Origin: a virus
Length of the DNA stretch: 64,000 nucleotides
IMG/VR virus record: IMGVR_UViG_3300048996_000163
Span: 32,001-96,000 of that record
Reading direction: 5' to 3' (one strand)
The notes under the pieces are model-generated. The model ran no database searches. It was not told the origin of the DNA and worked only from the letters and a program-made list of their open reading frames with translations. The first letter of the stretch is position 1, and each line of letters opens with the position of its first letter. Positions 1 through 64,000 of the stretch are shown piece after piece. Made by a program: the position numbers and the translations under genes.

Positions 1-24
1 CGCCGACCGAACCTCGTCGACGCG

Positions 25-249
25 ATGCAGGTCACCGAAGCCACCGCGCTCGAGGTCGCCGAGTGGGCCGACGGGCATGTGACCCGGGACCCACAGACGG
101 ACAAGCTGCTCGTGAAGCTGCCGATGTCGAAGATCCCCGCGCGCGTCGGAGACTGGGTCGTCAGGGACCACCTGCCGGACGGGCTCGGACCGGCACGGCC
201 GATGCTCGCCAACGTGTTCGACTGGGCGTTCGCTGAGGTGAAGCCGTGA
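25..249 (+). CDS. Small phage protein (true start may lie upstream of the window)
   Basis: ORF with A-x-x-GDWVV motif seen in small actinophage proteins; GTGA overlap with next gene. Confidence 0.6.
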   Translation: MQVTEATALEVAEWADGHVTRDPQTDKLLVKLPMSKIPARVGDWVVRDHLPDGLGPARPMLANVFDWAFAEVKP

Positions 250-503
250 AGATCGAAGGCGTCAAGCTTGACGACGGGCGGGTGTTCTTCAACGCCGCCG
301 ACGTCATCCGGTCGCTGCGGTCGCGCGCCGACGACTTCGACCGGGCCGCCGCCGAGCTTGGCGAACCGCTCGACGGGAAGGCGTTCACCGACGTGGTCGC
401 GCACCATGCCGTTGCCACTGAGCTGCGGGCACGGGCCGACTGGCTGGACGTAGCGACCGTTGCGCATCCGTCCGAGCAAGCGAGCCGCGACCAGCCGAGG
501 TGA
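246..503 (+). CDS. Hypothetical protein
   Basis: Coupled to previous ORF, GC3-rich codons, ends just before TerL. Confidence 0.6.
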   Translation: MKIEGVKLDDGRVFFNAADVIRSLRSRADDFDRAAAELGEPLDGKAFTDVVAHHAVATELRARADWLDVATVAHPSEQASRDQPR

Positions 504-506
504 GCC

Positions 507-3500
507 GTGACCGCCATGCTCACGCGGTTCGACCTCGACGTGCTGGCGCAAACCGCCCGGCTTCTCGCTGGCGAGACCAACTCTGCGAAGGACGCCAAGA
601 CTCCCGGCGAGCTCGCGAAGTTGCTCGACCCGAAGACGGTGCAGACCACCGCGCTCGAACTGATCGACGCCGCACTGGTAGACGCGGCCGAGGGTCGCTG
701 CGATCGCCTGATGATCTCTTTGCCACCTCAAGAAGGGAAAAGTGTTCGCGTTTCGCGGCGCTTTCCCGAGTTCCTGTTGGCTAGGAATCCCAACCTGCGC
801 ATCGCGATCATTTCCTACGCGCACGGCGTCGCCCGTCGACTCGCCCGCTCCATCCGCGACGACATCTCAGTGCACTCCGGCGCGCTCGGCATTGCGGTCA
901 GCCCGACGTCGTCGGCCGCGCACGAGTGGAGCATCGCTGGTCACGACGGTGAGGTCTACGCCACCGGCATTGCAGGAAGTTTGACGTCTCGACCTGTGGA
1001 TTGTCTGCGTGGCGATTCTCAAATCATGACAGAATATGGCCATGCGCCAATCCGTCAACTTTGTGAATCCGGAGACGCTGCCCCCCGCGTCCTCAGCTTC
1101 AACCACGCCACCGGAAAGCCCGAATGGCGGCGCATTCTCGCGACCCGCACCATTCACGATCGACCACTCGTCGAAATCGTCACCTCCAGCGGCCGGCGCG
1201 TCGTCTGCACCCCGGATCACCTCATCTACGTCGCCGGACGCGGCTACGTTCGGGCCCATCAGCTACGCGCCGGAGACCGGCTCACCACTGCCGAGCAGAG
1301 TGCCGATCAAATGCCTGCACTGCGCGACGGTGACCACCCGCTTTCGGTCGTACTTCAAGAGGCTCCGCGAGGGCGCGCCGCTCTACTGCTCCAAGACGTG
1401 CCAGTATTCGGCCGCGTCGATGACGCTGACCTGCGAGGGCTGCGGCATCGAGTACGTGAAGCTCCGTTGCGAGATCGAGAAGGCCGAGCGGAAGGGCTTC
1501 ACCCGGGCGTTTTGCACGAGGACGTGCTTCCTGTCCACGTCGAGCAAGAGCGCGTACGAGCGGGCGATGGCGCTCATTCCGCAGCAGCCGATCGGACCGA
1601 TCATCAGCGACGAGCGGGTGCTCACCGATTCGGGCCGGCGTCGGTATTACACGGCGGAGATTGCCGCGCTGTCGGACGGCACCAACCGGAAGCGCCCGTG
1701 CGTACAGTGCGGTGCAATCCGCAAGAGCAAGAGTGCGATCTGCAGGCCGTGCTACCAAGCCGCCCGCGCGTCGACCTACCTGACGCTCACCTGCACGCAA
1801 TGCTCGGCGCCGTTCGTGAAAATGCGGGCCGAGCGCGAGTCTCGCGAGCGGGCCGGTCAGACGAACGCGTTCTGCCGGTTCGAATGCCATCACCAGTGGA
1901 TGCGGGAGAACAACCCAACGGGCCGCTGCGCCCGCTGCGAAAAGCCGATCAAGGTGGACGGCGCGAAGCGGTACTGCTCGGATGGCTGTCGTCTCGCCGT
2001 CCGCGACGAGCGGCGCGAGTCCAAGAGCCGCCCCTGCCCGCAGTGCGGCGTCGTCTACATCCCGAAGTCCTCGCGCCAGCAGTATTGCGACCGGATCTGC
2101 GCAGACCAGGCGCACTCGGAACGCATGATCGGCGCGGGGAACTCGCACTACAAGGACGGCACGAGCTACGCCGAGTGGTTCCGGCAGATGCGTCCCCTGA
2201 TCCTGGAGCGCGACGCGAGCCAGTGCCGGGTGTGCTCGGTTCCGGATCAACTGGTACCTACTGGCCGCAGCGACCACCAGCAGTGGAAGTCGCTTCTCGT
2301 GGTCCATCACCTCAACGAGGTGCCGGCGGACAACCGGCCGGAGAACCTGATCCTGCTGTGCTCGCCGTGCCACATGCGGCACCACAAGTCGGTTTTGACA
2401 CCGTATCCGTGGTTCGCGACCTACGCGGAGAACGCGACACGGTCTATGACATCCAGGTGGACGGCAACAGTAACTTCTTTGCAGACCAGATTCTCGTCCA
2501 CAACTGCCTGATCATCGACGACCCCTACAAGAACGGCGAGCAGGCCGACTCCGAAGCATGGCAGGAAGTCGTCCGCGACTTCTGGACCGAAGTCGCCGTC
2601 CCCCGTCTCGGCCCCGGCGCCATCGTTATCATCGTCCAAACGCGCTGGCGCGACGACGACCTCTCCGGCTGGCTGCAAGCCGAGGACACCGACGGTCACT
2701 GGCGCGTCATCAACATCCCCGCCCAGGCCGACCACGACCCGAACAAGGGCGAGACCGACCCGCTCGGCCGCGAGCCCGGCGAGTATCTCGAATCGGCGCG
2801 TGGGCGTACCACCGAAGAGTGGGAACGCCGCCAGGTCGAGGTTGGCTCCCGCACCTGGAACGCCTTGTTCCAGGGCCGGCCAGCTCCGGCGTCCGGCAAC
2901 ATCTTCAAGGCTGAGTGGTTCCCGTTCTACGACACCCCGCAGTGGTTCAAGCGGGAAGACGGATCGTTCTGGGCTATCGGCTTCGACGAGGTCATCGCCT
3001 CCTGGGACATGACGTTCAAGGACACCGACGGCACCGACTACGTGTGCGGTCAGGTCTGGGGACGCCGCGGCATTCAGGCGTACCTGCTCGACCAAGTTCA
3101 CGACCGCATGTCGTTCGTCGAGACCTGCAACGCTGTCCGGCTCCTTGCCGCGAAGTGGCCGCAGGCGCTGCTGAAGCTGGTCGAGGACAAGGCCAATGGC
3201 CCTGCCGTTCTGTCGGCGCTCGCCCGCAAGGTGCCCGGCCTCGTGCCCGAGCAGCCCGAGGGATCCAAGGTGGCCCGGGCGGCGGCGGTGTCGCCGTTTG
3301 CCGAGTCCGGCAACGTTCTCCTCCCGGCGCCCGAGCTGGCGCCGTGGGTCGACGGGCTCATCGAGGAACTCAAGACGTTTCCCCGGGCCAAGCACGACGA
3401 CCGCACCGACACTCTGACGCAGGCCGTCCGTCGGCTGCTTCTCGATCCGCTGCTGACCGAGATCGACGTCTACGAGGACGAAGAGCAAGAGGACGCCGAA

Positions 3501-3521
3501 GGCTCGATCTCGATGTACTAG
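507..3521 (+). CDS. terL: Terminase large subunit containing an intein
   Basis: Walker A PPQEGKS, Walker B LIIDDPYK, QTRWRDDDLSG, nuclease motifs SWDMTFK / EDKANG / HDDRTD. Confidence 0.95.
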   Translation: MTAMLTRFDLDVLAQTARLLAGETNSAKDAKTPGELAKLLDPKTVQTTALELIDAALVDAAEGRCDRLMISLPPQEGKSVRVSRRFPEFLLARNPNLRIAIISYAHGVARRLARSIRDDISVHSGALGIAVSPTSSAAHEWSIAGHDGEVYATGIAGSLTSRPVDCLRGDSQIMTEYGHAPIRQLCESGDAAPRVLSFNHATGKPEWRRILATRTIHDRPLVEIVTSSGRRVVCTPDHLIYVAGRGYVRAHQLRAGDRLTTAEQSADQMPALRDGDHPLSVVLQEAPRGRAALLLQDVPVFGRVDDADLRGLRHRVREAPLRDREGRAEGLHPGVLHEDVLPVHVEQERVRAGDGAHSAAADRTDHQRRAGAHRFGPASVLHGGDCRAVGRHQPEAPVRTVRCNPQEQECDLQAVLPSRPRVDLPDAHLHAMLGAVRENAGRARVSRAGRSDERVLPVRMPSPVDAGEQPNGPLRPLRKADQGGRREAVLLGWLSSRRPRRAARVQEPPLPAVRRRLHPEVLAPAVLRPDLRRPGALGTHDRRGELALQGRHELRRVVPADASPDPGARREPVPGVLGSGSTGTYWPQRPPAVEVASRGPSPQRGAGGQPAGEPDPAVLAVPHAAPQVGFDTVSVVRDLRGERDTVYDIQVDGNSNFFADQILVHNCLIIDDPYKNGEQADSEAWQEVVRDFWTEVAVPRLGPGAIVIIVQTRWRDDDLSGWLQAEDTDGHWRVINIPAQADHDPNKGETDPLGREPGEYLESARGRTTEEWERRQVEVGSRTWNALFQGRPAPASGNIFKAEWFPFYDTPQWFKREDGSFWAIGFDEVIASWDMTFKDTDGTDYVCGQVWGRRGIQAYLLDQVHDRMSFVETCNAVRLLAAKWPQALLKLVEDKANGPAVLSALARKVPGLVPEQPEGSKVARAAAVSPFAESGNVLLPAPELAPWVDGLIEELKTFPRAKHDDRTDTLTQAVRRLLLDPLLTEIDVYEDEEQEDAEGSISMY
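1002..2504 (+). mobile_element. Intein (501 aa) in TerL, inserted just before Walker B
   Basis: C1 block CLRGDSQIMT, block B CTPDHLIY, C-terminal VYDIQVDGNSNFFADQILVHN followed by Cys+1. Confidence 0.93.
1300..2511 (+). CDS. Zinc-ribbon-repeat HNH homing endonuclease in an alternative frame inside the intein (frame open from 1036; GTG 1300 is the likely start)
   Basis: Repeated CxxC...(Y/F)CSxxC units and C-terminal ILERD..CRVC...VHHLNEVPADNRPENLILLCSPCHMRHH. Confidence 0.85.
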   Translation: MPIKCLHCATVTTRFRSYFKRLREGAPLYCSKTCQYSAASMTLTCEGCGIEYVKLRCEIEKAERKGFTRAFCTRTCFLSTSSKSAYERAMALIPQQPIGPIISDERVLTDSGRRRYYTAEIAALSDGTNRKRPCVQCGAIRKSKSAICRPCYQAARASTYLTLTCTQCSAPFVKMRAERESRERAGQTNAFCRFECHHQWMRENNPTGRCARCEKPIKVDGAKRYCSDGCRLAVRDERRESKSRPCPQCGVVYIPKSSRQQYCDRICADQAHSERMIGAGNSHYKDGTSYAEWFRQMRPLILERDASQCRVCSVPDQLVPTGRSDHQQWKSLLVVHHLNEVPADNRPENLILLCSPCHMRHHKSVLTPYPWFATYAENATRSMTSRWTATVTSLQTRFSSTTA

Positions 3522-3527
3522 CCGGGG

Positions 3528-5804
3528 GTGCTCGCATTGGGCCGCTCCCGTACCCGTCGCCGCCCGATCGTCGCCGTCGAGTCAGCCTCCTCCGGTGACC
3601 TGACCCGCGCGATCAACAACCTGGAGCTGGCCGAACGCCGGCTTACCGACGGGCGCCTCGACCCGCTCCGCGAGTCGACGTCGGAGCTTGAGCAGCGCCT
3701 GTACGACCCGGGCTGGCGCCGCTTCACCGTCGAGGTGGAGCAGGAGTTCACCGACGACGGCCGCCGGCAGATGCGGTCCGTGTGCCGCCTCATGTCGATC
3801 GTCAACCCGCTGCTGGTCAGAGGGGTCGGTCTCCGCTCGGCGTACATCCACTCCGGTGGCGTCCAGCGCACGGCCCGCGCCAACGGTAAAGACGACGCCA
3901 ACGAGCAGGACGTCCAGGCTGTCGTCGCCGCGTTCCTGACCGACGAGGGCAACGCCCGCTCCTTCACGAGCCCAGCCGCCCGCGACCGGCTGGAGCATTC
4001 CCTCGCCACCGACGGCGAACTCTTCGTCGCGTTGATCACCCGCCCGTTGACCGGCGAGGTCCAGACCCGCGTCATCCTCGCCGACGAAATCGCGGACATC
4101 ATCTGCAACCCCGAGGACCGCACCGAACACTGGTACTACAAGCGCTGCTGGACGGAACGGCAGTACGCCAAGGACGGCACCCCGACCGACGTGCCGCAGG
4201 AGATGCTGTACCCCGCTGTCGACTACCGTCCGGCCCGCCGCTTCCGCCAGTTCGCCGGCATGCCGGTCGCGTGGGACAAGCCGGTCCTGCACATTGCCGT
4301 GAACCGCCCCGAGCACTGGTTGCACGGCATTCCCGACGTGTACAGCGCGATCAACTGGGCCAGGGCCTACAAGACGTTCCTCGAACAGTGGGCGACCGTC
4401 ATGGCGGCCCTGTCGAAGTACGCGTGGAGAACCACGGCCGCCGGTTCGAAGCAGGCGAAACAGATCCGCTCCGCCGTCACGGCGGCGAACCCGTACCGTC
4501 CCGAGACGGCGGGACCCGGCGACCTTGGCCAGATGGTCGTCACTGCCGCCGACCAGACCCTCGAGGCGATCCCGAAGTCCGGCGCGACAATCGACGCCGA
4601 GTCCGGCCGGCCCCTGGCGATGATGGCCGCCGCCGCACTCGGCATCCCGGTGACGATGCTCCTCAGCGACCCGGGCCAGACCGGTGCCCGCGCGGTCGCG
4701 GAGACCCTGGATCAGCCGACCGAGCTGACGATGAACCAGCGCCGTGAGGTGTGGACGGCCGCCGACGACCGGATCCTCCGCTACGTGATCGCTGAGGCGG
4801 TCCGAGCACCGAAGGGCCCGCTCAAGGGCAGGATCACGCGGGACCGCTTTCGTGACCGCGAGGTGGTTGAGCTCGACGGCGACACCGACCCGACGGTCGA
4901 CATCGTCTGGCCGGACCTGTCGGACACGACCGTCAAGGAGAAGATCGACGCGATCGTCTCCGCGGCCGGCACCGGTACGCTCCCGCCCGAGCTTGTCCTG
5001 CGACTGGTCCTCGCCGCGATCGGTGTTCGTAACGCTGACGCGATCATCGCGGAGATGGTCAAGGACGGTGTATTCCTGTGGCCGTCGACCGGCCCCGCGC
5101 CCGGCGCAACAACCGGTGTCATTCCATCCGACGGTACCGTCGACGGCCAAGGACTCCCGGCGGGCGCGGGCATGCCGGATCAGAACCCGGCCCAGCCTGG
5201 TCAGCTCGCCGCCGCCGCGGTCGAGCACGCGGCGTCCGGTGCCTGGTCCGCCCTCGACGCTGACGCTGCCTCGCTCGCCGCTGCCGCCCAGGCGGACGCC
5301 GTCCCTGCCGGCGACCTGCCTGCGTGGTGGGCGGACGCGGACGCTGTCGACGACGACTGGCGTGTGGATGCCGCGCTCGCTCGCGGCGCTGACATCGCGG
5401 AAGCGTACGGCTCGCAGCACGCCGGCGACGACGAGGATGCGTTGCGCCGCGGGTATGACATCCTCACGGCCGAGGCTCAGCTCACCGGCGGGCAGGCGCC
5501 GACCTTCGAAGTGTTCGCCGCTGCTGCTCGTGCGGCCGGGGAGTACACGCCGACGGTCCAGATCGACAACCGGGTCGTCGCGACCGCGGTGCGTGTCGGG
5601 TCGTACGCGGCGACCGTCGGCGACCCGATCACCACCTGCCCGTACCAGGGTGCGGACCCCGGTCAGGCGGCGCTGCGCAGGGTGTGGCTGAGCGCTTACC
5701 TGCGCATCCGGCCCGCGGGCCCGGCCGTGGCACGTGACGCTGCGGCTTCTTCCGACGCCGAGTCTCCGGCCTCGACCGAGGATGCAGGTGACGGCCGTGG
5801 CTAA
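3528..5804 (+). CDS. Portal protein with long C-terminal extension
   Basis: Follows TerL; DGELF, GIPDVYSAINWARAYK and GIPVTMLLSDPG motifs; low-complexity tail ends in an Rmf/CrpP-like motif. Confidence 0.85.
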   Translation: MLALGRSRTRRRPIVAVESASSGDLTRAINNLELAERRLTDGRLDPLRESTSELEQRLYDPGWRRFTVEVEQEFTDDGRRQMRSVCRLMSIVNPLLVRGVGLRSAYIHSGGVQRTARANGKDDANEQDVQAVVAAFLTDEGNARSFTSPAARDRLEHSLATDGELFVALITRPLTGEVQTRVILADEIADIICNPEDRTEHWYYKRCWTERQYAKDGTPTDVPQEMLYPAVDYRPARRFRQFAGMPVAWDKPVLHIAVNRPEHWLHGIPDVYSAINWARAYKTFLEQWATVMAALSKYAWRTTAAGSKQAKQIRSAVTAANPYRPETAGPGDLGQMVVTAADQTLEAIPKSGATIDAESGRPLAMMAAAALGIPVTMLLSDPGQTGARAVAETLDQPTELTMNQRREVWTAADDRILRYVIAEAVRAPKGPLKGRITRDRFRDREVVELDGDTDPTVDIVWPDLSDTTVKEKIDAIVSAAGTGTLPPELVLRLVLAAIGVRNADAIIAEMVKDGVFLWPSTGPAPGATTGVIPSDGTVDGQGLPAGAGMPDQNPAQPGQLAAAAVEHAASGAWSALDADAASLAAAAQADAVPAGDLPAWWADADAVDDDWRVDAALARGADIAEAYGSQHAGDDEDALRRGYDILTAEAQLTGGQAPTFEVFAAAARAAGEYTPTVQIDNRVVATAVRVGSYAATVGDPITTCPYQGADPGQAALRRVWLSAYLRIRPAGPAVARDAAASSDAESPASTEDAGDGRG

Positions 5805-7515
5805 GGGGCACCCGTCGTCGTGCGCGACCGCCGAACTCGGGTCCGTCTGTCACTGCGAATGTGCCGGTGTCCGGCACTCGTGGCTCGGCGGCAGCGTCCC
5901 GTCTGCGGTGAAAGCCCCGCAGGGTGGCTTGCCTGCTGTGAACGGCGCGAACGTCGCGCAGACGGCCGGCGGCCTGGGTGGGCTGAGCGGGGAGAAGCCT
6001 CCGCCGCCAGTGTCTCCGACCGAACCGGCTACGCCGGCCGAGCCCGCGGCAGAGCCGCAGCAGGCGACACCGTCAGACGAAGCCCCTGCGGACGGGCCGA
6101 GCGTCGATACGCTCACCGGCGACGCCGTGCGCAACGCCGCCCCGCTCAGCTGGGTCCGGAACCAAGCCGACCTCACCGACGAGCAGCACCTGGGTCTCGA
6201 CGAGTACCGGCGCGCCGGTTACCGGCCGATCAACCACCTGCTCCGCGGCGGTGACGCCGACGGCCTGGCCGATTTCTACGTCGACGAGGCCGAGGTTCAG
6301 GGCTGGATCGGCGGCATCGACTCGGCGATGGAATCGTCCCCGCTGGCCGACGACGTCATCGTCTGGCGCGGTCACCGCAATGGGCCGCGAATGTTCGGCG
6401 ACAGCTTCAGCGGCGACCTGACCGGCATCGAATGGCGCGAGGCCGCGTTCGTGTCAACGTCGTCGGACGAGACGGTCGCGACCGGGTTCGCCCGCGAGCA
6501 CTCGACGACCAGCACGCCCGCCGGTTCAGTGGTGATGCGGCTCGTCACCCCAGCAGGTACGGGCGCGGTTGAACTGTCCGACGGGTCGTACGAGTCGGAG
6601 ATGCTCCTGGATCGCGGCCACCGCTACCGGGTGGTCGCGGACCGTGGTGTCGACGGCGACGGTGTCCGCCAACTGGATGTGGAGGTCCTCCCGCGTGACG
6701 ACCGCACGGAAGACACCGAAGAAGACGGCGCGGGCGGGTCCGACGTCGGCGAGGGAGCGTCAGGCGGGGAACTACCGGCCGCCGATCCTGGCCCCGCCGA
6801 AGGGCGGCCCGATCCCGACGTGGGTGGAGGCGACTCCGCCGAAGGCCTGACCGGTCCGGCCGCCGATGACCGCCCCTACCACGAACGTGTCGACGAAGCC
6901 CTCACCGAGGTCGAGGCCCGCACGTCGCCGCCGCTGTCCCGGATGCGTGAAGGCGCCCGCGCGCTGACCGACGACGAGCGGGAACTCGTCGAGGAGTACA
7001 TGGGCGAGGGCTTCCTACCGATCAACCATGTGCTCCGCGGCGGTGACCCCTCGGCACTGGAACGCTGGGACCGGCGCGACCGCGGCTACGACCTGACCCC
7101 AGAGGTCATCGACAGCTGGACCGGCGCCCTCGACGCGTTGATGGCGGAATCCCACCTGCCGCAGCCGATCATCACGTGGCGTGGAATGCGCAACGGCGAC
7201 ACCCTGTTCGGCGACTCATTCGGCGATGATCTGACCGGCGCCGAATGGTCCGACCCGGCGTACTCGTCGACGTCGACGGACGAAGATGAAGCTGTCGCGT
7301 TCGCGCAGGACCAGATCGGCAACGCCGTGCCGGGGTCGACGGTGATGCACATCCTGGTGCCGTCCGGCACGGGTGCGCTGGAGCTGTCCGACCACAACTA
7401 CGAGTCCGAGGTGCTGCTGGAGCGGGGCCTGCGGTTCCGGGTCGTGACCGACTGGGGCATCAACGACAACGGCGTCCGCGTCCTCGACGTGGAGGTGATC
7501 CCCGATGGCAGTTGA
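5797..7515 (+). CDS. Tandem VIP2-like ADP-ribosyltransferase (two R-S-ExE domains)
   Basis: Domain 1 YRPINHLLRG/VWRG/FVSTS/YESEMLL; domain 2 FLPINHVLRG/TWRG/YSSTS/YESEVLL; GTG start overlaps portal end. Confidence 0.88.
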   Translation: MAKGHPSSCATAELGSVCHCECAGVRHSWLGGSVPSAVKAPQGGLPAVNGANVAQTAGGLGGLSGEKPPPPVSPTEPATPAEPAAEPQQATPSDEAPADGPSVDTLTGDAVRNAAPLSWVRNQADLTDEQHLGLDEYRRAGYRPINHLLRGGDADGLADFYVDEAEVQGWIGGIDSAMESSPLADDVIVWRGHRNGPRMFGDSFSGDLTGIEWREAAFVSTSSDETVATGFAREHSTTSTPAGSVVMRLVTPAGTGAVELSDGSYESEMLLDRGHRYRVVADRGVDGDGVRQLDVEVLPRDDRTEDTEEDGAGGSDVGEGASGGELPAADPGPAEGRPDPDVGGGDSAEGLTGPAADDRPYHERVDEALTEVEARTSPPLSRMREGARALTDDERELVEEYMGEGFLPINHVLRGGDPSALERWDRRDRGYDLTPEVIDSWTGALDALMAESHLPQPIITWRGMRNGDTLFGDSFGDDLTGAEWSDPAYSSTSTDEDEAVAFAQDQIGNAVPGSTVMHILVPSGTGALELSDHNYESEVLLERGLRFRVVTDWGINDNGVRVLDVEVIPDGS

Positions 7516-8392
7516 GCGGGGGTTCACTTCGGCGGCCGAGCGGCAGGCAGCGGTGCCGGCTGAACTGCTGGTGCAGCCGGCGGGTGGCCCGGTCCCGACG
7601 TGGGCCGGCGGCCCGAAGCGCGGCAAGGCCAAGAAGCAGGTAATGGCGACCCACGTGGAGTCGGTGACCGGGTCGGGCTATGACGCAGCTCGTGTCGCCG
7701 CGGAGTTGGCGTCGGCGGTGGCAAGCTTCCTCAATGCCTGGCCGTCGCTGGCCGGGCCGCTCGTCAACGGTCTCGTCTCCGATGTCGCGTCGCTCGCCGC
7801 GGGTGGTGTCGGCGGGCTGGCGTCGCTGACTGCTGGCGCGGCTGCGATTGCTGCGGTCGGTACAGCGCTCGGCAAGGCGACGCGTGGGCTGGCGAAGCGG
7901 TCGGCGAAGCGGGCTGCCGGCGAGGTGTCGGCGCTCGGCGTTAAGGCGTCGGAGGGTACAGCGGACAGCGAAGCCCTGCAGGGGCAGGCGGACGTGACCG
8001 CGCACCTGATCGGGCAGACGTTGGCCGGGTCGGCGACCCGGACGGCGCTGCTGCACGTTGGCCGCGAGGCGGACGAGATCGCCGCCGCGGTCAAGGCGGA
8101 TCTTGAGGAGATCGCCGACCTGAGGTCGGGCGGGTACATCCTGCAGAACCTGGAGTCGGCGCTCGCCGCCGCTCAGGGCGCGGGCCGGATGGCGACGTTC
8201 GCGCAGGTCGAGGACAAGATCCAGCTCATGGCCCGAGAATCCCCTGGGGCTTGCGCCGTTTGTGAAGCCGAAGACGGCAAAGTCTATGCGTCCTTCGCCG
8301 CCGCCGCGAAGGCGTACCCGCAGGGCCGCCATGTCGGCTGCCTCGGCCGCAGCAACTGCAGAGGCGGGCTCCAGCCCGTCGTTCGCGCCTGA
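7505..8392 (+). CDS. MuF-like minor head protein
   Basis: Ala-rich helical body plus C-terminal CAVC..EDG...YP.G..GCLG..NCRG motif; head-module position. Confidence 0.65.
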   Translation: MAVERGFTSAAERQAAVPAELLVQPAGGPVPTWAGGPKRGKAKKQVMATHVESVTGSGYDAARVAAELASAVASFLNAWPSLAGPLVNGLVSDVASLAAGGVGGLASLTAGAAAIAAVGTALGKATRGLAKRSAKRAAGEVSALGVKASEGTADSEALQGQADVTAHLIGQTLAGSATRTALLHVGREADEIAAAVKADLEEIADLRSGGYILQNLESALAAAQGAGRMATFAQVEDKIQLMARESPGACAVCEAEDGKVYASFAAAAKAYPQGRHVGCLGRSNCRGGLQPVVRA

Positions 8393-8454
8393 TGGTCAAA
8401 GCCGAGACTGCCGGTCGTACAACCTTCGTCGCCCGATCATGCGGAGGAGGCGTC

Positions 8455-8547
8455 GTGCACTGCGAATGCTGCACGTGGGACACCCGCGGCCGGCACTGCG
8501 ACATGTGCCACGAAGAGCTTCCTGCCGAACAGATGGCTGAACGGTGA
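8455..8547 (+). CDS. 30-aa Cys/His-rich microprotein
   Basis: GGAGGAGG RBS then GTG; MHCECCTWDTRGRHCDMCHEELPAEQMAER. Confidence 0.5.
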   Translation: MHCECCTWDTRGRHCDMCHEELPAEQMAER

Positions 8548-8640
8548 CCGTCGTCAACGGCAGTTCCGTCCTGATCCGGCGCCGCGTCCAGCTTACCGGC
8601 TCATGGACATCAACCTCGCAGGTCTGAGCACGTCAAGGGG

Positions 8641-10053
8641 GTGGGGATGACACCCACCGTCGACCTGGCTCAGGCGGAAGCGGCCGGGGCGCTGACCGAA
8701 CGTGGACTCGACGGCTTCGACGTGAACCAGGTTCGCAACGACGACGGCGAATGGGCGACAGGCGGCGCATCGAACGGCACCGCCGCGGGGATGGCGGCAG
8801 GTGAGGACCGTCTCGGTCTCGCCGGGCGCATCCAGTTCGGCGATGGCGAACGCCTCATCTCGTCCGACCGGCTCGCACCAACCCTGGACTCCGACGCCGA
8901 CCTGCTCTTCGCCGTCGTTGACGGACCCGACGGCCGCGAGCTCCGCATCAGCGCCGGCCCTTACGGCGACGACAGTGGTGTCGAATGGGACGGCGCCGGC
9001 GAGTTCACGGCGAGGCTCGACCCGCGCAGCCTCCGCCGCCTCCGCAACGACCTCGACGACGCCGGCAGGGCCGCCCGCGAGGCCGCCAAGGAAGCCGACG
9101 CAGCCTGGGACTCCGGCGGTCAACCCGACGAAAAGCTGTACGACAGGGCGGTCGTCGACGGCCACGTCGGCAACGTCCACTACGAGATGTGGCTCACCGA
9201 CGACGAACCGACGTCGTGGGTGACGCACCTGTACACCCCGTCCGCCGGGCCGCCGGGCGAAACGGACGACGGTGTGCGGCTCAACCCGAAGGACCTGAGG
9301 AAGCTGCTGGCCAGGCTCGGCCAGGTCGACACGGCCCTCACCGAAGCTGAGGCGGCGGCACTCAGCGGCGCGATGATCGCGCTCATCCCGGCAGAGTCTG
9401 ACGCGGTCCGCCTCGCTGTTGACGGCGGCGAACCGGCCAGCGAGTTGCACTGCACCCTCGCCTACCTGGGCAACGCCGCCGACCTCGACGCCGCAAAGCG
9501 GCAGGACGTCATCGACTCGGCCACCACCGCCGTCAATGGGCTGCCAATCGTCGACGCTGACGTGTTCGCGCTGTCAGTGTTCAACCCCGGCTCGACAGAC
9601 CACGATCCGTGCCTGGCGCTCGGCCTCACCGGCGGGATGCTCGCCGCCGTTCACGCCCTGATCGTCGGGTCGCTGCCGCACCTGCCGGTGCAGCATGCAC
9701 CCTGGGTGCCGCACATCACGGTGCAGTGGGGCGGGGGCCCGTCCGCGCTCGCGGAGCTGACCGACCGGATCGGGCCGGCCCGGTTCGACCGGCTCCGGAT
9801 CGCTCTCGGCGGCCAGACCATCGACGTCCCGCTCCTCGCCGAAGAGAACACCGAAGAGGACACCGACGGCTTCGAACTCCCCGGCGGTGACTGGTCGCTT
9901 GTCGAGACTGACGGCGACGGCAACAACCTGCGTACGTACCAGCGGATGGCCGAGGCGCACCACCTGGAGCAGCCCTCGGGCTCTGCGCAGCCGATGGCCG
10001 AGGCTGCTGGGCCTGTCGCCCTCGTCGAGGCCGGCCAGTTCCTCACCTTCTGA
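8641..10053 (+). CDS. Head-module protein with C-terminal 2H phosphoesterase (2'-5' RNA ligase-like) domain
   Basis: Two HxT motifs (ELHCTLAYLG, PWVPHITVQW); N-terminal FDVNQVRNDDGEW motif. Confidence 0.8.
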   Translation: MGMTPTVDLAQAEAAGALTERGLDGFDVNQVRNDDGEWATGGASNGTAAGMAAGEDRLGLAGRIQFGDGERLISSDRLAPTLDSDADLLFAVVDGPDGRELRISAGPYGDDSGVEWDGAGEFTARLDPRSLRRLRNDLDDAGRAAREAAKEADAAWDSGGQPDEKLYDRAVVDGHVGNVHYEMWLTDDEPTSWVTHLYTPSAGPPGETDDGVRLNPKDLRKLLARLGQVDTALTEAEAAALSGAMIALIPAESDAVRLAVDGGEPASELHCTLAYLGNAADLDAAKRQDVIDSATTAVNGLPIVDADVFALSVFNPGSTDHDPCLALGLTGGMLAAVHALIVGSLPHLPVQHAPWVPHITVQWGGGPSALAELTDRIGPARFDRLRIALGGQTIDVPLLAEENTEEDTDGFELPGGDWSLVETDGDGNNLRTYQRMAEAHHLEQPSGSAQPMAEAAGPVALVEAGQFLTF

Positions 10054-10096
10054 ACCAGTCCCTACCTTTCGACGCGCGCCGGGAGGTCGCTCGCCC

Positions 10097-11674
10097 ATGC
10101 CCAAGCATCGACCTCCACGACGCGCCTTCACCCCACGAACCCCCGGCCAGCAGCCGGGGGTTCCGCATTTCCGGATCAAGCTGCGGGAATCAGCGGTGAC
10201 CGCCGAGCGGGCCAGTCTGATTGAGACGAGCCTCGGCACCGTCAGCCAGTCGGGCCGGATGCTCATCCAGCTCATCAACGAGGGCCGGGGCTCCTCGGGC
10301 GCCTACGCCGCCGCCGTCCTCGAAGAGGCCGCCAGGAACCGGATCTTCGGCCGCGGGCTCGCCATCCACGCAAATCACCCGACGGCGGAAGAAGAAGAGA
10401 GCCGGCCCGAACGCAACGTCCTGGACTGGGTCGGGCAACTCGTCGAGGACGCCCGCTACGACCCGGTACGACGTGCGCTCATCGCCGAGGCGCAGATCTT
10501 CCAGCCGTGGCGGGGTGTCTTCCTCGACCCCGACTTCGCCGCCGCCGTCGGCCTCTCCATCAGGGCGTCCGGCGTCGCCGAGCACGGCACGTTCGAGGGT
10601 CAACCCGCGCTCATCGTCAAAGAAATCACCGAAGCGCAGTCCGTTGACTTCGTCACGAAGGCCGGCCGCGGCGGCAAGGTCCTCGCCCTGCTCGAGTCGG
10701 CCCGCACGAAGCTCGCCGAGTCACCGACGGAACAGATCCGGGTCGCGCTCGAACGCGCCGTCCGGGCGGCCTACGGCGTCGGCGAGCACCGCTACGCCTG
10801 GATCCGCGACTTCGACCCTGACCGGGCAGTCGTCTGGTTCGACACGGACGCCGACGGCGACAGCACCCAGACCGGCACGTGGGAGCAGACGTACGCCACG
10901 AACGGCATCGACGTGGCCCTGCTCGGCCCGCGCCGGCAGGTGACCGCGGTGACCGTCTACCGCCCCGTCGCCGACGTCCCCACCGAGGCCATCGCGTTCG
11001 GCGAGTCGGCTGAACCCACCACCGCAGATGTGACGGACGGCGCCCCGCCGACCGGCAGCACCACACCCACCACCACCGAGGAGGGCCCCGACATGTCGGG
11101 TACCAGCACCGGCGCGACCGCGTCGGCTCCGGCGGGGACGGCACCGGTCGTCGACACCGCCGCAATCCAGATCGAGGCCCGCGAGGCCGCGACCGCCCGC
11201 GACAAGGCCGCCGCGGAGCGCGACACGGCGCTGCAGGAGGCCGCGGCGCAGAAGGACCGCGCCGACAACGCCGAGGCCGAGCTCCGCCGGTTCCGGGCCG
11301 TCGAGTCCGCCCGGCCGCTCGTCGCCGCGCAGCTCGCCGAGGCTGGTCTCCCGGCCGCCGCGCAGGCGAAGGTCACGGCGGGCGTCACCGCCCGGGTGCC
11401 GCTGACCGAGTCCGGTCAGCTCGACCAGAACGCGCTCCGCACCCTCGTCGAGGCGGAGGTGACCGCGGAGAAGACGTACCTGGCGCAGCTCGCCGAGGCG
11501 GCCGGCGCCGGCACCGTCACCGGCTTCGGGCAGCAGGCGCAGCCCGCCGCGCAGACGCCGGCGTCGTGGGTAACCCCGGCGGCCGAGCCGAACGCCGCCC
11601 TGATCGAGGCATACCGCGCTCGTGGCCTCGACGCCAAGGCCGCCGAGGCTGCCGCCCGCGGTCGCGCGGTCTGA
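10097..11674 (+). CDS. Capsid maturation protease / scaffold fusion
   Basis: GGAGG RBS; GRGSSG, NHPT, GLSIRASG and SVDFVTKAGRGGK motifs; coiled-coil C-terminus; precedes capsid genes. Confidence 0.75.
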   Translation: MPKHRPPRRAFTPRTPGQQPGVPHFRIKLRESAVTAERASLIETSLGTVSQSGRMLIQLINEGRGSSGAYAAAVLEEAARNRIFGRGLAIHANHPTAEEEESRPERNVLDWVGQLVEDARYDPVRRALIAEAQIFQPWRGVFLDPDFAAAVGLSIRASGVAEHGTFEGQPALIVKEITEAQSVDFVTKAGRGGKVLALLESARTKLAESPTEQIRVALERAVRAAYGVGEHRYAWIRDFDPDRAVVWFDTDADGDSTQTGTWEQTYATNGIDVALLGPRRQVTAVTVYRPVADVPTEAIAFGESAEPTTADVTDGAPPTGSTTPTTTEEGPDMSGTSTGATASAPAGTAPVVDTAAIQIEAREAATARDKAAAERDTALQEAAAQKDRADNAEAELRRFRAVESARPLVAAQLAEAGLPAAAQAKVTAGVTARVPLTESGQLDQNALRTLVEAEVTAEKTYLAQLAEAAGAGTVTGFGQQAQPAAQTPASWVTPAAEPNAALIEAYRARGLDAKAAEAAARGRAV

Positions 11675-11690
11675 GAAGGAGAACCCAGAC

Positions 11691-12056
11691 ATGGCGAAGA
11701 ACATCGTCCGCGAGCTCGGCAACCAGCTCGCCGTCACCGTCACCGTCCCGACCGTGCCCGTCTCGGGTGACCCGGTCCGTTGGGGCGTCAAGGCCGGCGT
11801 GGCGCTCACCGACGAGGGCGCCGACGGCCGGACCACCGTGAAGTTCGACGGGACCGCGCTGCTGTCCGTGAAGGGCATCACCGACTCCGGCACGAACAGC
11901 GCGGTCACCGAGGGGCAGGCCCTCTACTACTCCGACGGCGACACCCCGCCGGTGTCGAAGAAGTCCAACGGCACGAACTCCACCCTGATCGGCCACGCCA
12001 TGGGTGCGGTCGGTTCCGGTGCGACGGCCACCATCGAAGTCCGGCTCGCGGGCTGA
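11691..12056 (+). CDS. Capsid decoration/cement protein (DUF2190-like)
   Basis: VSGDPVRWG..GVALTD, GQALYY, IGHAMGAV...IEVRL; AGGAG RBS. Confidence 0.75.
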   Translation: MAKNIVRELGNQLAVTVTVPTVPVSGDPVRWGVKAGVALTDEGADGRTTVKFDGTALLSVKGITDSGTNSAVTEGQALYYSDGDTPPVSKKSNGTNSTLIGHAMGAVGSGATATIEVRLAG

Positions 12057-12067
12057 GGAGAAGACAC

Positions 12068-13225
12068 ATGACCACAACCCTGTTCTCCGAGGCCGTCACC
12101 CGCATCGATGCGGAGTCGGCGTCGATCGCGACCCTGTTCGGCGACCGGACGGTGGTGGCTCGGCGTCGAAGCTCCGCCGAGCAGCAGCGTTACGAGCAGA
12201 ACCTGCTGGAGGCGGAGCGGTTCCTGGACGAGATCCGAGTCGGCCGCCGCCCGATCCACCACTTCCAGGAGGCGATGTCGACCTCCGACTTCCCGCTGTA
12301 CTTCACCGACTCCCTGGACCGTCAGGTGTACGGCGCGTACATGGCGACGGAGCCGACGTGGAAGAACTACGCCCGGTCGGCGACGGTCAACGACTTCCGG
12401 AAGGTGAAGCGGTTCGCTAGCAACGGCATCCGTGGCCGGCTGTCGAAGGTGAAGGAGCTGGAGGAGCACAAGCGGCGCGGCGCTTCGATCGACGAGTACG
12501 AGTACTCGATCGACAAGTACGAGGCCGGCTTCGGGCTCTCCTTCGAGATGATGATCAACGACGACCTGGACCTGTTCATGCGCCTGCCGCAGGACCTGGC
12601 CCAGTCGGCGATCGACTCCGAGGAGCTGTTCGTCACCGAACTGTTCTGCGGTCCGTCCGGCCCGATCACGCCGTTCTACAGCAGCGGCAACAACAACCTC
12701 CTGACGGGCAACCCGGCCCTGACCCGCTCGTCGCTGCAGGCGGCACTCACGCTCCTGTCGAAGCGTGTCGACGCGATCGGCATGCCGATCGCGATCAAGT
12801 CGGTGCGGCTCGTCGTCGGCCCGGGCCTCGCCCTGGCTGCGCAGGAGATCATCGAGGCGACCGAGTACCACTCCGTCGGCCCGTCCGGTGATGTGACGAT
12901 CATCCGCGGCAATGGTGTCAGCGCAAACCTCGGGGTTGACGTCAACTTCTTCATCCCGACGGTCGCGACGACCGCGAACGCGGACACGTCGTGGTGGCTG
13001 TTCGCGAACCCGGCCGACGGTCGTCCGGCGCTGGAGTTCGGTCGTCTGCGCGGCTACGAGGCGCCGGCGCTGTACGAGAAGATGCCGGACACGCAGCGCG
13101 TCGGCGGCGGCACGGTGCCGTGGTCGTTCAACCACTCCGCGGCGGAGAAGAAGATCGTCCACTGCTATGGCGGGTCCCAGGTGGACAGTCGCATGAGCGT
13201 GGCCTCAGCGGGCAACGGTAGCTGA
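12068..13225 (+). CDS. Major capsid protein (Mu gpT-like)
   Basis: EAMSTSDFP, VNDFRK, LSFEMMINDDL, LVVGPGL and LRGYEAP motifs; GAGGAG RBS. Confidence 0.88.
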   Translation: MTTTLFSEAVTRIDAESASIATLFGDRTVVARRRSSAEQQRYEQNLLEAERFLDEIRVGRRPIHHFQEAMSTSDFPLYFTDSLDRQVYGAYMATEPTWKNYARSATVNDFRKVKRFASNGIRGRLSKVKELEEHKRRGASIDEYEYSIDKYEAGFGLSFEMMINDDLDLFMRLPQDLAQSAIDSEELFVTELFCGPSGPITPFYSSGNNNLLTGNPALTRSSLQAALTLLSKRVDAIGMPIAIKSVRLVVGPGLALAAQEIIEATEYHSVGPSGDVTIIRGNGVSANLGVDVNFFIPTVATTANADTSWWLFANPADGRPALEFGRLRGYEAPALYEKMPDTQRVGGGTVPWSFNHSAAEKKIVHCYGGSQVDSRMSVASAGNGS

Positions 13226-13229
13226 CCCG

Positions 13230-13580
13230 ATGGCTGAACTGCCCCGGGCGGTGAGCACCGACCACGAGTTCTACGCCCACCACAGCGAACAGCTCGTCCG
13301 CATCGCCGACGCGATCGACGAGCAGAACGAGCTCCTGCGTCAGGTGCTCACCGCCCGGCAGGCAGACCAGCGCGACGTCACGGAGGTGTCCGCCGATGCG
13401 GGTCCCATGGCGGTCGAACTCCGTGAACCAGACCCCCCCAGCAAGACCAGTACCAAGGCAGCGCCTCCCGAACCGGCCAGCACCCCGGCACCGCCGGAGC
13501 CTGAGCCGGCCGCTGTTGACGAGAAGAAGCCCACCCGCACGGCCCGCGGTGGCCGCCGTAGCACGAAAGCAGGCAACTGA
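13230..13580 (+). CDS. Hypothetical head-associated protein
   Basis: Directly after the major capsid gene; coupled to next ORF. Confidence 0.65.
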   Translation: MAELPRAVSTDHEFYAHHSEQLVRIADAIDEQNELLRQVLTARQADQRDVTEVSADAGPMAVELREPDPPSKTSTKAAPPEPASTPAPPEPEPAAVDEKKPTRTARGGRRSTKAGN

Positions 13581-14158
13581 TGCCTCCACGGAGGACCGCG
13601 TACAGCGGCATCGTCGGCAGCGAGAACTACTACTTCGGCGGTCAGAACCAGGGCACGCTCCGCGACAACGGTGTCCGCCGTCTCGCCGGCGCCAACCTGG
13701 CCGCGCTCACCACGCAGGTCATGACCGACGTGGCCCTCTACCTGGAGAAGGGCGACCTGGTCAAGTTCCTGACGTTCCTGTCCGGTGCGACCGCCGCGGG
13801 TACGCCCACGAACTGGTGGTACGCGCTCTACGACCCGACGGGCGCCACACTGCTCGGGCAGACCGCCGACCAGCTCACCACTGCGTGGGCGGCGGACACG
13901 GCGATGAAGCTCGCCCTCGCCACCCCGTACGTGGCGCCCGCGACCGGCATCTACCGGGCCGCGATCATGGTCAAGGCGACCACGGTCCCGACCCTCGGTG
14001 GATACTCCGTACGGGCCGCCGCCTCCGCTGCAGTCGTTGTCGGGCAGGCGGTCCTCGCGCAGACGTCCGGGTCCGCCCTGACCGCCACGGCGCCGGCGAC
14101 GATCGCGACCCCGACCGCGGTCGGGACCGTGCCGTACGTGGCCGCGACCTCGGCCTGA
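13580..14158 (+). CDS. Putative virion structural protein (beta-rich)
   Basis: TGATG coupling; T/A/G-rich; similar to 14621-15196 (LYxPTGA..L.QTADQ.T.WA..MK). Confidence 0.65.
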   Translation: MPPRRTAYSGIVGSENYYFGGQNQGTLRDNGVRRLAGANLAALTTQVMTDVALYLEKGDLVKFLTFLSGATAAGTPTNWWYALYDPTGATLLGQTADQLTTAWAADTAMKLALATPYVAPATGIYRAAIMVKATTVPTLGGYSVRAAASAAVVVGQAVLAQTSGSALTATAPATIATPTAVGTVPYVAATSA

Positions 14159-14162
14159 CATC

Positions 14163-14453
14163 GTGGCCGGATCGCCTTGGCACGCGACCCTTTCCGCAGG
14201 CGTAGCCCTGCCCGTTGTCTTCGAGCAGGACTACGACCGGATCGAAGTCGTCAACGTTGACGGCACGGCAGCCGTCTACTTCCGGGTCGGGCAGACAAAC
14301 CCCGGCGTCGCCGCTGAGGGCTCCCACGTGCTGCCCGCAGCGATCGGCAGCGTCGAGCTCGACGTGACCACGTCCGGCCCGACCGAGGTCCGACTCATCT
14401 CATCCGGCACACCGAAGGTCTCTGTCCGCGGCGTCATCAACCTCACCAGGTAG
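14163..14453 (+). CDS. Putative structural protein
   Basis: Operon position; beta-sandwich-like composition. Confidence 0.55.
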   Translation: MAGSPWHATLSAGVALPVVFEQDYDRIEVVNVDGTAAVYFRVGQTNPGVAAEGSHVLPAAIGSVELDVTTSGPTEVRLISSGTPKVSVRGVINLTR

Positions 14454-14462
14454 GGGGCTCCT

Positions 14463-14624
14463 GTGACCGCTGTACTCGAGCTGCTCGCCATCGCCGGGGT
14501 CATCCAACTCGTCCTGGCCGGCCTGTCGGTCGGCGGTCCGCGGTACCGGCCGGAGTGGATGGGGCTTGCCTGCCTGGCGTTCGCGGCGATGTGGCCGACG
14601 ATCCGGTTGCTGGCGGCGACGTGA
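14463..14624 (+). CDS. 53-aa membrane protein with two hydrophobic segments
   Basis: MTAVLELLAIAGVIQLVLAGLSVGG...WMGLACLAFAAMWPTIRLLAAT; GTGA overlap with next gene. Confidence 0.55.
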   Translation: MTAVLELLAIAGVIQLVLAGLSVGGPRYRPEWMGLACLAFAAMWPTIRLLAAT

Positions 14625-15196
14625 GTGGCTCCCGGTCGTTCGGGGCAGCGCTGGCCCCGCCTCCCGCCACTCCGACGCCAGCCGACCAGAACCTGATCGG
14701 CTGGTCGTTCGACCCGGCGCTTGCCCTGTCGAACACGGGCACCGCCTCCGGCGTCCTTTCGCTGGTCGCCATCCCGGTCCGCGAGGCGAGGACTGTCGCC
14801 AACCTGCTCCTCGGCGTCGCAACCGCCGGTGTCGGCCTGACCGGCGCGCAGAACTGGGCCGGGCTGTACTCGCCGACGGGCGCGCTCGCCGGGCAGACGG
14901 CGGACCAGACGACGCCGTGGGCTTCGACGGGCATGAAGACCACGCCCCTGGCCGCTCCCGCCGCGGTGACGCCCGGCTGGTGGTGGGTCGGCATCTTGAC
15001 CAACGCCGCCACATCCAGCCCCGCGTTCGCGCGGGCCGGGGCGGGCGCTGTCGCGGGCATCTCGTCCGTCGGCCTCGCCGCGACCGCGTCACGGTTCGGC
15101 TCGTATAGCACGGGCCTGGCCGCACTGCCGGGTCAACTGACGCTCGGCTCGATCACGACAGCGACGAACGGCACGTTCTGGGCCGGACTTTCCTGA
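14621..15196 (+). CDS. Putative fibre/receptor-binding-type domain protein
   Basis: PADQNLIGWSFDPA motif; paralog of 13580-14158. Confidence 0.65.
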   Translation: MSGSRSFGAALAPPPATPTPADQNLIGWSFDPALALSNTGTASGVLSLVAIPVREARTVANLLLGVATAGVGLTGAQNWAGLYSPTGALAGQTADQTTPWASTGMKTTPLAAPAAVTPGWWWVGILTNAATSSPAFARAGAGAVAGISSVGLAATASRFGSYSTGLAALPGQLTLGSITTATNGTFWAGLS

Positions 15197-15359
15197 CCCT
15201 GCTCGACCCGGCGCGCGACGCCACAACCACTGGAGGTGCCGCGATGGCGGACGATGCTGCGCCCGATCCGGGCGTGTTCGGGTCGATGGTCGTGACCGGC
15301 GAGTGCGAGGTCATCCCGGCCGTTGAGGTCGCCAACGCTGACGAAGAGGAGCGGGACCG

Positions 15360-15740
15360 ATGACCCTCGGCCAGTCCACCACCCACGCGCACGCGATCAT
15401 CAACGTGCTGCGCGGGACGACGTACACGGCACCGGCGTCGGTGTGGGTGAAATGGCACACCGGTGACCCGGGGGCCGCCGGCACCGCGAACGCCTCGGCG
15501 ACGACGACCCGGATGCAGATGACGCTCGCGGCACCGTCCGCGGGTTCGTCGGCGTCTTCGTCGATGTCGTGGACGTCCTGGGTGCCGTCGGGCGAGACCC
15601 TGACCCATTTCAGCATCTACGACGCATCCACGGCCGGGACGTTCCTGCAGTCCGGTGCGCTCGCGGCGTCGAAGTCGCCGTCCCCTGGCGACACCGTCAA
15701 CCTGGTCGTCACCGTGACGCAGGGCCCGATCGCAGCCTGA
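15360..15740 (+). CDS. Putative virion structural (fibre-associated) protein
   Basis: HTGDPG...THFSIYDASTAGTFL motif; paralog of 18552-19169. Confidence 0.7.
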   Translation: MTLGQSTTHAHAIINVLRGTTYTAPASVWVKWHTGDPGAAGTANASATTTRMQMTLAAPSAGSSASSSMSWTSWVPSGETLTHFSIYDASTAGTFLQSGALAASKSPSPGDTVNLVVTVTQGPIAA

Positions 15741-15767
15741 TGCCGCACTCGGATCTGAGGGGTCGTC

Positions 15768-16769
15768 ATGGCGGATAACGCGCAGATAACGCCGGGCTCG
15801 GGCCTGAGTATCGCCGCCGACGACATCGGCTCCGGCGTCCTCGCCCAGCGCGTGAAGCCCGTGTGGGGCCCGGACGGAACAGGCACCGACGTTGACGTGG
15901 CGACGGCGTTGCCCGTCCAGTCGGGGTGGAAGGAACTCACCGGCTCGGCGACGGCGAACAACACCGACCTCGTGTCTACCGACGCTGCCGGTTACCGCTG
16001 GGTGACGATCCAGGTCACCGGCACGTTCGCGGCGACCGCAGCGTTCCAGCAGTCCAACGACAACACCAACTGGGTCTCTCTGCCGCTGGGCACCGCCACC
16101 GCCACAAGCGGCCAAGGTTCCGCGTTGACGTCAGCCTCCGTCACCGGTGGCGTCTTCGCCGGGCCACTGTCGTGCCGGTACGTGCGGGTCCGTACCACCG
16201 CCTACACCAGCGGCACGCCCGCCGTTGTTGTCGACATGTGGGCCGTTCCGCCGCCGGTGCTGTCCCCGATTCTCAACAGCTCGCTCGTGGTTTCCGGCGG
16301 GCAGGCGATCGGCAGCGACGCCACATCCCTCGGCTCGTTCACGTCGGTGTCGGTGGGGTCGGCGAATTTCGGCTGGAACGGCGCGAGTTGGGACCGCCTG
16401 CGCACCCCGGCGACGTTCAAGTCGGCTGCGGCGACGTCGTCCGGCAACACGGCCGTATGGACGCCCGGCGCGAGCAAAAAGTTCCGGCTCATGCGATACA
16501 AGATCGACGTGTCGCAGGACGCGGCCCAGTCGTCCGGCGGGGTCATCACGATCGGCCTGCAGGACAACACGACCGACGTCGGCCTGTCCCAGTCCGTGTT
16601 CGTCCCCGGCGCGGCGGCCACGACGATGGGCCCCGGCTGGACGTCCGGCTGGATCGACCTCGGCAACGGCCGCATATCCAGCACCATCAATCAGCTTCTG
16701 AACGTCAACCTCAGCGCGGCGCTCACCTCAGGGACCGTCCGCGTCGTCGCAATCGGCTGCGAGGAGTAG
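15768..16769 (+). CDS. Putative structural/fibre protein
   Basis: T/S/G-rich; RYVRVRTTAYTSGT and WNGASWDRLR motifs. Confidence 0.65.
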   Translation: MADNAQITPGSGLSIAADDIGSGVLAQRVKPVWGPDGTGTDVDVATALPVQSGWKELTGSATANNTDLVSTDAAGYRWVTIQVTGTFAATAAFQQSNDNTNWVSLPLGTATATSGQGSALTSASVTGGVFAGPLSCRYVRVRTTAYTSGTPAVVVDMWAVPPPVLSPILNSSLVVSGGQAIGSDATSLGSFTSVSVGSANFGWNGASWDRLRTPATFKSAAATSSGNTAVWTPGASKKFRLMRYKIDVSQDAAQSSGGVITIGLQDNTTDVGLSQSVFVPGAAATTMGPGWTSGWIDLGNGRISSTINQLLNVNLSAALTSGTVRVVAIGCEE

Positions 16770-16771
16770 CA

Positions 16772-17050
16772 GTGCAGGTCACCCGCATCACCGACGTCGG
16801 CAACGACCAGTGCGCGATCGAGGGCGTCGACGACAACAACAACGTGGTCGTCTGCCTCAACTGGACCTCCGCGACGTGGAACTACTACCCGCCCGAGGCG
16901 TACGACCCCGAGACCGGGAACCGGTGGGACCCGAGCGCCCCCGGCCGGGACATGACCGAGGAGGAGCTGCTCGCATGGGCTGAGAACCTTCTCGACACGA
17001 TCGGCGTCCCGCCCCACGGTCCCACCGCGGTCCTGTACCAGGCGCCATAG
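16772..17050 (+). CDS. Hypothetical acidic protein
   Basis: 3' part of ORF 15926-17050; GTG start after GAGGAG. Confidence 0.55.
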   Translation: MQVTRITDVGNDQCAIEGVDDNNNVVVCLNWTSATWNYYPPEAYDPETGNRWDPSAPGRDMTEEELLAWAENLLDTIGVPPHGPTAVLYQAP

Positions 17051-17083
17051 CCCCGTCCGGCCCGCGAGTCGTAGGGGGCACCG

Positions 17084-18541
17084 GTGTCGCTGCTCCTACT
17101 GCTCCGCACCCCGCCGCTCTTCGGCGACGCCGACGCGTCCAGCCCCCCGGTCGTAACCGCGAACAGCGGCAACACCGTCACCACCATCACGTTCACCCCG
17201 GCCGCGAACAGCGTGCTCGAAGCCGTCGCATGGCACGACACCGCCAGCGGCAACACCACGAACACGTCCGCCGTCACCGACTCGCTCGGCGGCACCTGGA
17301 CAGTCGAGGAAACCCGCAACAAGGCCGACAGCGGCGGGCAGAACGGGCACGTCCAACTGTCATGGCGAGCCATCGGCGGCAGCCCCGCACCGATGACCGT
17401 CACCACCACCGGCACCAGCACCGGCGGGGCGTGCAGCCTGTCCGTGCGCGTCATCGCGGGCGCGAACACCACCACACCGATCGACGTCAAATCCGAGGGC
17501 AGCAACGCCGCCGCCGTCGTCAGTCTCGCCCTCCCCGCCAGTGTCGCCGCGAACACGCGCGGCGTCGTCGCGAACGTCGACTGGAACGTCGCCGCCGCGC
17601 CGACACCCGGCGCCGGCCAGACGGGGCTCGTCTCCCGTGGCGTGGGCGCCGGCCCGGACCTGCGGATCTACCTCGGCATCCGCAGCGCCTTGACCGTCAC
17701 GCCCGGCACCGTCGAGACGATGTCGACGGCGGCACCAGCGTCGGGCAACACGAACAACACGATCGCGTGGTCGCTGAAACCGGCGGGCGGCGGCGGCACC
17801 CACAACGCGACCGGCACGGCCGCGGGGACCGCATCCGCATCCGGCTCGGCCACCGTCGACCGGAACGCGACCGGGGCGGCGTCAGGCGCCGGAGGCGCCG
17901 CGGGCACGGCCACCGCCGACCTCGCCGCCACCGGCACGACGACCGGAACGGCCGCGGCGTCCGGCGCCTCAACGGTCACCCGCGAAGCAGCAGGCACCGC
18001 CCCCGGAACCTCCGGGACCACGGGCGCGTCAACCCTCACGACCGCCGCCACGGGTACGGCCGCCGCCACCGGGACCGCTGCGGGCGCGGCAGCGCTCACC
18101 CTGTCCGCGACAGGCACAGCATCCGCCACATCTGCAGCGTCGGGCTCGGCCACCATCTCCGGCGCCGGAGCGACCGGCGACGCGAACGCCACCAGCACCG
18201 CGGCGGGTACGTCCACCGTCACCCGCAGCGCAGCCGGTACGGCGACGGGCACAGCGACTGCCACCGGCACGGCCACCGTCACGAGCCTCGGTACGGGAAC
18301 CGCCGCGGGCGCCAGCATCACCACCAGCGCAGCCATCGTCGTTCGCATCGCCACCGGCGCGGCGGCCGGAGTCTCGAGCGCTTCAGGCGCCGCGAGCATC
18401 GCCGGGACAGCGGCAGCGACGGGCACCGCGACGGCGATCGCATCCGCCACCGGCAACGCCGCCGTGTCCGGACCGGTCATCCCGGCCATCTACGCCCGTT
18501 CTCACGTCGCCCGCGCCTACACGCACCCGACCGGCACCTGA
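17084..18541 (+). CDS. Thr/Ala/Gly-repeat fibre or stalk protein
   Basis: N-terminal beta domain followed by ~22-aa ATGTAxxxxxASGxATV repeats. Confidence 0.7.
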   Translation: MSLLLLLRTPPLFGDADASSPPVVTANSGNTVTTITFTPAANSVLEAVAWHDTASGNTTNTSAVTDSLGGTWTVEETRNKADSGGQNGHVQLSWRAIGGSPAPMTVTTTGTSTGGACSLSVRVIAGANTTTPIDVKSEGSNAAAVVSLALPASVAANTRGVVANVDWNVAAAPTPGAGQTGLVSRGVGAGPDLRIYLGIRSALTVTPGTVETMSTAAPASGNTNNTIAWSLKPAGGGGTHNATGTAAGTASASGSATVDRNATGAASGAGGAAGTATADLAATGTTTGTAAASGASTVTREAAGTAPGTSGTTGASTLTTAATGTAAATGTAAGAAALTLSATGTASATSAASGSATISGAGATGDANATSTAAGTSTVTRSAAGTATGTATATGTATVTSLGTGTAAGASITTSAAIVVRIATGAAAGVSSASGAASIAGTAAATGTATAIASATGNAAVSGPVIPAIYARSHVARAYTHPTGT

Positions 18542-18551
18542 AGGAGCAGCA

Positions 18552-19169
18552 GTGGGCCTGAACACGAACGGCCGTCATGCCGCCCTCGCCGGGCTTGCCG
18601 CCGTCATCACCCACGTCTCCGCCCACACCGGCCTCCCCGACGCCAACGGCTCCAGCGAAGTCGTCGGCGGCGCGTACGCCCGCATCCCCGTCACGTGGGC
18701 GGCACCAGCCAGCGGCCTCCGCGGCAACACCGCCCTCCTGACGGTCGAGATCCCGGCCGGGACGACCGTCACCCACCTCGGCTTCTGGTCGGCGCTCACC
18801 GGCGGCACCCACTACGGGCACTCCCCCGTCAACCCGGCCGTCGACGGGTACGGGCTCGTCGGGTCGAACGGTGTCGCCATCGACTCCGCCACCGCCCTCG
18901 GTCACGGCCTCGTCGACGGCAGGCGGGTCGCGTTCCTGCCCTCCGCCGGTGACGCCCTGCCAGGTGGGATGTCCGCCGCGGTCCTCTACCACGTCGTCAG
19001 CGCCGGAACCGATACGTTCTCAATCTCGCTGACATCCGGCGGCGCCGCGGTCGACCTCACCAGCCAGGGCAAGTTCTACTTCCAGAGCTGCACCCCCGAG
19101 GTGTTCGCCGGCGCGGGCCAGCTGACGATCGCCGCCGGTGCGCTGCTGCTCGACGGTACCCTTACCTGA
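18552..19169 (+). CDS. Putative structural protein with inserted beta domain
   Basis: SAHTGLP...GGAYAR..VTW...THLGFWSALTGGT; insert HGLVDG...LPGG...YHVV...FSISLTSGG. Confidence 0.65.
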   Translation: MGLNTNGRHAALAGLAAVITHVSAHTGLPDANGSSEVVGGAYARIPVTWAAPASGLRGNTALLTVEIPAGTTVTHLGFWSALTGGTHYGHSPVNPAVDGYGLVGSNGVAIDSATALGHGLVDGRRVAFLPSAGDALPGGMSAAVLYHVVSAGTDTFSISLTSGGAAVDLTSQGKFYFQSCTPEVFAGAGQLTIAAGALLLDGTLT

Positions 19170-19170
19170 G

Positions 19171-20310
19171 ATGACGAGCTCGGCGCTGACGTTCGCTGTC
19201 GGCGGGTCGGTCACAGCGGTCAAGGCCGCGAAGGTCGGTACGCAACTCCCGTTCGCCGTGGGCGGCACCGCGGCCACCGGGCAAGGCACCGTCCGGGGCG
19301 TCACCAGCACGCTGGCGTTCGCGGTCACCATCGCAATCCCGGGCGTCGCGTACAACGCGGTCGGCTGGGACGAGGAGTACGCGCCCACCGAACTCCAGTG
19401 GCTGCGGACCTGCGCCAAAGCCCACTGGGACCTGACCGACGACGACCTCGGCATCAAGGGCAACGAGCTCCACGACTACGGGCGGCACCGTTCGCACCGG
19501 TGGCTGCTCGGCCATGGTCGCGCCGACGACTACTCGATCCAGGACCCCCGCGACCGCTCCCCGGACCGCGACGTCCTCGCCGCCCTCGACATCTCCCTAC
19601 CCCCGGACCTGCTCGCCGAGGCGTGCGCGGCACTGCTCGCCGCGTCGCACGCAAGGACGCTCCCGCCGCAGATCGCCGAGTGGTTCGGGACCGTCGACGG
19701 GGTTCACGTTGTCGGCTGGGACGTCATCGACAACGCCCCCGCCACCTCCGACACGTCGCACCTCTTCCACCTGCACCTCGGCTTCTTCCGCGCTTTCACC
19801 AACCTCGACCACGCGGCAGTTCTAAGGCTGATCCTGGGGGCTCGCGTGGACGACGGGACGTTCAACATCGCGCTCGGCCGGTGGATGTACCTCATCGGTC
19901 TGGCAGCCGCCGGGACCGGCGCACTGACGGTGGCGCTGCTGCGTTCGGCGCAGATCGACGGGCTGCTCCGCGAACACGACACGCTCGCCGACGTCCTCGC
20001 TGGCAGTGGCACGGTCGAGGCGGACTTCACCGGCTACGCGCGCAAGACCGTCACTAGCGGCATCGCGGCAACCGTCGTCGACGCCTCCAACTGGGTCAAC
20101 GCCACCATCCCCGCGCAGACGTGGAACCCGGCCGGTGGCGCGGTCAACAACACGCTCGTGAAGCTGCTCGCCTGCTGGAGCCCGACGGTCGGCGCCCCCG
20201 ACTCGCAGGTCATCCCGCTGACATTCCACCGGTTCACGACCACCACCGACGGTGTCACGCCGCTGGTGTGGCAGCCGCCGACGGCAGGGTTCGGACGGGC
20301 GGCCGGCTGA
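19171..20310 (+). CDS. Structural protein fused to an endolysin-like Zn-peptidase domain
   Basis: H..GRH, DYS..DPRD, AALDI and HLFHLHLGFFR motifs parallel those of 31812-32792; C-terminal EADFTGYARKT structural domain. Confidence 0.6.
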   Translation: MTSSALTFAVGGSVTAVKAAKVGTQLPFAVGGTAATGQGTVRGVTSTLAFAVTIAIPGVAYNAVGWDEEYAPTELQWLRTCAKAHWDLTDDDLGIKGNELHDYGRHRSHRWLLGHGRADDYSIQDPRDRSPDRDVLAALDISLPPDLLAEACAALLAASHARTLPPQIAEWFGTVDGVHVVGWDVIDNAPATSDTSHLFHLHLGFFRAFTNLDHAAVLRLILGARVDDGTFNIALGRWMYLIGLAAAGTGALTVALLRSAQIDGLLREHDTLADVLAGSGTVEADFTGYARKTVTSGIAATVVDASNWVNATIPAQTWNPAGGAVNNTLVKLLACWSPTVGAPDSQVIPLTFHRFTTTTDGVTPLVWQPPTAGFGRAAG

Positions 20311-20462
20311 TGCCGACGGTCACGACCCTGCAGGCCGTGGAGATGTCCCGGCCCATACCGGCGCCCGCCACGGTTCCTGTGCCCGCCGACCACATTCGCC
20401 CCGTGCTGTCGACCCCGTGGCATCGCACTGGCGTCATCCGCACCCGCCACTGAGGAGGTGCC

Positions 20463-21206
20463 GTGGCCGACGACTTTGCCGTCCCGTATCTCGACGTGTA
20501 CCCGTACGACGACACGACCGCGGTCACGCTCGAGGTCCGGCCGCCCGGCGTGACGCCGTACGACGCGGGCACATGCACCCCGTCGCTCGTCACCGTCGAC
20601 ATCGACGACACCCCGACCCTCGTTCAGCGGTGGACGGCACCGCCGGTTCCGTATGGCGCGCCGTTCGGGTACTGGGTGTTCGCGTGGGAGATCACCGGCA
20701 CCGGCGCGGACGCTCCCGAGCAGCGCTTCCACGTCCCGCCCCCGCCGAGCAGTGGCGGGCCGACGTGGGTGCCGTCACGTGCGCGAGTCGCGACGTACAT
20801 CCCCGAGCGGACCGTCGAGGTCAACCGGCTGTCCGGCGGCGCGCCAGTTCTGGACTTCACAGACGACACGCGGCCGACATCGACACAAGTCGATCAGCAG
20901 ATCGAGGACGCGGTCGGCTGGGTCACCGTCACCTGCGGTGACGTCCACAGCGACCTGTTCGAAGCCGCCCGAGGGGTCGCGGCGATCCGCGCTGCGGGCA
21001 TGGCAGAGATCTCCTGGCCGGTCCGCGACGGCGACATCAACGCCGGTCAGGCGCTCCTCACGCAGGCGGACAACGCGTTGAAGGCGCTCGCGGCTCGCAA
21101 CGAATCGTTGACCGGCGTCGATCCGGACGACCCGGATGCGGTGTTTGAGGTCGTTCCGGTCTTCAGCTTCCCGCCGCAGGGCCGCTGCAGCGACTACATC
21201 TTCTGA
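20463..21206 (+). CDS. Head-to-tail adaptor-like protein
   Basis: FTDDTRPTSTQVDQQI motif; GAGGAGG RBS; position. Confidence 0.6.
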   Translation: MADDFAVPYLDVYPYDDTTAVTLEVRPPGVTPYDAGTCTPSLVTVDIDDTPTLVQRWTAPPVPYGAPFGYWVFAWEITGTGADAPEQRFHVPPPPSSGGPTWVPSRARVATYIPERTVEVNRLSGGAPVLDFTDDTRPTSTQVDQQIEDAVGWVTVTCGDVHSDLFEAARGVAAIRAAGMAEISWPVRDGDINAGQALLTQADNALKALAARNESLTGVDPDDPDAVFEVVPVFSFPPQGRCSDYIF

Positions 21207-21221
21207 CCGAGAGGTAACGCC

Positions 21222-21551
21222 ATGACGTTGCGCACGCCCGCGCAGGTGATCGACTTCGACGGCGAGCTCGCCGCGCCGTACTCGCCGACCGTCTCCGACA
21301 CGTTCAGCATCAACGACCTCCCCGGCATTTTGGAGATCAACAACGCTTCGGGCGGGTCGATCAACTACACGCTCGTCGACGGCGGACGCACCGGCGCCGG
21401 CACCGCAGCCGCAGCACTCACCCCCGTTGCGATCGCCGCGGGCGCGAAGCGGCGCTTCAAGCTCACCAAGGACTACGCCGACTCCACCGGCGTCGTCACC
21501 GTCACCCTGTCCGCCGTGACCACGGTGACGGCCGAGTTCTACAAGCTCTGA
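21222..21551 (+). CDS. Small virion protein
   Basis: Operon position, RBS, beta-rich. Confidence 0.55.
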   Translation: MTLRTPAQVIDFDGELAAPYSPTVSDTFSINDLPGILEINNASGGSINYTLVDGGRTGAGTAAAALTPVAIAAGAKRRFKLTKDYADSTGVVTVTLSAVTTVTAEFYKL

Positions 21552-21556
21552 CGTCC

Positions 21557-21952
21557 GTGGCCAGCGACGGCGAACTCATCATCAACGAGTCGGAGATGCA
21601 CCAGCTGCTCCGCGGCGAGACCGGCGAGGTCATGCAGGAACTCCGCAAGCTCGCCAGGGACGTCGAGCGGGGCGCGAAACGCCGCACCCACGGACGCATC
21701 GCCGCCGGCGTCAAAGCCCACTCGCCAGGGGTGGACGGCGAGGCGTACGTCGACATCGAGACCGGCGCCGAGGACGAGCACGGCGCGCCGATCGGCCTGT
21801 ACACGGAGGTCGGCACCCGCCCCCACGTCATCGAATCCCGCGGCGACTACCCGCTGCGGTCCGCGACCGGGCAGGTCTTCGGCAAGAAGGTCAACCACCC
21901 CGGCACCCAAGCGCAGCCGCACCTGAGGCCAGCCCTCTACGACTTCGACTGA
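21557..21952 (+). CDS. Neck/tail-completion protein (HK97 gp10-like)
   Basis: EVGTRPHVI...KVNHPGTQAQPHLRPAL. Confidence 0.75.
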   Translation: MASDGELIINESEMHQLLRGETGEVMQELRKLARDVERGAKRRTHGRIAAGVKAHSPGVDGEAYVDIETGAEDEHGAPIGLYTEVGTRPHVIESRGDYPLRSATGQVFGKKVNHPGTQAQPHLRPALYDFD

Positions 21953-21963
21953 GGCGGTGCCAG

Positions 21964-22371
21964 GTGGACGGCTACGTCGACGCGCTCGCCGCCTACTGCA
22001 CCCACATCAACGCTTCGGCGATCGTCGGCGCAGGTAAGGCGCTCAGCAATGGCGTCCGGTTCGATCAGCGCCCCCGCTCCCCCGCGTCAGGCGCCATCGG
22101 GTTCGTCACCTGGATCGCCTCGCCGTGGGAGTCGTCCGAAGGCGACCTGCACACCGCACTCCTGTCCACGACCGTCCTCGGCACCACTGAGGACAACGCC
22201 CGCAAAGCAGCGGTCGCGCTCGCGAACCTCCTCCGCAACCTCGACGGCGACCCGGTCAACGGCGCCGACGGGGTCCTGCTCTGCGTCGAGCAGGTCACCG
22301 GCCCTTCCCTGCTGCCCGGCAACGAATACGCATACCTCGTCGACGCCCTCTGTAATTTCCAGCCCGCATAG
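21964..22371 (+). CDS. Tail terminator-like protein
   Basis: Size and position between neck gene and major tail gene. Confidence 0.55.
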   Translation: MDGYVDALAAYCTHINASAIVGAGKALSNGVRFDQRPRSPASGAIGFVTWIASPWESSEGDLHTALLSTTVLGTTEDNARKAAVALANLLRNLDGDPVNGADGVLLCVEQVTGPSLLPGNEYAYLVDALCNFQPA

Positions 22372-22379
22372 GAGGCGCC

Positions 22380-22841
22380 GTGGCGCGCTATGTCGCCGTC
22401 CAGCCCATCTACTTCGGCAACGCGCTCGCGTTCGCCGCCGGCAGCCAGGTCCCCGAGGACCACGTCGAACGGTTCGGGTACCTCGACGCCGGTTTCGTCC
22501 AGCAGGTCGACGACGACCACCGCGGCGACGCCCCGGACCTGGTGGCCGCGCAACCAGACAACACTCCGCCGCCGCTGACCCAGGCGCGGTTCCTCGACGA
22601 GGCCGCGCTGCGGGTGGACCGAGCGCAGCGGGACTTCGCTGCGGCGCAGGTCGCAGGTGGCCGGCCCGCCGTAGTCGCCGAAGACGGCGACGAGGTCGCG
22701 GTCCCACTCGCCGCACTTCGGTCACGCGTCGCCGCCGAGATGGACCGGGCGCCCGATGTGGCGGACGCCACGAAGCCCCGCACCGCGAAAGCCAAGCCCG
22801 GCACGGGCGACACCACCACCAACCCCGTGAAGGAGGGCTGA
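22380..22841 (+). CDS. Hypothetical protein
   Basis: GGAGG RBS; YVAVQPIY..NALAF..G..VP.DHVERFG N-terminus. Confidence 0.6.
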   Translation: MARYVAVQPIYFGNALAFAAGSQVPEDHVERFGYLDAGFVQQVDDDHRGDAPDLVAAQPDNTPPPLTQARFLDEAALRVDRAQRDFAAAQVAGGRPAVVAEDGDEVAVPLAALRSRVAAEMDRAPDVADATKPRTAKAKPGTGDTTTNPVKEG

Positions 22842-22842
22842 C

Positions 22843-23430
22843 ATGGCGATCACCCTGTCCAAGCCGCTGGTATCAATCGGTGCCGGCTACCTGCTGTGGG
22901 CGCTGCTCGGTACCAGCGAACCGGCATCCAATGCTGTCGGCGGCGTGTTCAACGACTCGTGGCCGGTCGGCTGGAACCTGTTCGGCGCCACCGATTCGGG
23001 CAGCGTCTTCTCGTACCAGATGAACGTCGAGGCGGTTGAGGCGGCCGAATTCTTCGACCCGGTCAGCTACGAGCTCGAGTCCCGCGCCGGAAAGTTCGAG
23101 GCGGCCCTCATCTCTATCAACGCCACGAACATGGCCGCCGCGTTGAACGGCGGGCAGAAGATCACGACCGGCAGTGGCTCCACGCTGAAGACCATCGTCC
23201 GGCCGCCGCAGCCCGGCGCCGAAACTCGGATCATGCTCGGCTGGGAAGCCCGCGACGCCAAGGAACGTCTGGTCATGCGGCAGTGCTTCAACGGCGGGGA
23301 GATCAGCGTCAACCGTGGTCGCGGCGCCGGGAACAAGAGCAAGATCCCGCTCAGCTACATGTTCGAAATCCCGGACACCGGCACGACCGAACCGTTTGAT
23401 CATGTTTTCGCCGGCACGCGGGCGGTCTGA
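22843..23430 (+). CDS. Major tail protein
   Basis: IGAGYL, W..FGATDSG, E.FDPV motifs; upstream of chaperone and tape measure genes. Confidence 0.8.
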   Translation: MAITLSKPLVSIGAGYLLWALLGTSEPASNAVGGVFNDSWPVGWNLFGATDSGSVFSYQMNVEAVEAAEFFDPVSYELESRAGKFEAALISINATNMAAALNGGQKITTGSGSTLKTIVRPPQPGAETRIMLGWEARDAKERLVMRQCFNGGEISVNRGRGAGNKSKIPLSYMFEIPDTGTTEPFDHVFAGTRAV

Positions 23431-23431
23431 C

Positions 23432-23998
23432 GTGGCCAAACTCGGCTCGTTCTCCGTCGTCCAGAAGACCGCCGCCGCCAGCGACGGCAAACCCCGCGAA
23501 CCCGACACCTTCGAGTTCGAAGGCGAAGACTTCCGCGTCGTCGACACCGTCCCGTCGCTGCTGCCGCTAATGCAGTTCGCCGCAGCGATGGCTGCGACCG
23601 ACGACGGCAGCATCGACATGAACGGCCTCGCCGCCATGTACAACATGCTGCGCTACTGCATCGAACCCGCCGACTGGGCACGGTTCGAGAGGCTCGCCAT
23701 GAAGGCCAAAGCGGGCGCCGAGGACCTCCTCCCGATCACCGAGACGGTCTGGGAGGCCGTCACGTCGCGCCCTACGAACGGTCCGTCCGGCTCGCCGGAT
23801 GGGCCGTCGAACACTTCGACATCCTCGAGGGCAGGATCGCACTCACCCACGGACCCGCGCTCCGGCACGGACCGGTCGACGGGGCGCCCCTCGGTCATCG
23901 AAGGCGTCGCCACCGAGAACCCGGACGCGTGGGCTCCGCCGCCCGGCCGGCCGGACCTGTCGGCGCAGCTGACGCCGGTGGGGAACCTGGCCGCCTGA
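23432..23998 (+). CDS. Tail assembly chaperone (short form)
   Basis: Between major tail and tape measure genes; RPT followed by a Ser-rich tail. Confidence 0.75.
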   Translation: MAKLGSFSVVQKTAAASDGKPREPDTFEFEGEDFRVVDTVPSLLPLMQFAAAMAATDDGSIDMNGLAAMYNMLRYCIEPADWARFERLAMKAKAGAEDLLPITETVWEAVTSRPTNGPSGSPDGPSNTSTSSRAGSHSPTDPRSGTDRSTGRPSVIEGVATENPDAWAPPPGRPDLSAQLTPVGNLAA

Positions 23999-24180
23999 CC
24001 GGCTGGCTCGTCGAGTGGCCGGCCACGACGCTGCTCAACGTGATCTACGCGCTGCTGATCGAGCACGCGAACGAAGAGCAGATCGCCGAGATCGAGAAGA
24101 GCCTCACCGCGTCATCCGACTCCGGCGACCCTGACGACCTCGCCGCGATCCTCGCCCGCGCCATCGCCGACGACGAATAG
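23770..24180 (+). CDS. Tail assembly chaperone -1 frameshift extension
   Basis: -1 frame open from CGC-CCT-ACG, reading PYERSVRLAGWAVEHFDILEG...LLNVIYALLIE; no good independent start. Confidence 0.65.
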   Translation, partial: PYERSVRLAGWAVEHFDILEGRIALTHGPALRHGPVDGAPLGHRRRRHREPGRVGSAARPAGPVGAADAGGEPGRLTGWLVEWPATTLLNVIYALLIEHANEEQIAEIEKSLTASSDSGDPDDLAAILARAIADDE

Positions 24181-24188
24181 CGCTGGGG

Positions 24189-26651
24189 GTGCCCGTGGCA
24201 GCCCTTGCGACCCGGTATGTCCGTATTGCGGTCCAGCCCGGTTTCGCCGCACGGTTCCGGGACGCCGGGAACGACGCCGGGGCGGAGTTCGCCCGATCGT
24301 TCCGGCTACGCGCACAGGCCGCCCTCGCTGGGTTCAACCCGCGGGTCAGGGTCCAGCTCGACGTCGACTCGTTCAACCGACCCGTCCTGCCGCCGATCAA
24401 CTTGCGCGTCGGGTTCGACATGTCGCAGGCGGTCGCCGCCGGTCGCCGTGCCGCAGCGGTAGCCAACGCCGCCGCAGGGCCGATCAACCTCCGCGTCGAC
24501 GGCGGCAGTGGCCTCGGCAACATGTTCGGCCTGGTGAATGTCGCGGGCAGCGCGATCCACTCGCTGTCGATCAACCTCACCGAGGTCACGAACAACATGA
24601 CGCAGGCGGCGTCGTCGGCGGGGAGCTTCGCCAGTTCACTGACGAATCTGGGCGGCCCGATTGGTCAGGCGGTCGGCGTCGCCAAGGTCGTGTTCATCAT
24701 CGCGGCGCTGCCCGCGGTCGCGATGGCCGCTACGGCCGCCCTGTACACGCTCGGCGGTGCGCTCGGGTCGCTGCCTGCGGTGTCGGTGGGGTTGGGGTTC
24801 AGTGTCGGCGCGCTCGGCCTCGGGTTCATGGGACTCGCGGACCATTTGAGGTCCGTCCCGAAGGCGGGCGGCGGCGCATCGAAGTCCCTCGCCGCGCTGC
24901 ACAACGCCATGCGGTCCGTGACGCGCGCGCAGCGGGAGCTGACGAAAGCCACCCTCGACATTGACAAGGCGCGCGCCGACGAGATCGAACGCATCGACGA
25001 TCTTGGACGGGCGTTGCGAGGTTCGGTCCTCGACGAGGAGGACGCAGCAGCCGCCGTCGCGAAGGCCCGGACCGAGCTCGCAGCAGCCAAGGCAGCCGGT
25101 GACCCCAACGCGATCGGTGAGGCGGACCGCGCCTACCGGCGGTCCCTGCTCACCCTCGAAGAGGCCCGCGACAAAACCGGCGACCTGGCGGACGAGAAGG
25201 CGAAATCCGACGCCGACGGGGTCGAAGGCTCCGACCAGGTACAGAAGGCCCTCGAACGGCAACGCGACGCGGTCGACGCGTTGACCGCCGCACAGGAAGC
25301 CCTGGCCGAGGCGCAGAAGTCCGGCGGCGGTGGCGGCGCGGCACGGCAGCTGATGAAGCTCGCGCCAGCTGCCGAAGAGGTCGTGGCGAAGCTGAAGCAG
25401 TTGAAGCCGGTGTTTGAGGACATCCGGCTCGCCGTGCAGCAGTCCCTATTCAAGGGTGTGGCGCCGGAATTGCAGCGGCTCGCGGACGCGTGGAAGCAGC
25501 CGCTGAAGTCGACGCTGACGTCGTACGCGTCGACGTTCAACTCGATGTTCATGAACCTCGGCAAGTCGGTCCGGAACCCCGAGTTCATCAAGAACATCAC
25601 GTCGGGCGCGGAGACCGTCCGCACGAACATCGACAAGATCGGAAAGGCGATCACGGGGCCGCTTGTCGACGCGTTCGGCCGGCTGGCGAGGGCCGCGAAG
25701 CCGTTCGTTGACATGCTCGGCGACAAGATCGCGGGGATGGTCGAGCACTTCTCCGACTGGATCAAATCTGCGGACGAGTCCGGCAACCTGACGAAGTTTT
25801 TCGAGGATGCCAGCTACTACTTGGATTTGATCTGGCAGATCGGTGGCAATGTCCTCGGCCTGTTCGGCGACATCTTCGCGATCATCTTCAACACGAAGGA
25901 CCAGGGCGGGACGAAGCCGTGGCTGGAAGGCTTCAACGAGCAGCTACTGATGCTGCGGGAGTGGCTGAAGGACCCCGAGAACCAGAAGCGGATCAAGGAC
26001 TTCATCGACCGGATCGGCGACCTTGTCCGGCACGCTGAAGAGTTCACCCTCTGGGTGACGGAGAAGGGCCTCCCCGCCCTGGACCAGCTGATTGACAACT
26101 TCGGGAAGACCTCCAACGCGATCTCCGATGTGATCGGCTGGATCCAGACGTACATCGGCTGGTGGCAGCGACTCAGGGACCGGCTACTCGCCCCGCTCAA
26201 CTTCGGCGGCATGTTCGACGGGCTGTACAGCGCGTTCAAGTGGGCAGTCAACAACATCATCTACGCCTGGAACCGGCTGAGTTTCACCGTCCCGAGCATC
26301 TCCGCGTGGGGTTTCTCGACACCGTCGTTCACCGTCAACACCTCGGACGTCAAGCCACTAGCCAAGGGCGGCGTCGCACGCGCCACCCCGGGCGGCATCA
26401 CCGCGCAGATCGCTGAGGGCGGCAAGGATGAGGCGGTCGCGCCCGTCGACGTCCTCATGGGCTACATCACGACCGCTGTCGCTGCGGCTATCGGTCAGGG
26501 CGGTCAGGGCGGCGACATCGTCATCCCGATCTACATGTTCCCGAACGCCGCCGAGTATGACCGGTTCGTCATCGGCGCCGCCGAACGGAACAGCGGCACC
26601 ATCGCGAAGATCGCCAACGCGGGGAACAAGAGCATCAAGTACGCAACCTGA
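24189..26651 (+). CDS. Tape measure protein
   Basis: 820 aa, Ala-rich helical, hydrophobic segment, periodic W/F residues, C-terminal LAKGG...AEGGKDEAVAP. Confidence 0.9.
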   Translation: MPVAALATRYVRIAVQPGFAARFRDAGNDAGAEFARSFRLRAQAALAGFNPRVRVQLDVDSFNRPVLPPINLRVGFDMSQAVAAGRRAAAVANAAAGPINLRVDGGSGLGNMFGLVNVAGSAIHSLSINLTEVTNNMTQAASSAGSFASSLTNLGGPIGQAVGVAKVVFIIAALPAVAMAATAALYTLGGALGSLPAVSVGLGFSVGALGLGFMGLADHLRSVPKAGGGASKSLAALHNAMRSVTRAQRELTKATLDIDKARADEIERIDDLGRALRGSVLDEEDAAAAVAKARTELAAAKAAGDPNAIGEADRAYRRSLLTLEEARDKTGDLADEKAKSDADGVEGSDQVQKALERQRDAVDALTAAQEALAEAQKSGGGGGAARQLMKLAPAAEEVVAKLKQLKPVFEDIRLAVQQSLFKGVAPELQRLADAWKQPLKSTLTSYASTFNSMFMNLGKSVRNPEFIKNITSGAETVRTNIDKIGKAITGPLVDAFGRLARAAKPFVDMLGDKIAGMVEHFSDWIKSADESGNLTKFFEDASYYLDLIWQIGGNVLGLFGDIFAIIFNTKDQGGTKPWLEGFNEQLLMLREWLKDPENQKRIKDFIDRIGDLVRHAEEFTLWVTEKGLPALDQLIDNFGKTSNAISDVIGWIQTYIGWWQRLRDRLLAPLNFGGMFDGLYSAFKWAVNNIIYAWNRLSFTVPSISAWGFSTPSFTVNTSDVKPLAKGGVARATPGGITAQIAEGGKDEAVAPVDVLMGYITTAVAAAIGQGGQGGDIVIPIYMFPNAAEYDRFVIGAAERNSGTIAKIANAGNKSIKYAT

Positions 26652-27053
26652 TCACTTGTTGCAGGCGTCATACGCCTTGCCGAACCCCGGATCGCTGGCC
26701 ACCTCACCGCCGACCGCATGGTACGGCTCACCGTCGCGTCCCCACCCGCGCGCGGCACCCGTCGACGCGTCGACGGTGTACAGGCGACCACCGTCAGCAC
26801 ACCGTTGCGAGCCGACGATCTGCACACCGCCGTCCGGGTCGAGGCAGCCGACGGAAGCCTGCTCCACGCTGTAGCGGATCACCTTCCCCGGCACGAACAC
26901 GTCCGCGCACTTCGGTCGCGGAGGCTGCGAAGCGAACGCCGGCATCGTGCCACCCGCCGGGCCGGTCCCCCCGTCGCCGCTCGCGTCCGAGGGGTCATCA
27001 CCGCACCCGGCGAGCGCGAACAGCAGAACGGCAGCGGGCAGGGCGCGACGCAT
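26652..27053 (-). CDS. Lipoprotein, antisense within the tail operon
   Basis: MRRALPAAVLLFALAG-C lipobox; four further Cys. Confidence 0.75.
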   Translation of the reverse strand: MRRALPAAVLLFALAGCGDDPSDASGDGGTGPAGGTMPAFASQPPRPKCADVFVPGKVIRYSVEQASVGCLDPDGGVQIVGSQRCADGGRLYTVDASTGAARGWGRDGEPYHAVGGEVASDPGFGKAYDACNK

Positions 27054-27149
27054 CGATCCTCCACGGTGTCGGGGATCCCCGATCCTGCCGCCACTCGCCG
27101 CAATCGGCCAGCCCCTGTCAGCTACAAGAGGTCCGCCAGACGGGGGTGA

Positions 27150-28028
27150 GTGGTGACTTTCTGGCTGGGCGCACCCGCGTCCGTACTCACCGCGCTCCCC
27201 CACCCGGGCAGGGGACTCGACGCGCCGCTGAACATCCCGACGAACCCACGCCAGACGATCGGCGGTGGCCTCGCCGTCGACCGGGCGCCCAAAGGTACCC
27301 GGACGTACGAATTGGCCTGGACGTCGCTGAGCCCCGAGCAGCACTCGATCGTCGAAGAGTTCCAGCACGGCGCCCGCGGGCGCGGCCCGTTCATCCTCCT
27401 CGACCCGTGGCGACGTAACCACCTCACCGCCAACCAGTCCTCGGCGACATCGACGTGGAACACCACCACCGGGTTCACGCCGTCCGCGTCGGAGACCGTC
27501 GCATCCGCGACCACCCCGGTCCGCCGCGGCCCACGAGCCCTCGCGTGGACGATCCCGTCGAGCTCCACCGCCGGCATCCTCACCATCACCCCACCGTCCG
27601 GGCACACGATGTGGCCCACCCCCGCCCTCGCGACGTGGACGTTCAGCGCGTGGGTCCGCGGCGGCGGCACCGACCCGATCGTCACCATCGGCTCCGACAT
27701 CGTCTGGCTGGACACGGCCGGCGCGACCCTGTCCACGGCGACCGGGTCGACGATCGCGTCGGCGTCCGGCGCCTACGCGCAGATCTCGCAGATCTCGACC
27801 GCCCCCGCCGGTGCGGTCGGGTTCAACCTGCGACTACGGGTCACCCCCGCCTCGGTGTCCGCATCCGCGACCCTCTACGTCGACCAGCCGCAACTCGACA
27901 TGTACAACGGCGTCCGCAACTGGGTGTTCGGGACCGGCGTCCCCCTCGTCTCGTGCACAGCGAAGGGCACCGCGTACCGCAAGCCGGTCAAGAACTCGGC
28001 CAGCCTCACCCTCGCCGAGGTGGGTTGA
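27150..28028 (+). CDS. Distal tail protein with carbohydrate-binding-like insert
   Basis: First + gene after tape measure; GPFILLDPWRRNHL; beta-sandwich WTFSAWVR...APAGA...LYVD. Confidence 0.65.
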   Translation: MVTFWLGAPASVLTALPHPGRGLDAPLNIPTNPRQTIGGGLAVDRAPKGTRTYELAWTSLSPEQHSIVEEFQHGARGRGPFILLDPWRRNHLTANQSSATSTWNTTTGFTPSASETVASATTPVRRGPRALAWTIPSSSTAGILTITPPSGHTMWPTPALATWTFSAWVRGGGTDPIVTIGSDIVWLDTAGATLSTATGSTIASASGAYAQISQISTAPAGAVGFNLRLRVTPASVSASATLYVDQPQLDMYNGVRNWVFGTGVPLVSCTAKGTAYRKPVKNSASLTLAEVG

Positions 28029-30997
28029 TGCGCGTCGTCACGCCCACGCTCGCCGCCGCGATCGAAGCCGTCGAACGGGTCGTCGACGCGACCGCCGCCG
28101 TCGACTGGGACGGCGACGGATACAACACCATCGACACGTCCGACCCGTTCAACCGGGTCACGTCCAGTGGGATCAACCCGCACCCGACGCTCGGCACCGC
28201 CTACCTCCACACCGGCGTCGGCGGGACCGTCGTCACCACCGACACCATCGCCACCGGCAGTGAAGTGACCATGTCCGTGCCCGTCGCGGCCGGGTTCCGG
28301 ATCGCCTACCTGCGCGCCGCGGTCCTCAACGTCGAGGACACCGACATCACCGTCGAATGGTCCTGCCCCGCACCGACCGGCGGGGACCTCGAACCCGGCA
28401 ACATCTACGTCCGCTGCCAGGACCAGAGCAACTACGTCATGGGCCGGGTCGTCGTCACCCCTGCCGGCGTCGTCATGGTCGCGATCTTCCACAACCAGAC
28501 CGTCCCGTCGGGCAACAGCTACGTCCTCCTCGACCCGACCGTCGTCACCGGCCTCGTGTTCGACCCGGCCGTGCACTGGAAGACCCGCGTCCAGGTCATC
28601 AGCAACCGCTACCGGATCAAAGTCTGGCGCGTCGACGTGGCGCAACCCGACGACTGGGCGGCGACCGTGTACGACGCCGCCGTCTGGACCTCCGGCGGGT
28701 GGGGGCTGCGTTGCGGGGTCGCGGCCGGCAACACGAACACGAAACCGGTCGTGTTCACGATCCACGACGTGACGGTCGCGTTCTCCCCCGAGGACGACAT
28801 CTCGGGGAAGCTCGCCGATTTCTCGATCGACCGGGACATGCGCGGGCAGCTCCCCGACGAGGTCCTCGTCGTCGAGGGGATCTCCGCCGCGACCGGATCC
28901 GGATCCCTGACCGCCGCCGACACCGTCGACGAAGTCCTCGACACCGTCCGGTACTTCAGCCGCACCAACCCGGGCTCGCCGATCTACGGCAAACCCCGCG
29001 ACTCCCGCGACTTCCGGCTCGCGGCCCGGTTCGTCACCGACGCCGGGTTCGAGACCGCGCCCCGCCTCACCGGCGCCGTCGTCCGCGCGATTCCCGTCAA
29101 CGCCGGAAACCGGACCGCGAGCATCGAGGTCATCGACGGCCGCGACCGGTTCCGGCTGCCGATCACCCTGCCCGCCGTCATCGCCGACGGGGCATGGGAC
29201 GGCACCGCGGCGATCCCGACGAAACCGGGCCTCGAAGCGTCGTGGATCGCCAGCTACGTCCTGAGCCGGTGCGGGTACCCGCTCAGCCCGCGCCCCCGCG
29301 CTGAATGCCGGCTGTTCATGCCGATGCACGGGTCGATGACACCGTTCATCCAGACGCCGTACAGCGGCGCACCCCTCGCCAAGTACGAGCCGTCGACCAC
29401 GACCAGCGCCCCGGAGCGGGTGAAGTTCACCAGCGGCCCGTTCTTCCTCGCCGCCGATCCTCTTGCCGCCGGCGCCGGGTACATCTCCGCGAAAGCCCCT
29501 GTCAACGCGGCCCCGACGGACCTGTGGAACAGCGTCGGCCGGGCCACCGGCATCCGCATCGAAGTGTGGGTCAAGCGGACCGGCAGCGAACCGACCGTCG
29601 ACGCCGCGCACGTCGGCGTCTACAACGACGTCCTGCCGACCCAGTCGAGCGTGAACTTCTGGGCCCGCACCGCCGGCACCCTCGCCGTCCTCATCAGCAA
29701 CGGCGCCAGCAGCTTCTTCGCCGTGTCGGTCCCGACGTTCAGCGCGAACGTCTGGCATCTCGTCGGTGTCCACGTCGACGACGTCCTCGGGCGTATCACG
29801 TGGCGGATCGACGGCACCTCCACCGTCGTCACGTACGCGCCGACGACGTCGGGGACGCTCGTCACCGCGTCGGCGGTCGCGTGCAGCATGGAGTCGTACG
29901 CGCAATGCTCCGACCTGCACGTGTCCGCATGCGACGAGGCGACCGCGTGGCTGCCGACAGCGCACACGTCCGGCGCCGTCGTCGACCGGCTGCAGAACCG
30001 GACGATGGGCGGCCTGTACCCGGACAAGCCGATCGAGGCGTGGCAGATCCTGCAGGACGTCACCGCCGCCGAGATGGGCACCTGCCGCATCGACTACGAC
30101 GGCCGGCCCACCGTGTGGTCCGCGGCCCGCCGCAACTCCCCCGACTCCCTCAACGTGCAGCGGACCGTGACTGCCCGGCAGCACCTGACGGACGTCGGCT
30201 ACGACGACCGCCGGGACATGATCCGCAACCTGCTGCGGGTGCCGTGGGTGAACCTGACCACCGGCGGTTTCGCGCCCGTCTGGTCGCTGACGGAACTCGT
30301 CTACATCGAGTCCGGGGATACGCAGACGTACCAGGTGAAGCTCGAAAACCCGCTCGCCGGGTCGATCGTCACGCTCACCGGCACCTGCCAGCGCAACGCC
30401 GACGGCACCGGCGGCGGCTACGGGTACACCGACATCCTCGAGTCGGGGATCCGCGCGAACCTGACGCTCACCTCGCCGACAGCGGCGACGATCACGCTCA
30501 CGAACATCAGCCCGTACCTGCTGTGGCTCGTCGACACCGGCGGCGTCCCCGACCTCATCATGACCGGCACCGCACTGAAGAAGCTCGACACCGACCCGGT
30601 GCAGGTCCAGGACGACGCGGCGATCGCCAGACGCGGCGGCCCCGGCATCGGGGAAGCGCCGCTCGACGTCGACGACAACCCGTACAGGCAGTCGATGCAA
30701 CTCGCGTACGGCGTCGCCTACGCGCTCCTCGCGTCGCTCAGGGACGAGCAGGTCGTCTTCACCGACATCACGATCCCCGGCGACCCGCGCCTGGAGGACC
30801 TCGACCGGATCCAGGTCCAGGACCCTGGCGGGCTCGTCCTGGACACCCCGGTCCTCATCGAGGGCATCGGCGACGACTTCTCGCCCGGCTCGTACGACAT
30901 GAGCCTGGTGGCCAGACCTGCCCGCGACCAGTGGCTCCTCGGCGGCCCCGGAGTCGGCACCCCGCTCGGTTCCACGATCCTGGGAGGGCTGCCTTGA
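28028..30997 (+). CDS. Large minor tail / baseplate hub protein
   Basis: TGATG coupling; LamG-like WHLVGV segment; C-terminal GDPRLEDLDRI. Confidence 0.75.
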   Translation: MRVVTPTLAAAIEAVERVVDATAAVDWDGDGYNTIDTSDPFNRVTSSGINPHPTLGTAYLHTGVGGTVVTTDTIATGSEVTMSVPVAAGFRIAYLRAAVLNVEDTDITVEWSCPAPTGGDLEPGNIYVRCQDQSNYVMGRVVVTPAGVVMVAIFHNQTVPSGNSYVLLDPTVVTGLVFDPAVHWKTRVQVISNRYRIKVWRVDVAQPDDWAATVYDAAVWTSGGWGLRCGVAAGNTNTKPVVFTIHDVTVAFSPEDDISGKLADFSIDRDMRGQLPDEVLVVEGISAATGSGSLTAADTVDEVLDTVRYFSRTNPGSPIYGKPRDSRDFRLAARFVTDAGFETAPRLTGAVVRAIPVNAGNRTASIEVIDGRDRFRLPITLPAVIADGAWDGTAAIPTKPGLEASWIASYVLSRCGYPLSPRPRAECRLFMPMHGSMTPFIQTPYSGAPLAKYEPSTTTSAPERVKFTSGPFFLAADPLAAGAGYISAKAPVNAAPTDLWNSVGRATGIRIEVWVKRTGSEPTVDAAHVGVYNDVLPTQSSVNFWARTAGTLAVLISNGASSFFAVSVPTFSANVWHLVGVHVDDVLGRITWRIDGTSTVVTYAPTTSGTLVTASAVACSMESYAQCSDLHVSACDEATAWLPTAHTSGAVVDRLQNRTMGGLYPDKPIEAWQILQDVTAAEMGTCRIDYDGRPTVWSAARRNSPDSLNVQRTVTARQHLTDVGYDDRRDMIRNLLRVPWVNLTTGGFAPVWSLTELVYIESGDTQTYQVKLENPLAGSIVTLTGTCQRNADGTGGGYGYTDILESGIRANLTLTSPTAATITLTNISPYLLWLVDTGGVPDLIMTGTALKKLDTDPVQVQDDAAIARRGGPGIGEAPLDVDDNPYRQSMQLAYGVAYALLASLRDEQVVFTDITIPGDPRLEDLDRIQVQDPGGLVLDTPVLIEGIGDDFSPGSYDMSLVARPARDQWLLGGPGVGTPLGSTILGGLP

Positions 30998-31527
30998 CCT
31001 ATACCGCGCCGATCGTCCTCGACGGGTTCCCGGTCCCGGCGGCGCTGCTGCAGGCGGCGCTAGACGAGATCGCCCGGCTCGCCGCGACCGCGATCAAACC
31101 GCACGCGTTCCTCAGGCAGACGTCGAATCAGTCGATCGGGCACGGCGCTTGGACGGCGCTCGCGTGGGGCGTCGAGGACTTCGACACGCACGGCGGGCAT
31201 GACCTGGTGACGAACACGTCCCGGTACACGGCGGTCGTTGCCGGCACGTACACCGTCCTCGTGCGCGGCGGGTTCGCTGCGAACAGCACTGGCCACCGCG
31301 GCGTGCGGGTCGCGAAGAACGGCGCTGTCGTCAACAACTCCGCCAACTACAAGCAAACGACCACGGCCGATGTCTGGTCCGATCTTGGCAGCGCCGACGT
31401 GCACCTCAACGTCGGCGAGTACGTCGAGGGGCAGGTCATCCAGGACTCCGGCGGCGCGATCAACACGAGCGCTTCCGCCGGCGACGTCGGCCCGTCCATG
31501 TCCGTGACGCTCATCAACAAGGACTGA
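30994..31527 (+). CDS. Minor tail protein, C1q-like beta domain
   Basis: TTG start overlaps upstream stop; EDFDTHGGH...SRYTAVVAGTY...LNVGEYVE. Confidence 0.65.
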   Translation: MTYTAPIVLDGFPVPAALLQAALDEIARLAATAIKPHAFLRQTSNQSIGHGAWTALAWGVEDFDTHGGHDLVTNTSRYTAVVAGTYTVLVRGGFAANSTGHRGVRVAKNGAVVNNSANYKQTTTADVWSDLGSADVHLNVGEYVEGQVIQDSGGAINTSASAGDVGPSMSVTLINKD

Positions 31528-31536
31528 GGTAATGGC

Positions 31537-31815
31537 ATGTGGTCGATGATCGGCGCTGACCGGTGGGTCACGGAACAACCGGACGGCAGCAGCAACTACC
31601 TGCTCGCCACCGACGGACGCCTGCTGGAGCTCCACGTCGAGGCTGATGCGGCCACCCTGCACGAGTACACCGGCACGGCCCCCGACGCCAGCGCGCCGCT
31701 CATCGGATCCGCCCACCAGCGGACGACCGTCCGGCCGGACCTCGCGGGCGCCGACGCGGACGCGGTGTGGCTGGCGCTTGCGGGAGTCACGGATGAGCAG
31801 GCGGCCGGCCAGTGA
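31537..31815 (+). CDS. Hypothetical protein
   Basis: Fills the gap; coupled to endolysin. Confidence 0.55.
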   Translation: MWSMIGADRWVTEQPDGSSNYLLATDGRLLELHVEADAATLHEYTGTAPDASAPLIGSAHQRTTVRPDLAGADADAVWLALAGVTDEQAAGQ

Positions 31816-32792
31816 CCTCAGCCCCCGCCGACCTGCTCGCCTTCCGCACCGACGGCCGTAGCGTGACCGGCCTGCCCGCCGTTGAGTTCGGCCTCGCCCC
31901 CGACGCAGCCCACCTGAGCTCGGGCGGCTACCACGTCGGGGTCGAGGACATCCAGCGGATCGGGCGCTGGCTGACGGACTACTCGACGCGGCAGGCCCGC
32001 GACAAGCTCGACGGCACCAACACCACGTCTGCTGCCGATGTCGGCAGCGCCTGGCGCAACGGCGGCAGGGCGGCGTGGCTGCGGTTCAACAACCTGCTGT
32101 ACGCGGAGATGCGCGACCGCCCGCAGAACCTGCCGGCGCTCCGCGCGATCAACGTGAGCCTCGACGGCAAGACCAAGCGCAGGTTCGACCAGAACAGCCG
32201 CGGCGCCGGGCTCATCACCTCGACGGACACCGTCGACACGCACACGCACCTGGAGTTCTGGCGTGACACCGAAGGCCGCCGCGGTCCGACGCTCGACCGG
32301 ATCGTGCAGCTCATGCAGGCCGCGGTCAGCGGCAATTCCCCCGCAGCTTCGACAGGAGACGACGACGACATGGGACTCGGCACCGAACCCCTCACCCAGG
32401 GCAACCCGGGCTACGCGGGCCACCAGCACGACACGGCGTGGGCGTTCACGTGGCAGGCGGCGAGTGAGGCGAAGGAGAACACCGACAAGCTGCTCGCGGC
32501 GGCGCAGGCAGACGAGGTCCGGGACAGGGCGAACACGGCCGCGATCGAGGGCCTGACCGCCGCGCTCAAGGCGGCCGGTGCTCCGGTCGGCGGCAAGCCG
32601 ATCGACGCCGGCGACATCATCGCCGCGGTGAACGCGGTCCGGGACGAGGCGCGACGCGAGTACGCCGCCGCCGCGGAGCGGGCCGCGGAGCAGGACTCGC
32701 GGATCGCGGACCTGGAGGAGCAGCTGGCTCGGGCGGTCGCCGCAGCGGAAGCGAACCTGTCGCCGGCCGAGCTCGACAAGCTGCACCCGTAG
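31812..32792 (+). CDS. Putative endolysin (Zn-peptidase) with helical C-terminus
   Basis: GGYH, DYS, SAADV and HTHLEFWRD motifs; lies after tail genes and before membrane genes. Confidence 0.65.
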   Translation: MTSAPADLLAFRTDGRSVTGLPAVEFGLAPDAAHLSSGGYHVGVEDIQRIGRWLTDYSTRQARDKLDGTNTTSAADVGSAWRNGGRAAWLRFNNLLYAEMRDRPQNLPALRAINVSLDGKTKRRFDQNSRGAGLITSTDTVDTHTHLEFWRDTEGRRGPTLDRIVQLMQAAVSGNSPAASTGDDDDMGLGTEPLTQGNPGYAGHQHDTAWAFTWQAASEAKENTDKLLAAAQADEVRDRANTAAIEGLTAALKAAGAPVGGKPIDAGDIIAAVNAVRDEARREYAAAAERAAEQDSRIADLEEQLARAVAAAEANLSPAELDKLHP

Positions 32793-32833
32793 TACGGCTA
32801 CCCATCAACAGCCAATGGGGAGGGCGGCCGTAG

Positions 32834-33085
32834 ATGACCGTGGAACGCAGGTCCCGCCGGAAGCCTCCACCGCCGAGCGGCATGGAGCCCTGGCTCCGCA
32901 ACGCGGTGATGATCTTGGTGATGGTCATATGGAGCATCGTCGTGCTCGCCTACCTCCACGCCGGCCAACTCCCCGAAGCGCCACTCCTCGGCGTCCCCGG
33001 CGCGATCTACCTGGCCCTGTCACCACCCCGCGGCCTGCTCCGCAGGCGGGCACCCGAGAGCCCCGACGAGGAGACGGCCCCGTGA
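32834..33085 (+). CDS. Two-TM membrane protein (lysis cassette)
   Basis: AVMILVMVIWSIVVLAY and LLGVPGAIYLAL segments. Confidence 0.65.
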   Translation: MTVERRSRRKPPPPSGMEPWLRNAVMILVMVIWSIVVLAYLHAGQLPEAPLLGVPGAIYLALSPPRGLLRRRAPESPDEETAP

Positions 33086-33183
33086 GCTACTGGCTGCAGG
33101 TGCTGTTCTGGGTCGTATTCATGGCAGGCGCCGGCCTCGCGCTGCGACCGCTGATCAACCGAGACAACAGGAGTGGGCAATGA
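33082..33183 (+). CDS. 33-aa single-TM peptide
   Basis: MSYWLQVLFWVVFMAGAGLALRPL; overlaps both neighbours by 4 nt. Confidence 0.5.
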   Translation: MSYWLQVLFWVVFMAGAGLALRPLINRDNRSGQ

Positions 33184-33611
33184 TCATCCGTGCGCAGCGG
33201 CTGCTGGACTCCCCGGCGACAACGCGGGTGATCCAGCTCGTCGCGGTCCTGTCACTGATCCTCGCGATCGGCATCGGCTTCAAGCAGCTGAACCTCGCCT
33301 CCTGCTTGTCGTCGTACTCCAACGCCTCTGCCGTGTCGACGGCCGGTCGTGCTGCCGCTGCCGCCGAGGACCGTAAGGCCGATGAGGCGGACCGGCAGGC
33401 GGACGCTCAGGAGCGCGAGGCGTTCCGGGTGCTGATCGCCGCCCTCGCGTCGCAGGATCAGGTGAAGACCCAGGCGGCGTTCGCGTCGCTCGTCGCCACG
33501 TACCAGGAGACGGACAAGTCCCGGGCGGCGACAGCGTTGGCGCGTGCGGAGAACGAACGGAAACGGCGGGCGAACCCGGTGCCCCCGTCGCCCGAGCTGA
33601 AGTGCGGCTGA
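33180..33611 (+). CDS. Membrane-anchored coiled-coil protein (lysis cassette)
   Basis: N-terminal TM, coiled coil, C-terminal PVPPSPELKC. Confidence 0.65.
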   Translation: MIIRAQRLLDSPATTRVIQLVAVLSLILAIGIGFKQLNLASCLSSYSNASAVSTAGRAAAAAEDRKADEADRQADAQEREAFRVLIAALASQDQVKTQAAFASLVATYQETDKSRAATALARAENERKRRANPVPPSPELKCG

Positions 33612-33842
33612 TCAGCCCGGTTGCTCACACGCTTCGGGGTGCCCGTTCGCGACGATGACGTCGTCGCACGTGCGGCAGATCCACGAAATGTGGTGCCGGT
33701 TGACGCCGCCCTGCTCGCAGACGGTGGTGCCGAGCAGTACCTGGTTCGGGCCGAGCGGGTGCCCGTTGCGACAGCGAATCGGCGCGACCACGGCCACCTC
33801 CTGGCCACGCCCTGTGGGCCGTAGGTCACCGGGCTGAGTCAT
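33612..33842 (-). CDS. Small zinc-finger protein, probably leaderless and SOS-regulated
   Basis: CRNGH...C...H...CRTC; promoter and LexA-like box directly upstream. Confidence 0.6.
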   Translation of the reverse strand: MTQPGDLRPTGRGQEVAVVAPIRCRNGHPLGPNQVLLGTTVCEQGGVNRHHISWICRTCDDVIVANGHPEACEQPG

Positions 33843-33848
33843 CCCCGC

Positions 33849-33879
33849 AGCTTAGAACAGACGTTCGCATCTTCGTCAA
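33849..33879 (-). promoter_or_regulatory. Promoter with overlapping LexA/SOS box (33853-33868)
   Basis: TAGAAC-AGAC-GTTCGC vs actinobacterial consensus TCGAAC-N4-GTTCGA; TTGACG-N19-TAAGCT on the minus strand. Confidence 0.6.
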
Positions 33880-33892
33880 GGAACGGGTCAAC

Positions 33893-34126
33893 GTGCAGCG
33901 CTTCACCACCGACGCCCAGCTCGACAACTGGTTTGCATACCACCGGCCGACGGGTGACACAATCGCCGCCCACGAGCGCGTCCGGGTCGAGTTCCGTGCG
34001 CTGGCCGCGACGCTCCAAGAGCTGATCCCGGAGTGCCCCGGCAAGACCGTCGCATTCCGGGCCGTCCGTGAGGCCATGTTCGCAGCCAACGCGGCGATCG
34101 CCTGCAACCAGCCGGAGGCGCCGTGA
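33893..34126 (+). CDS. Acb2/Tad1-like helical-hairpin cyclic-nucleotide sponge
   Basis: NWFAYHRP...R..F..LA..L.ELIPE..GK..A...REAMFAANAAIACN family pattern. Confidence 0.7.
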   Translation: MQRFTTDAQLDNWFAYHRPTGDTIAAHERVRVEFRALAATLQELIPECPGKTVAFRAVREAMFAANAAIACNQPEAP

Positions 34127-34533
34127 CGAAGGCCGCCATCTGCGTTCACTGCGCCGACATCTTCGCGCCGCTCCGGAACTGGGAGACCGACCGGTCCTGG
34201 CGCTGGTGCCAATGCGACCACTCCGCAGTGCGCTGGGCTGACGGTGCCCGCGGCCTGATCGAGGTCACGTCGATGCACGGCCCTGACCATGTGCGCGTCC
34301 TCGGCATCAACAACGCGTTCCTCGGCCTGGCCGTCGGGAACCGTTTCGCTGACGCCGCCGCCTGGCGGGCGTTGCACAAGCTCACGTGCGCCGAGGTCGA
34401 ACCGAACTACCTGTTCCACGCCGACAACCGCGATTGCTGGGCGCTGATCGTTCGGCCCGGCGAGTCCGGCGACGTCACTTTCATCGACTGGGTGAAGGCC
34501 CGGCAACCGAGGCCAGCGGAGGACGCGGCGTGA
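34123..34533 (+). CDS. Cys-containing hypothetical protein
   Basis: CVHC...CQC; coupled on both sides. Confidence 0.6.
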   Translation: MTKAAICVHCADIFAPLRNWETDRSWRWCQCDHSAVRWADGARGLIEVTSMHGPDHVRVLGINNAFLGLAVGNRFADAAAWRALHKLTCAEVEPNYLFHADNRDCWALIVRPGESGDVTFIDWVKARQPRPAEDAA

Positions 34534-34889
34534 GTGTCGGCATGCCCGCCGGGATCTGGCTCGTCAAGTTCGGCGTCATCGTCGCCGACGCCTTCGGGCA
34601 CATCCCCTACCACGTCGGCTCGTCGCTGAAGACCAAGGACTGGCGCGACGTCGACGTGCGGCTGATCCTCCCTGACGACGAGTTCAAGGAGCGCTTCGGC
34701 GACGACCAGAGCGCCGGGACGAACCCGATCCTGTCGGCAATCACGCTCGCGTTCTCGGCGCTCGGGCGGCAGATGACGGGGCTCCCCGTGGATTTTCAGA
34801 TCCAGACGACTACGCACGCCAACTCCGCCTATCCCGATGGTTGGCGCTCCGCCCTGTTCGAAGTCCGCCCCTGCACGCACGAGGACTGA
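34530..34889 (+). CDS. Minimal Pol-beta-type nucleotidyltransferase-like protein
   Basis: YHVGSS...RDVDVRLIL...PVDFQ (hGS, DxD and third Asp). Confidence 0.7.
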   Translation: MSVGMPAGIWLVKFGVIVADAFGHIPYHVGSSLKTKDWRDVDVRLILPDDEFKERFGDDQSAGTNPILSAITLAFSALGRQMTGLPVDFQIQTTTHANSAYPDGWRSALFEVRPCTHED

Positions 34890-34944
34890 CCGACTGCACA
34901 TGGCACACCGCGCACCCGAAACCACCGACGAAGGGAGCACCACC

Positions 34945-35187
34945 ATGCTCAGCGCCAGTTTCGCGAAGGCCGCTCTTGAACGAGCCGTGAAGACGTTCGC
35001 GCAGGCTGCACTCGCCCTGCTCACCGGCGACGGCCTCGGTGTCCTCGACGTCAACTGGGGCGACATCGCCTCCGTCGGCGCGCTCGCCGCGGTCGCGTCG
35101 CTGCTCACGTCGATCGTGTCGGCGCCGTTCGGCCCGGTCGGGTCACCGTCGGTCGTCGAGGACAAGAACGCGGTCGACGCGCCGTGA
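34945..35187 (+). CDS. Holin (r1t-like)
   Basis: ERAVKTFAQA...VNW...AAVASLLTSI. Confidence 0.88.
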   Translation: MLSASFAKAALERAVKTFAQAALALLTGDGLGVLDVNWGDIASVGALAAVASLLTSIVSAPFGPVGSPSVVEDKNAVDAP

Positions 35188-35330
35188 CTCGCACCCTCGT
35201 CGCCACACCGGGCCCGGAACCCCGCAACGAGATCACCTGGACGAACGGCACCACGACCGCGACGGGCGATGGCACCGGTAACACGAGGTGGCTCACCCTG
35301 GACGTGAAGATCACCCGGTAGCGTCAGGGC

Positions 35331-35594
35331 ATGTCCAACTATCGCGGCCAAGCCACCCTCACCCTTGAAGGTCAGGAACCCCGAGAAGGTCAAGCCGTCC
35401 TCCACTCGTCGGTGAAAGACGGCCGGCACGACTGGCTGGGCTCGTTCACCCCCGACGACGGTGCCCCGATACAGGCCGGTGGCGCCGCGACCCTCACCAC
35501 GAAGACGTGGACCGGCGAGGTGCTCATCCAGGACTACCGGGTCGACGGTTTCGGCCGCGCCATCGTCCTCGGCCAGGACATGCCACCGTTCTGA
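35331..35594 (+). CDS. Hypothetical protein
   Basis: YRGQATLT...W.G..PPF; followed by terminator. Confidence 0.55.
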   Translation: MSNYRGQATLTLEGQEPREGQAVLHSSVKDGRHDWLGSFTPDDGAPIQAGGAATLTTKTWTGEVLIQDYRVDGFGRAIVLGQDMPPF

Positions 35595-35639
35595 TCCGCT
35601 ACTATCGACCTGCGGTCGCTCCGGCGACCGACCAACGTG

Positions 35640-35682
35640 AAGCGCCGCCCCAGTCCTCCGGGACTCGGGGCGGCGCTTTTTT
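35640..35682 (+). terminator. Intrinsic terminator ending the late operon
   Basis: AAGCGCCGCCCC...GGGGCGGCGC stem followed by T6, between convergent genes. Confidence 0.85.
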
Positions 35683-35689
35683 GTCGTCT

Positions 35690-36274
35690 CTACCGCCTGC
35701 GCTTCCAACGTCGCCACCTGCGCCGCCCCTGCGTACGCCACCACAACCAGCCGACCGCGACCGAAGCCAGGACCACCGCTGTCAAGCCGCGCTCCCGGAA
35801 CGTCAAAACCTGGTCAGCCTTGTCAACCGCCCATGTCACCGCGGACAGCGCCGCCACGGTCGTGGCGAGCCAACCCGCCAGCCACCACGTCCATGGTGAG
35901 CCGAGCAGTCGCCGCCAGCGGTCCGGAGCTGCGACGGTACGCCGACCTGGGTGCCGGTACGAGCGGACCTTCGGCTGCCACGCCCGGTCCGGGTTCCCCT
36001 CGTTGTGGACCCAGTTCCGCAGCGGACGCTCAGCGCGGATCGCCTCCTCCTCAACAGCGAGAACCTCCGCCTCCGACGTCCACGACCGCGGGTCGACGTC
36101 CCACCGGGCGATCTCGTGCGCCCACTGCTGTTCCTCGAGGTGTTCGATGAGTCGGGCGAGGGGACGCCACGTCTGCCCGATGTACAGCAGCCGGCCGACC
36201 GCGTCGTAGAAGCGGTACAGCCGCCACACCTTCACGGCTGGCGGCTGTACGCGGGAAGGGTTCAGACGAGTCAT
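35690..36274 (-). CDS. GIY-YIG nuclease domain with two C-terminal TM helices
   Basis: LYRFYD...LLYIGQT...R..EH...E.EAI..ERPLRN followed by hydrophobic segments. Confidence 0.75.
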   Translation of the reverse strand: MTRLNPSRVQPPAVKVWRLYRFYDAVGRLLYIGQTWRPLARLIEHLEEQQWAHEIARWDVDPRSWTSEAEVLAVEEEAIRAERPLRNWVHNEGNPDRAWQPKVRSYRHPGRRTVAAPDRWRRLLGSPWTWWLAGWLATTVAALSAVTWAVDKADQVLTFRERGLTAVVLASVAVGWLWWRTQGRRRWRRWKRRR

Positions 36275-36276
36275 GG

Positions 36277-36501
36277 CTACCGCGGATCGCCGATCAAGGC
36301 GTGAACGACCGTGTCGAAGTCCCCTTCAGGGGCGTCTCGCAGTTGGTCATCGGGCTCGGTTCCGTCGTAGCAGTGGAACGCCCGGTGAATGTCGTCGTCG
36401 CCCCTGATGACAAGGAACTTGGCACCGCAACCCTGCACCAGCCACCACCTGTTTTGGATCGGCTGAGCAAGGATGCGGGGGTCGTTCAAGTACTGGCTCA
36501 C
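36277..36501 (-). CDS. Hypothetical protein
   Basis: 3' part of ORF 36277-36822; coupled to neighbours. Confidence 0.5.
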   Translation of the reverse strand: MSQYLNDPRILAQPIQNRWWLVQGCGAKFLVIRGDDDIHRAFHCYDGTEPDDQLRDAPEGDFDTVVHALIGDPR

Positions 36502-36680
36502 GCCGCCACCTCCGCCGGGCCGTACAAATGCTCGAGGACCTCGCCGCGGGTGTTGTAGCGCGCCGGATAGTCGGCGTTGGTCAGGTCGTGCAGGTAGCCC
36601 TGCTCCGGGTGCCACGCAACCCAGTGGCCGTGCTCCTGCCGGACGGTCCAGCCGTCGGACATCACCGTGCCGTCGTTCAC
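36498..36680 (-). CDS. Hypothetical protein
   Basis: 4-nt overlaps at both ends. Confidence 0.55.
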
Positions 36681-37144
36681 CGGTGCACCCCGAACCGCGC
36701 CGCGACCGCCTGCACCAGCGGCACATGCGCCGGGTACAGGCCAGTCCCGGTCGCCGCCTGCAGTTGGTCATCGACGAACCCGGGCCTGCCCAGCACCACC
36801 CAGCAGGCGGCGACAGCGTCATCAGCGCCGACGGCGTCCGGCTGCACGTCCATCACGAACACGCCGAGCTGCGTCGTGATCCACGCGTTCGGGGTGTTCC
36901 TCGGGTCGTCGACGTCGACACGGCCACCGATCAGTTCAGGCTCGGTGGCCGGCGCCACCCCCGTCTCCTCCCGCAGCTCACGCAGCATCGCGTCGATGTC
37001 GTCCTCACCCGGCTCGACCATCCCGCCCGGCAGCGCCCACCCGCCGCCGTCGCCACGCAGGACCAACAGCAGCAGCCCGCCGCACACGACGGCCGCGTCC
37101 ACGGCCTGGTTCTCGCCCGGCTCCAACACCTTCGGCACCGTCAA
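36677..37144 (-). CDS. Nudix hydrolase
   Basis: [27 protein letters not shown] Nudix box. Confidence 0.92.
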
Positions 37145-37395
37145 CTCCAGTCGATGCTGGAGTCGCGGACCTGGGCGCGGGCCTCATCCTCGGACAGGCC
37201 CCGCTCGCGGCAGAAACCGATCAGCTCGCCCGACCCGAACCCGCTGTTGTGCAGGATCCGGATCGCCCGGCCACGGTCACCGCCACGCCAGTACCCGTCG
37301 GCCTCCCCGACCGTCGCCTGCCGGCGGGCGTCACGGGCCTGGGCGTCGCCGGCCGCAGCCTGATCCCGCAGTCCCTGCTCCTCGTTGTAGTCCAT
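37141..37395 (-). CDS. Hypothetical protein
   Basis: GGAGG RBS before MDYNEE; overlaps Nudix start. Confidence 0.55.
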
Positions 37396-37479
37396 AAGTC
37401 CTCCCCTGCTATCGGCACGCGGCACTACGCCGCGGTGCTCGCCTGCTGAAAGTGCTGGTCAGCCGCTACCCTGAGCGGC

Positions 37480-37674
37480 ATGGATGAGCGCCAAACGCTG
37501 CAATTCGTGAACGAAATCCACGAATTCGTGACCCGAGACGCCGACCGGCGCGACAAAGACGCCGAAGACCGGCACAAGGAACTCCTCGCCGCCATCGACG
37601 ACACCCGCAAGGCGATCGTCAGCGCCATCGAAACCGGGTTCCGGCAACTCGCCGACGTGCTCCGCAGCCGCTGA
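37480..37674 (+). CDS. Small coiled-coil protein
   Basis: Fills the gap antisense to the transfer operon; plausible codon usage. Confidence 0.45.
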   Translation: MDERQTLQFVNEIHEFVTRDADRRDKDAEDRHKELLAAIDDTRKAIVSAIETGFRQLADVLRSR

Positions 37675-37676
37675 CG

Positions 37677-40007
37677 TCACGCGTTCACCTGCTCGGCCAA
37701 GTCCAGCGCAGCGATGACGCCGGCCTCGGTGAGGCTGTGTCGTCGGTCTGCTGACACCACGAAGTCCCGGTCGCGGAGCTGCTTCAACGCCCCCCGCACT
37801 GTCGCCGTCGAATACGACATGCCGGCGTCCGTCAAGGCACCGTCGAGCTCATCCATCGTCAACGCCCGCCGCCCGTCCGTCTCAGCCCTGGCGAGGACCA
37901 GTAGCACCGCATCGACGGACCGTTGCGGCGTGACCGACTCCGCAGACTTCGCCTCCGGCGCCCACGACTCCCCCGCCGCCGCAGCCTTCACCCACTGCGC
38001 GTACGCGGGACCGAACGTGTCGAGGGTGACCTGCGGCAGGACGGCCGGGTAGCCGATCGGCTGGTCGTTGCTGTCACGCACCCAGTCGTAGTAGTCCGGT
38101 TCCCACTCGGTGCGTGCGAGCATCGCCTTCGGCTGCAGCCCACTGAGGATGTACGCCATGCCGGGGATCTGCGGGATGCTGCGCGGGTCGGCAGGGAGCC
38201 GCCCGTTGAACGCGGTGGGGCCGGACAGGCTGTTCGCGGTCCGGCCGACCCATACGAGCCCACCGGTGAGAACATCCCGCAACGCCATGCTGCCACCCAG
38301 GTCCGTCAGCAGCGGCGTGTGCGTGGCGAGTCTCAGCTGCCCGCCGCACTTCCGCCACATGCGACCGGCTTTCGTGACGAGCGTCGCGAACGCTCGGTTC
38401 GACAGGTAGTCGTGCGCCTCGTCGATCGTCAGCGACAGGATCGGGCCGTCGATGAGCGGGTTCCACCACTTGCGGCCCTTCCGCTTCCGGCCGCGCTCGT
38501 CGACGTACTCGACGCGGGCGAGGTAGCGGTTGCGGCGCAACATCTCCTCGGTGAGGCACAGCACGAGCAGGATCGCCTCTTCGAGGGATGTCGCGACGGG
38601 CGCGGCGAGGTCGTCGAGGAACGGCGCGAACGACTGGCCCTGCTGGGGGTCGATGAGGAAGTTCGCGACGAGACCGTGCGCCCTGCCCTGTTCGTCGCGG
38701 TAGTGCGCCCACCGGTCGATCGTGAACAGCGCATTGAGGAACTCCGATTTTCCTGAGCCGGTCGTGCCGAACGCAGCCACGTGGGGGACGCCCCAGCCGG
38801 GCCGGTAGATCTCGTAGAACGCCTGCTCGCCGTCGGCGTACATGGCGATCGGCGCCCGGCCGGTCTTGACGTCGATGGAGTCAGGGCCGGACCAGCGGAC
38901 CGTGTCCTTGATCGGGCTGGACCGCTGCGCGAGGATCGTCGACTGGTTCTCGTCGTCCGGGTCGGGCAGGACGGTGATCATCGACTTTTTCATGCTGTAC
39001 GCCGATGCGATCTTCCCGACGGCGGCAGCGAACTGGTCCGACTCGTACGCGCCGATCGGGCCGACGACCGTCGCACCCCAGCCACCGACCACCCGATGCC
39101 AGTCCTCGAGGTGAGTCCCGGCGAGCTTCCCGTTCGCGGCGGCCCTGACCGACGTCCCGTCCGGATGAACACCGATCACCTGGTCTTTGCGGACGGCGAG
39201 GACGGTCCTCCAGATCCGCTCGACCTCGACCCGGCCCGGGTCCAGCGCGACAACCTCCTGTGGCTCCTCGACCTCGACCTCGACGTCGATGGCGGGCTGC
39301 GGCCGGTGCCGGCGGACACGCTCCGCCCGCCACCACGACGCTGCCGGGACCAGCCACGCCGCGACCAGTGCGGCGAACGCGACCCGGCCGGTCCACGTCG
39401 ACGGGTCCACGCCCAGGCCCGCGGCGGCCGCGAGTAGCGTCGCGACCGTCACGCCGGCGTAGCCGTACAGGCGCGCCGACCGGGCGATCGCAGCGCGGCG
39501 GCGCTTGTCACCGCCAGGGTCCGTGTCGTCGATGCGACCCTTTCGCGCCGCCTTCGACGTCAGGTATTTCGCGGCGGCCGTCTTCGCCAGCCATCCGGCG
39601 GCGGGCACCGCCAGCGCCAGCGGCAGGAACGGCACCTCGGCCGCATCGACCGCGACACACACGCCACCGGCAGCGACCAGCGCCCACACAGGCCGCAGCG
39701 GGCGCTCCGCCGCGATCCGAAGGTCACGCCACGGCAGCAGCGGAGGCCGCTTCACGTCCATCGGCACCATGCGTTTCCCGCACCGCTCGCACGCTGGCGG
39801 GGTCTTCATCGTGGACCAGCCCGCCGGGCCGTGCTGACGGCACCGGTACTGGACACCGACGATCGTCCCCGACTGGTCGACAGGCACCTCCGCCGCAGCG
39901 CGACGCAGGACACCGGACGTGTCGTAGTAGGTGCGGGACTTGCGTTGTGCACCCAGCGGCCCACCTGGCACGGCGGGTCCGCCGGGCGGCGACACCATCG
40001 GATGCAT
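37677..40007 (-). CDS. TraB-like FtsK/SpoIIIE DNA translocase
   Basis: N-terminal TM segments, Walker A GTTGSGKS, LIDPQ, Walker B LTIDEAH, RK.G..L.LATH, C-terminal wHTH-like domain. Confidence 0.85.
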   Translation of the reverse strand: MHPMVSPPGGPAVPGGPLGAQRKSRTYYDTSGVLRRAAAEVPVDQSGTIVGVQYRCRQHGPAGWSTMKTPPACERCGKRMVPMDVKRPPLLPWRDLRIAAERPLRPVWALVAAGGVCVAVDAAEVPFLPLALAVPAAGWLAKTAAAKYLTSKAARKGRIDDTDPGGDKRRRAAIARSARLYGYAGVTVATLLAAAAGLGVDPSTWTGRVAFAALVAAWLVPAASWWRAERVRRHRPQPAIDVEVEVEEPQEVVALDPGRVEVERIWRTVLAVRKDQVIGVHPDGTSVRAAANGKLAGTHLEDWHRVVGGWGATVVGPIGAYESDQFAAAVGKIASAYSMKKSMITVLPDPDDENQSTILAQRSSPIKDTVRWSGPDSIDVKTGRAPIAMYADGEQAFYEIYRPGWGVPHVAAFGTTGSGKSEFLNALFTIDRWAHYRDEQGRAHGLVANFLIDPQQGQSFAPFLDDLAAPVATSLEEAILLVLCLTEEMLRRNRYLARVEYVDERGRKRKGRKWWNPLIDGPILSLTIDEAHDYLSNRAFATLVTKAGRMWRKCGGQLRLATHTPLLTDLGGSMALRDVLTGGLVWVGRTANSLSGPTAFNGRLPADPRSIPQIPGMAYILSGLQPKAMLARTEWEPDYYDWVRDSNDQPIGYPAVLPQVTLDTFGPAYAQWVKAAAAGESWAPEAKSAESVTPQRSVDAVLLVLARAETDGRRALTMDELDGALTDAGMSYSTATVRGALKQLRDRDFVVSADRRHSLTEAGVIAALDLAEQVNA

Positions 40008-40075
40008 CGGGTTCCCCTCGGTCGTGGCTGGCTGTCACCGCGCAGGCCGGCACATGTCCGGCCCGACGGAAACGG

Positions 40076-41176
40076 TCAGTTGCCACCGAGACGGGCCGGC
40101 TGGCGTCCCGCGGCGGCGACGGCCGCCTGCTGTTCGGCGACGGCGATGGTGGCGCCGAGTTGCGCGTTGACGCCGCCGTCTGCGGCGAGGAACCGGGAGT
40201 CTCCGCCCAGGTCACCGGCGACGGTTGTCGCGGCGTCGCCGTACTTCGCGACGATCCCGGCAAGCGCCGCCTCCGTCGCCTGCAGCGCCACCTCGGCGGC
40301 GTCACGGCGCTCCTTCGCCATCACTTCCATCGCCTCCAGCTGGTCGAAGTAGGTGTCGACAGCACCGGCCGGCATCGCGTCGGCGACGGTCCCCGTGTTG
40401 CCGAGGGTGTCCGCGTCGAGGTTCAGGACGGCGAGGTGCTCATGCGTGGAGGCGGCAGCGGCGCTGCTGGACCGGTACGAGTCCTGCATGTCACCGATGT
40501 GGCCCTTCGCCTCGCCGAGGGCACGTTCCGCGGCGGTGCATGCGTCGAGGTGCAGCTGCTGCTCCCTGAGGAGCGCCTCGAGTTCGGCGACGGTGGTTTC
40601 GTAGTTGACGGCTTCACCGGTCGGTGTGGTCATGGTTCCTCCTGCGGTTGGCGCTGGCGTTTCCTGTTTCCTGGCGGGCCGCCACGCGTACCCATCCCAT
40701 TCCTCGTCTCCGTCGTCGGTGTTGCGGCGGGTGCCGGGTTCGAGGTCCGCGTACCGGGTCGCGTCGGGGATCTCGTCTGCGGCCGGCTCCGGTTCTGGCC
40801 GCGGTTTCCGCTCGACGGGTTCGACGAGCTTCCGGACGACCGGCGACGCGGCGACCTTCCGGGCTCCGTTGACGACGACGTCCTTCGCTGCGGCGAGCCG
40901 GTCCCGGAACCTGACCTTCTCCCCCGGGTTCGCGGCCTTCGCGTCGCGGGCGGCGATCAGGGCGTCGGCGCGGCGCGGCCAGTAGTCGTTCCACGCGTCC
41001 CGCAGAAAGTCCGTGAAGCCGTACCGGTCGACCTTCGCCGCGGCCGTGGCGCCGTGCTTGCGTTCCATGCGGGGCGACACGATGCCCTGCTTCGCCAGGT
41101 TGTTGTCGACGATCGCGTCGCTGACGGTGCGTTTCACCGCCCAGGTCAGGAGCATCACCGCGAGGAGGATCTCCAC
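40076..41176 (-). CDS. Transfer-region protein (N-terminal hydrophobic, C-terminal coiled coil)
   Basis: Long ORF in the operon upstream of TraB. Confidence 0.7.
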   Translation of the reverse strand: MEILLAVMLLTWAVKRTVSDAIVDNNLAKQGIVSPRMERKHGATAAAKVDRYGFTDFLRDAWNDYWPRRADALIAARDAKAANPGEKVRFRDRLAAAKDVVVNGARKVAASPVVRKLVEPVERKPRPEPEPAADEIPDATRYADLEPGTRRNTDDGDEEWDGYAWRPARKQETPAPTAGGTMTTPTGEAVNYETTVAELEALLREQQLHLDACTAAERALGEAKGHIGDMQDSYRSSSAAAASTHEHLAVLNLDADTLGNTGTVADAMPAGAVDTYFDQLEAMEVMAKERRDAAEVALQATEAALAGIVAKYGDAATTVAGDLGGDSRFLAADGGVNAQLGATIAVAEQQAAVAAAGRQPARLGGN

Positions 41177-41182
41177 GGCGGC

Positions 41183-41581
41183 CTACTTCGCCGTCTGCTG
41201 CTGCACCTGGTCGCCGGTCTTCGACACGCCGCCGCCGGCCTGGCTCAGCACGGTCGGCAGTGCCGCAAGGAACGCGACGAAGAAGACGGGGACGAGGAAG
41301 AACGCGAACAGGGCGGGCCGGTCGGCGCCCTTCTTCTTGCCTTTGACGTCGGCGATGATGACGCAGATGCCGACGAAGACGAGTACTCCGGCGATGAGCA
41401 GCACCTGCTTGGCGTAGCCGTTGAGCCACGTTCCGGTGCTTGTGTTGTAGGTCATGAATCCGCCGATGGCGGCCACGATGCAGGCGGTGCGGGTGAGACG
41501 GACCTTCTGGTGTACGTAGTAGGCGCCGGCGAATACGACGAAACCGCCGAGGGTGGACAGGAACGAGCTGATCACGTCCAT
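41183..41581 (-). CDS. Multi-TM membrane protein (Spd-like)
   Basis: MDVISSFLST start with AGGAGG RBS; about four hydrophobic segments. Confidence 0.7.
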   Translation of the reverse strand: MDVISSFLSTLGGFVVFAGAYYVHQKVRLTRTACIVAAIGGFMTYNTSTGTWLNGYAKQVLLIAGVLVFVGICVIIADVKGKKKGADRPALFAFFLVPVFFVAFLAALPTVLSQAGGGVSKTGDQVQQQTAK

Positions 41582-41591
41582 GGTCGGCCTC

Positions 41592-42038
41592 CTAGCCGAT
41601 AGTGAGCAGGTAGAGGGGGACGGCGAGAAGCACGGCGAGCGCGGCTCGCGCCGGATGACGGGCGATCCACAGCAGGACGGTGAGCGTCCCGACGACCGCG
41701 AGCGCGACCGCGGGGATGAGCAGCCCGACGCTGTGGTTGTAGAGGACCCAGCCGGCGTAGAGGGCGGCGTTGGAGCCGGGGACGGTGTCGCGGTCCGGCA
41801 TCCGCTCCGCCCACGCGGTGGAGAACGTCGGCAGCGAGGCGGGCATGAACCAGGCGTCGCGGAGGTCCTGCCACGTCTGCCGGCCCCACCCGGCGAAGGT
41901 GTTGACCAACACGGAGCGTGACCCGTACCCTCGCGCGCGCATGCGCGCATGCGGACGCGCCTTCTCCAGACGCACAGTGGGGGCTGCCGCAACGTCTGCC
42001 GCCGCGACACGGCCGCCGAAAGCGCTACTGATAGTCAC
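41592..42038 (-). CDS. Membrane protein (Spd-like)
   Basis: C-terminal TM pair with HPAR motif; GTG start overlaps upstream stop. Confidence 0.6.
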   Translation of the reverse strand: MTISSAFGGRVAAADVAAAPTVRLEKARPHARMRARGYGSRSVLVNTFAGWGRQTWQDLRDAWFMPASLPTFSTAWAERMPDRDTVPGSNAALYAGWVLYNHSVGLLIPAVALAVVGTLTVLLWIARHPARAALAVLLAVPLYLLTIG

Positions 42039-42298
42039 CGCTGCTCCTTCCAGTTCTGCTCGACGTCGAAGCGTTCGACCGTCATCGCGATCGCTGTGGC
42101 GAGGTCCCGGCGGGCCGTGTCGGTGATCCGCTTGCTCGCCGCGAGCGCCGCGTTGCAGGCGACCACGACGAGCTGATGGCCGCCTTTGCCGCCGTCGATC
42201 ACCTTCGTCGCGCGGACACGGACGAACTCGGCCCGGTTCTCCTGACGGCGCACGATCCGCGCCGCTTTGCGCTCCCCTGGAGTCCCCTTGCGCGCCAT
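42035..42298 (-). CDS. Small basic protein
   Basis: MARKGTPGERK start; coupled to neighbours. Confidence 0.55.
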   Translation of the reverse strand: MARKGTPGERKAARIVRRQENRAEFVRVRATKVIDGGKGGHQLVVVACNAALAASKRITDTARRDLATAIAMTVERFDVEQNWKEQR

Positions 42299-42486
42299 CA
42301 CGCCCCCTGACCTGCGGTGACGCGTTCGCACCAGCGGTCCAGGACGGCACGCAGCAGGATGTCGCCGAGCTCGGTGTCGGCCTGGTCGATCGCGTGGTCG
42401 CCTTCGCGGAAGCCGCGACGGCCCGCACCGATGAGGACGAGCGCGTGGGCGTCGACGAGCTGGGTGAGGTTCCGGAGCGTCTTCAC
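42298..42486 (-). CDS. Hypothetical protein
   Basis: Coupled on both sides. Confidence 0.5.
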   Translation of the reverse strand: MKTLRNLTQLVDAHALVLIGAGRRGFREGDHAIDQADTELGDILLRAVLDRWCERVTAGQGA

Positions 42487-42791
42487 GCGGCACCGCCCAG
42501 TTGGGCGTGGGCGGCCCGGTCATGGGCGGACGCGTAGGCGACGGACACGCCCAGGGCGCCCACGCCCAACACGACCCCGGCGACGCCCTCCGGCTGGCGG
42601 CCCGCCCAGTCGACGATGACCGCGGTGAGCCAGAAGCCCAGCGCGGTCCGGAACGCCCAGTGGGCGGCTTGGGCGTCGTTGGGCGGACTGGGCTGGGCGA
42701 GGTGGGCGCCCCTGTCGCGGAACGTGGGCCGGGTGGGCGTGGGCTTGGTGGGCTGGGCGCCCACAGTGGGCGTGCTGGGCTGGACGGTCAT
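42483..42791 (-). CDS. Two-TM membrane protein (Spd-like)
   Basis: TALGFWLTAVIV and GVVLGVGALGVSVAY segments; GGAGG RBS. Confidence 0.6.
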   Translation of the reverse strand: MTVQPSTPTVGAQPTKPTPTRPTFRDRGAHLAQPSPPNDAQAAHWAFRTALGFWLTAVIVDWAGRQPEGVAGVVLGVGALGVSVAYASAHDRAAHAQLGGAA

Positions 42792-43400
42792 GACGCCTCC
42801 TCGGTGGGCGTGGGCTGGGCGCCCTGGGCGGCGCGGATCTCGCCCAGTAGGCGGACCAGCTTCCCCGCTGGCTCCTTCGACGCCCAGCCCACGTAGCCGC
42901 TGGCCTGCATGTGCTTCATCGCCTTGTCCCGCCCGGGCGCTGGCGTGCCCTGCGGGAACTCCTTGTCCAGGTCGACGAGCCGGCGCACCTGCAGCTCCGG
43001 CAGTGCCGCAACCTGGGCGTCCAGATCTGGGCGACCGGCGTGCAGGGTGGGCGGCACGGTGGGCTGGGCGCCCTGGGTGGGCGTCTTGGGCTGGGCTGGG
43101 CTGGGCTTGGTGGGCGCCTTGGGCTGGGCGGGTGCAGCGGTGGGCGTGGGCTGGGCGGCGCCCAGGTGGGCGAGCGCCTCAGTGGGCGTGCCGCTGGGCG
43201 TGGGCTGGGCGGCCGGGGTGGGCGTGTCAGCCTGGGCGTCGCCCACCTCGCCCGCGTTGGGCGTGGGCTGACTGGGAGATCCGGGTGTGGGCGCCTCGAT
43301 CCGGGCGGGGGCGGGCTGGGCGCCCTGGGCGGGCGACTCGCCCACCACGGAGTAGACACGGACCGCGCCCACCTGGGCTGACCGGTCGCCCAAATGGGCG
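42494..43400. repeat. Dense TGGGC/GCCCA pentamer tract (candidate clt-like locus)
   Basis: About 65 copies by hand count in ~0.9 kb, both orientations, spanning two genes. Confidence 0.8.
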
Positions 43401-44269
43401 GGATCAAGCCGGACGGCGATCATGTCGGTCAGGCCGTCGTAGTCCGCACGGTCCTTCAAGCGGGCGGCGATCTCGTCGAGGTCGTACACGGCGACCGCGA
43501 TGTCCGCCGTCATCGGGTCGACCGCGGCGCGGATCTCCCGGTGCAGCACCTTCGAGATCGCCTTTGTGCGGATCTCGCGACGCTTCTCGGCGCGGGCTGC
43601 GGTCAGGGACGTGTAGAGCCCGAGCCGCTCGTCGGCCTTCGCCAGGTTCTTGGCGCGCAGGGTCAGCCACGGGTGCCGGATCCAGTGCCCGACCACCTCG
43701 TAGGCCGGGGTGGTCGGCGGCAGGTCACCGGTCGCCCGCAGTCGGTCCCGGCGCTGGTTCTCGGTGTGCATGACCCACACGAGGTAGCCGAGCGCGGACA
43801 TGCCGGCGAAGAACCCGGCGAGAAGCTTCACGTCGTGGGCCATCCAGTTGAACGCGACCGCCCACGCGGCGATCCCGGCGGACAGCAGGCGCGACGTGAA
43901 CGCCTTCTCCCCCAACCTGCGGCGCACGTCGGCGTCGTTGAGGACGACGATGCCGCCGAGCTCGAGCGCGCCGACGGCGGGGATGGCCCAGACCAGTGGG
44001 ATGCCGAGGGCTTCGACAGCACCGGACACCTGCCCGGCGAGGGCGACGCCGAGGACGACGACGTAGAACGCTTTACGGATGTGACCGGACCGGTGAACGG
44101 ACCGCTGCAGGTCGGCGTCGAGCTTTTCCTTGACGCCCTGCGGGTCGGTGGGCTTCGACGCAGCCTGCGGCTTGCTCCACGCGGCCAGGTTGATGGGGTG
44201 GATCGGCTGGTGTCCGTTCACGGGGAGGTCCCGGGTCGGCCGGTATACGGGGGTGGCGAGCGCGGTCAT
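42788..44269 (-). CDS. SpdB/DUF2637-like multi-TM protein with Pro/Gln/Thr-rich linker
   Basis: Four TM segments, coiled coil, AQPTP repeats, possible terminal HTH. Confidence 0.7.
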   Translation of the reverse strand: MTALATPVYRPTRDLPVNGHQPIHPINLAAWSKPQAASKPTDPQGVKEKLDADLQRSVHRSGHIRKAFYVVVLGVALAGQVSGAVEALGIPLVWAIPAVGALELGGIVVLNDADVRRRLGEKAFTSRLLSAGIAAWAVAFNWMAHDVKLLAGFFAGMSALGYLVWVMHTENQRRDRLRATGDLPPTTPAYEVVGHWIRHPWLTLRAKNLAKADERLGLYTSLTAARAEKRREIRTKAISKVLHREIRAAVDPMTADIAVAVYDLDEIAARLKDRADYDGLTDMIAVRLDPAHLGDRSAQVGAVRVYSVVGESPAQGAQPAPARIEAPTPGSPSQPTPNAGEVGDAQADTPTPAAQPTPSGTPTEALAHLGAAQPTPTAAPAQPKAPTKPSPAQPKTPTQGAQPTVPPTLHAGRPDLDAQVAALPELQVRRLVDLDKEFPQGTPAPGRDKAMKHMQASGYVGWASKEPAGKLVRLLGEIRAAQGAQPTPTEEAS

Positions 44270-44335
44270 CGGTGCCTCCTCTCTGGGTTTAGCCGGCCGC
44301 CGCCGACGGGGGGACGACGGCGGCCGGGGTCTGGG

Positions 44336-44518
44336 TTACCGGTGTCCGGTGACGATCGGGTCGATGTCTTGCGGGTGCAGCGGCAGGTGCCGGCAGTCCT
44401 GGAACCAGCTGCGGTGCGTCCAGCAGGTGAGCCGGTCGTCGCCGTGGAGTCCCTGGTATTCCTCGGCGAAGTCTTCGGCGGCGAGGGTTTCGAGGAGCAG
44501 GCGGTCGGTGGTGGTCAC
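44336..44518 (-). CDS. Small hypothetical protein
   Basis: CWTHRSW..DC..H motif; coupled. Confidence 0.5.
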   Translation of the reverse strand: MTTTDRLLLETLAAEDFAEEYQGLHGDDRLTCWTHRSWFQDCRHLPLHPQDIDPIVTGHR

Positions 44519-44697
44519 GCGTCACCGACGTCGGTGATGTGGATGTCGACGGTGCCGCCGCCGCGGGTGTGCTGGTACGTGAGTTGCCGGGTGGCGCTGG
44601 CCAGGTCGAGGCGTCGGTCGGCGCCGATGAGCCGGACGCTGCGGGTGGTGGTGACACCGTCGCGGGTGAGGTCGTAGGCGACGAGGTACACCTTCAC
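44515..44697 (-). CDS. Small hypothetical protein
   Basis: VKVYLVAYDL start after GGAGG; coupled. Confidence 0.5.
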   Translation of the reverse strand: MKVYLVAYDLTRDGVTTTRSVRLIGADRRLDLASATRQLTYQHTRGGGTVDIHITDVGDA

Positions 44698-45122
44698 GAC
44701 GCCTCCACCGGGGTGGAGACCCGGCCGCCGCCCTGTGACGACGACCGGGGGCTGTGGGCCGCCATGAGCCGGCGGGCGGTGGTGAGCGCGGCGATGACCT
44801 CGTCGAGGGCGGCGGCGTCGAGGTTCGCGCCGATCTGCTCTTCGGCGGTGAGGGCGCGCAGGTTGACGACGGTCCCGTCGGTGGTGTTTTGGAGCATGAC
44901 GGTGACCATGTCGGCGCGGCCGGGGGTCTGGACGCCGAGGCAGGCGAGCGCCGCGATGTGGGTGCGGTGCGGGCCGTCGATGGTGCACCAGCTCGGGCAG
45001 CGCGCTGCGAACGTGACGACCTGGGCGGGGATCTCGGGGAGCCGGGTCCGCAGGAGCGGGGCGGGCCCGCGCTGGCGGGTGCCGAAGTCGACGGTGATGA
45101 CGTCGGCGTAGGTGACGCTCAT
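44694..45122 (-). CDS. Hypothetical protein with CPSWC...H motif
   Basis: Motif common in actinomycete mobile elements. Confidence 0.6.
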   Translation of the reverse strand: MSVTYADVITVDFGTRQRGPAPLLRTRLPEIPAQVVTFAARCPSWCTIDGPHRTHIAALACLGVQTPGRADMVTVMLQNTTDGTVVNLRALTAEEQIGANLDAAALDEVIAALTTARRLMAAHSPRSSSQGGGRVSTPVEAS

Positions 45123-45370
45123 GACGCGCTCCTCGCGGTCCGGCCGGCCCGGGTGAGCTGGACGGTGAGGTGGTCGCGTTGCCCGATGCCGCTGGCGCGG
45201 TTGACAGCCCAGTCGGCGCCGACGACACCGGCGGTGAGGTGGATGACCTGGATCAGGTCCTGGTTCGCGGCGTCGAGAACTGCGGCGGCGCTGGTCGCCG
45301 CGAGAGCTTGGGCGAGGCTGCCGCCGTCGTAGGCGATGCCGAGGAGCTGGGTGAGGGCGACGGTGCTCAT
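45119..45370 (-). CDS. Hypothetical protein
   Basis: MSTVALTQ start; coupled. Confidence 0.5.
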   Translation of the reverse strand: MSTVALTQLLGIAYDGGSLAQALAATSAAAVLDAANQDLIQVIHLTAGVVGADWAVNRASGIGQRDHLTVQLTRAGRTARSAS

Positions 45371-45618
45371 GCCGTCACCTCGGCGAGGGCCATCTGGCAG
45401 TGGAGCCGCGCGACGGCGCACGCTTCCTGCTCGGTCGGGTACGAGCCGCAGAGGTCGTCGAGCCGGTAGCTGCGACGCTCGACGACGACGCTGTACGCGC
45501 TGTCGAGCCGGACGCACTGGACGCGGATCGTGTACTCGCCGGCCGCGAACGGCCGGTACTGGCCCTCGGCGAGGTTCAGCTTCTTCGGAGCTGCGGGGGT
45601 GGCGAGCGCGGTGGTCAT
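45367..45618 (-). CDS. Hypothetical protein
   Basis: Coupled on both sides. Confidence 0.55.
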   Translation of the reverse strand: MTTALATPAAPKKLNLAEGQYRPFAAGEYTIRVQCVRLDSAYSVVVERRSYRLDDLCGSYPTEQEACAVARLHCQMALAEVTA

Positions 45619-45890
45619 GCTGCGGCTCCCTCGGTGGCGGTGGTCTTGGAGTCCAGGAGTTGGCCGATCCGCTGCCGGGAGAGCTGCAACTTCCGGGCGA
45701 TCCAGATCTGCTTGCGCTCGCCGTCGCCGCGGAGGGCGGTGATGGCCTCGCGGTACATCTGGGACTGCGCGGAGGTCAGCGGGAGGTTGTTGCGCGTCAT
45801 CGCCCTGAGGCGGAGCGCACGCTGCAGCGGGTCGGTGATCGCCTGGATGGCGGTGTCGCTGTCATCGCTGAGCGGTGCGGTCACGGTCAT
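45615..45890 (-). CDS. HTH DNA-binding protein, first gene of the leftward operon
   Basis: QIWIARKLQLSRQRIGQLL HTH; GAGGAG RBS. Confidence 0.7.
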   Translation of the reverse strand: MTVTAPLSDDSDTAIQAITDPLQRALRLRAMTRNNLPLTSAQSQMYREAITALRGDGERKQIWIARKLQLSRQRIGQLLDSKTTATEGAAA

Positions 45891-45918
45891 CTCCTCGGCG
45901 GTCGGGCCCTTGCCGTTC

Positions 45919-46072
45919 GGCTAGGCCTAGCCAAGATGCTCCGTGCAATCGCGTGCAATGTCAAGCGATTGGATCTAATTGCACTACGATTGCACCCAGC
46001 CAGGTCACGCATCGCCGCCCAAATCACCCCCGCCTCCACAGGGAGCGGGGGTGATTGCATACATTGCGTCAA
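45919..46072. promoter_or_regulatory. Divergent promoter region with operator-like repeats
   Basis: GTGCAATCGCGTGCAAT / ATTGCACTACGATTGCAC inverted repeat around a minus-strand TTGACA; hairpin 46022-46056. Confidence 0.6.
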
Positions 46073-46120
46073 GCTGCGAGCATCGAAAGACCCACAAGCA
46101 GCACGCGAGAGGGGCACAAG

Positions 46121-46324
46121 ATGCGCAATCTGGACTTCATGTGGAAGGACGGCGACTCCGGCGGCGGAGGCTGCCCGGCGCTGTATGCGACCGAGGGCGG
46201 CTACGTCGTCCAGGGCATCAAGCTCACCGACGAGGAGCGCAGCCAGTTGCGCCAGCTCGCCGACGACGAGGACGGCGTCTTCGTCCCCGCCAACGTCCTC
46301 GACCGGCTCCGGCAGCTCACCTGA
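46121..46324 (+). CDS. Small protein of an actinomycete Xre cassette
   Basis: KD..SG.GGCPALY...GGYVVQG...E.GV.VP. Confidence 0.75.
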   Translation: MRNLDFMWKDGDSGGGGCPALYATEGGYVVQGIKLTDEERSQLRQLADDEDGVFVPANVLDRLRQLT

Positions 46325-46326
46325 CC

Positions 46327-46878
46327 ATGTCCACGACCGTCATCGACAACACCGAGTGGGCCGAGCGTCTCCGCAGCTTCAAGCGCAGCGCGTTCCGGTT
46401 GGAGCTCCAGCCGCGCTACCTGGAGCCCGAGGAGACAGAGACGGTCGCGCGGTTCGTCGACGGCAACCCGCAAGACCCGACCGAAGTCCCGATGCTGCGA
46501 ACCTGGTTCAACCAGATCCGCAGCCTCACCGACCGCGGTCGGACCGTCGAACGGGTTCGCGTCCAAGACGACCCACCGACCGACTACCAGCTATGGGAAC
46601 GCTTCATCAGCCCATGGAACATCGCGGCCGGCGAGACCCTGCGATACCTCGACCGACAGCTGGCGCACGAAATTGGCCTCCTGCCAGATGCCGGACCCGG
46701 TGACTTCTGGCTCTTCGACGACACCACCCTGATGCGGATGCACTTCGACGACGAAGGCCGACGCATCCGCAACGAAATCATCACCGATAAAACACTCGTG
46801 GAGCAGGCGATCTCATGGCGCGACCTGGCGGTCCGCAACGGCGTCCTGGACAACCCACAGGACGCCGTCACCGCCTAA
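46327..46878 (+). CDS. DUF6879-like protein
   Basis: SAFRLE..Y, RVRV..PPTDYQ, AGE..RYL, DFWLFDD. Confidence 0.8.
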   Translation: MSTTVIDNTEWAERLRSFKRSAFRLELQPRYLEPEETETVARFVDGNPQDPTEVPMLRTWFNQIRSLTDRGRTVERVRVQDDPPTDYQLWERFISPWNIAAGETLRYLDRQLAHEIGLLPDAGPGDFWLFDDTTLMRMHFDDEGRRIRNEIITDKTLVEQAISWRDLAVRNGVLDNPQDAVTA

Positions 46879-46895
46879 CACGAGGAGCAGAAACC

Positions 46896-47753
46896 ATGAC
46901 TGAGCGCCAGAGGGAGTGGCTCACGAGGCCAGGCGGTGTCGCTGAACGGCTGGGCGAACTGCGAGCCGCAGCCGGCCTGGACGGGAAGGGACTCGCCGAG
47001 AAGCTCGGATGGACCACGTCGAAGGTTTCCCGAGTCCAGACCGGCGCCACCCGACCGTCGCCGGCTGATCTCGTGGCGTGGGCGGCGGCAACAGGTGCCA
47101 GTCAGGAAGCGACGCAGGAGCTGCTCGCGCTGCTCGACGAGGTCGAGCGGGCCCGCAGGGAGTTCGGGCTCAAGATGGGCCGCGGCCAGACTGCCGTCCA
47201 GGCGGCACACAACGACTGGACGGCAAGGTCCACGCTGATCCGCTACTTCGACCACTACTTCATCCCGGGGTGGTTCCAAACCCGTGAGTACGCTCACCGA
47301 GTGCTGTCCGAGATGATCCCGCTGCACCAGCTGCAGATTGACGACGTTGACGCAGCCGTTGCCAAGCGCCTCCAGCGGCAGCACATGCTGTACGACACCG
47401 ACAAGCAGTTCGAGATCATCATTACGGAGTGGGTCCTGCGGGCGGTCATCATCGAGCCCGCAGCAATGCGGGCGCAACTGGACCGCCTCCAGACGGCCGT
47501 CGACCTGCCGAACGTCCGGTTCGGCATCATTCCGCAAGGCGTCCTGCTGCGCACGATCACCCCGCAGAACTCGTTCCAGACCTACGACGACCTGCCGGTC
47601 ATTGAAGGGTTCCACGGTGAAGAGGAACTCGACGACAACCCGCGTGCGGCGGCCCAGTATGCGCGGGTGATGGAGATGCTGTGGGAGGAGGCGGCAGTCG
47701 GGCCGGATGCCCGGCGGCTCATCATCGCGGCAGCCGACGCCCTTCCTTCGTAA
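46896..47753 (+). CDS. Xre HTH regulator with DUF5753-like C-terminal domain
   Basis: LRAAAGL.GK.LAEKLGWTTSKVSRV..G; IPGWFQTREYA; QLDRL...PNVRFGIIP. Confidence 0.88.
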   Translation: MTERQREWLTRPGGVAERLGELRAAAGLDGKGLAEKLGWTTSKVSRVQTGATRPSPADLVAWAAATGASQEATQELLALLDEVERARREFGLKMGRGQTAVQAAHNDWTARSTLIRYFDHYFIPGWFQTREYAHRVLSEMIPLHQLQIDDVDAAVAKRLQRQHMLYDTDKQFEIIITEWVLRAVIIEPAAMRAQLDRLQTAVDLPNVRFGIIPQGVLLRTITPQNSFQTYDDLPVIEGFHGEEELDDNPRAAAQYARVMEMLWEEAAVGPDARRLIIAAADALPS

Positions 47754-47776
47754 CCAGGTCCGCCACATCGCACAGC

Positions 47777-47810
47777 ACCGCCCCGCCTCTTCGGAGACGG
47801 GGCGGTTTGC
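47777..47810. terminator. Terminator hairpin between convergent genes
   Basis: ACCGCCCCG..TC-TTCG-GA..CGGGGCGGT followed by TTG. Confidence 0.7.
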
Positions 47811-47820
47811 GTTCGTGGCG

Positions 47821-48114
47821 TCAGTCGTCGAGCGGGTGTTCCGCCAGCCACTCTGCTCGCGCCTCGGGACTACTCCCGTAGTAGATCGTCGGCGACCAGT
47901 CCTCACCGGGGATCTCACGAGCGGACGCGTTGTCGAGCGTGTTGCGCAACTCTTCGATCGCGGCCAGCGCCTTCTGTGCGGCTTTCGCCTGCGGGGAGTC
48001 CTTCGGGTAACGGTTGCCCGTCAGGACCGCGGCGTCGAGGAGCGCGCGGCGGGCGTTCTGCAGGTCGGCGCCGAGCTCAACGTGCTCGCGACGGGTCGGG
48101 TGCTGCTTCGTCAT
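47821..48114 (-). CDS. Hypothetical protein
   Basis: MTKQHPT start after AAGGA. Confidence 0.55.
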   Translation of the reverse strand: MTKQHPTRREHVELGADLQNARRALLDAAVLTGNRYPKDSPQAKAAQKALAAIEELRNTLDNASAREIPGEDWSPTIYYGSSPEARAEWLAEHPLDD

Positions 48115-48201
48115 CCGGGCGTCCTTCCGGGTCGGGGTGGCGGCGAGCCTAACCGACATCGACCGACATTGGGCGCTTCTCGGCGTTCCGCGTTCGCCAC
48201 G

Positions 48202-48672
48202 TCACACGGCAGCGCTTTGCCGCTCGAGCATCTCGGCGTGCGCCCGCCCCACGGCTTCCGCCGCATCGGCCAGCCTCGCGTCAGGCCAGCTACCGCGGCA
48301 CTCCGGGCCAACCCCGTACGTCCTGCTCGCCACATCGCTCAGCGACCGGCCGCAGATCACGCACGCACACTGCAGGGTCGCGAACCGTGCGGCGGCAGCG
48401 AGCGGGTCGGCCTTGATCGCCTCATGGGCCCGGCGGTGCCACGGCGCCGAGACGTCCTCGATCCAGGCAAGGAGCCACTGCCGGCGTTCCTCGCCGCTCA
48501 AGCCTGCCGGGATGACGTGCTGGTGTCCCGGTCCGGGCTTGCGGTACAGCGCCGGTCCGTAGCGCGCTTTCGCCGGCCACGGCGCCAGCTGGCCGCTGTC
48601 GGCCCGGCGCCAGTAGGTGATCCGGGTGGGGTCGTCGGGGTCAGCGACGGCGAAGTAACGCGGTCCGGTCAT
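48202..48672 (-). CDS. DUF6011-like zinc-binding protein
   Basis: CVICGRSLSD..S..YGVGPEC. Confidence 0.75.
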   Translation of the reverse strand: MTGPRYFAVADPDDPTRITYWRRADSGQLAPWPAKARYGPALYRKPGPGHQHVIPAGLSGEERRQWLLAWIEDVSAPWHRRAHEAIKADPLAAAARFATLQCACVICGRSLSDVASRTYGVGPECRGSWPDARLADAAEAVGRAHAEMLERQSAAV

Positions 48673-48724
48673 CGGCTACCTTCTGGCTCGTGCTGGTCGA
48701 CGAGCGGCGAGGAATGGTGCGTCA

Positions 48725-48860
48725 GGTGTGTTCCATGATCCAAACTCACTGCTCAACCCCCCGCAGTGCGAGTGTGTGGTGTGTCCCTAAAGGACGGGAC
48801 ACACAGACACACCACTCGCGGGTATGTCTGAACACACCCGAACACACTCAGACACACCGA
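48725..48860. repeat. ACACAC iteron-like cluster with inverted repeat (candidate origin)
   Basis: Five (G/A)ACACAC copies on + and three GTGTGT copies; GTGTGTCCC...GGGACACAC inverted repeat directly 3' of the AAA gene. Confidence 0.6.
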
Positions 48861-48864
48861 GGTT

Positions 48865-50154
48865 TTAGGCCGCATCGGCGAGGACCTCCGTCAATGGAAG
48901 CGAGTGCAGACGACTGCGGTTCGGCCCCTCCCTGACGACGATCTCGCCGTTATCCTCGAGCTGGGCAAGCGCCTGCCGGATCTTCGTCGCACCGAACCCG
49001 ACACGAGCGCTGATGTCGTTGAACGTCTGCGGCTTGTCCTTCGACGCGAGCGAGGCGAGGATCTGCTTCACGACCTTGCTCAGGTCGACGGGCTTGGGCT
49101 CTGCCTCTTCGACGCCGTCTTCCTGATCCTCAGCCCGCGGCGGCCAGAAGATGAGCGACTCCATCTCGCCGCTCGTGGCATCCCCGACCAGATCGCCGAG
49201 GTAGGTCATGCCCGGTGCGCCCTCGACCGGGTTGCCGTGCTGGCGCAACCCGCCGTTGCGGTCCTTCGACACCAGCACCTTCGACCGACCCTTCAGCCCG
49301 CGACCGAACGGGTCGACCCGCTCCATCAGGAACTGGGCGCCGTTCAGGCCGGCGAGCTTGTGCTGAGCACCGATGGCGTAGGCGCCGCGGGCCTCCCGGT
49401 TCTTCACGACGTGGTCAGTCGCGAGCGTCGCCGCCCCGAGGGCCATCGCAGGCTTGATCAGTAGGCGCCGCCACTCCGCCGCAGCGTTCTGGTTCAGCGG
49501 GTCGAGACTCCACAGCTGCATGCCCTCGGTGACGCCGTCGTAGATGACGAGGTCCGCGGCATCGTTGTTGAATCGGAGCAGCTCCTCGAGCCATTCGATC
49601 CGGTGCGGGCCCTCGGGTCGGACGTAGCGGAACTGGTCCGCCTCGTCAGTGAGTCGCGCGGCGAGCAGCCCCATCGTCTTGAGCCGGCCGACGATGGTGC
49701 GCTCGTCATCTTCGAAGTCGACGTATAGAACTCGACGGCCGCGTTTGAGGAGGTCGATGACCTGCATCAGCGCGAACCACGTCTTGCCGCACTCGGGCTC
49801 GCTGGCGATCGAGTGTTCCTTGCCCCGGTAGAGCAGGGGCACGCCGTCGTGGCGCCGGCCGATCTCCGGAAGGACGACCGGCGCGGTTCCGTCGAGGACC
49901 GGCCTGAGGTCGACCGGCTTCCACCCGCCGCGCTCTTCGGCGTCGGTCGCATCGGTGAGAGGCTCGGCGGCGAGTCGTTCCTTCGCCTCCTGGTCCGCCT
50001 TCCGCCACGCGATGCGGTCTTTGACGAGCGCCTGGTGGTTGAGGTCCAGGGCGCGCTTCAGGTTTTCTTTCCCCTGCTCGGCGTACTGGCCTTCGAGAAC
50101 GGCCCGCATGCCGGGGTCTTCGTCATCGTCGGGCGGGTCGGGTACCAGCTTCAT
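48865..50154 (-). CDS. RecA-fold AAA helicase (RepA/AAA_25-like) with C-terminal HTH
   Basis: SEPECGKTW, VLYVDFED, LVIYDGV, DHVVK, VSKDRNG. Confidence 0.85.
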   Translation of the reverse strand: MKLVPDPPDDDEDPGMRAVLEGQYAEQGKENLKRALDLNHQALVKDRIAWRKADQEAKERLAAEPLTDATDAEERGGWKPVDLRPVLDGTAPVVLPEIGRRHDGVPLLYRGKEHSIASEPECGKTWFALMQVIDLLKRGRRVLYVDFEDDERTIVGRLKTMGLLAARLTDEADQFRYVRPEGPHRIEWLEELLRFNNDAADLVIYDGVTEGMQLWSLDPLNQNAAAEWRRLLIKPAMALGAATLATDHVVKNREARGAYAIGAQHKLAGLNGAQFLMERVDPFGRGLKGRSKVLVSKDRNGGLRQHGNPVEGAPGMTYLGDLVGDATSGEMESLIFWPPRAEDQEDGVEEAEPKPVDLSKVVKQILASLASKDKPQTFNDISARVGFGATKIRQALAQLEDNGEIVVREGPNRSRLHSLPLTEVLADAA

Positions 50155-50295
50155 GTGGTGCCCCGCTCACCGCGAGGGGTCGTGCTCTTGGCGCGGCTCA
50201 ACGTACGATCGACGTAGAGCATGGTCGGGGTACCTCCCGATCGAGGCCCGGCATTGCGGTGGGGCAACCGCGCCGGGCCTTCTGCTTGTCTGGGG

Positions 50296-50571
50296 TCAGG
50301 CTGCGTTCGCGAAGCGCGGCGCGGGGTCGGCGACGACCTGGACTTCGAAGAGGGTTTCGAACTTCTCGTCGAGCAGGTCCATGACGCTGGCGACGAGCGC
50401 GGTGTGCGGCTGGCGGCGGCCGTGCAGGTACCGGCTCATGTCGCCTTGGTCGACGTGGAGAGCGCGAGCGATCGCGATGTCGCTCTTGAGGCCGAGCTTT
50501 TCGTGGGCGATGCGCCGCACAGTTTCGCGGCGCATGACGACGCGCCTAGGGCGCCGAATCGGGGCAGGCAT
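50296..50571 (-). CDS. Cro-like HTH protein (leaderless)
   Basis: IARALHVDQGDMSRYLHGRRQP; TATGAT 7 nt before the ATG. Confidence 0.75.
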   Translation of the reverse strand: MPAPIRRPRRVVMRRETVRRIAHEKLGLKSDIAIARALHVDQGDMSRYLHGRRQPHTALVASVMDLLDEKFETLFEVQVVADPAPRFANAA

Positions 50572-50657
50572 GCCATAGATCATACCGCACGCCATGGCAC
50601 AAAAACCAACCCGAGCCACTGCAGTGGGTCGTCTCGCCTTTGCCCTAAGGTTGGCAT

Positions 50658-51071
50658 GTGAGCCAAACCGAGGATCGGAACGTGCCAACCCAGTTCGGCA
50701 TGTTCCTGCTCGCCGCGATGAACGCCGCCGGGTACCCCTCGACCACGAACTTTGCCCGCGCTGCCGGCGTCGACCCTTCGGTCGTCTTCCGGTGGATCTA
50801 CGGCAAGACGGCGCCCACGACAAAGATCCTCGCCAAAGTCGCGCCCGTGCTGGGACTCACCGAGAGCGACCTCATCGCCCGCGCGTACTCCACTGGGACG
50901 TCGCTTGCCGAGAGCCCGCGTGTCATCCACCCGCTCGTCGCCGAACTGGCCCGCCTACTCGGCGACGACTCCCCCATCGGCACCGACGAGCGTCAGGTGC
51001 TCGAGACCCTCATCGACCGGATCGTGCAGCCCTACCGCCGCCGGCCCGGCCGCGGACGCAAGACGGCCTAG
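50658..51071 (+). CDS. Xre-family repressor
   Basis: FARAAGVDPSVVFRWIYGKTAP; divergent from Cro-like gene. Confidence 0.8.
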   Translation: MSQTEDRNVPTQFGMFLLAAMNAAGYPSTTNFARAAGVDPSVVFRWIYGKTAPTTKILAKVAPVLGLTESDLIARAYSTGTSLAESPRVIHPLVAELARLLGDDSPIGTDERQVLETLIDRIVQPYRRRPGRGRKTA

Positions 51072-51349
51072 CGCAACTCTTCCGGCACCTCGGACGCCGA
51101 TGCGACGAACGTGAACTCGACGCCGCTTTTGCCGTGCCGGTACAACTGCAGGTCGAACGCCCACAGCTCGTTGAGGTTCTCGCCGGCGCGCCGGACCGCG
51201 TCGACGAGGAGCCCGGTGAGGACCCGGTCGATGGTGGCCCGCTGCTCGGGGTCTTCGAGGTCGAAGTGGCGGCTGAACGGGTCGAGGCCGCTGACGTCGC
51301 GCTGCCGGTGGCGGAGCCGGATGTCGTAGTGGACGAGCGCCACGGTCAC
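51068..51349 (-). CDS. Hypothetical protein
   Basis: ORF with RBS-like GGAG and plausible composition. Confidence 0.5.
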   Translation of the reverse strand: MTVALVHYDIRLRHRQRDVSGLDPFSRHFDLEDPEQRATIDRVLTGLLVDAVRRAGENLNELWAFDLQLYRHGKSGVEFTFVASASEVPEELR

Positions 51350-51483
51350 TCCCGGGGGGTCAAGTAGTCATGTTCGGGTGACCGTCAGGTTACCGGTCGT
51401 GGCGTGAGCTGCGCATTCCCCGGGACGCGCCGACCCGCCCGCCGGTGTCGGCGTGTCGGGCATCGACGGTTAAGGATCCGCTC

Positions 51484-51738
51484 ATGGCTGAGCACCGCGC
51501 TGTCACCGAGGCCCGCGCCGCGTACGCCCGCGGCGACCGGGTCCTGCAGGTCGGATTGACGCTCGTCGGCGGCACCATCCAGGACCGGAGGTCAACGACC
51601 ACCGCCACAGCCGACGACGTCAACGCCGTGTTGAACGAGATCGTCAACGTCGGCTGGGACCTGGTGACCGCGCACATGGACCGTCAGCCGCGGAACCCGG
51701 AGATCCTGATGGGGTTCTACCTGTTCCGGCGGCGCTGA
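51484..51738 (+). CDS. Hypothetical protein
   Basis: LNEI..VGWDLV...GFYLFRR motif. Confidence 0.6.
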   Translation: MAEHRAVTEARAAYARGDRVLQVGLTLVGGTIQDRRSTTTATADDVNAVLNEIVNVGWDLVTAHMDRQPRNPEILMGFYLFRRR

Positions 51739-51785
51739 ACGAAGAACACCCGCAGCCTGATTGCTGCAGGTGTCCGGTGAAGCCC

Positions 51786-51869
51786 CTGCCTAGCCGCGCC
51801 AGGCCCGACCATGCCTTGCCTGGCGATGCCATGCCAGACCGGACCCGACCGCGCCGTTGCAGCGTAGCC
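51786..51869. repeat. Intergenic NN(G/A)CC pentamer array
   Basis: ctgcc tagcc gcgcc aggcc cgacc atgcc ttgcc tggcg atgcc atgcc agacc ggacc cgacc gcgcc. Confidence 0.75.
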
Positions 51870-51935
51870 CGAATCCCACCGGTGTAGTTCGCTTCGCCCT
51901 CTTGACCTGCGAGGACCCGCCACGATCATGGAAAT

Positions 51936-52160
51936 GTGACGGTTCTTCACGCTCCCGGCTGGCGCGTGGAAGAGACGTGGCTGGACCTGGACGGCCGCGG
52001 CGAACGCACCTGGTTCCGGGCCGTCGACCGGTACGGCGCGGAGCACTGGTGCACGACCGCGCAGCTGCAGGAACGTCTCCGCCGCGACGGCCTCGATGTC
52101 GGCGACTTGCGCCTCACCGAGCCCGAGCGGCTCGTCGACAGTGATGACGGCTGCGAGTGA
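51936..52160 (+). CDS. Hypothetical protein
   Basis: GWRVE...LDG.G...WFR...DDGCE. Confidence 0.55.
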   Translation: MTVLHAPGWRVEETWLDLDGRGERTWFRAVDRYGAEHWCTTAQLQERLRRDGLDVGDLRLTEPERLVDSDDGCE

Positions 52161-52211
52161 CACGCCGTCACTGATGGACCTCTCACCCGGACTGAAGGTA
52201 CCGTCGTACGT

Positions 52212-52388
52212 ATGGCCGACCAGCAGCGCGACACCCAGGGTGACGTCGTCGACGAGCGCGGCGTGCTCATCACCGCCGCCGGCCGCAAGCGGATGCGGGC
52301 GAAGATGGACGAGGTCATGAACCGTTGGACCCCCGAAGAGCGGGAACAGCGCCGCCTGGCCGCCCTCGCGCGTATCACCGCGGCGTGA
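52212..52388 (+). CDS. Putative antitoxin-like small protein
   Basis: MADQQ...GVLITAAGRKRMRAKMDE; GTGA overlap with PIN gene. Confidence 0.55.
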   Translation: MADQQRDTQGDVVDERGVLITAAGRKRMRAKMDEVMNRWTPEEREQRRLAALARITAA

Positions 52389-52768
52389 CCGAAGCGCAGT
52401 TCACGCTCGACACCACAGCGGTCCTCGCGTACGTCGCCGGGTCGCACGGCCTCGGTGAGCTCCTCGGTGAGGTCGCCGACGAGAAAGCCCGGTTCGCGGT
52501 GCCCGCCATCTGCCTCGTCGAGGCTGCGACGATGCTCGAGGATGTCGCCTGGCCGATGCTGGACCTGCTCGCCGGGCACCCGAACGCGGTGCTCGTGTCG
52601 CTGGACGGGACGCAGTGGCGGAGTCATGCCGCGTCGGCGCTCGTGTACGGCGGGGTCGGGTCGGGTGCGGCGGCGCTGCTTTTCGTGCAGGAACGCGTCT
52701 GGTATGTGGCGACCTGCGACCCGGCGATCTACGGGGATGGGATCGACACGGTCGCGATCGAGGACTGA
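52385..52768 (+). CDS. PIN-like (VapC-type) protein
   Basis: FTLDTTAVLAY...VPAICLVEA...VATCDP. Confidence 0.65.
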   Translation: MTEAQFTLDTTAVLAYVAGSHGLGELLGEVADEKARFAVPAICLVEAATMLEDVAWPMLDLLAGHPNAVLVSLDGTQWRSHAASALVYGGVGSGAAALLFVQERVWYVATCDPAIYGDGIDTVAIED

Positions 52769-53058
52769 TCTCGCACTTCGGGCACCTCGACCCCGTCCAC
52801 GTCGCCCCGGGCCAGCTGCCCGTACACCGCCTCAGACCACGCTCCGAGCGCCCGCCGATGCTCCTTGCACCCGTGGGTGCCCTCGTACCACAGGACGACA
52901 AGCAGTTCGTGCCGGGTGAGGTCGTAGTCGGCGCAGACCGCCGCCTCATCCCGTTCCGCGAGGTACAGGCCGGCGATCGCGTCGGTGGAGATGCCGCGCA
53001 GGTGCGGGCCGCCGAAGCGCATGCCCGGTTCTGTGCGGATGACGGGGCGGTTGGTCAC
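52729..53058 (-). CDS. DUF433-like protein
   Basis: I..EPGMRFGGP.L.GI....I......V.ADYDLT. Confidence 0.65.
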   Translation of the reverse strand: MTNRPVIRTEPGMRFGGPHLRGISTDAIAGLYLAERDEAAVCADYDLTRHELLVVLWYEGTHGCKEHRRALGAWSEAVYGQLARGDVDGVEVPEVRDQSSIATVSIPSP

Positions 53059-53071
53059 AGCTACCAGTGTC

Positions 53072-53590
53072 CTACCGCAGGGTGCCGCGCAGTTCGGCCG
53101 GCACGTGCTCCTTCGAGCAGTAGCCGATGCCACCCGCGACGAGAGTCATGGCCTCAACGCAGCCGCGGTGGGCGCACCGTTCGGTGGCCGGCGCTGGGTA
53201 GCTGATCGCGAGCCCCGGAACCTCCATGGCGACCCGCGCGACGACCGCCCGATGCCACGACGCCGGCCACGGCTGGTCGGGATGAGCCGCGTGGTATTCG
53301 TCGTCGTTGCGGTAGGTGAGAACCGTGGCGTCGACGGGCGCGGCGTTGAGCTTCTCGACGATGCCGTCGACGAACTCTGCGGTCCGCTGCTCGAGGTCTT
53401 CGAGTTCGAGGCGGACACCGTCGGGGATCGGGTAGCGGCCTTGTTCCCAGCTGCGGACGGTGCGCGGGTTGATGCCGAGGTGTCCGGCGAGCCAGTCACC
53501 GGTCAGGCCGAGGTGTTCGCGGACGACGCGGAACTCGGCGTCGGTCATGCGTTCGTCGTCGGGCATGCCGGGCGGGTCGGTGTATTCCAT
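53072..53590 (-). CDS. Aca2/YdiL (DUF1870)-like HTH regulator
   Basis: MTDAEF..VRE.LGL....A.HLG...R....WEQGR..IPDGV..EL.DL...L.Y...DEY.A.HPD...W matches the Aca2 pattern as recalled; core starts at 53548. Confidence 0.8.
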   Translation of the reverse strand: MEYTDPPGMPDDERMTDAEFRVVREHLGLTGDWLAGHLGINPRTVRSWEQGRYPIPDGVRLELEDLEQRTAEFVDGIVEKLNAAPVDATVLTYRNDDEYHAAHPDQPWPASWHRAVVARVAMEVPGLAISYPAPATERCAHRGCVEAMTLVAGGIGYCSKEHVPAELRGTLR

Positions 53591-53648
53591 GGTGGGGCTC
53601 CGGAAACGGTGCGACCCCGGCACGTGGCCGGGGTCGTGGTGGGTGAGG

Positions 53649-53864
53649 TCAGTTGGCGTGGCGCTCGACGATGGTCCAGAACTCGTCGTCGCTGACGGTC
53701 TGCTCGAACCCGGCGGTGTTGAGGAGTTCCTGGCCTTTGTCGTTGGTGTCGACGCGGTACTCGAATGCGTCGACGAAGATAGCTTCGACGTTGTAGTCCG
53801 CGGGCTCGTCGAGGGCGGGGAGGACGGCCTGCTCGATGGCGTCTTCGCGGGTGGTGTAGCGCAT
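53649..53864 (-). CDS. 71-aa acidic protein, candidate anti-CRISPR/anti-defence protein
   Basis: First gene behind a strong promoter, directly upstream of the aca2-like gene; D/E-rich. Confidence 0.6.
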   Translation of the reverse strand: MRYTTREDAIEQAVLPALDEPADYNVEAIFVDAFEYRVDTNDKGQELLNTAGFEQTVSDDEFWTIVERHAN

Positions 53865-53916
53865 GTCCGGTTCCTTCCGGCTGAGTCTGGGGCCTGCTCC
53901 CCTGACCAACACCTGA

Positions 53917-53945
53917 AGACTAGCGCCCTAAATTAGGGTGCACAA
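53917..53945 (-). promoter_or_regulatory. Promoter with palindromic operator in the spacer
   Basis: TTGTGC-N17-TAGTCT; spacer contains CCCTAA-T-TTAGGG. Confidence 0.75.
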
Positions 53946-54104
53946 GGCTGTCACTCGGACGAGGTTGCTTCCCGCCGCCATTCCCGCTCCTCCCGCCGCC
54001 GCTGCGACTTCTTGCCCCGCGCCGTCGACGTGCAGTCCGGCCCGGCCGGCCCGTGGCAGTAAGGGCACCACTCCCGCTGGCACACGCCGAGCATCCGGGC
54101 CACG

Positions 54105-54440
54105 TCAGCCTGCCTCCACCCGGTGCCCGCACTGCTCCTGCATCGGCGACCCGGCCCACTGCCGGTACAGCCACTCCCGGTCAAGCTTCCCGTTGACGTG
54201 CGTGGAGGACTTCATGCCCTCTTCCCATTCGCGCAGGAGCGGTTCAAGGACGCCCTGCCGGTCGAGGTACAGCAGCGCGCCGCACGGGGCGCAGCAGGAC
54301 GGGCAGCAGCCCCAGATGTCGTCGCCCTCATCGCGTGGCTGGAAGTCCGACGCGTACCAGACCTGCGACAGGGCGTGGTGGGCGAGCATCGCGTACGCCT
54401 CGACGCGCGACGTCGGCGACTGCGGCAGGGTGAGGGTCAC
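54105..54440 (-). CDS. Cys-rich hypothetical protein
   Basis: VTLTLP start; GCCPSCCAPC; coupled. Confidence 0.5.
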   Translation of the reverse strand: MTLTLPQSPTSRVEAYAMLAHHALSQVWYASDFQPRDEGDDIWGCCPSCCAPCGALLYLDRQGVLEPLLREWEEGMKSSTHVNGKLDREWLYRQWAGSPMQEQCGHRVEAG

Positions 54441-54649
54441 GTCGTCTCCCCCGCCGCCGCCCGCACCGCCGCGATGAACTCCTCGACCTTGTCCGGCGGC
54501 AGGTATCCGTCGTACGGTCCGACGCTGATCGCGACCCACCCGTCGGGGGCGGACTCAACAGTGATCGTCTCGCGCTGCTCGCCGAGTGGCCAGCCGCCCT
54601 CAGGCTCGATCGGGTACTGCCACAGCTCCGACATCGCCGCCTCCATCAA
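54437..54649 (-). CDS. Hypothetical protein
   Basis: GGAGG before MSELW; coupled to downstream gene. Confidence 0.5.
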   Translation of the reverse strand: MMEAAMSELWQYPIEPEGGWPLGEQRETITVESAPDGWVAISVGPYDGYLPPDKVEEFIAAVRAAAGETT

Positions 54650-54871
54650 GGACCGTCACACCCCATTGTCGCAGGCCACGGGGTTTCGGTCATTGACCGG
54701 TGGGGCGTTTCGGAAGTTGCTCATCAAGGAAACGTGCCTGTCTGTGCATCATTCGCACACGCCCCGCAACCACGGCCGCCGGGCGGGTACAGGCTTCGCG
54801 GGCCGGTGCGCACCGGGTGGCTTCCGCCGGGACCACCGCCTCCGCAGCACGGCAGGTGCGCGCCGGCCCAA

Positions 54872-55060
54872 CTACAGCGTGAAGCCTTTGCCAGGATCGT
54901 ATTGCGCGCCGATGGTCGGGTCGTTCGCGTTGCCGGACTCGTTCTTCGCCGGCGTGACGAGCGTGTCGTCCGTCGACAGCAGGTCGTCGACTGAATGGTC
55001 GCTCGTGTCGACGTGCTCGATCTTCGGGAGGGGTTCCTTCGGGGCTTCATCGTCGGCCAT
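54872..55060 (-). CDS. 62-aa acidic peptide
   Basis: MADDEAPKEPLP...YDPGKGFTL. Confidence 0.45.
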   Translation of the reverse strand: MADDEAPKEPLPKIEHVDTSDHSVDDLLSTDDTLVTPAKNESGNANDPTIGAQYDPGKGFTL

Positions 55061-55097
55061 GCATCGACCATGCCACGCGCAACGCGGGGTGCACAGC

Positions 55098-55135
55098 ACG
55101 AAGCCCGGCAGCCGTGTGACTGCCGGGCTCTTGTG
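55098..55135. terminator. Hairpin downstream of the Ro60 gene
   Basis: AGCCCGGCAG-N8-CTGCCGGGCT. Confidence 0.65.
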
Positions 55136-55142
55136 TCTGACC

Positions 55143-56726
55143 CTAGAAAGGCCAGGCGCCGTCGATCCCGCGTTCGATCAGCGGAATCATGCGGAGTCCT
55201 GCGTCGGTGAGCCCGCCGAACGCCCACCGGTTCCGGTCCGACGGCGCGTGCCCCATCCGGTAGCCGGCGAGGTTCCAGGTGAACATCGGCACCGAAGCCG
55301 GGATCACCGCGCCTGGGTCGCCGTCGTACGAGGTCTGCTCGTCGGTGAGGATCACTACCCGGTCGTGCTTCGCGAAATGCGCCCGGACCGCGGTCGCCGT
55401 GTACGTGCCACCGCCACGGAAGTGGCCTTCCTGCCGCCAGCGCTCCAGCGATCGCAGCAGCGACTCGCCGCGGTGCAGGTTGAACACGGACGTGCGTCCG
55501 TCGTAGGCGATGACGTCGGCGTGCGCGCACCGCTGGGCGAGCGCCACACCGAAGATCGTCGCAGCGTCCCACCGGCGCAGGGTGCCGTCCTTGGAGAACA
55601 CGTCGTTCATCGACCCGGACACGTCGACCATGACGAGGGTGCGGCCCGGCAACTCGGCGATGTTCGCGAGGCAGTGCCCAAGCGCCTGCTCCAGCGGGTA
55701 CGACCAGCGAAGCGACGGCGCCGCCCGGTACGCGGACAGGAACCGCATCGGCAGCTGCCTGGACTTCGCGACCTGCTCCGGGTCGGCGATGCGCGCGGCA
55801 ACGGTCGCGGCGACCTCGTCGGAGACGCCGGCCTCGTCGAAGTTGCGCAGGTTCCGCAGGAGCGCCATGTACCCCATCGACGGGATCAGCGAGGTCCACA
55901 GCTTCGCCTTGTCGACCTTCGACCCGGCGAGCGACAGCACGTCCTCCCACGTCATGCCCGCCTCGCGGAGCCGGTCGGCGTCGAGCAGGACGGACGGCTC
56001 CCGCTCGGCCTGGAGGCGCAGCAGCGAGTTCGCGGCTAGCATCGGCAGTGACGTCGGGAACTCCACCTCGCGGCCGTGACGGCGGTCGAGCGCCTGCTTG
56101 AACAGGTCACCCTGCCATGCGAGTTCCGCAGTCGGGTGGACGAGGTCGAGCACGTCACCGAACCGGAAGCCCTTCGACGCGGTGTCGTACTTGAGCAGGT
56201 TCCGCTCGGTGTACAGCCGCTGCACCCCGTCGGCGATGCCCCGCTTCACCGGCTTCGGCACCTTCCGGCCGTACCGCGACAGCCAGTAGGCGAGCATCTC
56301 GCCCGGCTCGTCGGCGCGCTGCAGCACGGACGCGACCACGGCCCGGTTCTTCGCGTGGTCGGGGAGTGCCTGGTCGCCGCCGCCGAGGGTGAGCCGTCCG
56401 CGGACGTACTCGGCGGCGCCGACGATCGCGGCGGTCCGCATGTTCGCCGACCCGCGTAGCCAGCCGAGGAACCGGGCCGCCCAGCCGGGGTCCTCGACGG
56501 CGAGCCGCTGGACGAGCTCGACGAAACGGGAGTCGCGGTCGCCGGACTTCTCGTAGAAGGTGTCCTCGCCGACCATGTTGGTCACGGCCAGGAGAAAAAG
56601 TTCGGACTTCACGTCCCGCGTGTAGCCGGCGGCACCCTCGTGGGTCACGCCGGTCGGGCGCTGCTCGGTCGCGATGGGGCCGGTTCCGGATGCTGCACGG
56701 ACACCGACCTGGTTGAACTTGGACAT
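55143..56726 (-). CDS. rsr: Ro60/Rsr TROVE-domain RNA-binding protein with vWA domain
   Basis: ELFLLAV...DTFYE, ANMRTA, QRADEPGE, TWE..LS, MGYMALLRNLRNF, KSRQLPMRF; MIDAS DVSGSM...ILTDEQ. Confidence 0.95.
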   Translation of the reverse strand: MSKFNQVGVRAASGTGPIATEQRPTGVTHEGAAGYTRDVKSELFLLAVTNMVGEDTFYEKSGDRDSRFVELVQRLAVEDPGWAARFLGWLRGSANMRTAAIVGAAEYVRGRLTLGGGDQALPDHAKNRAVVASVLQRADEPGEMLAYWLSRYGRKVPKPVKRGIADGVQRLYTERNLLKYDTASKGFRFGDVLDLVHPTAELAWQGDLFKQALDRRHGREVEFPTSLPMLAANSLLRLQAEREPSVLLDADRLREAGMTWEDVLSLAGSKVDKAKLWTSLIPSMGYMALLRNLRNFDEAGVSDEVAATVAARIADPEQVAKSRQLPMRFLSAYRAAPSLRWSYPLEQALGHCLANIAELPGRTLVMVDVSGSMNDVFSKDGTLRRWDAATIFGVALAQRCAHADVIAYDGRTSVFNLHRGESLLRSLERWRQEGHFRGGGTYTATAVRAHFAKHDRVVILTDEQTSYDGDPGAVIPASVPMFTWNLAGYRMGHAPSDRNRWAFGGLTDAGLRMIPLIERGIDGAWPF

Positions 56727-56767
56727 GAGAAAAGGCCCCTTCCGCACCGGGAGGAGCCTGCTTCAGT

Positions 56768-56910
56768 TGCGAGTGCCCGAGATCAAGGTCGGGAGCGGTA
56801 TGAGTGCCTTTGCTCTGCCATCTGAGCTACCGGCGTCGAAACGCCGAGCAGGAATTGAACCTGCGACCCAAGGATTAGAAGTAACCGCCACCTGCGCACC
56901 GGGCACCGCA
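56768..56910 (-). ncRNA. yrlA: YrlA-type tRNA-like Y RNA
   Basis: Terminal stem GUGCCCGGUGCGCAGG / CCUUGAUCUCGGGCAC; T arm GCAGGUUCAAUUCCUGC precedes closed stem CGGCGU-UUCG-ACGCCG and D arm GUAGCUCAGAUGGCAGAGC; adjacent to rsr. Confidence 0.88.
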
Positions 56911-56927
56911 TCTGAAGTTGTAGGCCG

Positions 56928-56993
56928 CTCCCGAGATCAATGTGCCAGCGGTGTTTTTCGCAGAAGAAGTAACCGCTGGCGGCGCACCGGGAG
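56928..56993 (-). ncRNA. Second, minimal Y RNA
   Basis: CUCCCGGUGCGC...UUGAUCUCGGGAG Ro-binding stem and shared GCGGUUACUUCU motif, no tRNA-like domain. Confidence 0.8.
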
Positions 56994-57065
56994 ATGCTCG
57001 GGTCACGCTAGCAGGCTCGGATCCGCAGTGCCACGCGATTCACTCGCAAGCCGTCGATGCCACAC

Positions 57066-57605
57066 CTACCTCGCGTGGTCGTGCGCCTTCACCGTCGCGT
57101 CGAGCACCGGCACGTCGACCGGCCGACTGCCGCGCTTCACGTCGTGGGCGACCGCGGCCTGCTCGGCGAGGTGCACGGCGGCGTCGACGAGCTTGCGGAG
57201 GGCGTCGCGGTCGCGGTCGCTGATGCCGGAGTCGGGGTGCAGCCAGGCGTCGACCTGCTGGCCGGGGGTGAGGCCACCGCCGAGCATCGGGGGCGGGTCG
57301 GTGCCGGCCTGGTGCATCCCGGCGCCGTACTTCGCCGCATCCTCGGGAACGTAGATGACCTGCGTGCCGGGCGCGGGCGGATCTCCACCGTCGAGGATCG
57401 ACCGCACAGCTCCCGGTGGCCACTGGAGCGCCTTCTCCAGCTTGGCAATCAGCGAGTCCCGATAGCCCTTCTCTTCGCCCCGTTCGAGCTCGCCGACAGT
57501 CCGTGAGCCGATGCCGGCCATGGCGGCGAAGTCGTCGCGCCGGTCGTAACCGAGTTCGACACGTCGCGACGTTATGGCTCTGCCGAGTGCTGCCCATTCC
57601 CCCAC
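57066..57605 (-). CDS. Immunity repressor-like Xre protein
   Basis: LGRAITSRRVELGY...FAAMAGIGSRTVGELERG...LEKALQWPPG. Confidence 0.82.
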   Translation of the reverse strand: MGEWAALGRAITSRRVELGYDRRDDFAAMAGIGSRTVGELERGEEKGYRDSLIAKLEKALQWPPGAVRSILDGGDPPAPGTQVIYVPEDAAKYGAGMHQAGTDPPPMLGGGLTPGQQVDAWLHPDSGISDRDRDALRKLVDAAVHLAEQAAVAHDVKRGSRPVDVPVLDATVKAHDHAR

Positions 57606-57671
57606 GCGGCCAATGCTGCCAGCGGGCGCACGTATGTGCCAGCACCGTCGGGCGACCAGCCGTCCGGCGGC

Positions 57672-57700
57672 TTGCCAAAGCGCACGTAACTGCCTATAGT
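57672..57700 (+). promoter_or_regulatory. Rightward promoter for leaderless cro
   Basis: TTGCCA-N17-TATAGT, ATG 7 nt downstream. Confidence 0.75.
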
Positions 57701-57707
57701 TGCCAGT

Positions 57708-57944
57708 ATGCGCACACGCACCGGCATCACAGTGAACGGCCACGCCGTTCGTGCACTGCGCGACGCGCTCGGATTCGACATCCCGACGTTCGCCAAGGCG
57801 GTCGGCGTCAGCGTCCCGTTCATGTCGCGCATCGAACGCAACAAGCGGCAGCCGTCCCCGATGGTCCGCGCCCGCATGGTCGCCGTCCTCGGCGTTCCGC
57901 TGAACGCGATCACCATCCACCCCGACGAGCTCGAAGCCGCCTGA
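57708..57944 (+). CDS. Cro-like HTH protein
   Basis: VRALRDALG....FAKAVGVSVPFMSRIERNKRQPS. Confidence 0.85.
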   Translation: MRTRTGITVNGHAVRALRDALGFDIPTFAKAVGVSVPFMSRIERNKRQPSPMVRARMVAVLGVPLNAITIHPDELEAA

Positions 57945-58019
57945 CCCCAGAAACAGACCGACCCGGCCAGTGGTCGCCACCACTTGTCGGCCGGGTCCTA
58001 ATCGGGAGGGAACCCCGAA

Positions 58020-58208
58020 ATGTCTCACCCCGAGCCTAGCAAGATCGGCACCACTCGCACCATCACCACCGACCGGGCTGCCCGCCGCGAGGACCGCGCT
58101 GCCCGCAACCGCCGGCGTCGCGCCGTCGAGGTCAACGAGCTGCGGTTCGCGATGACCGAGGCCCGCACCCTGCGTCAGTTCAAGCGCCTGCTGGGCGGTG
58201 CGGCATGA
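58020..58208 (+). CDS. Small basic protein
   Basis: GGAGG RBS; ends in GGAA, coupled. Confidence 0.55.
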   Translation: MSHPEPSKIGTTRTITTDRAARREDRAARNRRRRAVEVNELRFAMTEARTLRQFKRLLGGAA

Positions 58209-58519
58209 GCACCCCGATCGTGTTCAAGACCGATCTGCACGGCCACCCCATCACCGAGAGCGGCAAGCCTGTCACCTGCGACGGCTGCGGCGCCGTCCTC
58301 ACCGTGCAGCCCGGCCCGGACCAGCAGCAGCCCGTTCCGGCCGACGTCGCCCGCGAGGTCTACGGCCAGGAGCCCGGCGTGCTGACGTACGTCGTCTGCG
58401 AGCGTGGCGCCGCATGCTTCACCCTCGCGCAGCTCGGCGACGAGATGCACGCTCGCACGCGCTGTCGCGTTCCCGACTGCCGCGGCGACCGCTGTTCAGT
58501 CGAGGGCAGGCCCTCATGA
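58205..58519 (+). CDS. Cys-containing hypothetical protein
   Basis: ATGA overlaps; CDGC motif. Confidence 0.55.
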   Translation: MSTPIVFKTDLHGHPITESGKPVTCDGCGAVLTVQPGPDQQQPVPADVAREVYGQEPGVLTYVVCERGAACFTLAQLGDEMHARTRCRVPDCRGDRCSVEGRPS

Positions 58520-59100
58520 GCGGCCAGCCCGTCGCCGGTGACGGCCAGCATCAGGCGTGTGACCAGTGCGGCATCGTCGCCCCGTTCGCCGACCTGGACA
58601 TGCAGTACAGCTACGGCATCGGCGTTGAGATCGAGTGCCGCGACGGTGCCGCATGCAAGGCGCGGCGTGATGCGCCCACCCCGAACCGCCTCATCGACAA
58701 CGTTGTGGACGCGCTCGCCGCGCTCGGGATCTCCGCCAACGCCGACGACGACCTCAACGAGGACGACGACTTCTGCGGACTGAGCATCGACCCGCGATAC
58801 CTCATCGACAGCGACGCCGAAGGCATGCACGTCGGGTGGGACGCCGACAACGGCTGGACCTTCACCGACTGGTGCGACCCGCCGACCGGCGGCGACAACA
58901 CGTCCTACCTCGACCCCGCCGATCCTGCCGGGCCGCGCGAGGTCGCCGAGCGGGTGAAGGCGATCCTCGACGGCACCGTCACCGAGTTCCGGGCCGCCTG
59001 CGTCTGCTACGGCGACCAGAAGAGCACGCAATGCAGTCTTCACGGCCTCGACTACGTGCGTCAGCTGCTCGCAGCCATGAACGGCACCCCACGTACCTGA
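58516..59100 (+). CDS. Hypothetical protein with Zn ribbon
   Basis: MSGQPV start; CDQC; GWDADNGW...P.EVA. Confidence 0.6.
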   Translation: MSGQPVAGDGQHQACDQCGIVAPFADLDMQYSYGIGVEIECRDGAACKARRDAPTPNRLIDNVVDALAALGISANADDDLNEDDDFCGLSIDPRYLIDSDAEGMHVGWDADNGWTFTDWCDPPTGGDNTSYLDPADPAGPREVAERVKAILDGTVTEFRAACVCYGDQKSTQCSLHGLDYVRQLLAAMNGTPRT

Positions 59101-59203
59101 CCGACCCCTCCCAACGCCCGGAAGGGGCATCCAACGTGCGCACGAACAAGCCGGCCGCCCGCGGAAGCGTGACGCCGCGGGCGGCCGGCACGCGGGGGCT
59201 GTC

Positions 59204-60583
59204 GTGAGTGAAGACCAGCCACCCGAGCCGGAGATCGGCACTCTCGCGCACTGTCACTGGGCCTTCACCAAATGGCTCGGCAAGTCCTACGACCTCGGCG
59301 CTCTCGACGTGACCATGTCCGTGGCGGCCTGCGAGGACCTCGGCGGGGACCCGCCGTGGCTGCTCGTGCTGTCCGGGCCGGGCAACGCGAAGACCGAGAC
59401 CGTCGGATCGCTCGCCGGTATCGACGCGCACATCACCTCGACGATCACCAGCGAAGGCGCCCTGCTCTCCGCGACCGCACAGAAGGAGCGCGGCAAGGAC
59501 GCCACCGGCGGGCTGCTGCGGAAGATCGGCGCCAGCGGCCTGCTCGTCATCAAGGACTTCACGACGATCCTCTCGATGAGCCGCGACGCCCGCGCCAGCG
59601 TGCTCGCCGCCCTCCGCGAGATCTACGACGGCAAGTGGGAACGCAACGTCGGCGCCGACGATGGGCGCACCCTGACGTGGATCGGCCGGATCGTGCTCAT
59701 CGGCGCGGTCACCTCCGCATACGACGCGGCCCATGCGGTCATCGCCGCGATGGGCGACCGGTTCGCCGTCATCCGCATGAACTCCTCCGAGAGCGTCGGC
59801 CGGCTCGCCGCCGGTCGCCAGGCGCTGCTGAACGTCGACCACGAGACCGAGATGCGCGCCGAGCTTGCCGCGTCGGTCGGCGCACTGCTGAAGAAGGTCG
59901 ACGAGTCCAAGGCGGTACTCGACGGCGAATCGCAGGACCGGCTGCTTGAGGTGGCGAACCTCGTCACCTGGGCGCGGACCGCGGTCGAGCGCGACTACCA
60001 AGGCAACGTCATCGATGCGCACGCACCGGAGATGCCGACGCGGTTCGCGAAGATGCTCGGCCAGGTAGTCCGTGGCGGGCTGTCGCTCGGCATGACGCTC
60101 GAAGCGGCGATGCACGGAGCGATCCGGGTGGCCGGCGACTCGATGCCGCCGTTGCGGCTGTCCGTGCTCGCGGACATCGCCGCACACCCGAACTCGCGGA
60201 CGTCCGACGCACGGAAACGACTACAGAAGCCGCACAACACGATCGACCGGGAGCTGCAGGCGCTGCACATCCTGGGGCTGCTGTCGCAGGACGAGCCGAC
60301 GGTCGGTGGTGGTTGGTTGTGGGCGTTGACGTCGGAGGCCGATCCCAAGGTGCTCTCGATCTTGGTTTCCAGAAATGGCTGTCTGGGGGCATTGGGAACA
60401 AAGGAAGAAGAGACGACAGACGACGGTGGAGTACGCCGGGGTACAGCCAAAGCTGGAAACCAAGATCGCGAAACGGCGACGGTCGTCCCGCTCTTCGGCG
60501 ATGCCCAGCCCGTCTGTCCTCGCTGCGGCTTTGACCTGGACTCCAACGGACACGCAGCGACCTGCGAAGGCATCGCCGCGTGA
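59204..60583 (+). CDS. AAA+ ATPase, putative replication protein
   Basis: PPWLLVLSGPGNAKT, GGLL.KIG, VIKDFTTILS, LREIYDG, MGDRF; C-terminal HTH and Zn knuckle. Confidence 0.8.
   Translation: MSEDQPPEPEIGTLAHCHWAFTKWLGKSYDLGALDVTMSVAACEDLGGDPPWLLVLSGPGNAKTETVGSLAGIDAHITSTITSEGALLSATAQKERGKDATGGLLRKIGASGLLVIKDFTTILSMSRDARASVLAALREIYDGKWERNVGADDGRTLTWIGRIVLIGAVTSAYDAAHAVIAAMGDRFAVIRMNSSESVGRLAAGRQALLNVDHETEMRAELAASVGALLKKVDESKAVLDGESQDRLLEVANLVTWARTAVERDYQGNVIDAHAPEMPTRFAKMLGQVVRGGLSLGMTLEAAMHGAIRVAGDSMPPLRLSVLADIAAHPNSRTSDARKRLQKPHNTIDRELQALHILGLLSQDEPTVGGGWLWALTSEADPKVLSILVSRNGCLGALGTKEEETTDDGGVRRGTAKAGNQDRETATVVPLFGDAQPVCPRCGFDLDSNGHAATCEGIAA
60357..60468. repeat. 26-bp inverted repeat inside the replication gene (candidate origin)
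   Basis: CGATCTTGGTTTCCAGaaaTGGCTGT ... ACAGCCAaagCTGGAAACCAAGATCG with an A-rich spacer. Confidence 0.7.
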
Positions 60584-61299
60584 TCCACGCCGCCCTGAGG
60601 CCAACCACCGCCCACCGCAACGAAACGGATCCCCCGATGACCGCCACCCCGCTCACCGTCCACAACGCCGAGATCCGCACCGCCACCGTCGAGATCAAGA
60701 CCCTGACCGTCTCCGGCAAGCAGGTCACCCTCGCCGTGTTCCGGCAGCTCATCCAGGACCACCTGATCGACCAGGACGGCGGCCTGCGCGGCACCCCATG
60801 GGGCGTCGTGAACTACCACCCCGACAAGTGCGGCGACCACCCGTACCACCTGCACGTCGCCTGGCAGAACGGCTCGGACCTTCGCCGAGACCGGATCGAC
60901 CCGCCACGCCAGGCCGCCCTGCACGGTCGAACGGCCGCACTGGCGTTCATCGCCGCCATCCGCGCCGGACTCCGGGAGCCCAACCGCGGCACTGCTGTCG
61001 ATGGCCACGGACTTGTCGGCGTGAAGTGCTCGCTTGATCTGCACCCGCATACCGGGATGTCGAACAGCGCCACGAGGCAGGTCCGTTTCATCCACGACGG
61101 CGTGTCGTACAGCACCGCGGTGAAGGTCGAAGTCGGAAAGGCGTTCCAGGGAGAGCCGGCGGCGCTTGCCTGGCTCGAAGAGTCCGCAGCATCGACCGTC
61201 CCGCCCCTCGACGAGGCACTGTCGCTGCTCCCCAGCGCGCAGTACCGCCGACTGTGGTCGGAGATCTCCGCCCTCCCTCAGCTCTTCATCGCCGTCTGA
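60580..61299 (+). CDS. Conserved hypothetical protein (start may be 60637)
   Basis: TATVEIKTLTVSGKQVTLAVFRQL...PWG.VNYH...LPQLFIAV. Confidence 0.7.
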   Translation: MIHAALRPTTAHRNETDPPMTATPLTVHNAEIRTATVEIKTLTVSGKQVTLAVFRQLIQDHLIDQDGGLRGTPWGVVNYHPDKCGDHPYHLHVAWQNGSDLRRDRIDPPRQAALHGRTAALAFIAAIRAGLREPNRGTAVDGHGLVGVKCSLDLHPHTGMSNSATRQVRFIHDGVSYSTAVKVEVGKAFQGEPAALAWLEESAASTVPPLDEALSLLPSAQYRRLWSEISALPQLFIAV

Positions 61300-61403
61300 C
61301 CCGACGAGGCTGCATGAACGCGGCCTGCAGTCCCGCGCGGACCTCTGCCCGCGCCTTCCTCGACGCCGTTCTTCAACTTCCGATCAACCGCAAAGGAGCC
61401 GAC

Positions 61404-61694
61404 ATGACCAACTACTTCCCCGCCGCCTCGATCCTGCCCGCACTCACCGATGAGGCGCTGCAGCGGCAGACGTTCTACGCCGGCGAGATCGCCGAGCTGC
61501 TGCTGACGATCCCGGCGGAGTTCCGTCAGGCCGCAGCAGCGGAGCAGCACTGCCGGTCCACGAAGACGACCTACGCGCCGACGAACTCCGGTCTGCACGA
61601 GGCGAGGGCCGAGCGGGTCCGCGACTCGCTGGAGACGTGGCATGAGGTTGTCGCCGAGATCGCACAGCAGGTCGCGAAGGCGGGTGCCAGCTGA
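61404..61694 (+). CDS. Hypothetical protein
   Basis: AAGGAG RBS before MTNYF. Confidence 0.6.
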   Translation: MTNYFPAASILPALTDEALQRQTFYAGEIAELLLTIPAEFRQAAAAEQHCRSTKTTYAPTNSGLHEARAERVRDSLETWHEVVAEIAQQVAKAGAS

Positions 61695-61966
61695 TGACCC
61701 CCACCACCAACCGGCCCCCCACCGCCGCACCGCGTGTCATCACCGCCGACCCCGGCGTCCAGCCCGAGCTGGAGCCGACCGGCTTCCACTGCGACGGCAC
61801 GACCTTCGACGACTGTGAGGCGTGCGCGAAGGGCTGGTGCGGCTTCCCCGACCAGCACTGCGAGCACCGCGACCCCTCAGATCCTGACGATGACGGCGGC
61901 AACGACTGGTGCACACACTGCGGCTGCTGCCCGTGCAACTCGTGCATGTACGCGAGGCACGCGTGA
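61694..61966 (+). CDS. Cys-rich small protein
   Basis: CEAC..GWC...HCEH...WCTHCGCCPCNSC. Confidence 0.55.
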   Translation: MTPTTNRPPTAAPRVITADPGVQPELEPTGFHCDGTTFDDCEACAKGWCGFPDQHCEHRDPSDPDDDGGNDWCTHCGCCPCNSCMYARHA

Positions 61967-62442
61967 CCGCCGAGCGGCCGGCCGCGCTCAGCGCGAAGGC
62001 CGAGTCCGTCCTGCGGATCGCCCGTTCGATCGGCGGCCCGTTCACCCGCGCGGACTGCGGCATCCCGCGTGACGACCGCCCCGACTGCGTCATGGCCGAG
62101 CTGCTGGGCGCCGGCGTCGTGGAGCGGGCGGAAGGGCTGCGCGACGGCTGGCTGCTGTGGCGGCTGACGGACACCGCAAGCGGCGTTTCCGCCTCGGCCG
62201 TCCCGTGCCCGCGGTGCGCTGGTCTCGCGGTAGAGCTGGCCGCCACGCAGCAGATGCTCGACGTGATGACGACGCCCGAGCCCGTCTTCCTGACCCATCC
62301 CACAGTCGCGTCCGGCTGGCTGTACATCGGCGATCACTCCCCCGCGTTCCTGGCCGCGGTCGCCGCGCACCTGGAGGCGCACGAGGACCTGGACGTGCAG
62401 GAGATCGGCGCCCGGATCCGCGCGGCGGGTGGTGCAGCGTGA
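61963..62442 (+). CDS. Hypothetical protein
   Basis: GTGA couplings; CPRC. Confidence 0.55.
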   Translation: MTAERPAALSAKAESVLRIARSIGGPFTRADCGIPRDDRPDCVMAELLGAGVVERAEGLRDGWLLWRLTDTASGVSASAVPCPRCAGLAVELAATQQMLDVMTTPEPVFLTHPTVASGWLYIGDHSPAFLAAVAAHLEAHEDLDVQEIGARIRAAGGAA

Positions 62443-62939
62443 GCCCGGTCACCCGGCACCACCGTGGCCGAGTCGCCATCGACCCATCCCTGCTCGACGA
62501 CATCGACGGCGTGCTCGCCATGGACACCGCCGAGCCGCCGGAGGTGGTCAGGCCGCTCGGCGACCAACTCCGCGACTACCACCGCGACCTGAACCTCGAC
62601 CGTGAGCGGGACACCGCTGAAGGCGTCCACGACTGGATGTACGTCAGCGAGGTCGACTCGGTGCAGCGGTGCCGGGCCAGCCTCGACGGTGGCACGGTGG
62701 ACGCCCAGTACTTCTCCGAGGTCCGCAACGTCCTCGACGGGCTGACGCTGTCGTTCGAGTCGGAGTGCGGCGGCGGCGACTGCTGCAACGAGTGCAACTG
62801 GTGCCGGTTCCTGATCCTCCGCGACCGGTGCGACGTCGCCCTGAACCGGCAGGGGTTCGAGCGGCCGGCGTACCTCGACGAGCCGGACTACGACCCCGAC
62901 GAACTGTGGCGCGGTACGAACCGGAAGGACCTGCGATGA
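62439..62939 (+). CDS. Hypothetical protein with Cys cluster
   Basis: VSPVTR start; CGGGDCCNECNWC. Confidence 0.55.
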   Translation: MSPVTRHHRGRVAIDPSLLDDIDGVLAMDTAEPPEVVRPLGDQLRDYHRDLNLDRERDTAEGVHDWMYVSEVDSVQRCRASLDGGTVDAQYFSEVRNVLDGLTLSFESECGGGDCCNECNWCRFLILRDRCDVALNRQGFERPAYLDEPDYDPDELWRGTNRKDLR

Positions 62940-63853
62940 GCCGCAACCGCACCTGGAACCCACTGCAGACGGACCGTCGTCGCCGTCCGGAGACCGGGAA
63001 CCTGATCGCCCTCGACCACGCCGTCTGGCGCATCGCCGCCGTCACCGACCTGCCGTTCAGCGACACCGACCGCGAGACGTGGATGGACGTCGGCATGCCC
63101 GATCCGGCGACATGGCACGGCCGTCCCTACCGCGCGGACGTCGACTGGGTCGCCGGGGTCCGCCCCGACTGGGCGCTGACCGGACCGGTCGACACGGCGT
63201 CGGTGGACATCGCCGCGAACAACAGCTGGTCCGGCGCGCAGTGGGACGTGTACCCGCCGTCGGGCCGCTGGCCGCAGTGCTCGTGCTGCGGTGAGCCGAT
63301 GCCGTGCCGCGCGGAGATGGAAGACCGCGAGGTAACCGCGGGCCTGAACCTGGTGGAGAAGTTCGCGAAGCGGCTCCCCGGCTGCTGCTGGGGCTGTGAG
63401 GAGCCGATCACCCGCCGCCAGAAGTCGGTGACGTACGCCGGCGACAACCTGGACCTGCCGGGCGGGCCGGAGGCGCGGTTCCACACCCGCGCCGACTGCC
63501 ACTACTACGCCTGCCGGTACGAGCTGCGCTGGATCGCCGTCGACCCTCGGCGGGAGCGGGTCCTGACCTACCCGAAGTGCGCCGGGATCCTCGTCGTTCA
63601 TGGTGACGGGTCGTCGGAGTGCCGGTCCGGGACGAGCGCCCTCGGTGGCGTCCGTGAGAGCGAGCGGGAGTGCCGCGGCCACCTGACCCACGACCACGCC
63701 GCGCATCAGGCGTGCTACGTCGGCGACTCGTACTTCGTGCAACTCGCCGACATGCCCGGCTGCCCGCGTGGCTGCCCGCGCGACGAAACCCACCCCGGCA
63801 CCCGCACGACACCGCGCCCGCCGCGTGTGGCGTACGCCCAGCCGACCCTCTGA
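62936..63853 (+). CDS. Cys/His-rich hypothetical protein
   Basis: MSRNRT start; CSCCGEPMPC, CWGCEEPI, FHTRADC. Confidence 0.65.
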   Translation: MSRNRTWNPLQTDRRRRPETGNLIALDHAVWRIAAVTDLPFSDTDRETWMDVGMPDPATWHGRPYRADVDWVAGVRPDWALTGPVDTASVDIAANNSWSGAQWDVYPPSGRWPQCSCCGEPMPCRAEMEDREVTAGLNLVEKFAKRLPGCCWGCEEPITRRQKSVTYAGDNLDLPGGPEARFHTRADCHYYACRYELRWIAVDPRRERVLTYPKCAGILVVHGDGSSECRSGTSALGGVRESERECRGHLTHDHAAHQACYVGDSYFVQLADMPGCPRGCPRDETHPGTRTTPRPPRVAYAQPTL

Positions 63854-64000
63854 CCCGCTAACCGAAGGAGACCCCGATGACCGACGAACGCGACTACAGC
63901 AACGACGTGGGGGACCCGCTGTTCCCCGACGATGACGACCACTGCGGCAACGACTGCGGCGGCTACCGCGACGAGGACTCCGGCGACTGGGAGGACGCGG

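What the first reader, a model, noticed from the sequence alone, without database searches (positions are those of the whole stretch)
42494..43400. About 65 TGGGC pentamers embedded in two coding genes: DNA signal overprinted on protein
Seen: the motif occurs in both orientations, crosses the gene boundary and enters TM-coding sequence, driving the AQ/QP/PT/AH/LG/WA composition. It stops sharply at both ends. A rough base-composition estimate predicts only a handful of copies. Known: TraB wHTH domains bind 8-bp TRS repeats in clt loci. Inference: a cis-acting transfer or nucleoprotein-assembly locus bound by TraB or the SpdB-like protein.
Basis: partly seen in the sequence, partly recalled or inferred. 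Interest (0 to 1): 0.72.

Follow-up and report, generated by a model that had tools for sequence, protein, structure and literature searches.

The report
DNA docking-word array written through transfer genes
A 905-base stretch inside two genes of a phage-borne DNA-transfer module is packed with 66 copies of the word TGGGC(G/T), chosen at the DNA level rather than for the protein, and most likely serves as a landing pad that lets the module's own proteins grab the element's DNA.

Summary
There are 66 TGGGC/GCCCA copies (50/16) at 42495-43399, against about 1 per 500 bp elsewhere in the window and no second cluster in the 132.7-kb record.

The signal is at the DNA level. Every synonymous opportunity to form the word is taken (62 of 62), against 37 of 173 in control genes. 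Codon-resampling nulls give 12.2±2.7 and 8.4±2.0 where 42 and 24 are observed. A conserved small membrane protein carries substitutions that create the word.

The record is a tailed phage with a TraB/Spd-type transfer module. The trait is shared by the module family. 12 of 17 TraB-linked loci carry their own hexamer array at the same place, the linker-coding 3' half of the multi-TM "A" gene. Most words are CGG+NNN.

Words that recur in several loci follow the C-terminal domain of A in 10 of 11 loci. They follow the TraB winged-helix recognition helix in 1 of 4 groups.

Best reading: an element-specific protein-docking array, like a clt but far larger and coding. Binding is untested.

The scan noted similar arrays on other DNA.

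The parts
42495..43399 (.). Array of 66 TGGGCK words (50 TGGGC and 16 GCCCA on the + strand). One 122-bp stretch free of the word lies at 42892-43013.
   Evidence: codon nulls.
42788..44269 (-). Gene A, 493 aa. Hydrophobic N-terminal domain (segments at about 67-110 and 149-167), a low-complexity AQPT-rich linker (about 291-418) that carries the array, and a helical C-terminal domain (about 419-480). SpdB-like by architecture and position only.
   Evidence: No hit in Pfam, NCBIfam or PHROGs. N-terminal domain found in 146 of 401 Micromonosporaceae genomes.
42483..42791 (-). Gene B, 102 aa, a small membrane protein carrying 24 copies of the word. Relatives in L111, L113 and L114 lack its N-terminal QPT-rich extension.
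42298..42486 (-). 62-aa ORF that starts where the array ends. Conserved at the start of metagenome contig L139.
42035..42298 (-). 87-aa basic protein of a family conserved across the modules. It does not follow the word.
41183..41602 (-). 139-aa membrane protein (module family F5). Weak NCBIfam hit to a mobilome membrane protein family, below its cutoff.
40076..41176 (-). 366-aa protein directly upstream of traB. The family is present in 16 of 18 module loci compared.
37677..40007 (-). TraB-like FtsK/SpoIIIE-family translocase, 776 aa. The C-terminal winged helix is encoded at 37680-37940 (residues 690-776), with recognition helix TATVRGALKQLRD.
   Evidence: Pfam FtsK_SpoIIIE, 30.5 bits against a cutoff of 24. 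AlphaFold2 pLDDT 89.3. Foldseek matches to MarR/PadR/F-93 winged helices, probability 1.00, E from 1.3e-3.

Best explanation
The tract is an element-specific protein-docking array written into coding DNA of a TraB/Spd-type double-stranded-DNA transfer module carried by a tailed actinomycete phage.

Dozens of copies of one hexamer, TGGGCK, are laid through the parts of genes A and B where the protein tolerates change: the flexible linker of A, an added N-terminal tail of B, and permissive positions in B's membrane helix.

The most likely reader is the small helical C-terminal domain of A itself. A is a membrane protein, so many copies bound to the array would hold the element's DNA at the membrane next to the TraB pore, ready for hand-over during transfer or spreading through the mycelium.

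Shown here: selection acts on the DNA. The array is tied to TraB modules. Each element has its own word. The word is conserved between loci whose A proteins are only 44-52% identical.

Inferred: that a protein binds the array, which protein it is, and the tethering role.
For: 1. DNA-level selection.
- In the tract, Ala before a CA.. codon is GCC in 22 of 22 cases (other Ala: 13 of 34).
- Pro before an A.. codon is CCC in 27 of 27 cases (other Pro: 6 of 16), and 26 of those 27 follow a codon ending in G.
- Gly after a .TG codon is GGC in 13 of 13 cases.
- In 14 control coding stretches the same contexts give 12 of 48, 13 of 91 and 12 of 34.
- With the protein kept and codons resampled, A residues 290-493 give 12.2±2.7 (maximum 24 in 5000) against 42 observed. 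B gives 8.4±2.0 (maximum 17) against 24 observed. Permuting the genes' own codons gives 21.5 and 13.5.

2. Protein bent to the DNA. In the B family alignment, WIN has L-G, W-A and A-H where relatives have F-A/F-G, R-T/R-L and L-Y. It also has a 35-residue QPT-rich extension that the relatives lack.

3. Family trait.
- 12 of 17 TraB-linked loci with enough upstream DNA have a strong hexamer array in the 3' half of the A-like gene, 2-3.5 kb upstream of traB.
- The words are CGGACA, CGGTCG, CGGTAA, CGGCAC, CGGAGC, CGGAGG, TGGCGG, GGCGGA and TGGGCG.
- In 12 of the 13 arrays tested, the count in the C-terminal half of the gene exceeds every one of 1000 codon-resampled versions, while most N-terminal halves fit the null. 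L113 is the exception: its N-terminal half only equals the null maximum.

4. Tie to TraB. Of 60 other loci with a WIN-type A N-terminus, only L002 has a TraB/FtsK hit within 8 kb, and only L076 has an array of 20 or more copies.

5. Both orientations occur in every array. This points to recognition of double-stranded DNA, not RNA.

6. Reader.
- Loci that share a word share the A C-terminal domain: TGGGCG in WIN and L122; CGGAGC in L116, L121 and L136 (REV[NH]R[IL]TGAGF); CGGTAA in L112, L135 and L138 (NAVR[TE]L[TL]GVG[LF]); CGGACA in L111 and L140. That is 10 of 11 loci, the exception being L143.
- Their TraB proteins belong to different clades.
- L116 and L121 A proteins are 44% identical, and WIN and L122 are 52% identical, yet each pair keeps its word.

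7. Precedents read in papers.
- SpdA2 of pIJ101 binds palindromes inside its own coding region (PMC4170104, abstract and passages).
- SpdB2 is an oligomeric membrane protein that binds dsDNA and interacts with TraB (PMC4447253, passages).
Against: - No binding has been tested.
- The A C-terminal domain lies within a few hundred bases of the array, so part of the co-inheritance is plain linkage.
- L143 has the CGGACA word with an unrelated A C-terminal HTH but a TraB recognition helix like those of L111 and L140.
- The AlphaFold2 model of the WIN A tail is weak (4 sequences, mean pLDDT 62.3). It has no significant PDB match (best Foldseek E 3.1), and its helix-loop-helix has an 11-residue loop, so an HTH is not established for the WIN type. 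Only the L007 tail hits HTH families, below their cutoffs (HTH_11, E 1e-4).
- SpdB2 of pSVH1 is reported to bind dsDNA non-specifically (PMC4447253, passage).
- 5 of 17 TraB-linked loci (L115, L117, L118, L119, L156) have weak arrays or none.
- The words were picked from the same data on which they were then tested.
Confidence: 0.5

Rival explanations
1. The array is the module's clt proper. The C-terminal winged helix of TraB reads the hexamers, as TraB of pSVH1 reads its 8-bp TRS repeats, and TraB hexamers load there to pump the DNA. A plays no part in recognition.
For: - TraB has an FtsK/SpoIIIE ATPase domain and a confidently modelled C-terminal winged helix (pLDDT 89.3; Foldseek matches).
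- Arrays lie at a constant distance upstream of traB in syntenic modules.
- L111, L140 and L143 share CGGACA and the helix [TV]RT[VI]RDAL, although L143 has a different A tail.
- Within that TraB clade each distinct pair of residues at helix positions 2 and 6 goes with a distinct word, over 8 loci.
- Most words share a CGG core, as expected of homologous readers.
- Published: TraB proteins recognise direct repeats in clt (PMC4447253 and PMC3583192, passages).
- As I recall it, the pSVH1 TRS read on the other strand also contains CCGG. This is recalled, not checked.
Against: - In 3 of 4 same-word groups the TraB proteins are from different clades with unlike recognition helices: WIN and L122 (TraB 28% identical over the ATPase part); L116 and L121; L112, L135 and L138.
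- L111 and L113 differ only D to E in the helix yet have CGGACA and CGGTCG.
- L120 and L121 have near-identical helices but TGGCGG and CGGAGC.
- The A tails also look like one broad helical family, so the shared CGG core does not discriminate between the readers.
Confidence: 0.25
2. The array serves another DNA-level function not tied to transfer proteins. It could be a partition centromere, replication iterons, or a recombination-prone joint that promotes exchange of gene halves between related elements.
For: - A genes are mosaics joined at the array. L140 has a WIN-type N-terminus (50% identical) and an L111-type C-terminus with the L111 word.
- RepAM-type origins consist of repeats inside a coding sequence (PMC2440964, passage).
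- Both orientations of the word occur.
Against: - No partition or replication gene lies in the module families shared by the loci.
- Arrays go with TraB modules and not with the A N-terminal domain as such.
- A host recombination signal would not differ from element to element.
Confidence: 0.15
3. No function: a low-complexity PT-rich linker grew by slippage and local duplication, and the word count is a by-product.
For: - Local duplications exist: direct-repeat families of 26-42 nt at 67-87% identity, and short tandem arrays.
- The peptide AQPTPT recurs.
Against: - 63 of the 66 copies are in distinct 17-mers.
- The word occurs in both orientations, in several frames and under at least eight different dipeptide encodings.
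- It enters a conserved membrane protein by substitution.
- 62 of 62 synonymous opportunities are used, while the same codons elsewhere in the tract are not biased.
- The same phenomenon with other words occurs in 12 further loci whose linkers have quite different amino-acid make-up.
- The word is kept between A genes that are 44-52% identical.
Confidence: 0.07

Closest known systems
clt loci (cis-acting loci of transfer) of Streptomyces plasmids, bound by TraB/TraA: pSVH1 8-bp repeats, pJV1 nine 9-bp repeats, pWTY27 7-bp repeats, pIJ101 5-bp repeats (PMC3583192 and PMC4447253, passages read)
   Same: Short element-specific words clustered near an FtsK-like tra gene of a double-stranded-DNA transfer system. 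Direct and inverted copies both occur. Different elements use different words.
   Different: - Here there are 66 copies over 905 bp (20-99 copies in relatives), against 3-9 copies in about 54-175 bp.
- The array is wholly inside coding sequence and shapes the protein.
- It lies 2.4-3.4 kb upstream of traB.
- It is carried on a tailed phage.
- The word does not follow the TraB recognition helix in 3 of 4 groups.
SpdA2 and its sps palindromes in pIJ101 (Thoma et al. 2014, PMC4170104; abstract and passages read)
   Same: A spread-region protein whose specific DNA sites lie inside its own coding region. The published experiment used synonymous recoding to remove the sites.
   Different: - sps is one 12-bp palindrome in 1-3 copies and is conserved across plasmids. 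Here it is a hexamer in dozens of copies that differs between elements.
- SpdA2 is a small soluble protein, and its loss affects stability, not transfer.
[quoted passage not shown] 2008 review, PMC2440964; passage read)
   Same: An actinomycete mobile-element protein with repeated binding sites written into its own gene.
   Different: RepAM is a replication initiator and its repeats form a hairpin origin with a nick site. A is a membrane protein of a transfer operon, and I saw no hairpin origin here.
SpdB2 of pSVH1 (PMC4447253; passages read)
   Same: - A membrane protein of the spread operon next to traB.
- Reported to oligomerise, bind dsDNA, form pores and interact with TraB.
- Homologues are reported on some actinophages.
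   Different: - Homology of A to SpdB2 was not tested here, and no family model matched.
- SpdB2 binding is reported as non-specific.
- No word array is described in the passages I read.

Membership tests
clt / TraB-recognition repeat locus | Cluster of a short repeated word near the tra gene of an FtsK-type transfer system | tested here: met
   66 copies at 42495-43399, in the same minus-strand gene run as traB (37677..40007)..
clt / TraB-recognition repeat locus | The word co-varies with the recognition helix of the cognate TraB wHTH | tested here: inconclusive
   Holds in 1 of 4 same-word groups (CGGACA). It fails for TGGGCG, CGGAGC and CGGTAA..
clt / TraB-recognition repeat locus | Small locus (tens to about 200 bp, 3-9 repeats), as in the described examples | tested here: not met
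   905 bp, 66 copies, all coding, against the figures in PMC3583192 passages.
clt / TraB-recognition repeat locus | Bound by TraB and required in cis for transfer | not testable with these tools
   Needs EMSA or footprinting and mating assays.
TraB (FtsK/SpoIIIE-like conjugative translocase) | FtsK/SpoIIIE ATPase domain | tested here: met
   Pfam PF01580, E 3.2e-7, 30.5 bits against a cutoff of 24.
TraB (FtsK/SpoIIIE-like conjugative translocase) | C-terminal winged-helix DNA-binding domain | tested here: met
   AlphaFold2 on 9 sequences gives pLDDT 89.3 with an H-H-H-hairpin layout. Foldseek matches MarR/PadR/F-93 winged helices with probability 1.00 and TM 0.6-0.75, but E is only 1.3e-3 and above.
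TraB (FtsK/SpoIIIE-like conjugative translocase) | Reaches the NCBIfam plasmid_TraB equivalog cutoff | tested here: not met
   31.2 bits against a cutoff of 800. It is a distant relative and not an equivalog.
SpdB2-like spread protein | Integral membrane protein encoded in the operon with traB | tested here: met
   Hydropathy segments at about 67-110 and 149-167. Gene order shown.
SpdB2-like spread protein | Sequence homology to SpdB2 of pSVH1 | not tested
   No SpdB2 sequence was at hand. Pfam, NCBIfam and PHROGs gave no hit for A.
   The sites are inside gene A, and shared words follow the A tail in 10 of 11 loci. Binding is not testable here, and the fold of the tail is not established.

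The most novel reading that the evidence does not exclude
A family of membrane-anchored "spread" proteins carries its own docking sites in the DNA that encodes its flexible linker. Each element has a private hexamer (a constant CGG/TGG part plus a variable triplet) matched to a few residues of the protein's C-terminal helical domain. This would be a readable protein-DNA specificity code that decides which DNA a TraB pore moves through actinomycete mycelium. The DNA word, not protein function, would dictate the amino-acid make-up of 100-200 residues. Large tailed phages would use this to spread as naked DNA between hyphal compartments.
Probability: 0.3. Interest if true: 0.85.

Novelty: new variant of a known kind. 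Interest (0 to 1): 0.72.

Why it matters
Transfer of double-stranded DNA by TraB in mycelial actinomycetes is understood for only a few small plasmids. How the Spd proteins take part is an open question.

These arrays give a concrete, sequence-defined handle: a large, element-specific cis site that can be recoded synonymously without touching the protein, plus two candidate readers that can be purified as small domains.

The set of related loci with different words offers a natural table of specificities to decode and to swap.

It is also an unusually clean case of a DNA signal overriding protein sequence. All 62 synonymous choices are taken, and substitutions in a conserved membrane protein create the word. 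This matters to anyone who reads low-complexity linkers as protein features.

Finally, it marks a family of roughly 100-145-kb phages and prophages of Micromonosporaceae that carry conjugation-type machinery.

Tried and rejected
- **Close relatives in annotated collections.** megablast of 37600-45200 and tblastn of A against 'plasmids' found nothing. A tblastn with the L002 TraB against 'plasmids' listed 980 FtsK-like records, but not the reference plasmid I wanted (pSVH1), so I could not check where its repeats lie.
- **Same 17-nt stretch elsewhere.** An exact search in viral contigs gave 14 contigs with one match each. None had a comparable array (at most 16 copies per 600 bp, in L110).
- **TraB as a single-protein query.** It found no relative in viral or metagenome contigs. 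The 42-sequence alignment found 17 metagenome and 2 viral loci. Only L140, L143, L147 and L156 had enough upstream DNA. L139 (TraB 81% identical) starts just after the place of the array.
- **Wider genome searches.**
  - A genus-level search added no new genome: 31 searched, 4 with a match, all seen before.
  - An order-level search gave 5 of 401 genomes with distant ATPase-only matches. Of their 6 loci, L161 (CGGGAC, 14 in 600 bp against 7 elsewhere) and perhaps L162 show arrays, and 4 do not.
- **Genome-wide avoidance of the word.** Rejected. Outside the tract, TGGGC is at 317 observed against 300 expected from tetranucleotides, a ratio of 1.06. Control genes do use the word-forming codons less often than the tract does.
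Rejected. Its family does not follow the word.
- **Fold of the A tail.** The model is weak and has no significant PDB match. Pfam at E up to 5 found nothing for the WIN tail. A region search of the protein database for residues 405-480 found only the protein itself.
- **Homology of B to the gene after A in L002.** None.
- **Not used or not seen.** Complex prediction, read mapping and RNA family searches were not used. Supplementary files of papers were not opened and may hold repeat tables that bear on the comparison with clt. Two papers I wanted (PMC3117642, PMC3312307) are not held, so the pSVH1 repeat sequence is recalled, not read.
- **Print search.** My claim that such arrays are not described rests on searches and the passages read. 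None of these mention coding-sequence arrays of this size.
Full report
**What is in the sequence**

The window is bases 32001-96000 of a 132,717-bp record with 69.4% G+C. The end of the record repeats its start.

TGGGC and its complement occur 207 times in the window. 65 of these fall in the two 500-bp bins from 42501 to 43500, and no other bin has more than 4. Between 42495 and 43399 there are 66 copies, 50 as TGGGC and 16 as GCCCA on the + strand. In the whole record the two tract kilobases hold 32 and 38 copies, against a median of 2 and a next-highest value of 6.

The base after the pentamer is G in 48 copies, T in 17 and C in 1, so the word is TGGGCK. Nothing further out is conserved, and 63 of the 66 copies lie in distinct 17-mers. 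Tandem Repeats Finder reports only short, low-scoring local arrays. The longest dispersed repeats are 26-42 nt at 67-87% identity.

**The genes**

All genes here run on the minus strand.

- **Gene A** (42788..44269, 493 aa) has hydrophobic segments at about 67-110 and 149-167. It has an AQPT-rich linker from about residue 291 and a helical C-terminal part.
- **Gene B** (42483..42791, 102 aa) overlaps A by 4 bp and has a hydrophobic segment at residues 69-87.
- **Downstream** come a 62-aa ORF, an 87-aa basic protein, two small membrane proteins and a 366-aa protein.
- **TraB-like gene** (37677..40007) encodes a 776-aa protein. It has a Pfam FtsK_SpoIIIE domain (30.5 bits, cutoff 24) and a far-below-cutoff match to NCBIfam plasmid_TraB. 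Its last 87 residues fold as a winged helix (AlphaFold2 on 9 sequences, pLDDT 89.3). They match MarR, PadR and F-93 winged helices (Foldseek probability 1.00, E from 1.3e-3).

A and B match no family in Pfam, NCBIfam or PHROGs.

Upstream in the window lie a portal protein (PHROG E 1.6e-103), capsid/protease genes and a tape measure protein. The record is therefore a tailed phage that carries a plasmid-type transfer module.

**Is the enrichment only amino-acid repeats? No.**

- **Codon nulls.** I kept the protein and redrew synonymous codons from the record's own usage. A residues 290-493 give 12.2±2.7 copies (maximum 24 in 5000) against 42 observed. B gives 8.4±2.0 (maximum 17) against 24. A residues 1-289 give 5.5 against 4. 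Permuting each gene's own codons among like residues still gives only 21.5±2.5 and 13.5±1.8.
- **Codon context.** The sharper test is which codon is used in which context.
  - In the tract, Ala is GCC in 22 of 22 cases when the next codon starts with CA, but in 13 of 34 cases otherwise.
  - Pro is CCC in 27 of 27 cases when the next codon starts with A, but in 6 of 16 otherwise. 26 of those 27 follow a codon ending in G.
  - Gly is GGC in 13 of 13 cases after a codon ending in TG, and in 10 of 16 otherwise.
  - In 13 large genes of the window plus A residues 1-289, the same three contexts give 12 of 48, 13 of 91 and 12 of 34.
  - So all 62 synonymous chances to make the word are taken in the tract, against 37 of 173 outside it.
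- **No genome-wide avoidance.** Outside the tract the word is not specially avoided: 317 observed against 300 expected from tetranucleotides.
- **The protein has been bent to the DNA.** B has relatives in three other modules. Where they have F-A/F-G, R-T/R-L and L-Y, the window's B has L-G, W-A and A-H, each of which spells the word. It also has a 35-residue QPT-rich N-terminal extension that the relatives lack.
- **The structured part is spared.** The one stretch of the tract free of the word codes for A residues 419-460, the helical core of the C-terminal domain.

**Relatives**

The N-terminal domain of A is common. It was found in 146 of 401 Micromonosporaceae genomes searched.

Of 62 loci scanned around such genes, large arrays in the C-terminal part appear only in the window and in L076/L007 (GGCCA, 25 copies against 8.7±2.4 on codon resampling). 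L002, L095 and L043 show weaker arrays. Only L002 among the other 60 loci has a TraB/FtsK match within 8 kb.

TraB gave the informative set.

- **How common.** 103 protein relatives exist, many on contigs of 90-146 kb. 14 of 401 genomes have a match; this tally includes the unpublished G215, from which nothing was fetched.
- **Loci compared.** I took 13 genome loci (L111-L123) and 4 metagenome or viral loci with enough upstream DNA (L140, L143, L147, L156).
- **Synteny.** Gene order is the same as in the window: an A-like gene of 300-560 aa, small genes, a 320-580-aa gene, then traB.
- **Arrays.** In 12 of these 17 loci the 3' half of the A-like gene, 2-3.5 kb upstream of traB, holds a strong array of one hexamer (counts and expectations):

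| Word | Loci |
|---|---|
| CGGACA | L111 (34 copies against 0.4 expected from the rest of the locus), L140, L143 |
| CGGTCG | L113 |
| CGGTAA | L112 |
| CGGCAC | L114 |
| CGGAGC | L116, L121 |
| CGGAGG | L147 |
| TGGCGG | L120 |
| GGCGGA | L123 |
| TGGGCG | L122 (99 pentamer copies in 1172 bp) |

- **Weak or absent.** L115, L117, L118, L119 and L156 have weak arrays or none.
- **Codon test.** In 12 of the 13 arrays tested, the count in the C-terminal half of the gene exceeds all 1000 codon-resampled versions, while most N-terminal halves fit the null. L113 only reaches the null maximum in its N-terminal half, and its array runs further upstream. The words were chosen from the same data, which inflates single z-scores. 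The N-terminal halves serve as an internal control.
- **Orientation and linker make-up.** Every array has copies in both orientations. The linkers that carry the arrays differ completely in amino-acid make-up: PT-rich, EAR-rich, DA-rich and GH/RT-rich. This is what one expects if the DNA word sets the protein composition.
- **Relation to the window's phage.** L122 and L113 lie about 30 kb from a portal gene 69% identical to the window's, so they are related prophages. Three other genomes checked had no such portal.
- **Distant TraB loci.** Among six loci from an order-wide sample, one or two have arrays.

**Who reads the word?**

Two domains are candidates: the TraB winged helix and the C-terminal domain of A. 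Four words recur in more than one locus.

| Word | Loci | A tail | TraB |
|---|---|---|---|
| TGGGCG | WIN, L122 | Same type (GRDK.M.HM...GY.GW.SKEPA; A 52% identical overall) | 28% identical over the ATPase part only; unlike recognition helices (TATVRGALKQL against GTRNGALTDL) |
| CGGAGC | L116, L121, L136 | All three read REV[NH]R[IL]TGAGF; L116 and L121 A are 44% identical | L116 and L121 are from different clades; none identified in L136 |
| CGGTAA | L112, L135, L138 | All three read NAVR[TE]L[TL]GVG[LF] | Three unlike types |
| CGGACA | L111, L140, L143 | L111 and L140 share a tail homologous to the window's type; L143 has an unrelated classical HTH | All three read [TV]RT[VI]RDAL |

So shared words follow the A tail in 10 of 11 loci, and follow the TraB helix in 1 of 4 groups.

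Two pairs of near-identical TraB helices go with different words: L111 with L113, and L120 with L121.

The A tail sits next to the array, so part of this is linkage. But the word has been kept between A genes that are only 44-52% identical. Within the tail, the segment shared by same-word loci is the best conserved part. This looks like selection and not mere descent.

Against the A tail:

- The model of the window's tail is weak (pLDDT 62.3), has no significant PDB match, and has a long loop where an HTH would have a turn.
- Only the L007 tail hits HTH families, and those hits are below cutoff.
- SpdB2 is reported to bind DNA non-specifically (PMC4447253).

Most words share CGG or TGG followed by a variable triplet. 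This fits a family of homologous readers with one constant contact. It does not decide between the two candidates, because both domains form broad families.

The small basic protein family of the module does not follow the word.

**Mechanism proposed**

The array is a docking site for many copies of a module protein, most likely the tail of A. A is anchored in the membrane through its N-terminal domain and reaches the DNA through the long linker. This would hold the element's DNA at the TraB/Spd complex. Writing the sites into the linker-coding DNA of the same gene costs little protein function and keeps reader and site together when modules recombine. The A genes are in fact mosaics joined at the array: L140 has a WIN-type N-terminus and an L111-type tail and word.

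Selection at the DNA level, the link to TraB modules and the word-to-tail association are shown here.

My odds:

- A tail as reader: 0.5.
- TraB as reader (a true clt): 0.25.
- Another DNA-level role: 0.15.
- No function: 0.07.

**Comparison with what is known**

- **clt loci.** Known clt loci have 3-9 repeats of 5-9 bp in about 54-175 bp, beside or at the end of tra or kor genes. TraB or TraA binds them (PMC3583192 and PMC4447253, passages).
SpdA2/sps of pIJ101 has 1-3 palindromes and was tested by synonymous recoding (PMC4170104). RepAM of pMEA300 has 8-bp repeats (PMC2440964).
- **What is new here.** The present arrays share the logic of both. They differ in scale (20-99 copies over 0.5-1.2 kb), in being overprinted on a linker whose composition they dictate, in being private to each element, and in lying on large phages.
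- **Print search.** Searches and the passages read gave no description of such arrays. Two key papers were not held, and supplements were not opened.
- **Earlier scan notes.** The scan itself has noted like arrays on other DNA: CGTACG, GGACA and CGGACA. I found CGGACA independently in L111, L140 and L143.

I class this as a new variant of a known kind.

Noticed in passing
L113 7977-11438 (G285:C1); proteins P0007 and P0050: The TraB relative in the Dactylosporangium roseum prophage is 1153 aa and matches the window's TraB in two blocks (query residues 3-433 and 417-761). Its source names a DOD-type homing endonuclease, and P0050 carries PF05204. This suggests an intein inside the translocase gene.
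   Followed up: no
window 5734-7515 (+): The 593-aa protein next to the portal gene has PHROG matches to ADP-ribosyltransferase families (Alt-like; E 3.9e-16 and 1.2e-10) and to head maturation protease. It may be a head-packaged ADP-ribosyltransferase.
   Followed up: no
record ends (G000:C1 1-80 and the last 80 bases): About 33 bases at the end of the record repeat a stretch near its start. This indicates a circular assembly or terminal redundancy.
   Followed up: partly
A-like genes of L140, L143, L111 and the window: The A genes are mosaics. WIN-type N-terminal membrane domains are joined to three different C-terminal domains, with the junction at the array.
   Followed up: partly
L017 and L034 (chromosomal A homologues, about 80% identical in the N-terminal domain): Many chromosomal copies of the A N-terminal domain have another conserved C-terminal domain, no array and no TraB nearby. 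They are followed by a response-regulator receiver gene, which is a different and possibly domesticated context.
   Followed up: no
L161 about 2751-3350 (G441:C40): A distant TraB module has a CGGGAC/CCGGGAC array (14 copies in 600 bp against 7 elsewhere). This is one base from the pSVH1 repeat as I recall it on the other strand; the comparison rests on recall.
   Followed up: no
window 20274-20363 (-): A tRNA-Cys gene lies within the virion-gene region of the phage.
   Followed up: no

What the first reader, a model, noticed from the sequence alone, without database searches (positions are those of the whole stretch)
53072..53945. Candidate acr-aca2 operon with a new 71-aa anti-CRISPR
Seen: a near-consensus promoter with a palindrome filling the spacer, a small acidic ORF (MRYTTREDAIEQ...DDEFWTIVERHAN), a 10-bp-stem hairpin at 53612-53636, then an Aca2-like HTH gene. 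Known: Aca2 represses acr promoters through inverted repeats, and Acrs are small, often acidic DNA mimics found by association with aca genes. Inference: an uncharacterised Acr or other anti-defence protein for actinomycete systems.
Basis: partly seen in the sequence, partly recalled or inferred. Interest (0 to 1): 0.8.

Follow-up and report, generated by a model that had tools for sequence, protein, structure and literature searches.

The report
Aca2-controlled phage operon, unknown acidic cargo
A soil actinomycete phage carries a small self-repressing operon of an already published type (an Aca2 repressor with its DNA operator and folded RNA leader) that drives a 71-residue very acidic protein of unknown function, a reasonable but untested candidate inhibitor of bacterial immunity.

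Summary
It comprises a promoter with a palindrome in its 17-nt spacer, a 71-aa acidic gene, a 10-bp hairpin and an HTH gene. The HTH is a true Aca2/YdiL (DUF1870) protein: it passes Pfam's cut-off, and its only PDB sequence matches are Aca2 structures.

The same chassis recurs in Streptomyces phage Gilgamesh, 7 IMG/VR loci and 36 of 45 actinomycete genome loci. The chassis is promoter, palindrome, two-hairpin leader holding the ribosome site, cargo, intercistronic hairpin and Aca2. The leader hairpins show compensatory base changes.

The cargo slot changes. I sorted 45 operons into 11 groups, 10 of them acidic. None of the 11 representatives scanned has a Pfam family. The window's cargo is related to two other groups, and together the three fill 21 of 45 slots.

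The design is known: the ZF40 acrIF8-aca2 operon, and an Aca2 'actino-motif' cited in NAR 2026. This scan met it before on other DNA (notes e1-5842377, e1-3312223 and others).

No target of the cargo is shown. It has no relative among known Acrs, defence models or solved folds. 'Anti-CRISPR' is therefore guilt by association. A toxin-antitoxin pair is unlikely.

The parts
53940..53945 (-). -35 hexamer TTGTGC
   Evidence: Read. TTG(C/T)(G/A)N stands at the same alignment columns in 8 of 9 related loci, and in 40 of 42 loci by regex. The E. coli-type scan did not call it.
53923..53939 (.). 17-nt promoter spacer filled by the operator-like palindrome (core CCCTAAATTAGGG at 53926-53938)
   Evidence: a single copy in the whole genome. 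Related loci keep a palindrome here but with other half-sites (TTCC, GTCC, GTCG), changed on both arms. The half-site type tracks one residue of the HTH recognition helix (by eye).
53917..53922 (-). -10 hexamer TAGTCT (TANNNT type)
53884..53907 (-). leader hairpin 1 (GGTC-A-GGGG / loop / CCCC-A-GACT)
   Evidence: It appears in the MFE fold of all 9 leaders. Compensatory changes: 9 sequences, 95.2% paired, 5 pairs changed on both sides, 0 of 500 shuffles; 38 new sequences, 98.8% paired, 14 cells changed on both sides, 0 of 500.
53867..53880 (-). leader hairpin 2 (CCGG / AAGGAA / CCGG) with the Shine-Dalgarno sequence in its loop, ending 2 nt before the ATG
   Evidence: Helix 2 is 100% and 99.3% paired, with CG-to-UA changes on both sides. 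First noted in e1-6148191.
53649..53864 (-). cargo gene: 71-aa acidic protein (family A)
   Evidence: AlphaFold model: pLDDT 91.3, helix-helix-strand-strand-helix. No known family or fold.
53612..53636 (-). intercistronic 10-bp GC-rich hairpin, no T-run after it
   Evidence: A strong hairpin stands at the same place in 9 of 9 loci with different sequences (z -1.97 to -4.53). The terminator scan did not call it.
53072..53590 (-). aca2-like gene: 172-aa Aca2/YdiL-family HTH with a 38-aa Cys/His-bearing C-terminal extension

Best explanation
This is a self-repressing two-gene operon of the acr-aca2 type in a 132.7-kb actinomycete phage.

When the DNA enters a cell that holds no repressor, the promoter fires and the 71-aa acidic cargo is made first.

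The GC-rich hairpin between the genes probably lowers or delays expression of the second gene. That step is inferred.

The second gene encodes an Aca2-family helix-turn-helix protein. As a dimer it would bind the palindrome between -35 and -10 and shut the promoter. The operator assignment rests on comparative sequence evidence here. Binding itself is inferred from the ZF40 Aca2 experiments.

By analogy with published Aca2 work, it may also bind the two leader hairpins, one of which carries the ribosome site, and so block translation. The RNA structure is shown here by covariation. Binding is inferred.

The cargo is an accessory protein in an exchangeable slot. It is most likely an inhibitor of a host defence or another host nucleic-acid-binding protein, acting by binding it. 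Its target is unknown. CRISPR-Cas is only one possibility.
For: Aca2 membership:
- PF08965 scores 29.8 bits against a cut-off of 23.8.
- The only PDB sequence matches are Aca2 entries 8w35, 7vjo, 7b5j and 7ezy, at E 1.1e-6 to 1.8e-5 over residues 15-107.
- tblastn finds ZF40 gp30 at 30.4% identity.
- 660 relatives at E<=1e-10; among those that carry a source name, several are named DUF1870 or Aca2/YdiL-like and the rest more generally.

Conserved chassis:
- The window, Gilgamesh gp86-gp87 and 7 IMG/VR loci have HTHs 58-76% identical. All 9 show leader, cargo, hairpin and HTH. 8 of 9 show the promoter with palindrome directly upstream; L013 has it one gene further up.
- A covariance model of the region finds it upstream, on the same strand, in 36 of 45 actinomycete genome loci.
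- RNA covariation is given.

Operator:
- Palindromes change on both arms between loci.
- In RTVR[x]WE, x is H in 26 of 28 loci read with TTCC half-sites. It is S, S, N in the 3 read with CCC half-sites, and R in the 3 read with GTC half-sites (by eye).

Exchangeable acidic cargo:
- I sorted 45 operons by eye into 11 groups. Ten of the groups are acidic, each member with at least 10 more D+E than K+R. The eleventh (L062) pairs one acidic ORF with one that is not.
- Family D is unrelated to the window's family (hhalign probability 0.3).
- None of the 11 representatives scanned has a Pfam family.

Published precedent:
- Aca2 represses through an inverted repeat that blocks -35/-10 (PMC6765145, passages read).
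- Aca2 binds two 5'UTR hairpins to block the ribosome site, with an 'actino-motif' described (PMC13551039, sections 18 and 23 and passages read).
Against: - No function of the cargo is shown. It has no similarity to any known Acr, anti-defence or defence-related family or to a solved fold (best VIA-align Z 4.6; Foldseek best E 0.91).
- The cargo family often occurs without Aca2. Of 6 IMG/VR loci with a homologue, 1 has an Aca2-like HTH next to it and 1 more has the promoter-leader motif. Of 8 metagenome loci, none has either. Three of those have under 250 nt downstream, and one repeats an IMG/VR contig.
- The slot is not random. The window's family is related to two other groups: hhalign probability 94.6 for group F and 83.4 for group B. 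The three together fill 21 of 45 slots. Family D fills 17, counting 4 fusions of F with a D-like domain. That pattern could also mean a dedicated function rather than interchangeable inhibitors.
- Pfam's Aca2_YdiL family is named after YdiL as well as Aca2; that YdiL is an E. coli chromosomal protein unlinked to any Acr is recalled, not checked. Membership does not prove an acr locus.
- The host, and whether it has CRISPR-Cas, is unknown.
- I could not read the Nature 2024 paper or any supplement, so identity of this leader with the published 'actino-motif' is unverified.
Confidence: 0.6

Rival explanations
1. The regulation is as described, but the cargo is not an anti-defence protein. It is another early or accessory factor whose dose must be limited: a host-takeover protein, a superinfection-exclusion factor, or part of the phage's own programme. 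In that case Aca2-type regulators in actinophages are general tight switches.
For: Two cargo superfamilies dominate the slot and are sometimes fused. Family A homologues also sit among head genes (L008) and other contexts without Aca2. PMC13551039 (section 23) itself says most Aca-regulated genes are unannotated.
Against: The slot holds at least 11 groups. Family D is unrelated to the window's family by profile comparison. The relations among the other groups were judged by eye and by a lenient BLAST clustering. Ten of the 11 groups are small and strongly acidic. This fits the exchange pattern reported for acr-aca loci (PMC9765179, abstract read). In this genome the locus is about 50 kb from the head and tail genes.
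Confidence: 0.25
2. The acidic protein is a partner of the HTH, an anti-repressor or co-regulator, and the pair forms a regulatory switch of the phage.
For: The two genes are adjacent and co-transcribed. Families A, F and B share a C-terminal motif (FW-IVE-H) that could be a common docking surface.
Against: HTH proteins that stay 58-76% identical over the aligned part, C-terminal domain included, sit behind cargos with no detectable similarity to family A, such as family D. Family A homologues are common without any Aca2 neighbour.
Confidence: 0.1
3. A type II toxin-antitoxin pair of the MqsRA/HigBA layout: toxin first, HTH antitoxin second.
For: The gene order and autoregulatory palindrome are the same. 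Weak sub-threshold hits of the HTH to antitoxin models: TIGR03830 MqsA at 20.1 bits against a cut-off of 61.8, and Xre-like-HTH at E 0.037. The Bipper homologue is annotated 'Antitoxin'.
Against: The upstream protein is strongly acidic (17 D+E against 5 K+R) and matches no toxin family. It is replaced by proteins with no detectable similarity to it next to closely related HTHs, which a cognate toxin-antitoxin pair would not tolerate. The HTH's best matches are Aca2, above Pfam's cut-off.
Confidence: 0.05

Closest known systems
acrIF8-aca2 operon of Pectobacterium phage ZF40 (Aca2; PDB 7b5j, 7vjo, 8w35)
   Same: A small gene is followed by an Aca2-family HTH. An inverted repeat lies within the -35/-10 region. 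The 5'UTR is structured, with hairpins at the ribosome site (PMC6765145 passages; PMC13551039 passages).
   Different: Identity is only 30.4%. The half-sites differ: the ZF40 core is TTCG-N6-CGAA according to PMC6765145, and here it is CCCTAA-N-TTAGGG. tblastn of the cargo against the phage collection, which holds ZF40, found nothing. There is an added Cys/His C-terminal tail and a strong intercistronic hairpin.
Aca2 'actino-motif' operons (Birkholz et al., Nature 2024, as cited in PMC13551039)
   Same: [quoted passage not shown] Leader-only copies stand between genes of one operon, seen here in L013, L034 and L047.
   Different: I could not read that paper or any supplement. Whether my two-hairpin motif is the published one, and whether this cargo is among the 450 genes listed as Aca1/Aca2-regulated, is unverified.
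Streptomyces phage Gilgamesh gp86-gp87 (MN234216)
   Same: The HTH is 60.8% identical. Promoter architecture, leader, ribosome site and intercistronic hairpin are the same.
   Different: The cargo is an acidic 107-aa protein of another group. The operator is an even palindrome with TTCCAAA half-sites. The HTH has no C-terminal tail.
MqsRA / HigBA type II toxin-antitoxin operons
   Same: A small gene lies upstream of an HTH that represses its own promoter through palindromes. Aca2 was first modelled on MqsA (PMC6765145, methods passage).
   Different: The cargo is acidic, matches no toxin family, and is exchanged between loci.

Membership tests
Aca2/YdiL (Pfam PF08965, DUF1870) | Score above Pfam's gathering cut-off | tested here: met
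   29.8 bits against a cut-off of 23.8, residues 17-106 on profile positions 2-93 of 118. Precomputed PF08965 on the same protein and on most relatives.
Aca2/YdiL (Pfam PF08965, DUF1870) | Sequence similarity to experimentally characterised Aca2 over the HTH and the following domain | tested here: met
   The four PDB sequences found at E<=0.01 are all Aca2: E 1.1e-6 to 1.8e-5, query residues 15-107 on chain residues 5-97 of 120. It aligns with ZF40 gp30 along the whole common length.
Aca2/YdiL (Pfam PF08965, DUF1870) | [quoted passage not shown] | not testable with these tools
   Sequence evidence only. There is a palindrome in the spacer in the window and in 40 of 42 related loci. Half-site type tracks a recognition-helix residue (by eye).
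Aca2 operons with 5'UTR RNA motif ('actino-motif') | Conserved structured RNA with two hairpins between the transcription start and the start codon | tested here: inconclusive
   The two hairpins are supported by covariation. The published motif itself could not be seen, and Rfam 15 has no match here.
Anti-CRISPR (Acr) proteins | Inhibits a CRISPR-Cas system | not testable with these tools
Anti-CRISPR (Acr) proteins | Small protein encoded directly upstream of an aca gene in one operon on a mobile element | tested here: met
   71 aa, 58 nt upstream of the Aca2-like gene, in a virus record.
Anti-CRISPR (Acr) proteins | Relatedness to a known Acr family (not required for an Acr, but the only computable link) | tested here: inconclusive
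   No match in Pfam, PHROGs, PADLOC or NCBIfam, in the PDB by profile, or by fold. No dedicated Acr database was available.
Type II toxin-antitoxin (MqsRA/HigBA layout) | Upstream gene encodes a toxin of a known fold or family | tested here: not met
   No toxin family matched. The protein is acidic.
Type II toxin-antitoxin (MqsRA/HigBA layout) | Cognate pair kept together | tested here: not met
   Eleven upstream gene groups sit next to HTHs of 58-76% identity.

The most novel reading that the evidence does not exclude
The family A/F/B acidic superfamily, to which this 71-aa protein belongs, and the unrelated family D would be the main payloads of a conserved Aca2-guarded slot found across actinomycete phages and prophages (Streptomyces, Actinoplanes, Amycolatopsis, Micromonospora, Nocardia, Mycobacterium). 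On this reading they are the first inhibitors of actinomycete defence systems, CRISPR-Cas or otherwise, to be identified. The slot itself (covariance model R1) would then be a ready probe for harvesting dozens of further such inhibitors.
Probability: 0.35. Interest if true: 0.7.

Novelty: new member of a known kind. Interest (0 to 1): 0.4.

Why it matters
My searches turned up no anti-CRISPR or other anti-defence protein validated for Streptomyces and its relatives (listings and passages only). These bacteria are workhorses of antibiotic discovery and carry many defence systems.

A conserved, easily recognised regulatory chassis that marks candidate inhibitors gives a short list for cloning and testing. 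The list would hold family A/F/B, family D and about seven smaller groups.

The regulatory part adds little that is new. It is a further, well-supported example of the published Aca2 DNA-plus-RNA control design, with clear operator and recognition-helix co-variation.

Tried and rejected
Adjacency of five further cargo/HTH pairs, suggested only by equal contig lengths (1141, 1823, 3725, 9532, 31521), therefore could not be checked and is not used as evidence.
- The first genome-contig scan, with the cargo alignment, found nothing.
- tblastn of the cargo against 50,697 phage records: no match.
- Fold searches of the cargo model: Foldseek against PDB, best E 0.91. VIA-align wide, best Z 4.6, none at 5 or more. 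BFVD returned only uncharacterised phage proteins. The protein atlas returned only 'hypothetical protein' clusters of viruses and Actinomycetota.
- PDB profile searches for families A, B and D: nothing below E 0.47.
- Complex prediction of the HTH (residues 1-135) with the cargo: 'no answer', score 0.00, controls not folded. This is no evidence either way.
- The look-up of sequencing runs: no RNA holder listed; soil metagenome DNA runs only.
- Rfam on 53000-58000: only a sub-threshold YrlA hit outside the finding.
- The Nature 2024 Aca2 paper is not held. Supplements are closed, and those of PMC13551039 may list this very locus or its cargo family.
- Single-linkage BLAST clustering of cargos with lenient settings merged families A, F, B and D into one cluster of 34 through fusion proteins. 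I therefore relied on hhalign and on by-eye grouping. Before that clustering I dropped 28 HTH-like ORFs and 3 arginine-rich wrong-frame ORFs. One further wrong-frame ORF (L050, 639 aa) stayed in as a singleton.
- The 8 HTHs that one search printed in a wrong frame or not at all were left out of the recognition-helix count.

Full report
WHERE IT LIES. The window is bases 32001-96000 of a 132,717-bp IMG/VR virus record. The record has 69.4% G+C and a 127-bp terminal direct repeat. Long plus-strand ORFs that I take, without a family scan, to be head and tail genes fill the first 33 kb of the window. The finding lies on the minus strand among small leftward genes, downstream of a TROVE/Ro60 gene.

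THE OBSERVATION. On the minus strand, in order:
- TTGTGC at 53945-53940.
- A 17-nt spacer holding CCCTAAATTAGGG.
- TAGTCT at 53922-53917.
- A leader with two short hairpins.
- AAGGA, then ATG at 53864.
- A 71-codon ORF ending at 53649.
- A perfect 10-bp hairpin at 53636-53612.
- GGAG, then ATG at 53590.
- A 172-codon ORF ending at 53072.

The small protein has 17 acidic and 5 basic residues. The E. coli-type promoter scan calls nothing here, so 'near-consensus' is too strong. The -10 is of the TANNNT kind. I recall that kind as typical of actinomycetes; it comes from no call.

THE HTH IS Aca2.
- Pfam Aca2_YdiL scores 29.8 bits against a cut-off of 23.8.
- Against all PDB sequences, the only matches at E<=0.01 are four Aca2 sequences.
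- tblastn against 50,697 phage records finds ZF40 gp30 at 30.4% identity. It finds closer copies in Streptomyces phage Gilgamesh (60.8%), Mycobacterium phages, Gordonia phages and Thermobifida phage P1312: 63 records in all.
- In the large protein collection, 660 relatives reach E<=1e-10. Among those that carry a source name, several are named DUF1870 or Aca2/YdiL-like, and the rest helix-turn-helix or XRE-family regulators or hypothetical proteins.
- The window's copy has an extra 38-residue tail. Three Cys and one His in it are conserved in an 81%-identical relative.

THE CARGO IS A REAL, CONSERVED, UNNAMED PROTEIN.
- 33 other proteins at 51-75% identity begin at the same MRYTT and share RVDTD..GNELLNTAGFEQ..FW.IVERH.
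- An exhaustive search gives 108 representatives at E<=0.001, some with the domain fused to other sequence.
- It has no Pfam, PHROG, PADLOC or NCBIfam family.
- AlphaFold with 110 sequences gives pLDDT 91.3 and a helix-helix-strand-strand-helix fold.
- No solved structure resembles it. Only uncharacterised phage proteins do.

THE CHASSIS IS CONSERVED. I fetched seven IMG/VR loci whose HTH is 58-76% identical and the Gilgamesh locus. All nine loci, the window included, share the following:
- the leader hairpin GGTC-A-GGGG...CCCC-A-GACC;
- the hairpin CCGG-AAGGA(A/C)-CCGG, just before the ATG;
- a cargo gene;
- a strong intercistronic hairpin of different sequence in each locus (z -1.97 to -4.53);
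- the HTH gene.

Eight of the nine have the promoter with a palindrome in its spacer directly upstream. L013 has it one gene further up, with a second, leader-only copy before the cargo.

On the nine-sequence alignment, 95.2% of cells pair. Five pairs show changes on both sides, and 0 of 500 shuffles reach that.

I built a covariance model (R1). It finds one copy in the phage's own genome. It finds a copy upstream of the HTH, on the same strand, in 36 of 45 actinomycete genome loci fetched with the HTH alignment. These 38 new sequences pair at 98.8%, with 14 cells changed on both sides, again 0 of 500 shuffles. That alignment is fitted to the model, so it leans towards the structure.

THE OPERATOR. 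TTGNNN-16..18-TANNNT with a palindrome in the spacer is found by regex in 40 of 42 loci, and by eye in the other two. The half-sites differ between loci and change on both arms:
- TTCCTAA / TTAGGAA in most;
- CCCTAA / TTAGGG in the window, L014, L031 and L058;
- GTCC and GTCG in a few.

I read the HTH sequences against these by eye. The residue before the conserved Trp of the recognition helix (RTVR-x-WE) is:
- His in 26 of 28 loci with TTCC half-sites (exceptions: L042 Ala, L059 Asn);
- Ser, Ser, Asn in the three CCC loci read;
- Arg in the three GTC loci read.

Eight loci were not read, because one search printed them in a wrong frame or not at all. The window's HTH is no closer overall to L014 (70%) than to L012 or L013 (76%), which carry TTCC sites. 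Shared descent alone therefore does not explain the match. Relatedness was not otherwise controlled.

THE CARGO SLOT. I sorted 45 operons by eye. Two pairs are probably the same element seen twice.

| Group | Operons | Loci |
|---|---|---|
| A (the window's) | 3 | window; L028, Paractinoplanes deccanensis; L056, Streptomyces sp. JJ66 |
| F, a short form | 3 | L017, L049, L054 |
| F fused to a D-like domain | 4 | L016, L035, L042, L051 |
| B | 11 | L012, L018, L031, L032, L036, L040, L045, L052, L057, L060, L069 |
| D | 13 | L013, L014, L029, L037, L038, L039, L041, L043, L044, L046, L053, L058, L059 |
| Seven smaller groups | 11 | L002, L015, L030, L033, L034, L047, L048, L050, L055, L062, L066 |

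Profile comparison links A to F (probability 94.6, E 6.5e-8) and to B (83.4, E 8.5e-6), but not to D (0.3). Ten of the eleven groups are acidic, each member with at least 10 more D+E than K+R. In the eleventh (L062) one of the two ORFs is not, and L069 has a non-acidic second ORF. A basic 167-172-residue 'first gene' precedes the cargo in seven loci. None of the 11 representatives scanned has a Pfam family.

EVIDENCE AGAINST A TIGHT LINK. Family A homologues are often found without Aca2.
- Of six IMG/VR loci, one (L009, two tandem copies) has a distant Aca2-like HTH, and one (L010) has the R1 motif.
- Of eight metagenome loci, none has either. Three of them are cut within 250 nt, and one repeats an IMG/VR contig.

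WHAT IS KNOWN.
- PMC6765145 (passages read) shows that ZF40 Aca2 binds an inverted repeat that blocks -35/-10.
[quoted passage not shown] It states that 'actino-' and 'proteo-' RNA motifs were defined in Birkholz et al. 2024. It states that RNA motifs also occur between genes of one operon. It states that 450 genes in RefSeq and IMG/VR are predicted to be under Aca1/Aca2 control, fewer than half with assigned functions.
- I could not read the 2024 paper or any supplement.
- PMC9765179 (abstract) reports that the same aca gene commonly recombines with different acr genes.
- My searches for anti-CRISPR with Streptomyces or actinobacteriophage returned nothing that names this cargo (listings, and passages of two papers).
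- This scan has reported the same design on other DNA several times.

VERDICT. The locus is a new member of the published Aca2-controlled operon kind. Its cargo is a conserved, uncharacterised acidic protein. It is a fair candidate inhibitor of a host defence, but nothing yet points to CRISPR, or to defence at all, beyond association. A toxin-antitoxin reading is unlikely.

Noticed in passing
window 53072-53190 (-): The Aca2-like protein has a 38-residue C-terminal tail that is absent from the other close homologues aligned. Three Cys and one His in it are conserved in an 81%-identical relative, P0141, so it may be a small metal-binding add-on. The tail overlaps, in another frame, the start of ORF 52729-53133(-).
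   Followed up: partly
window 52729-53133 (-): The ORF just downstream of the operon has a weak, sub-threshold DUF433 match: E 0.008, 16.4 bits against a cut-off of 23.6. Two convergent plus-strand ORFs (52212-52388 and 52325-52768) have no family.
   Followed up: no
window 55143-56872 (-): A TROVE/Ro60 gene (PF05731, E 1e-18) has a sub-threshold YrlA-like RNA just upstream at 56808-56872: 36.8 bits against a gathering score of 69. Ro-like genes are annotated in several Streptomyces, Gordonia and Arthrobacter phages. L007 carries a Ro60-like ORF near its family A gene.
   Followed up: partly
L013 1216-1817; L034 308-901; L047 390-995; L052, L053, L055, L058: In seven loci the Aca2-type promoter and leader drive an extra first gene. 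It is a basic 167-172-residue protein with no Pfam or NCBIfam family. A second, leader-only copy of the RNA motif then precedes the acidic cargo, where detected (L013, L034, L047). Part of this protein looks, by eye only, like the N-terminal part of P0039, whose C-terminus is a family A domain.
   Followed up: partly
L016/L051, L035, L042; P0041: Cargo domains are fused. The short family-A-like domain (F), or family A itself in P0041, is joined to a D-like C-terminal domain.
   Followed up: partly
L002 (Gilgamesh) 3863-6660: In Gilgamesh the cargo-Aca2 pair sits between the annotated small-terminase gene (gp85) and lysin A (gp88). In this window it is about 50 kb from the head genes.
   Followed up: no
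L009 2840-3957: A 59% G+C phage contig has two tandem family-A-like genes and a distant (29%) Aca2-like HTH. They lie behind a promoter whose spacer holds a different palindrome, with a hairpin between the first two genes.
   Followed up: partly
L004 (Thermobifida phage P1312) 2004-2118: The R1 motif matches at 40.8 bits, with what looks like a duplicated first leader hairpin. The match ends inside the annotated start of P1312_045, which suggests a later true start codon.
   Followed up: no
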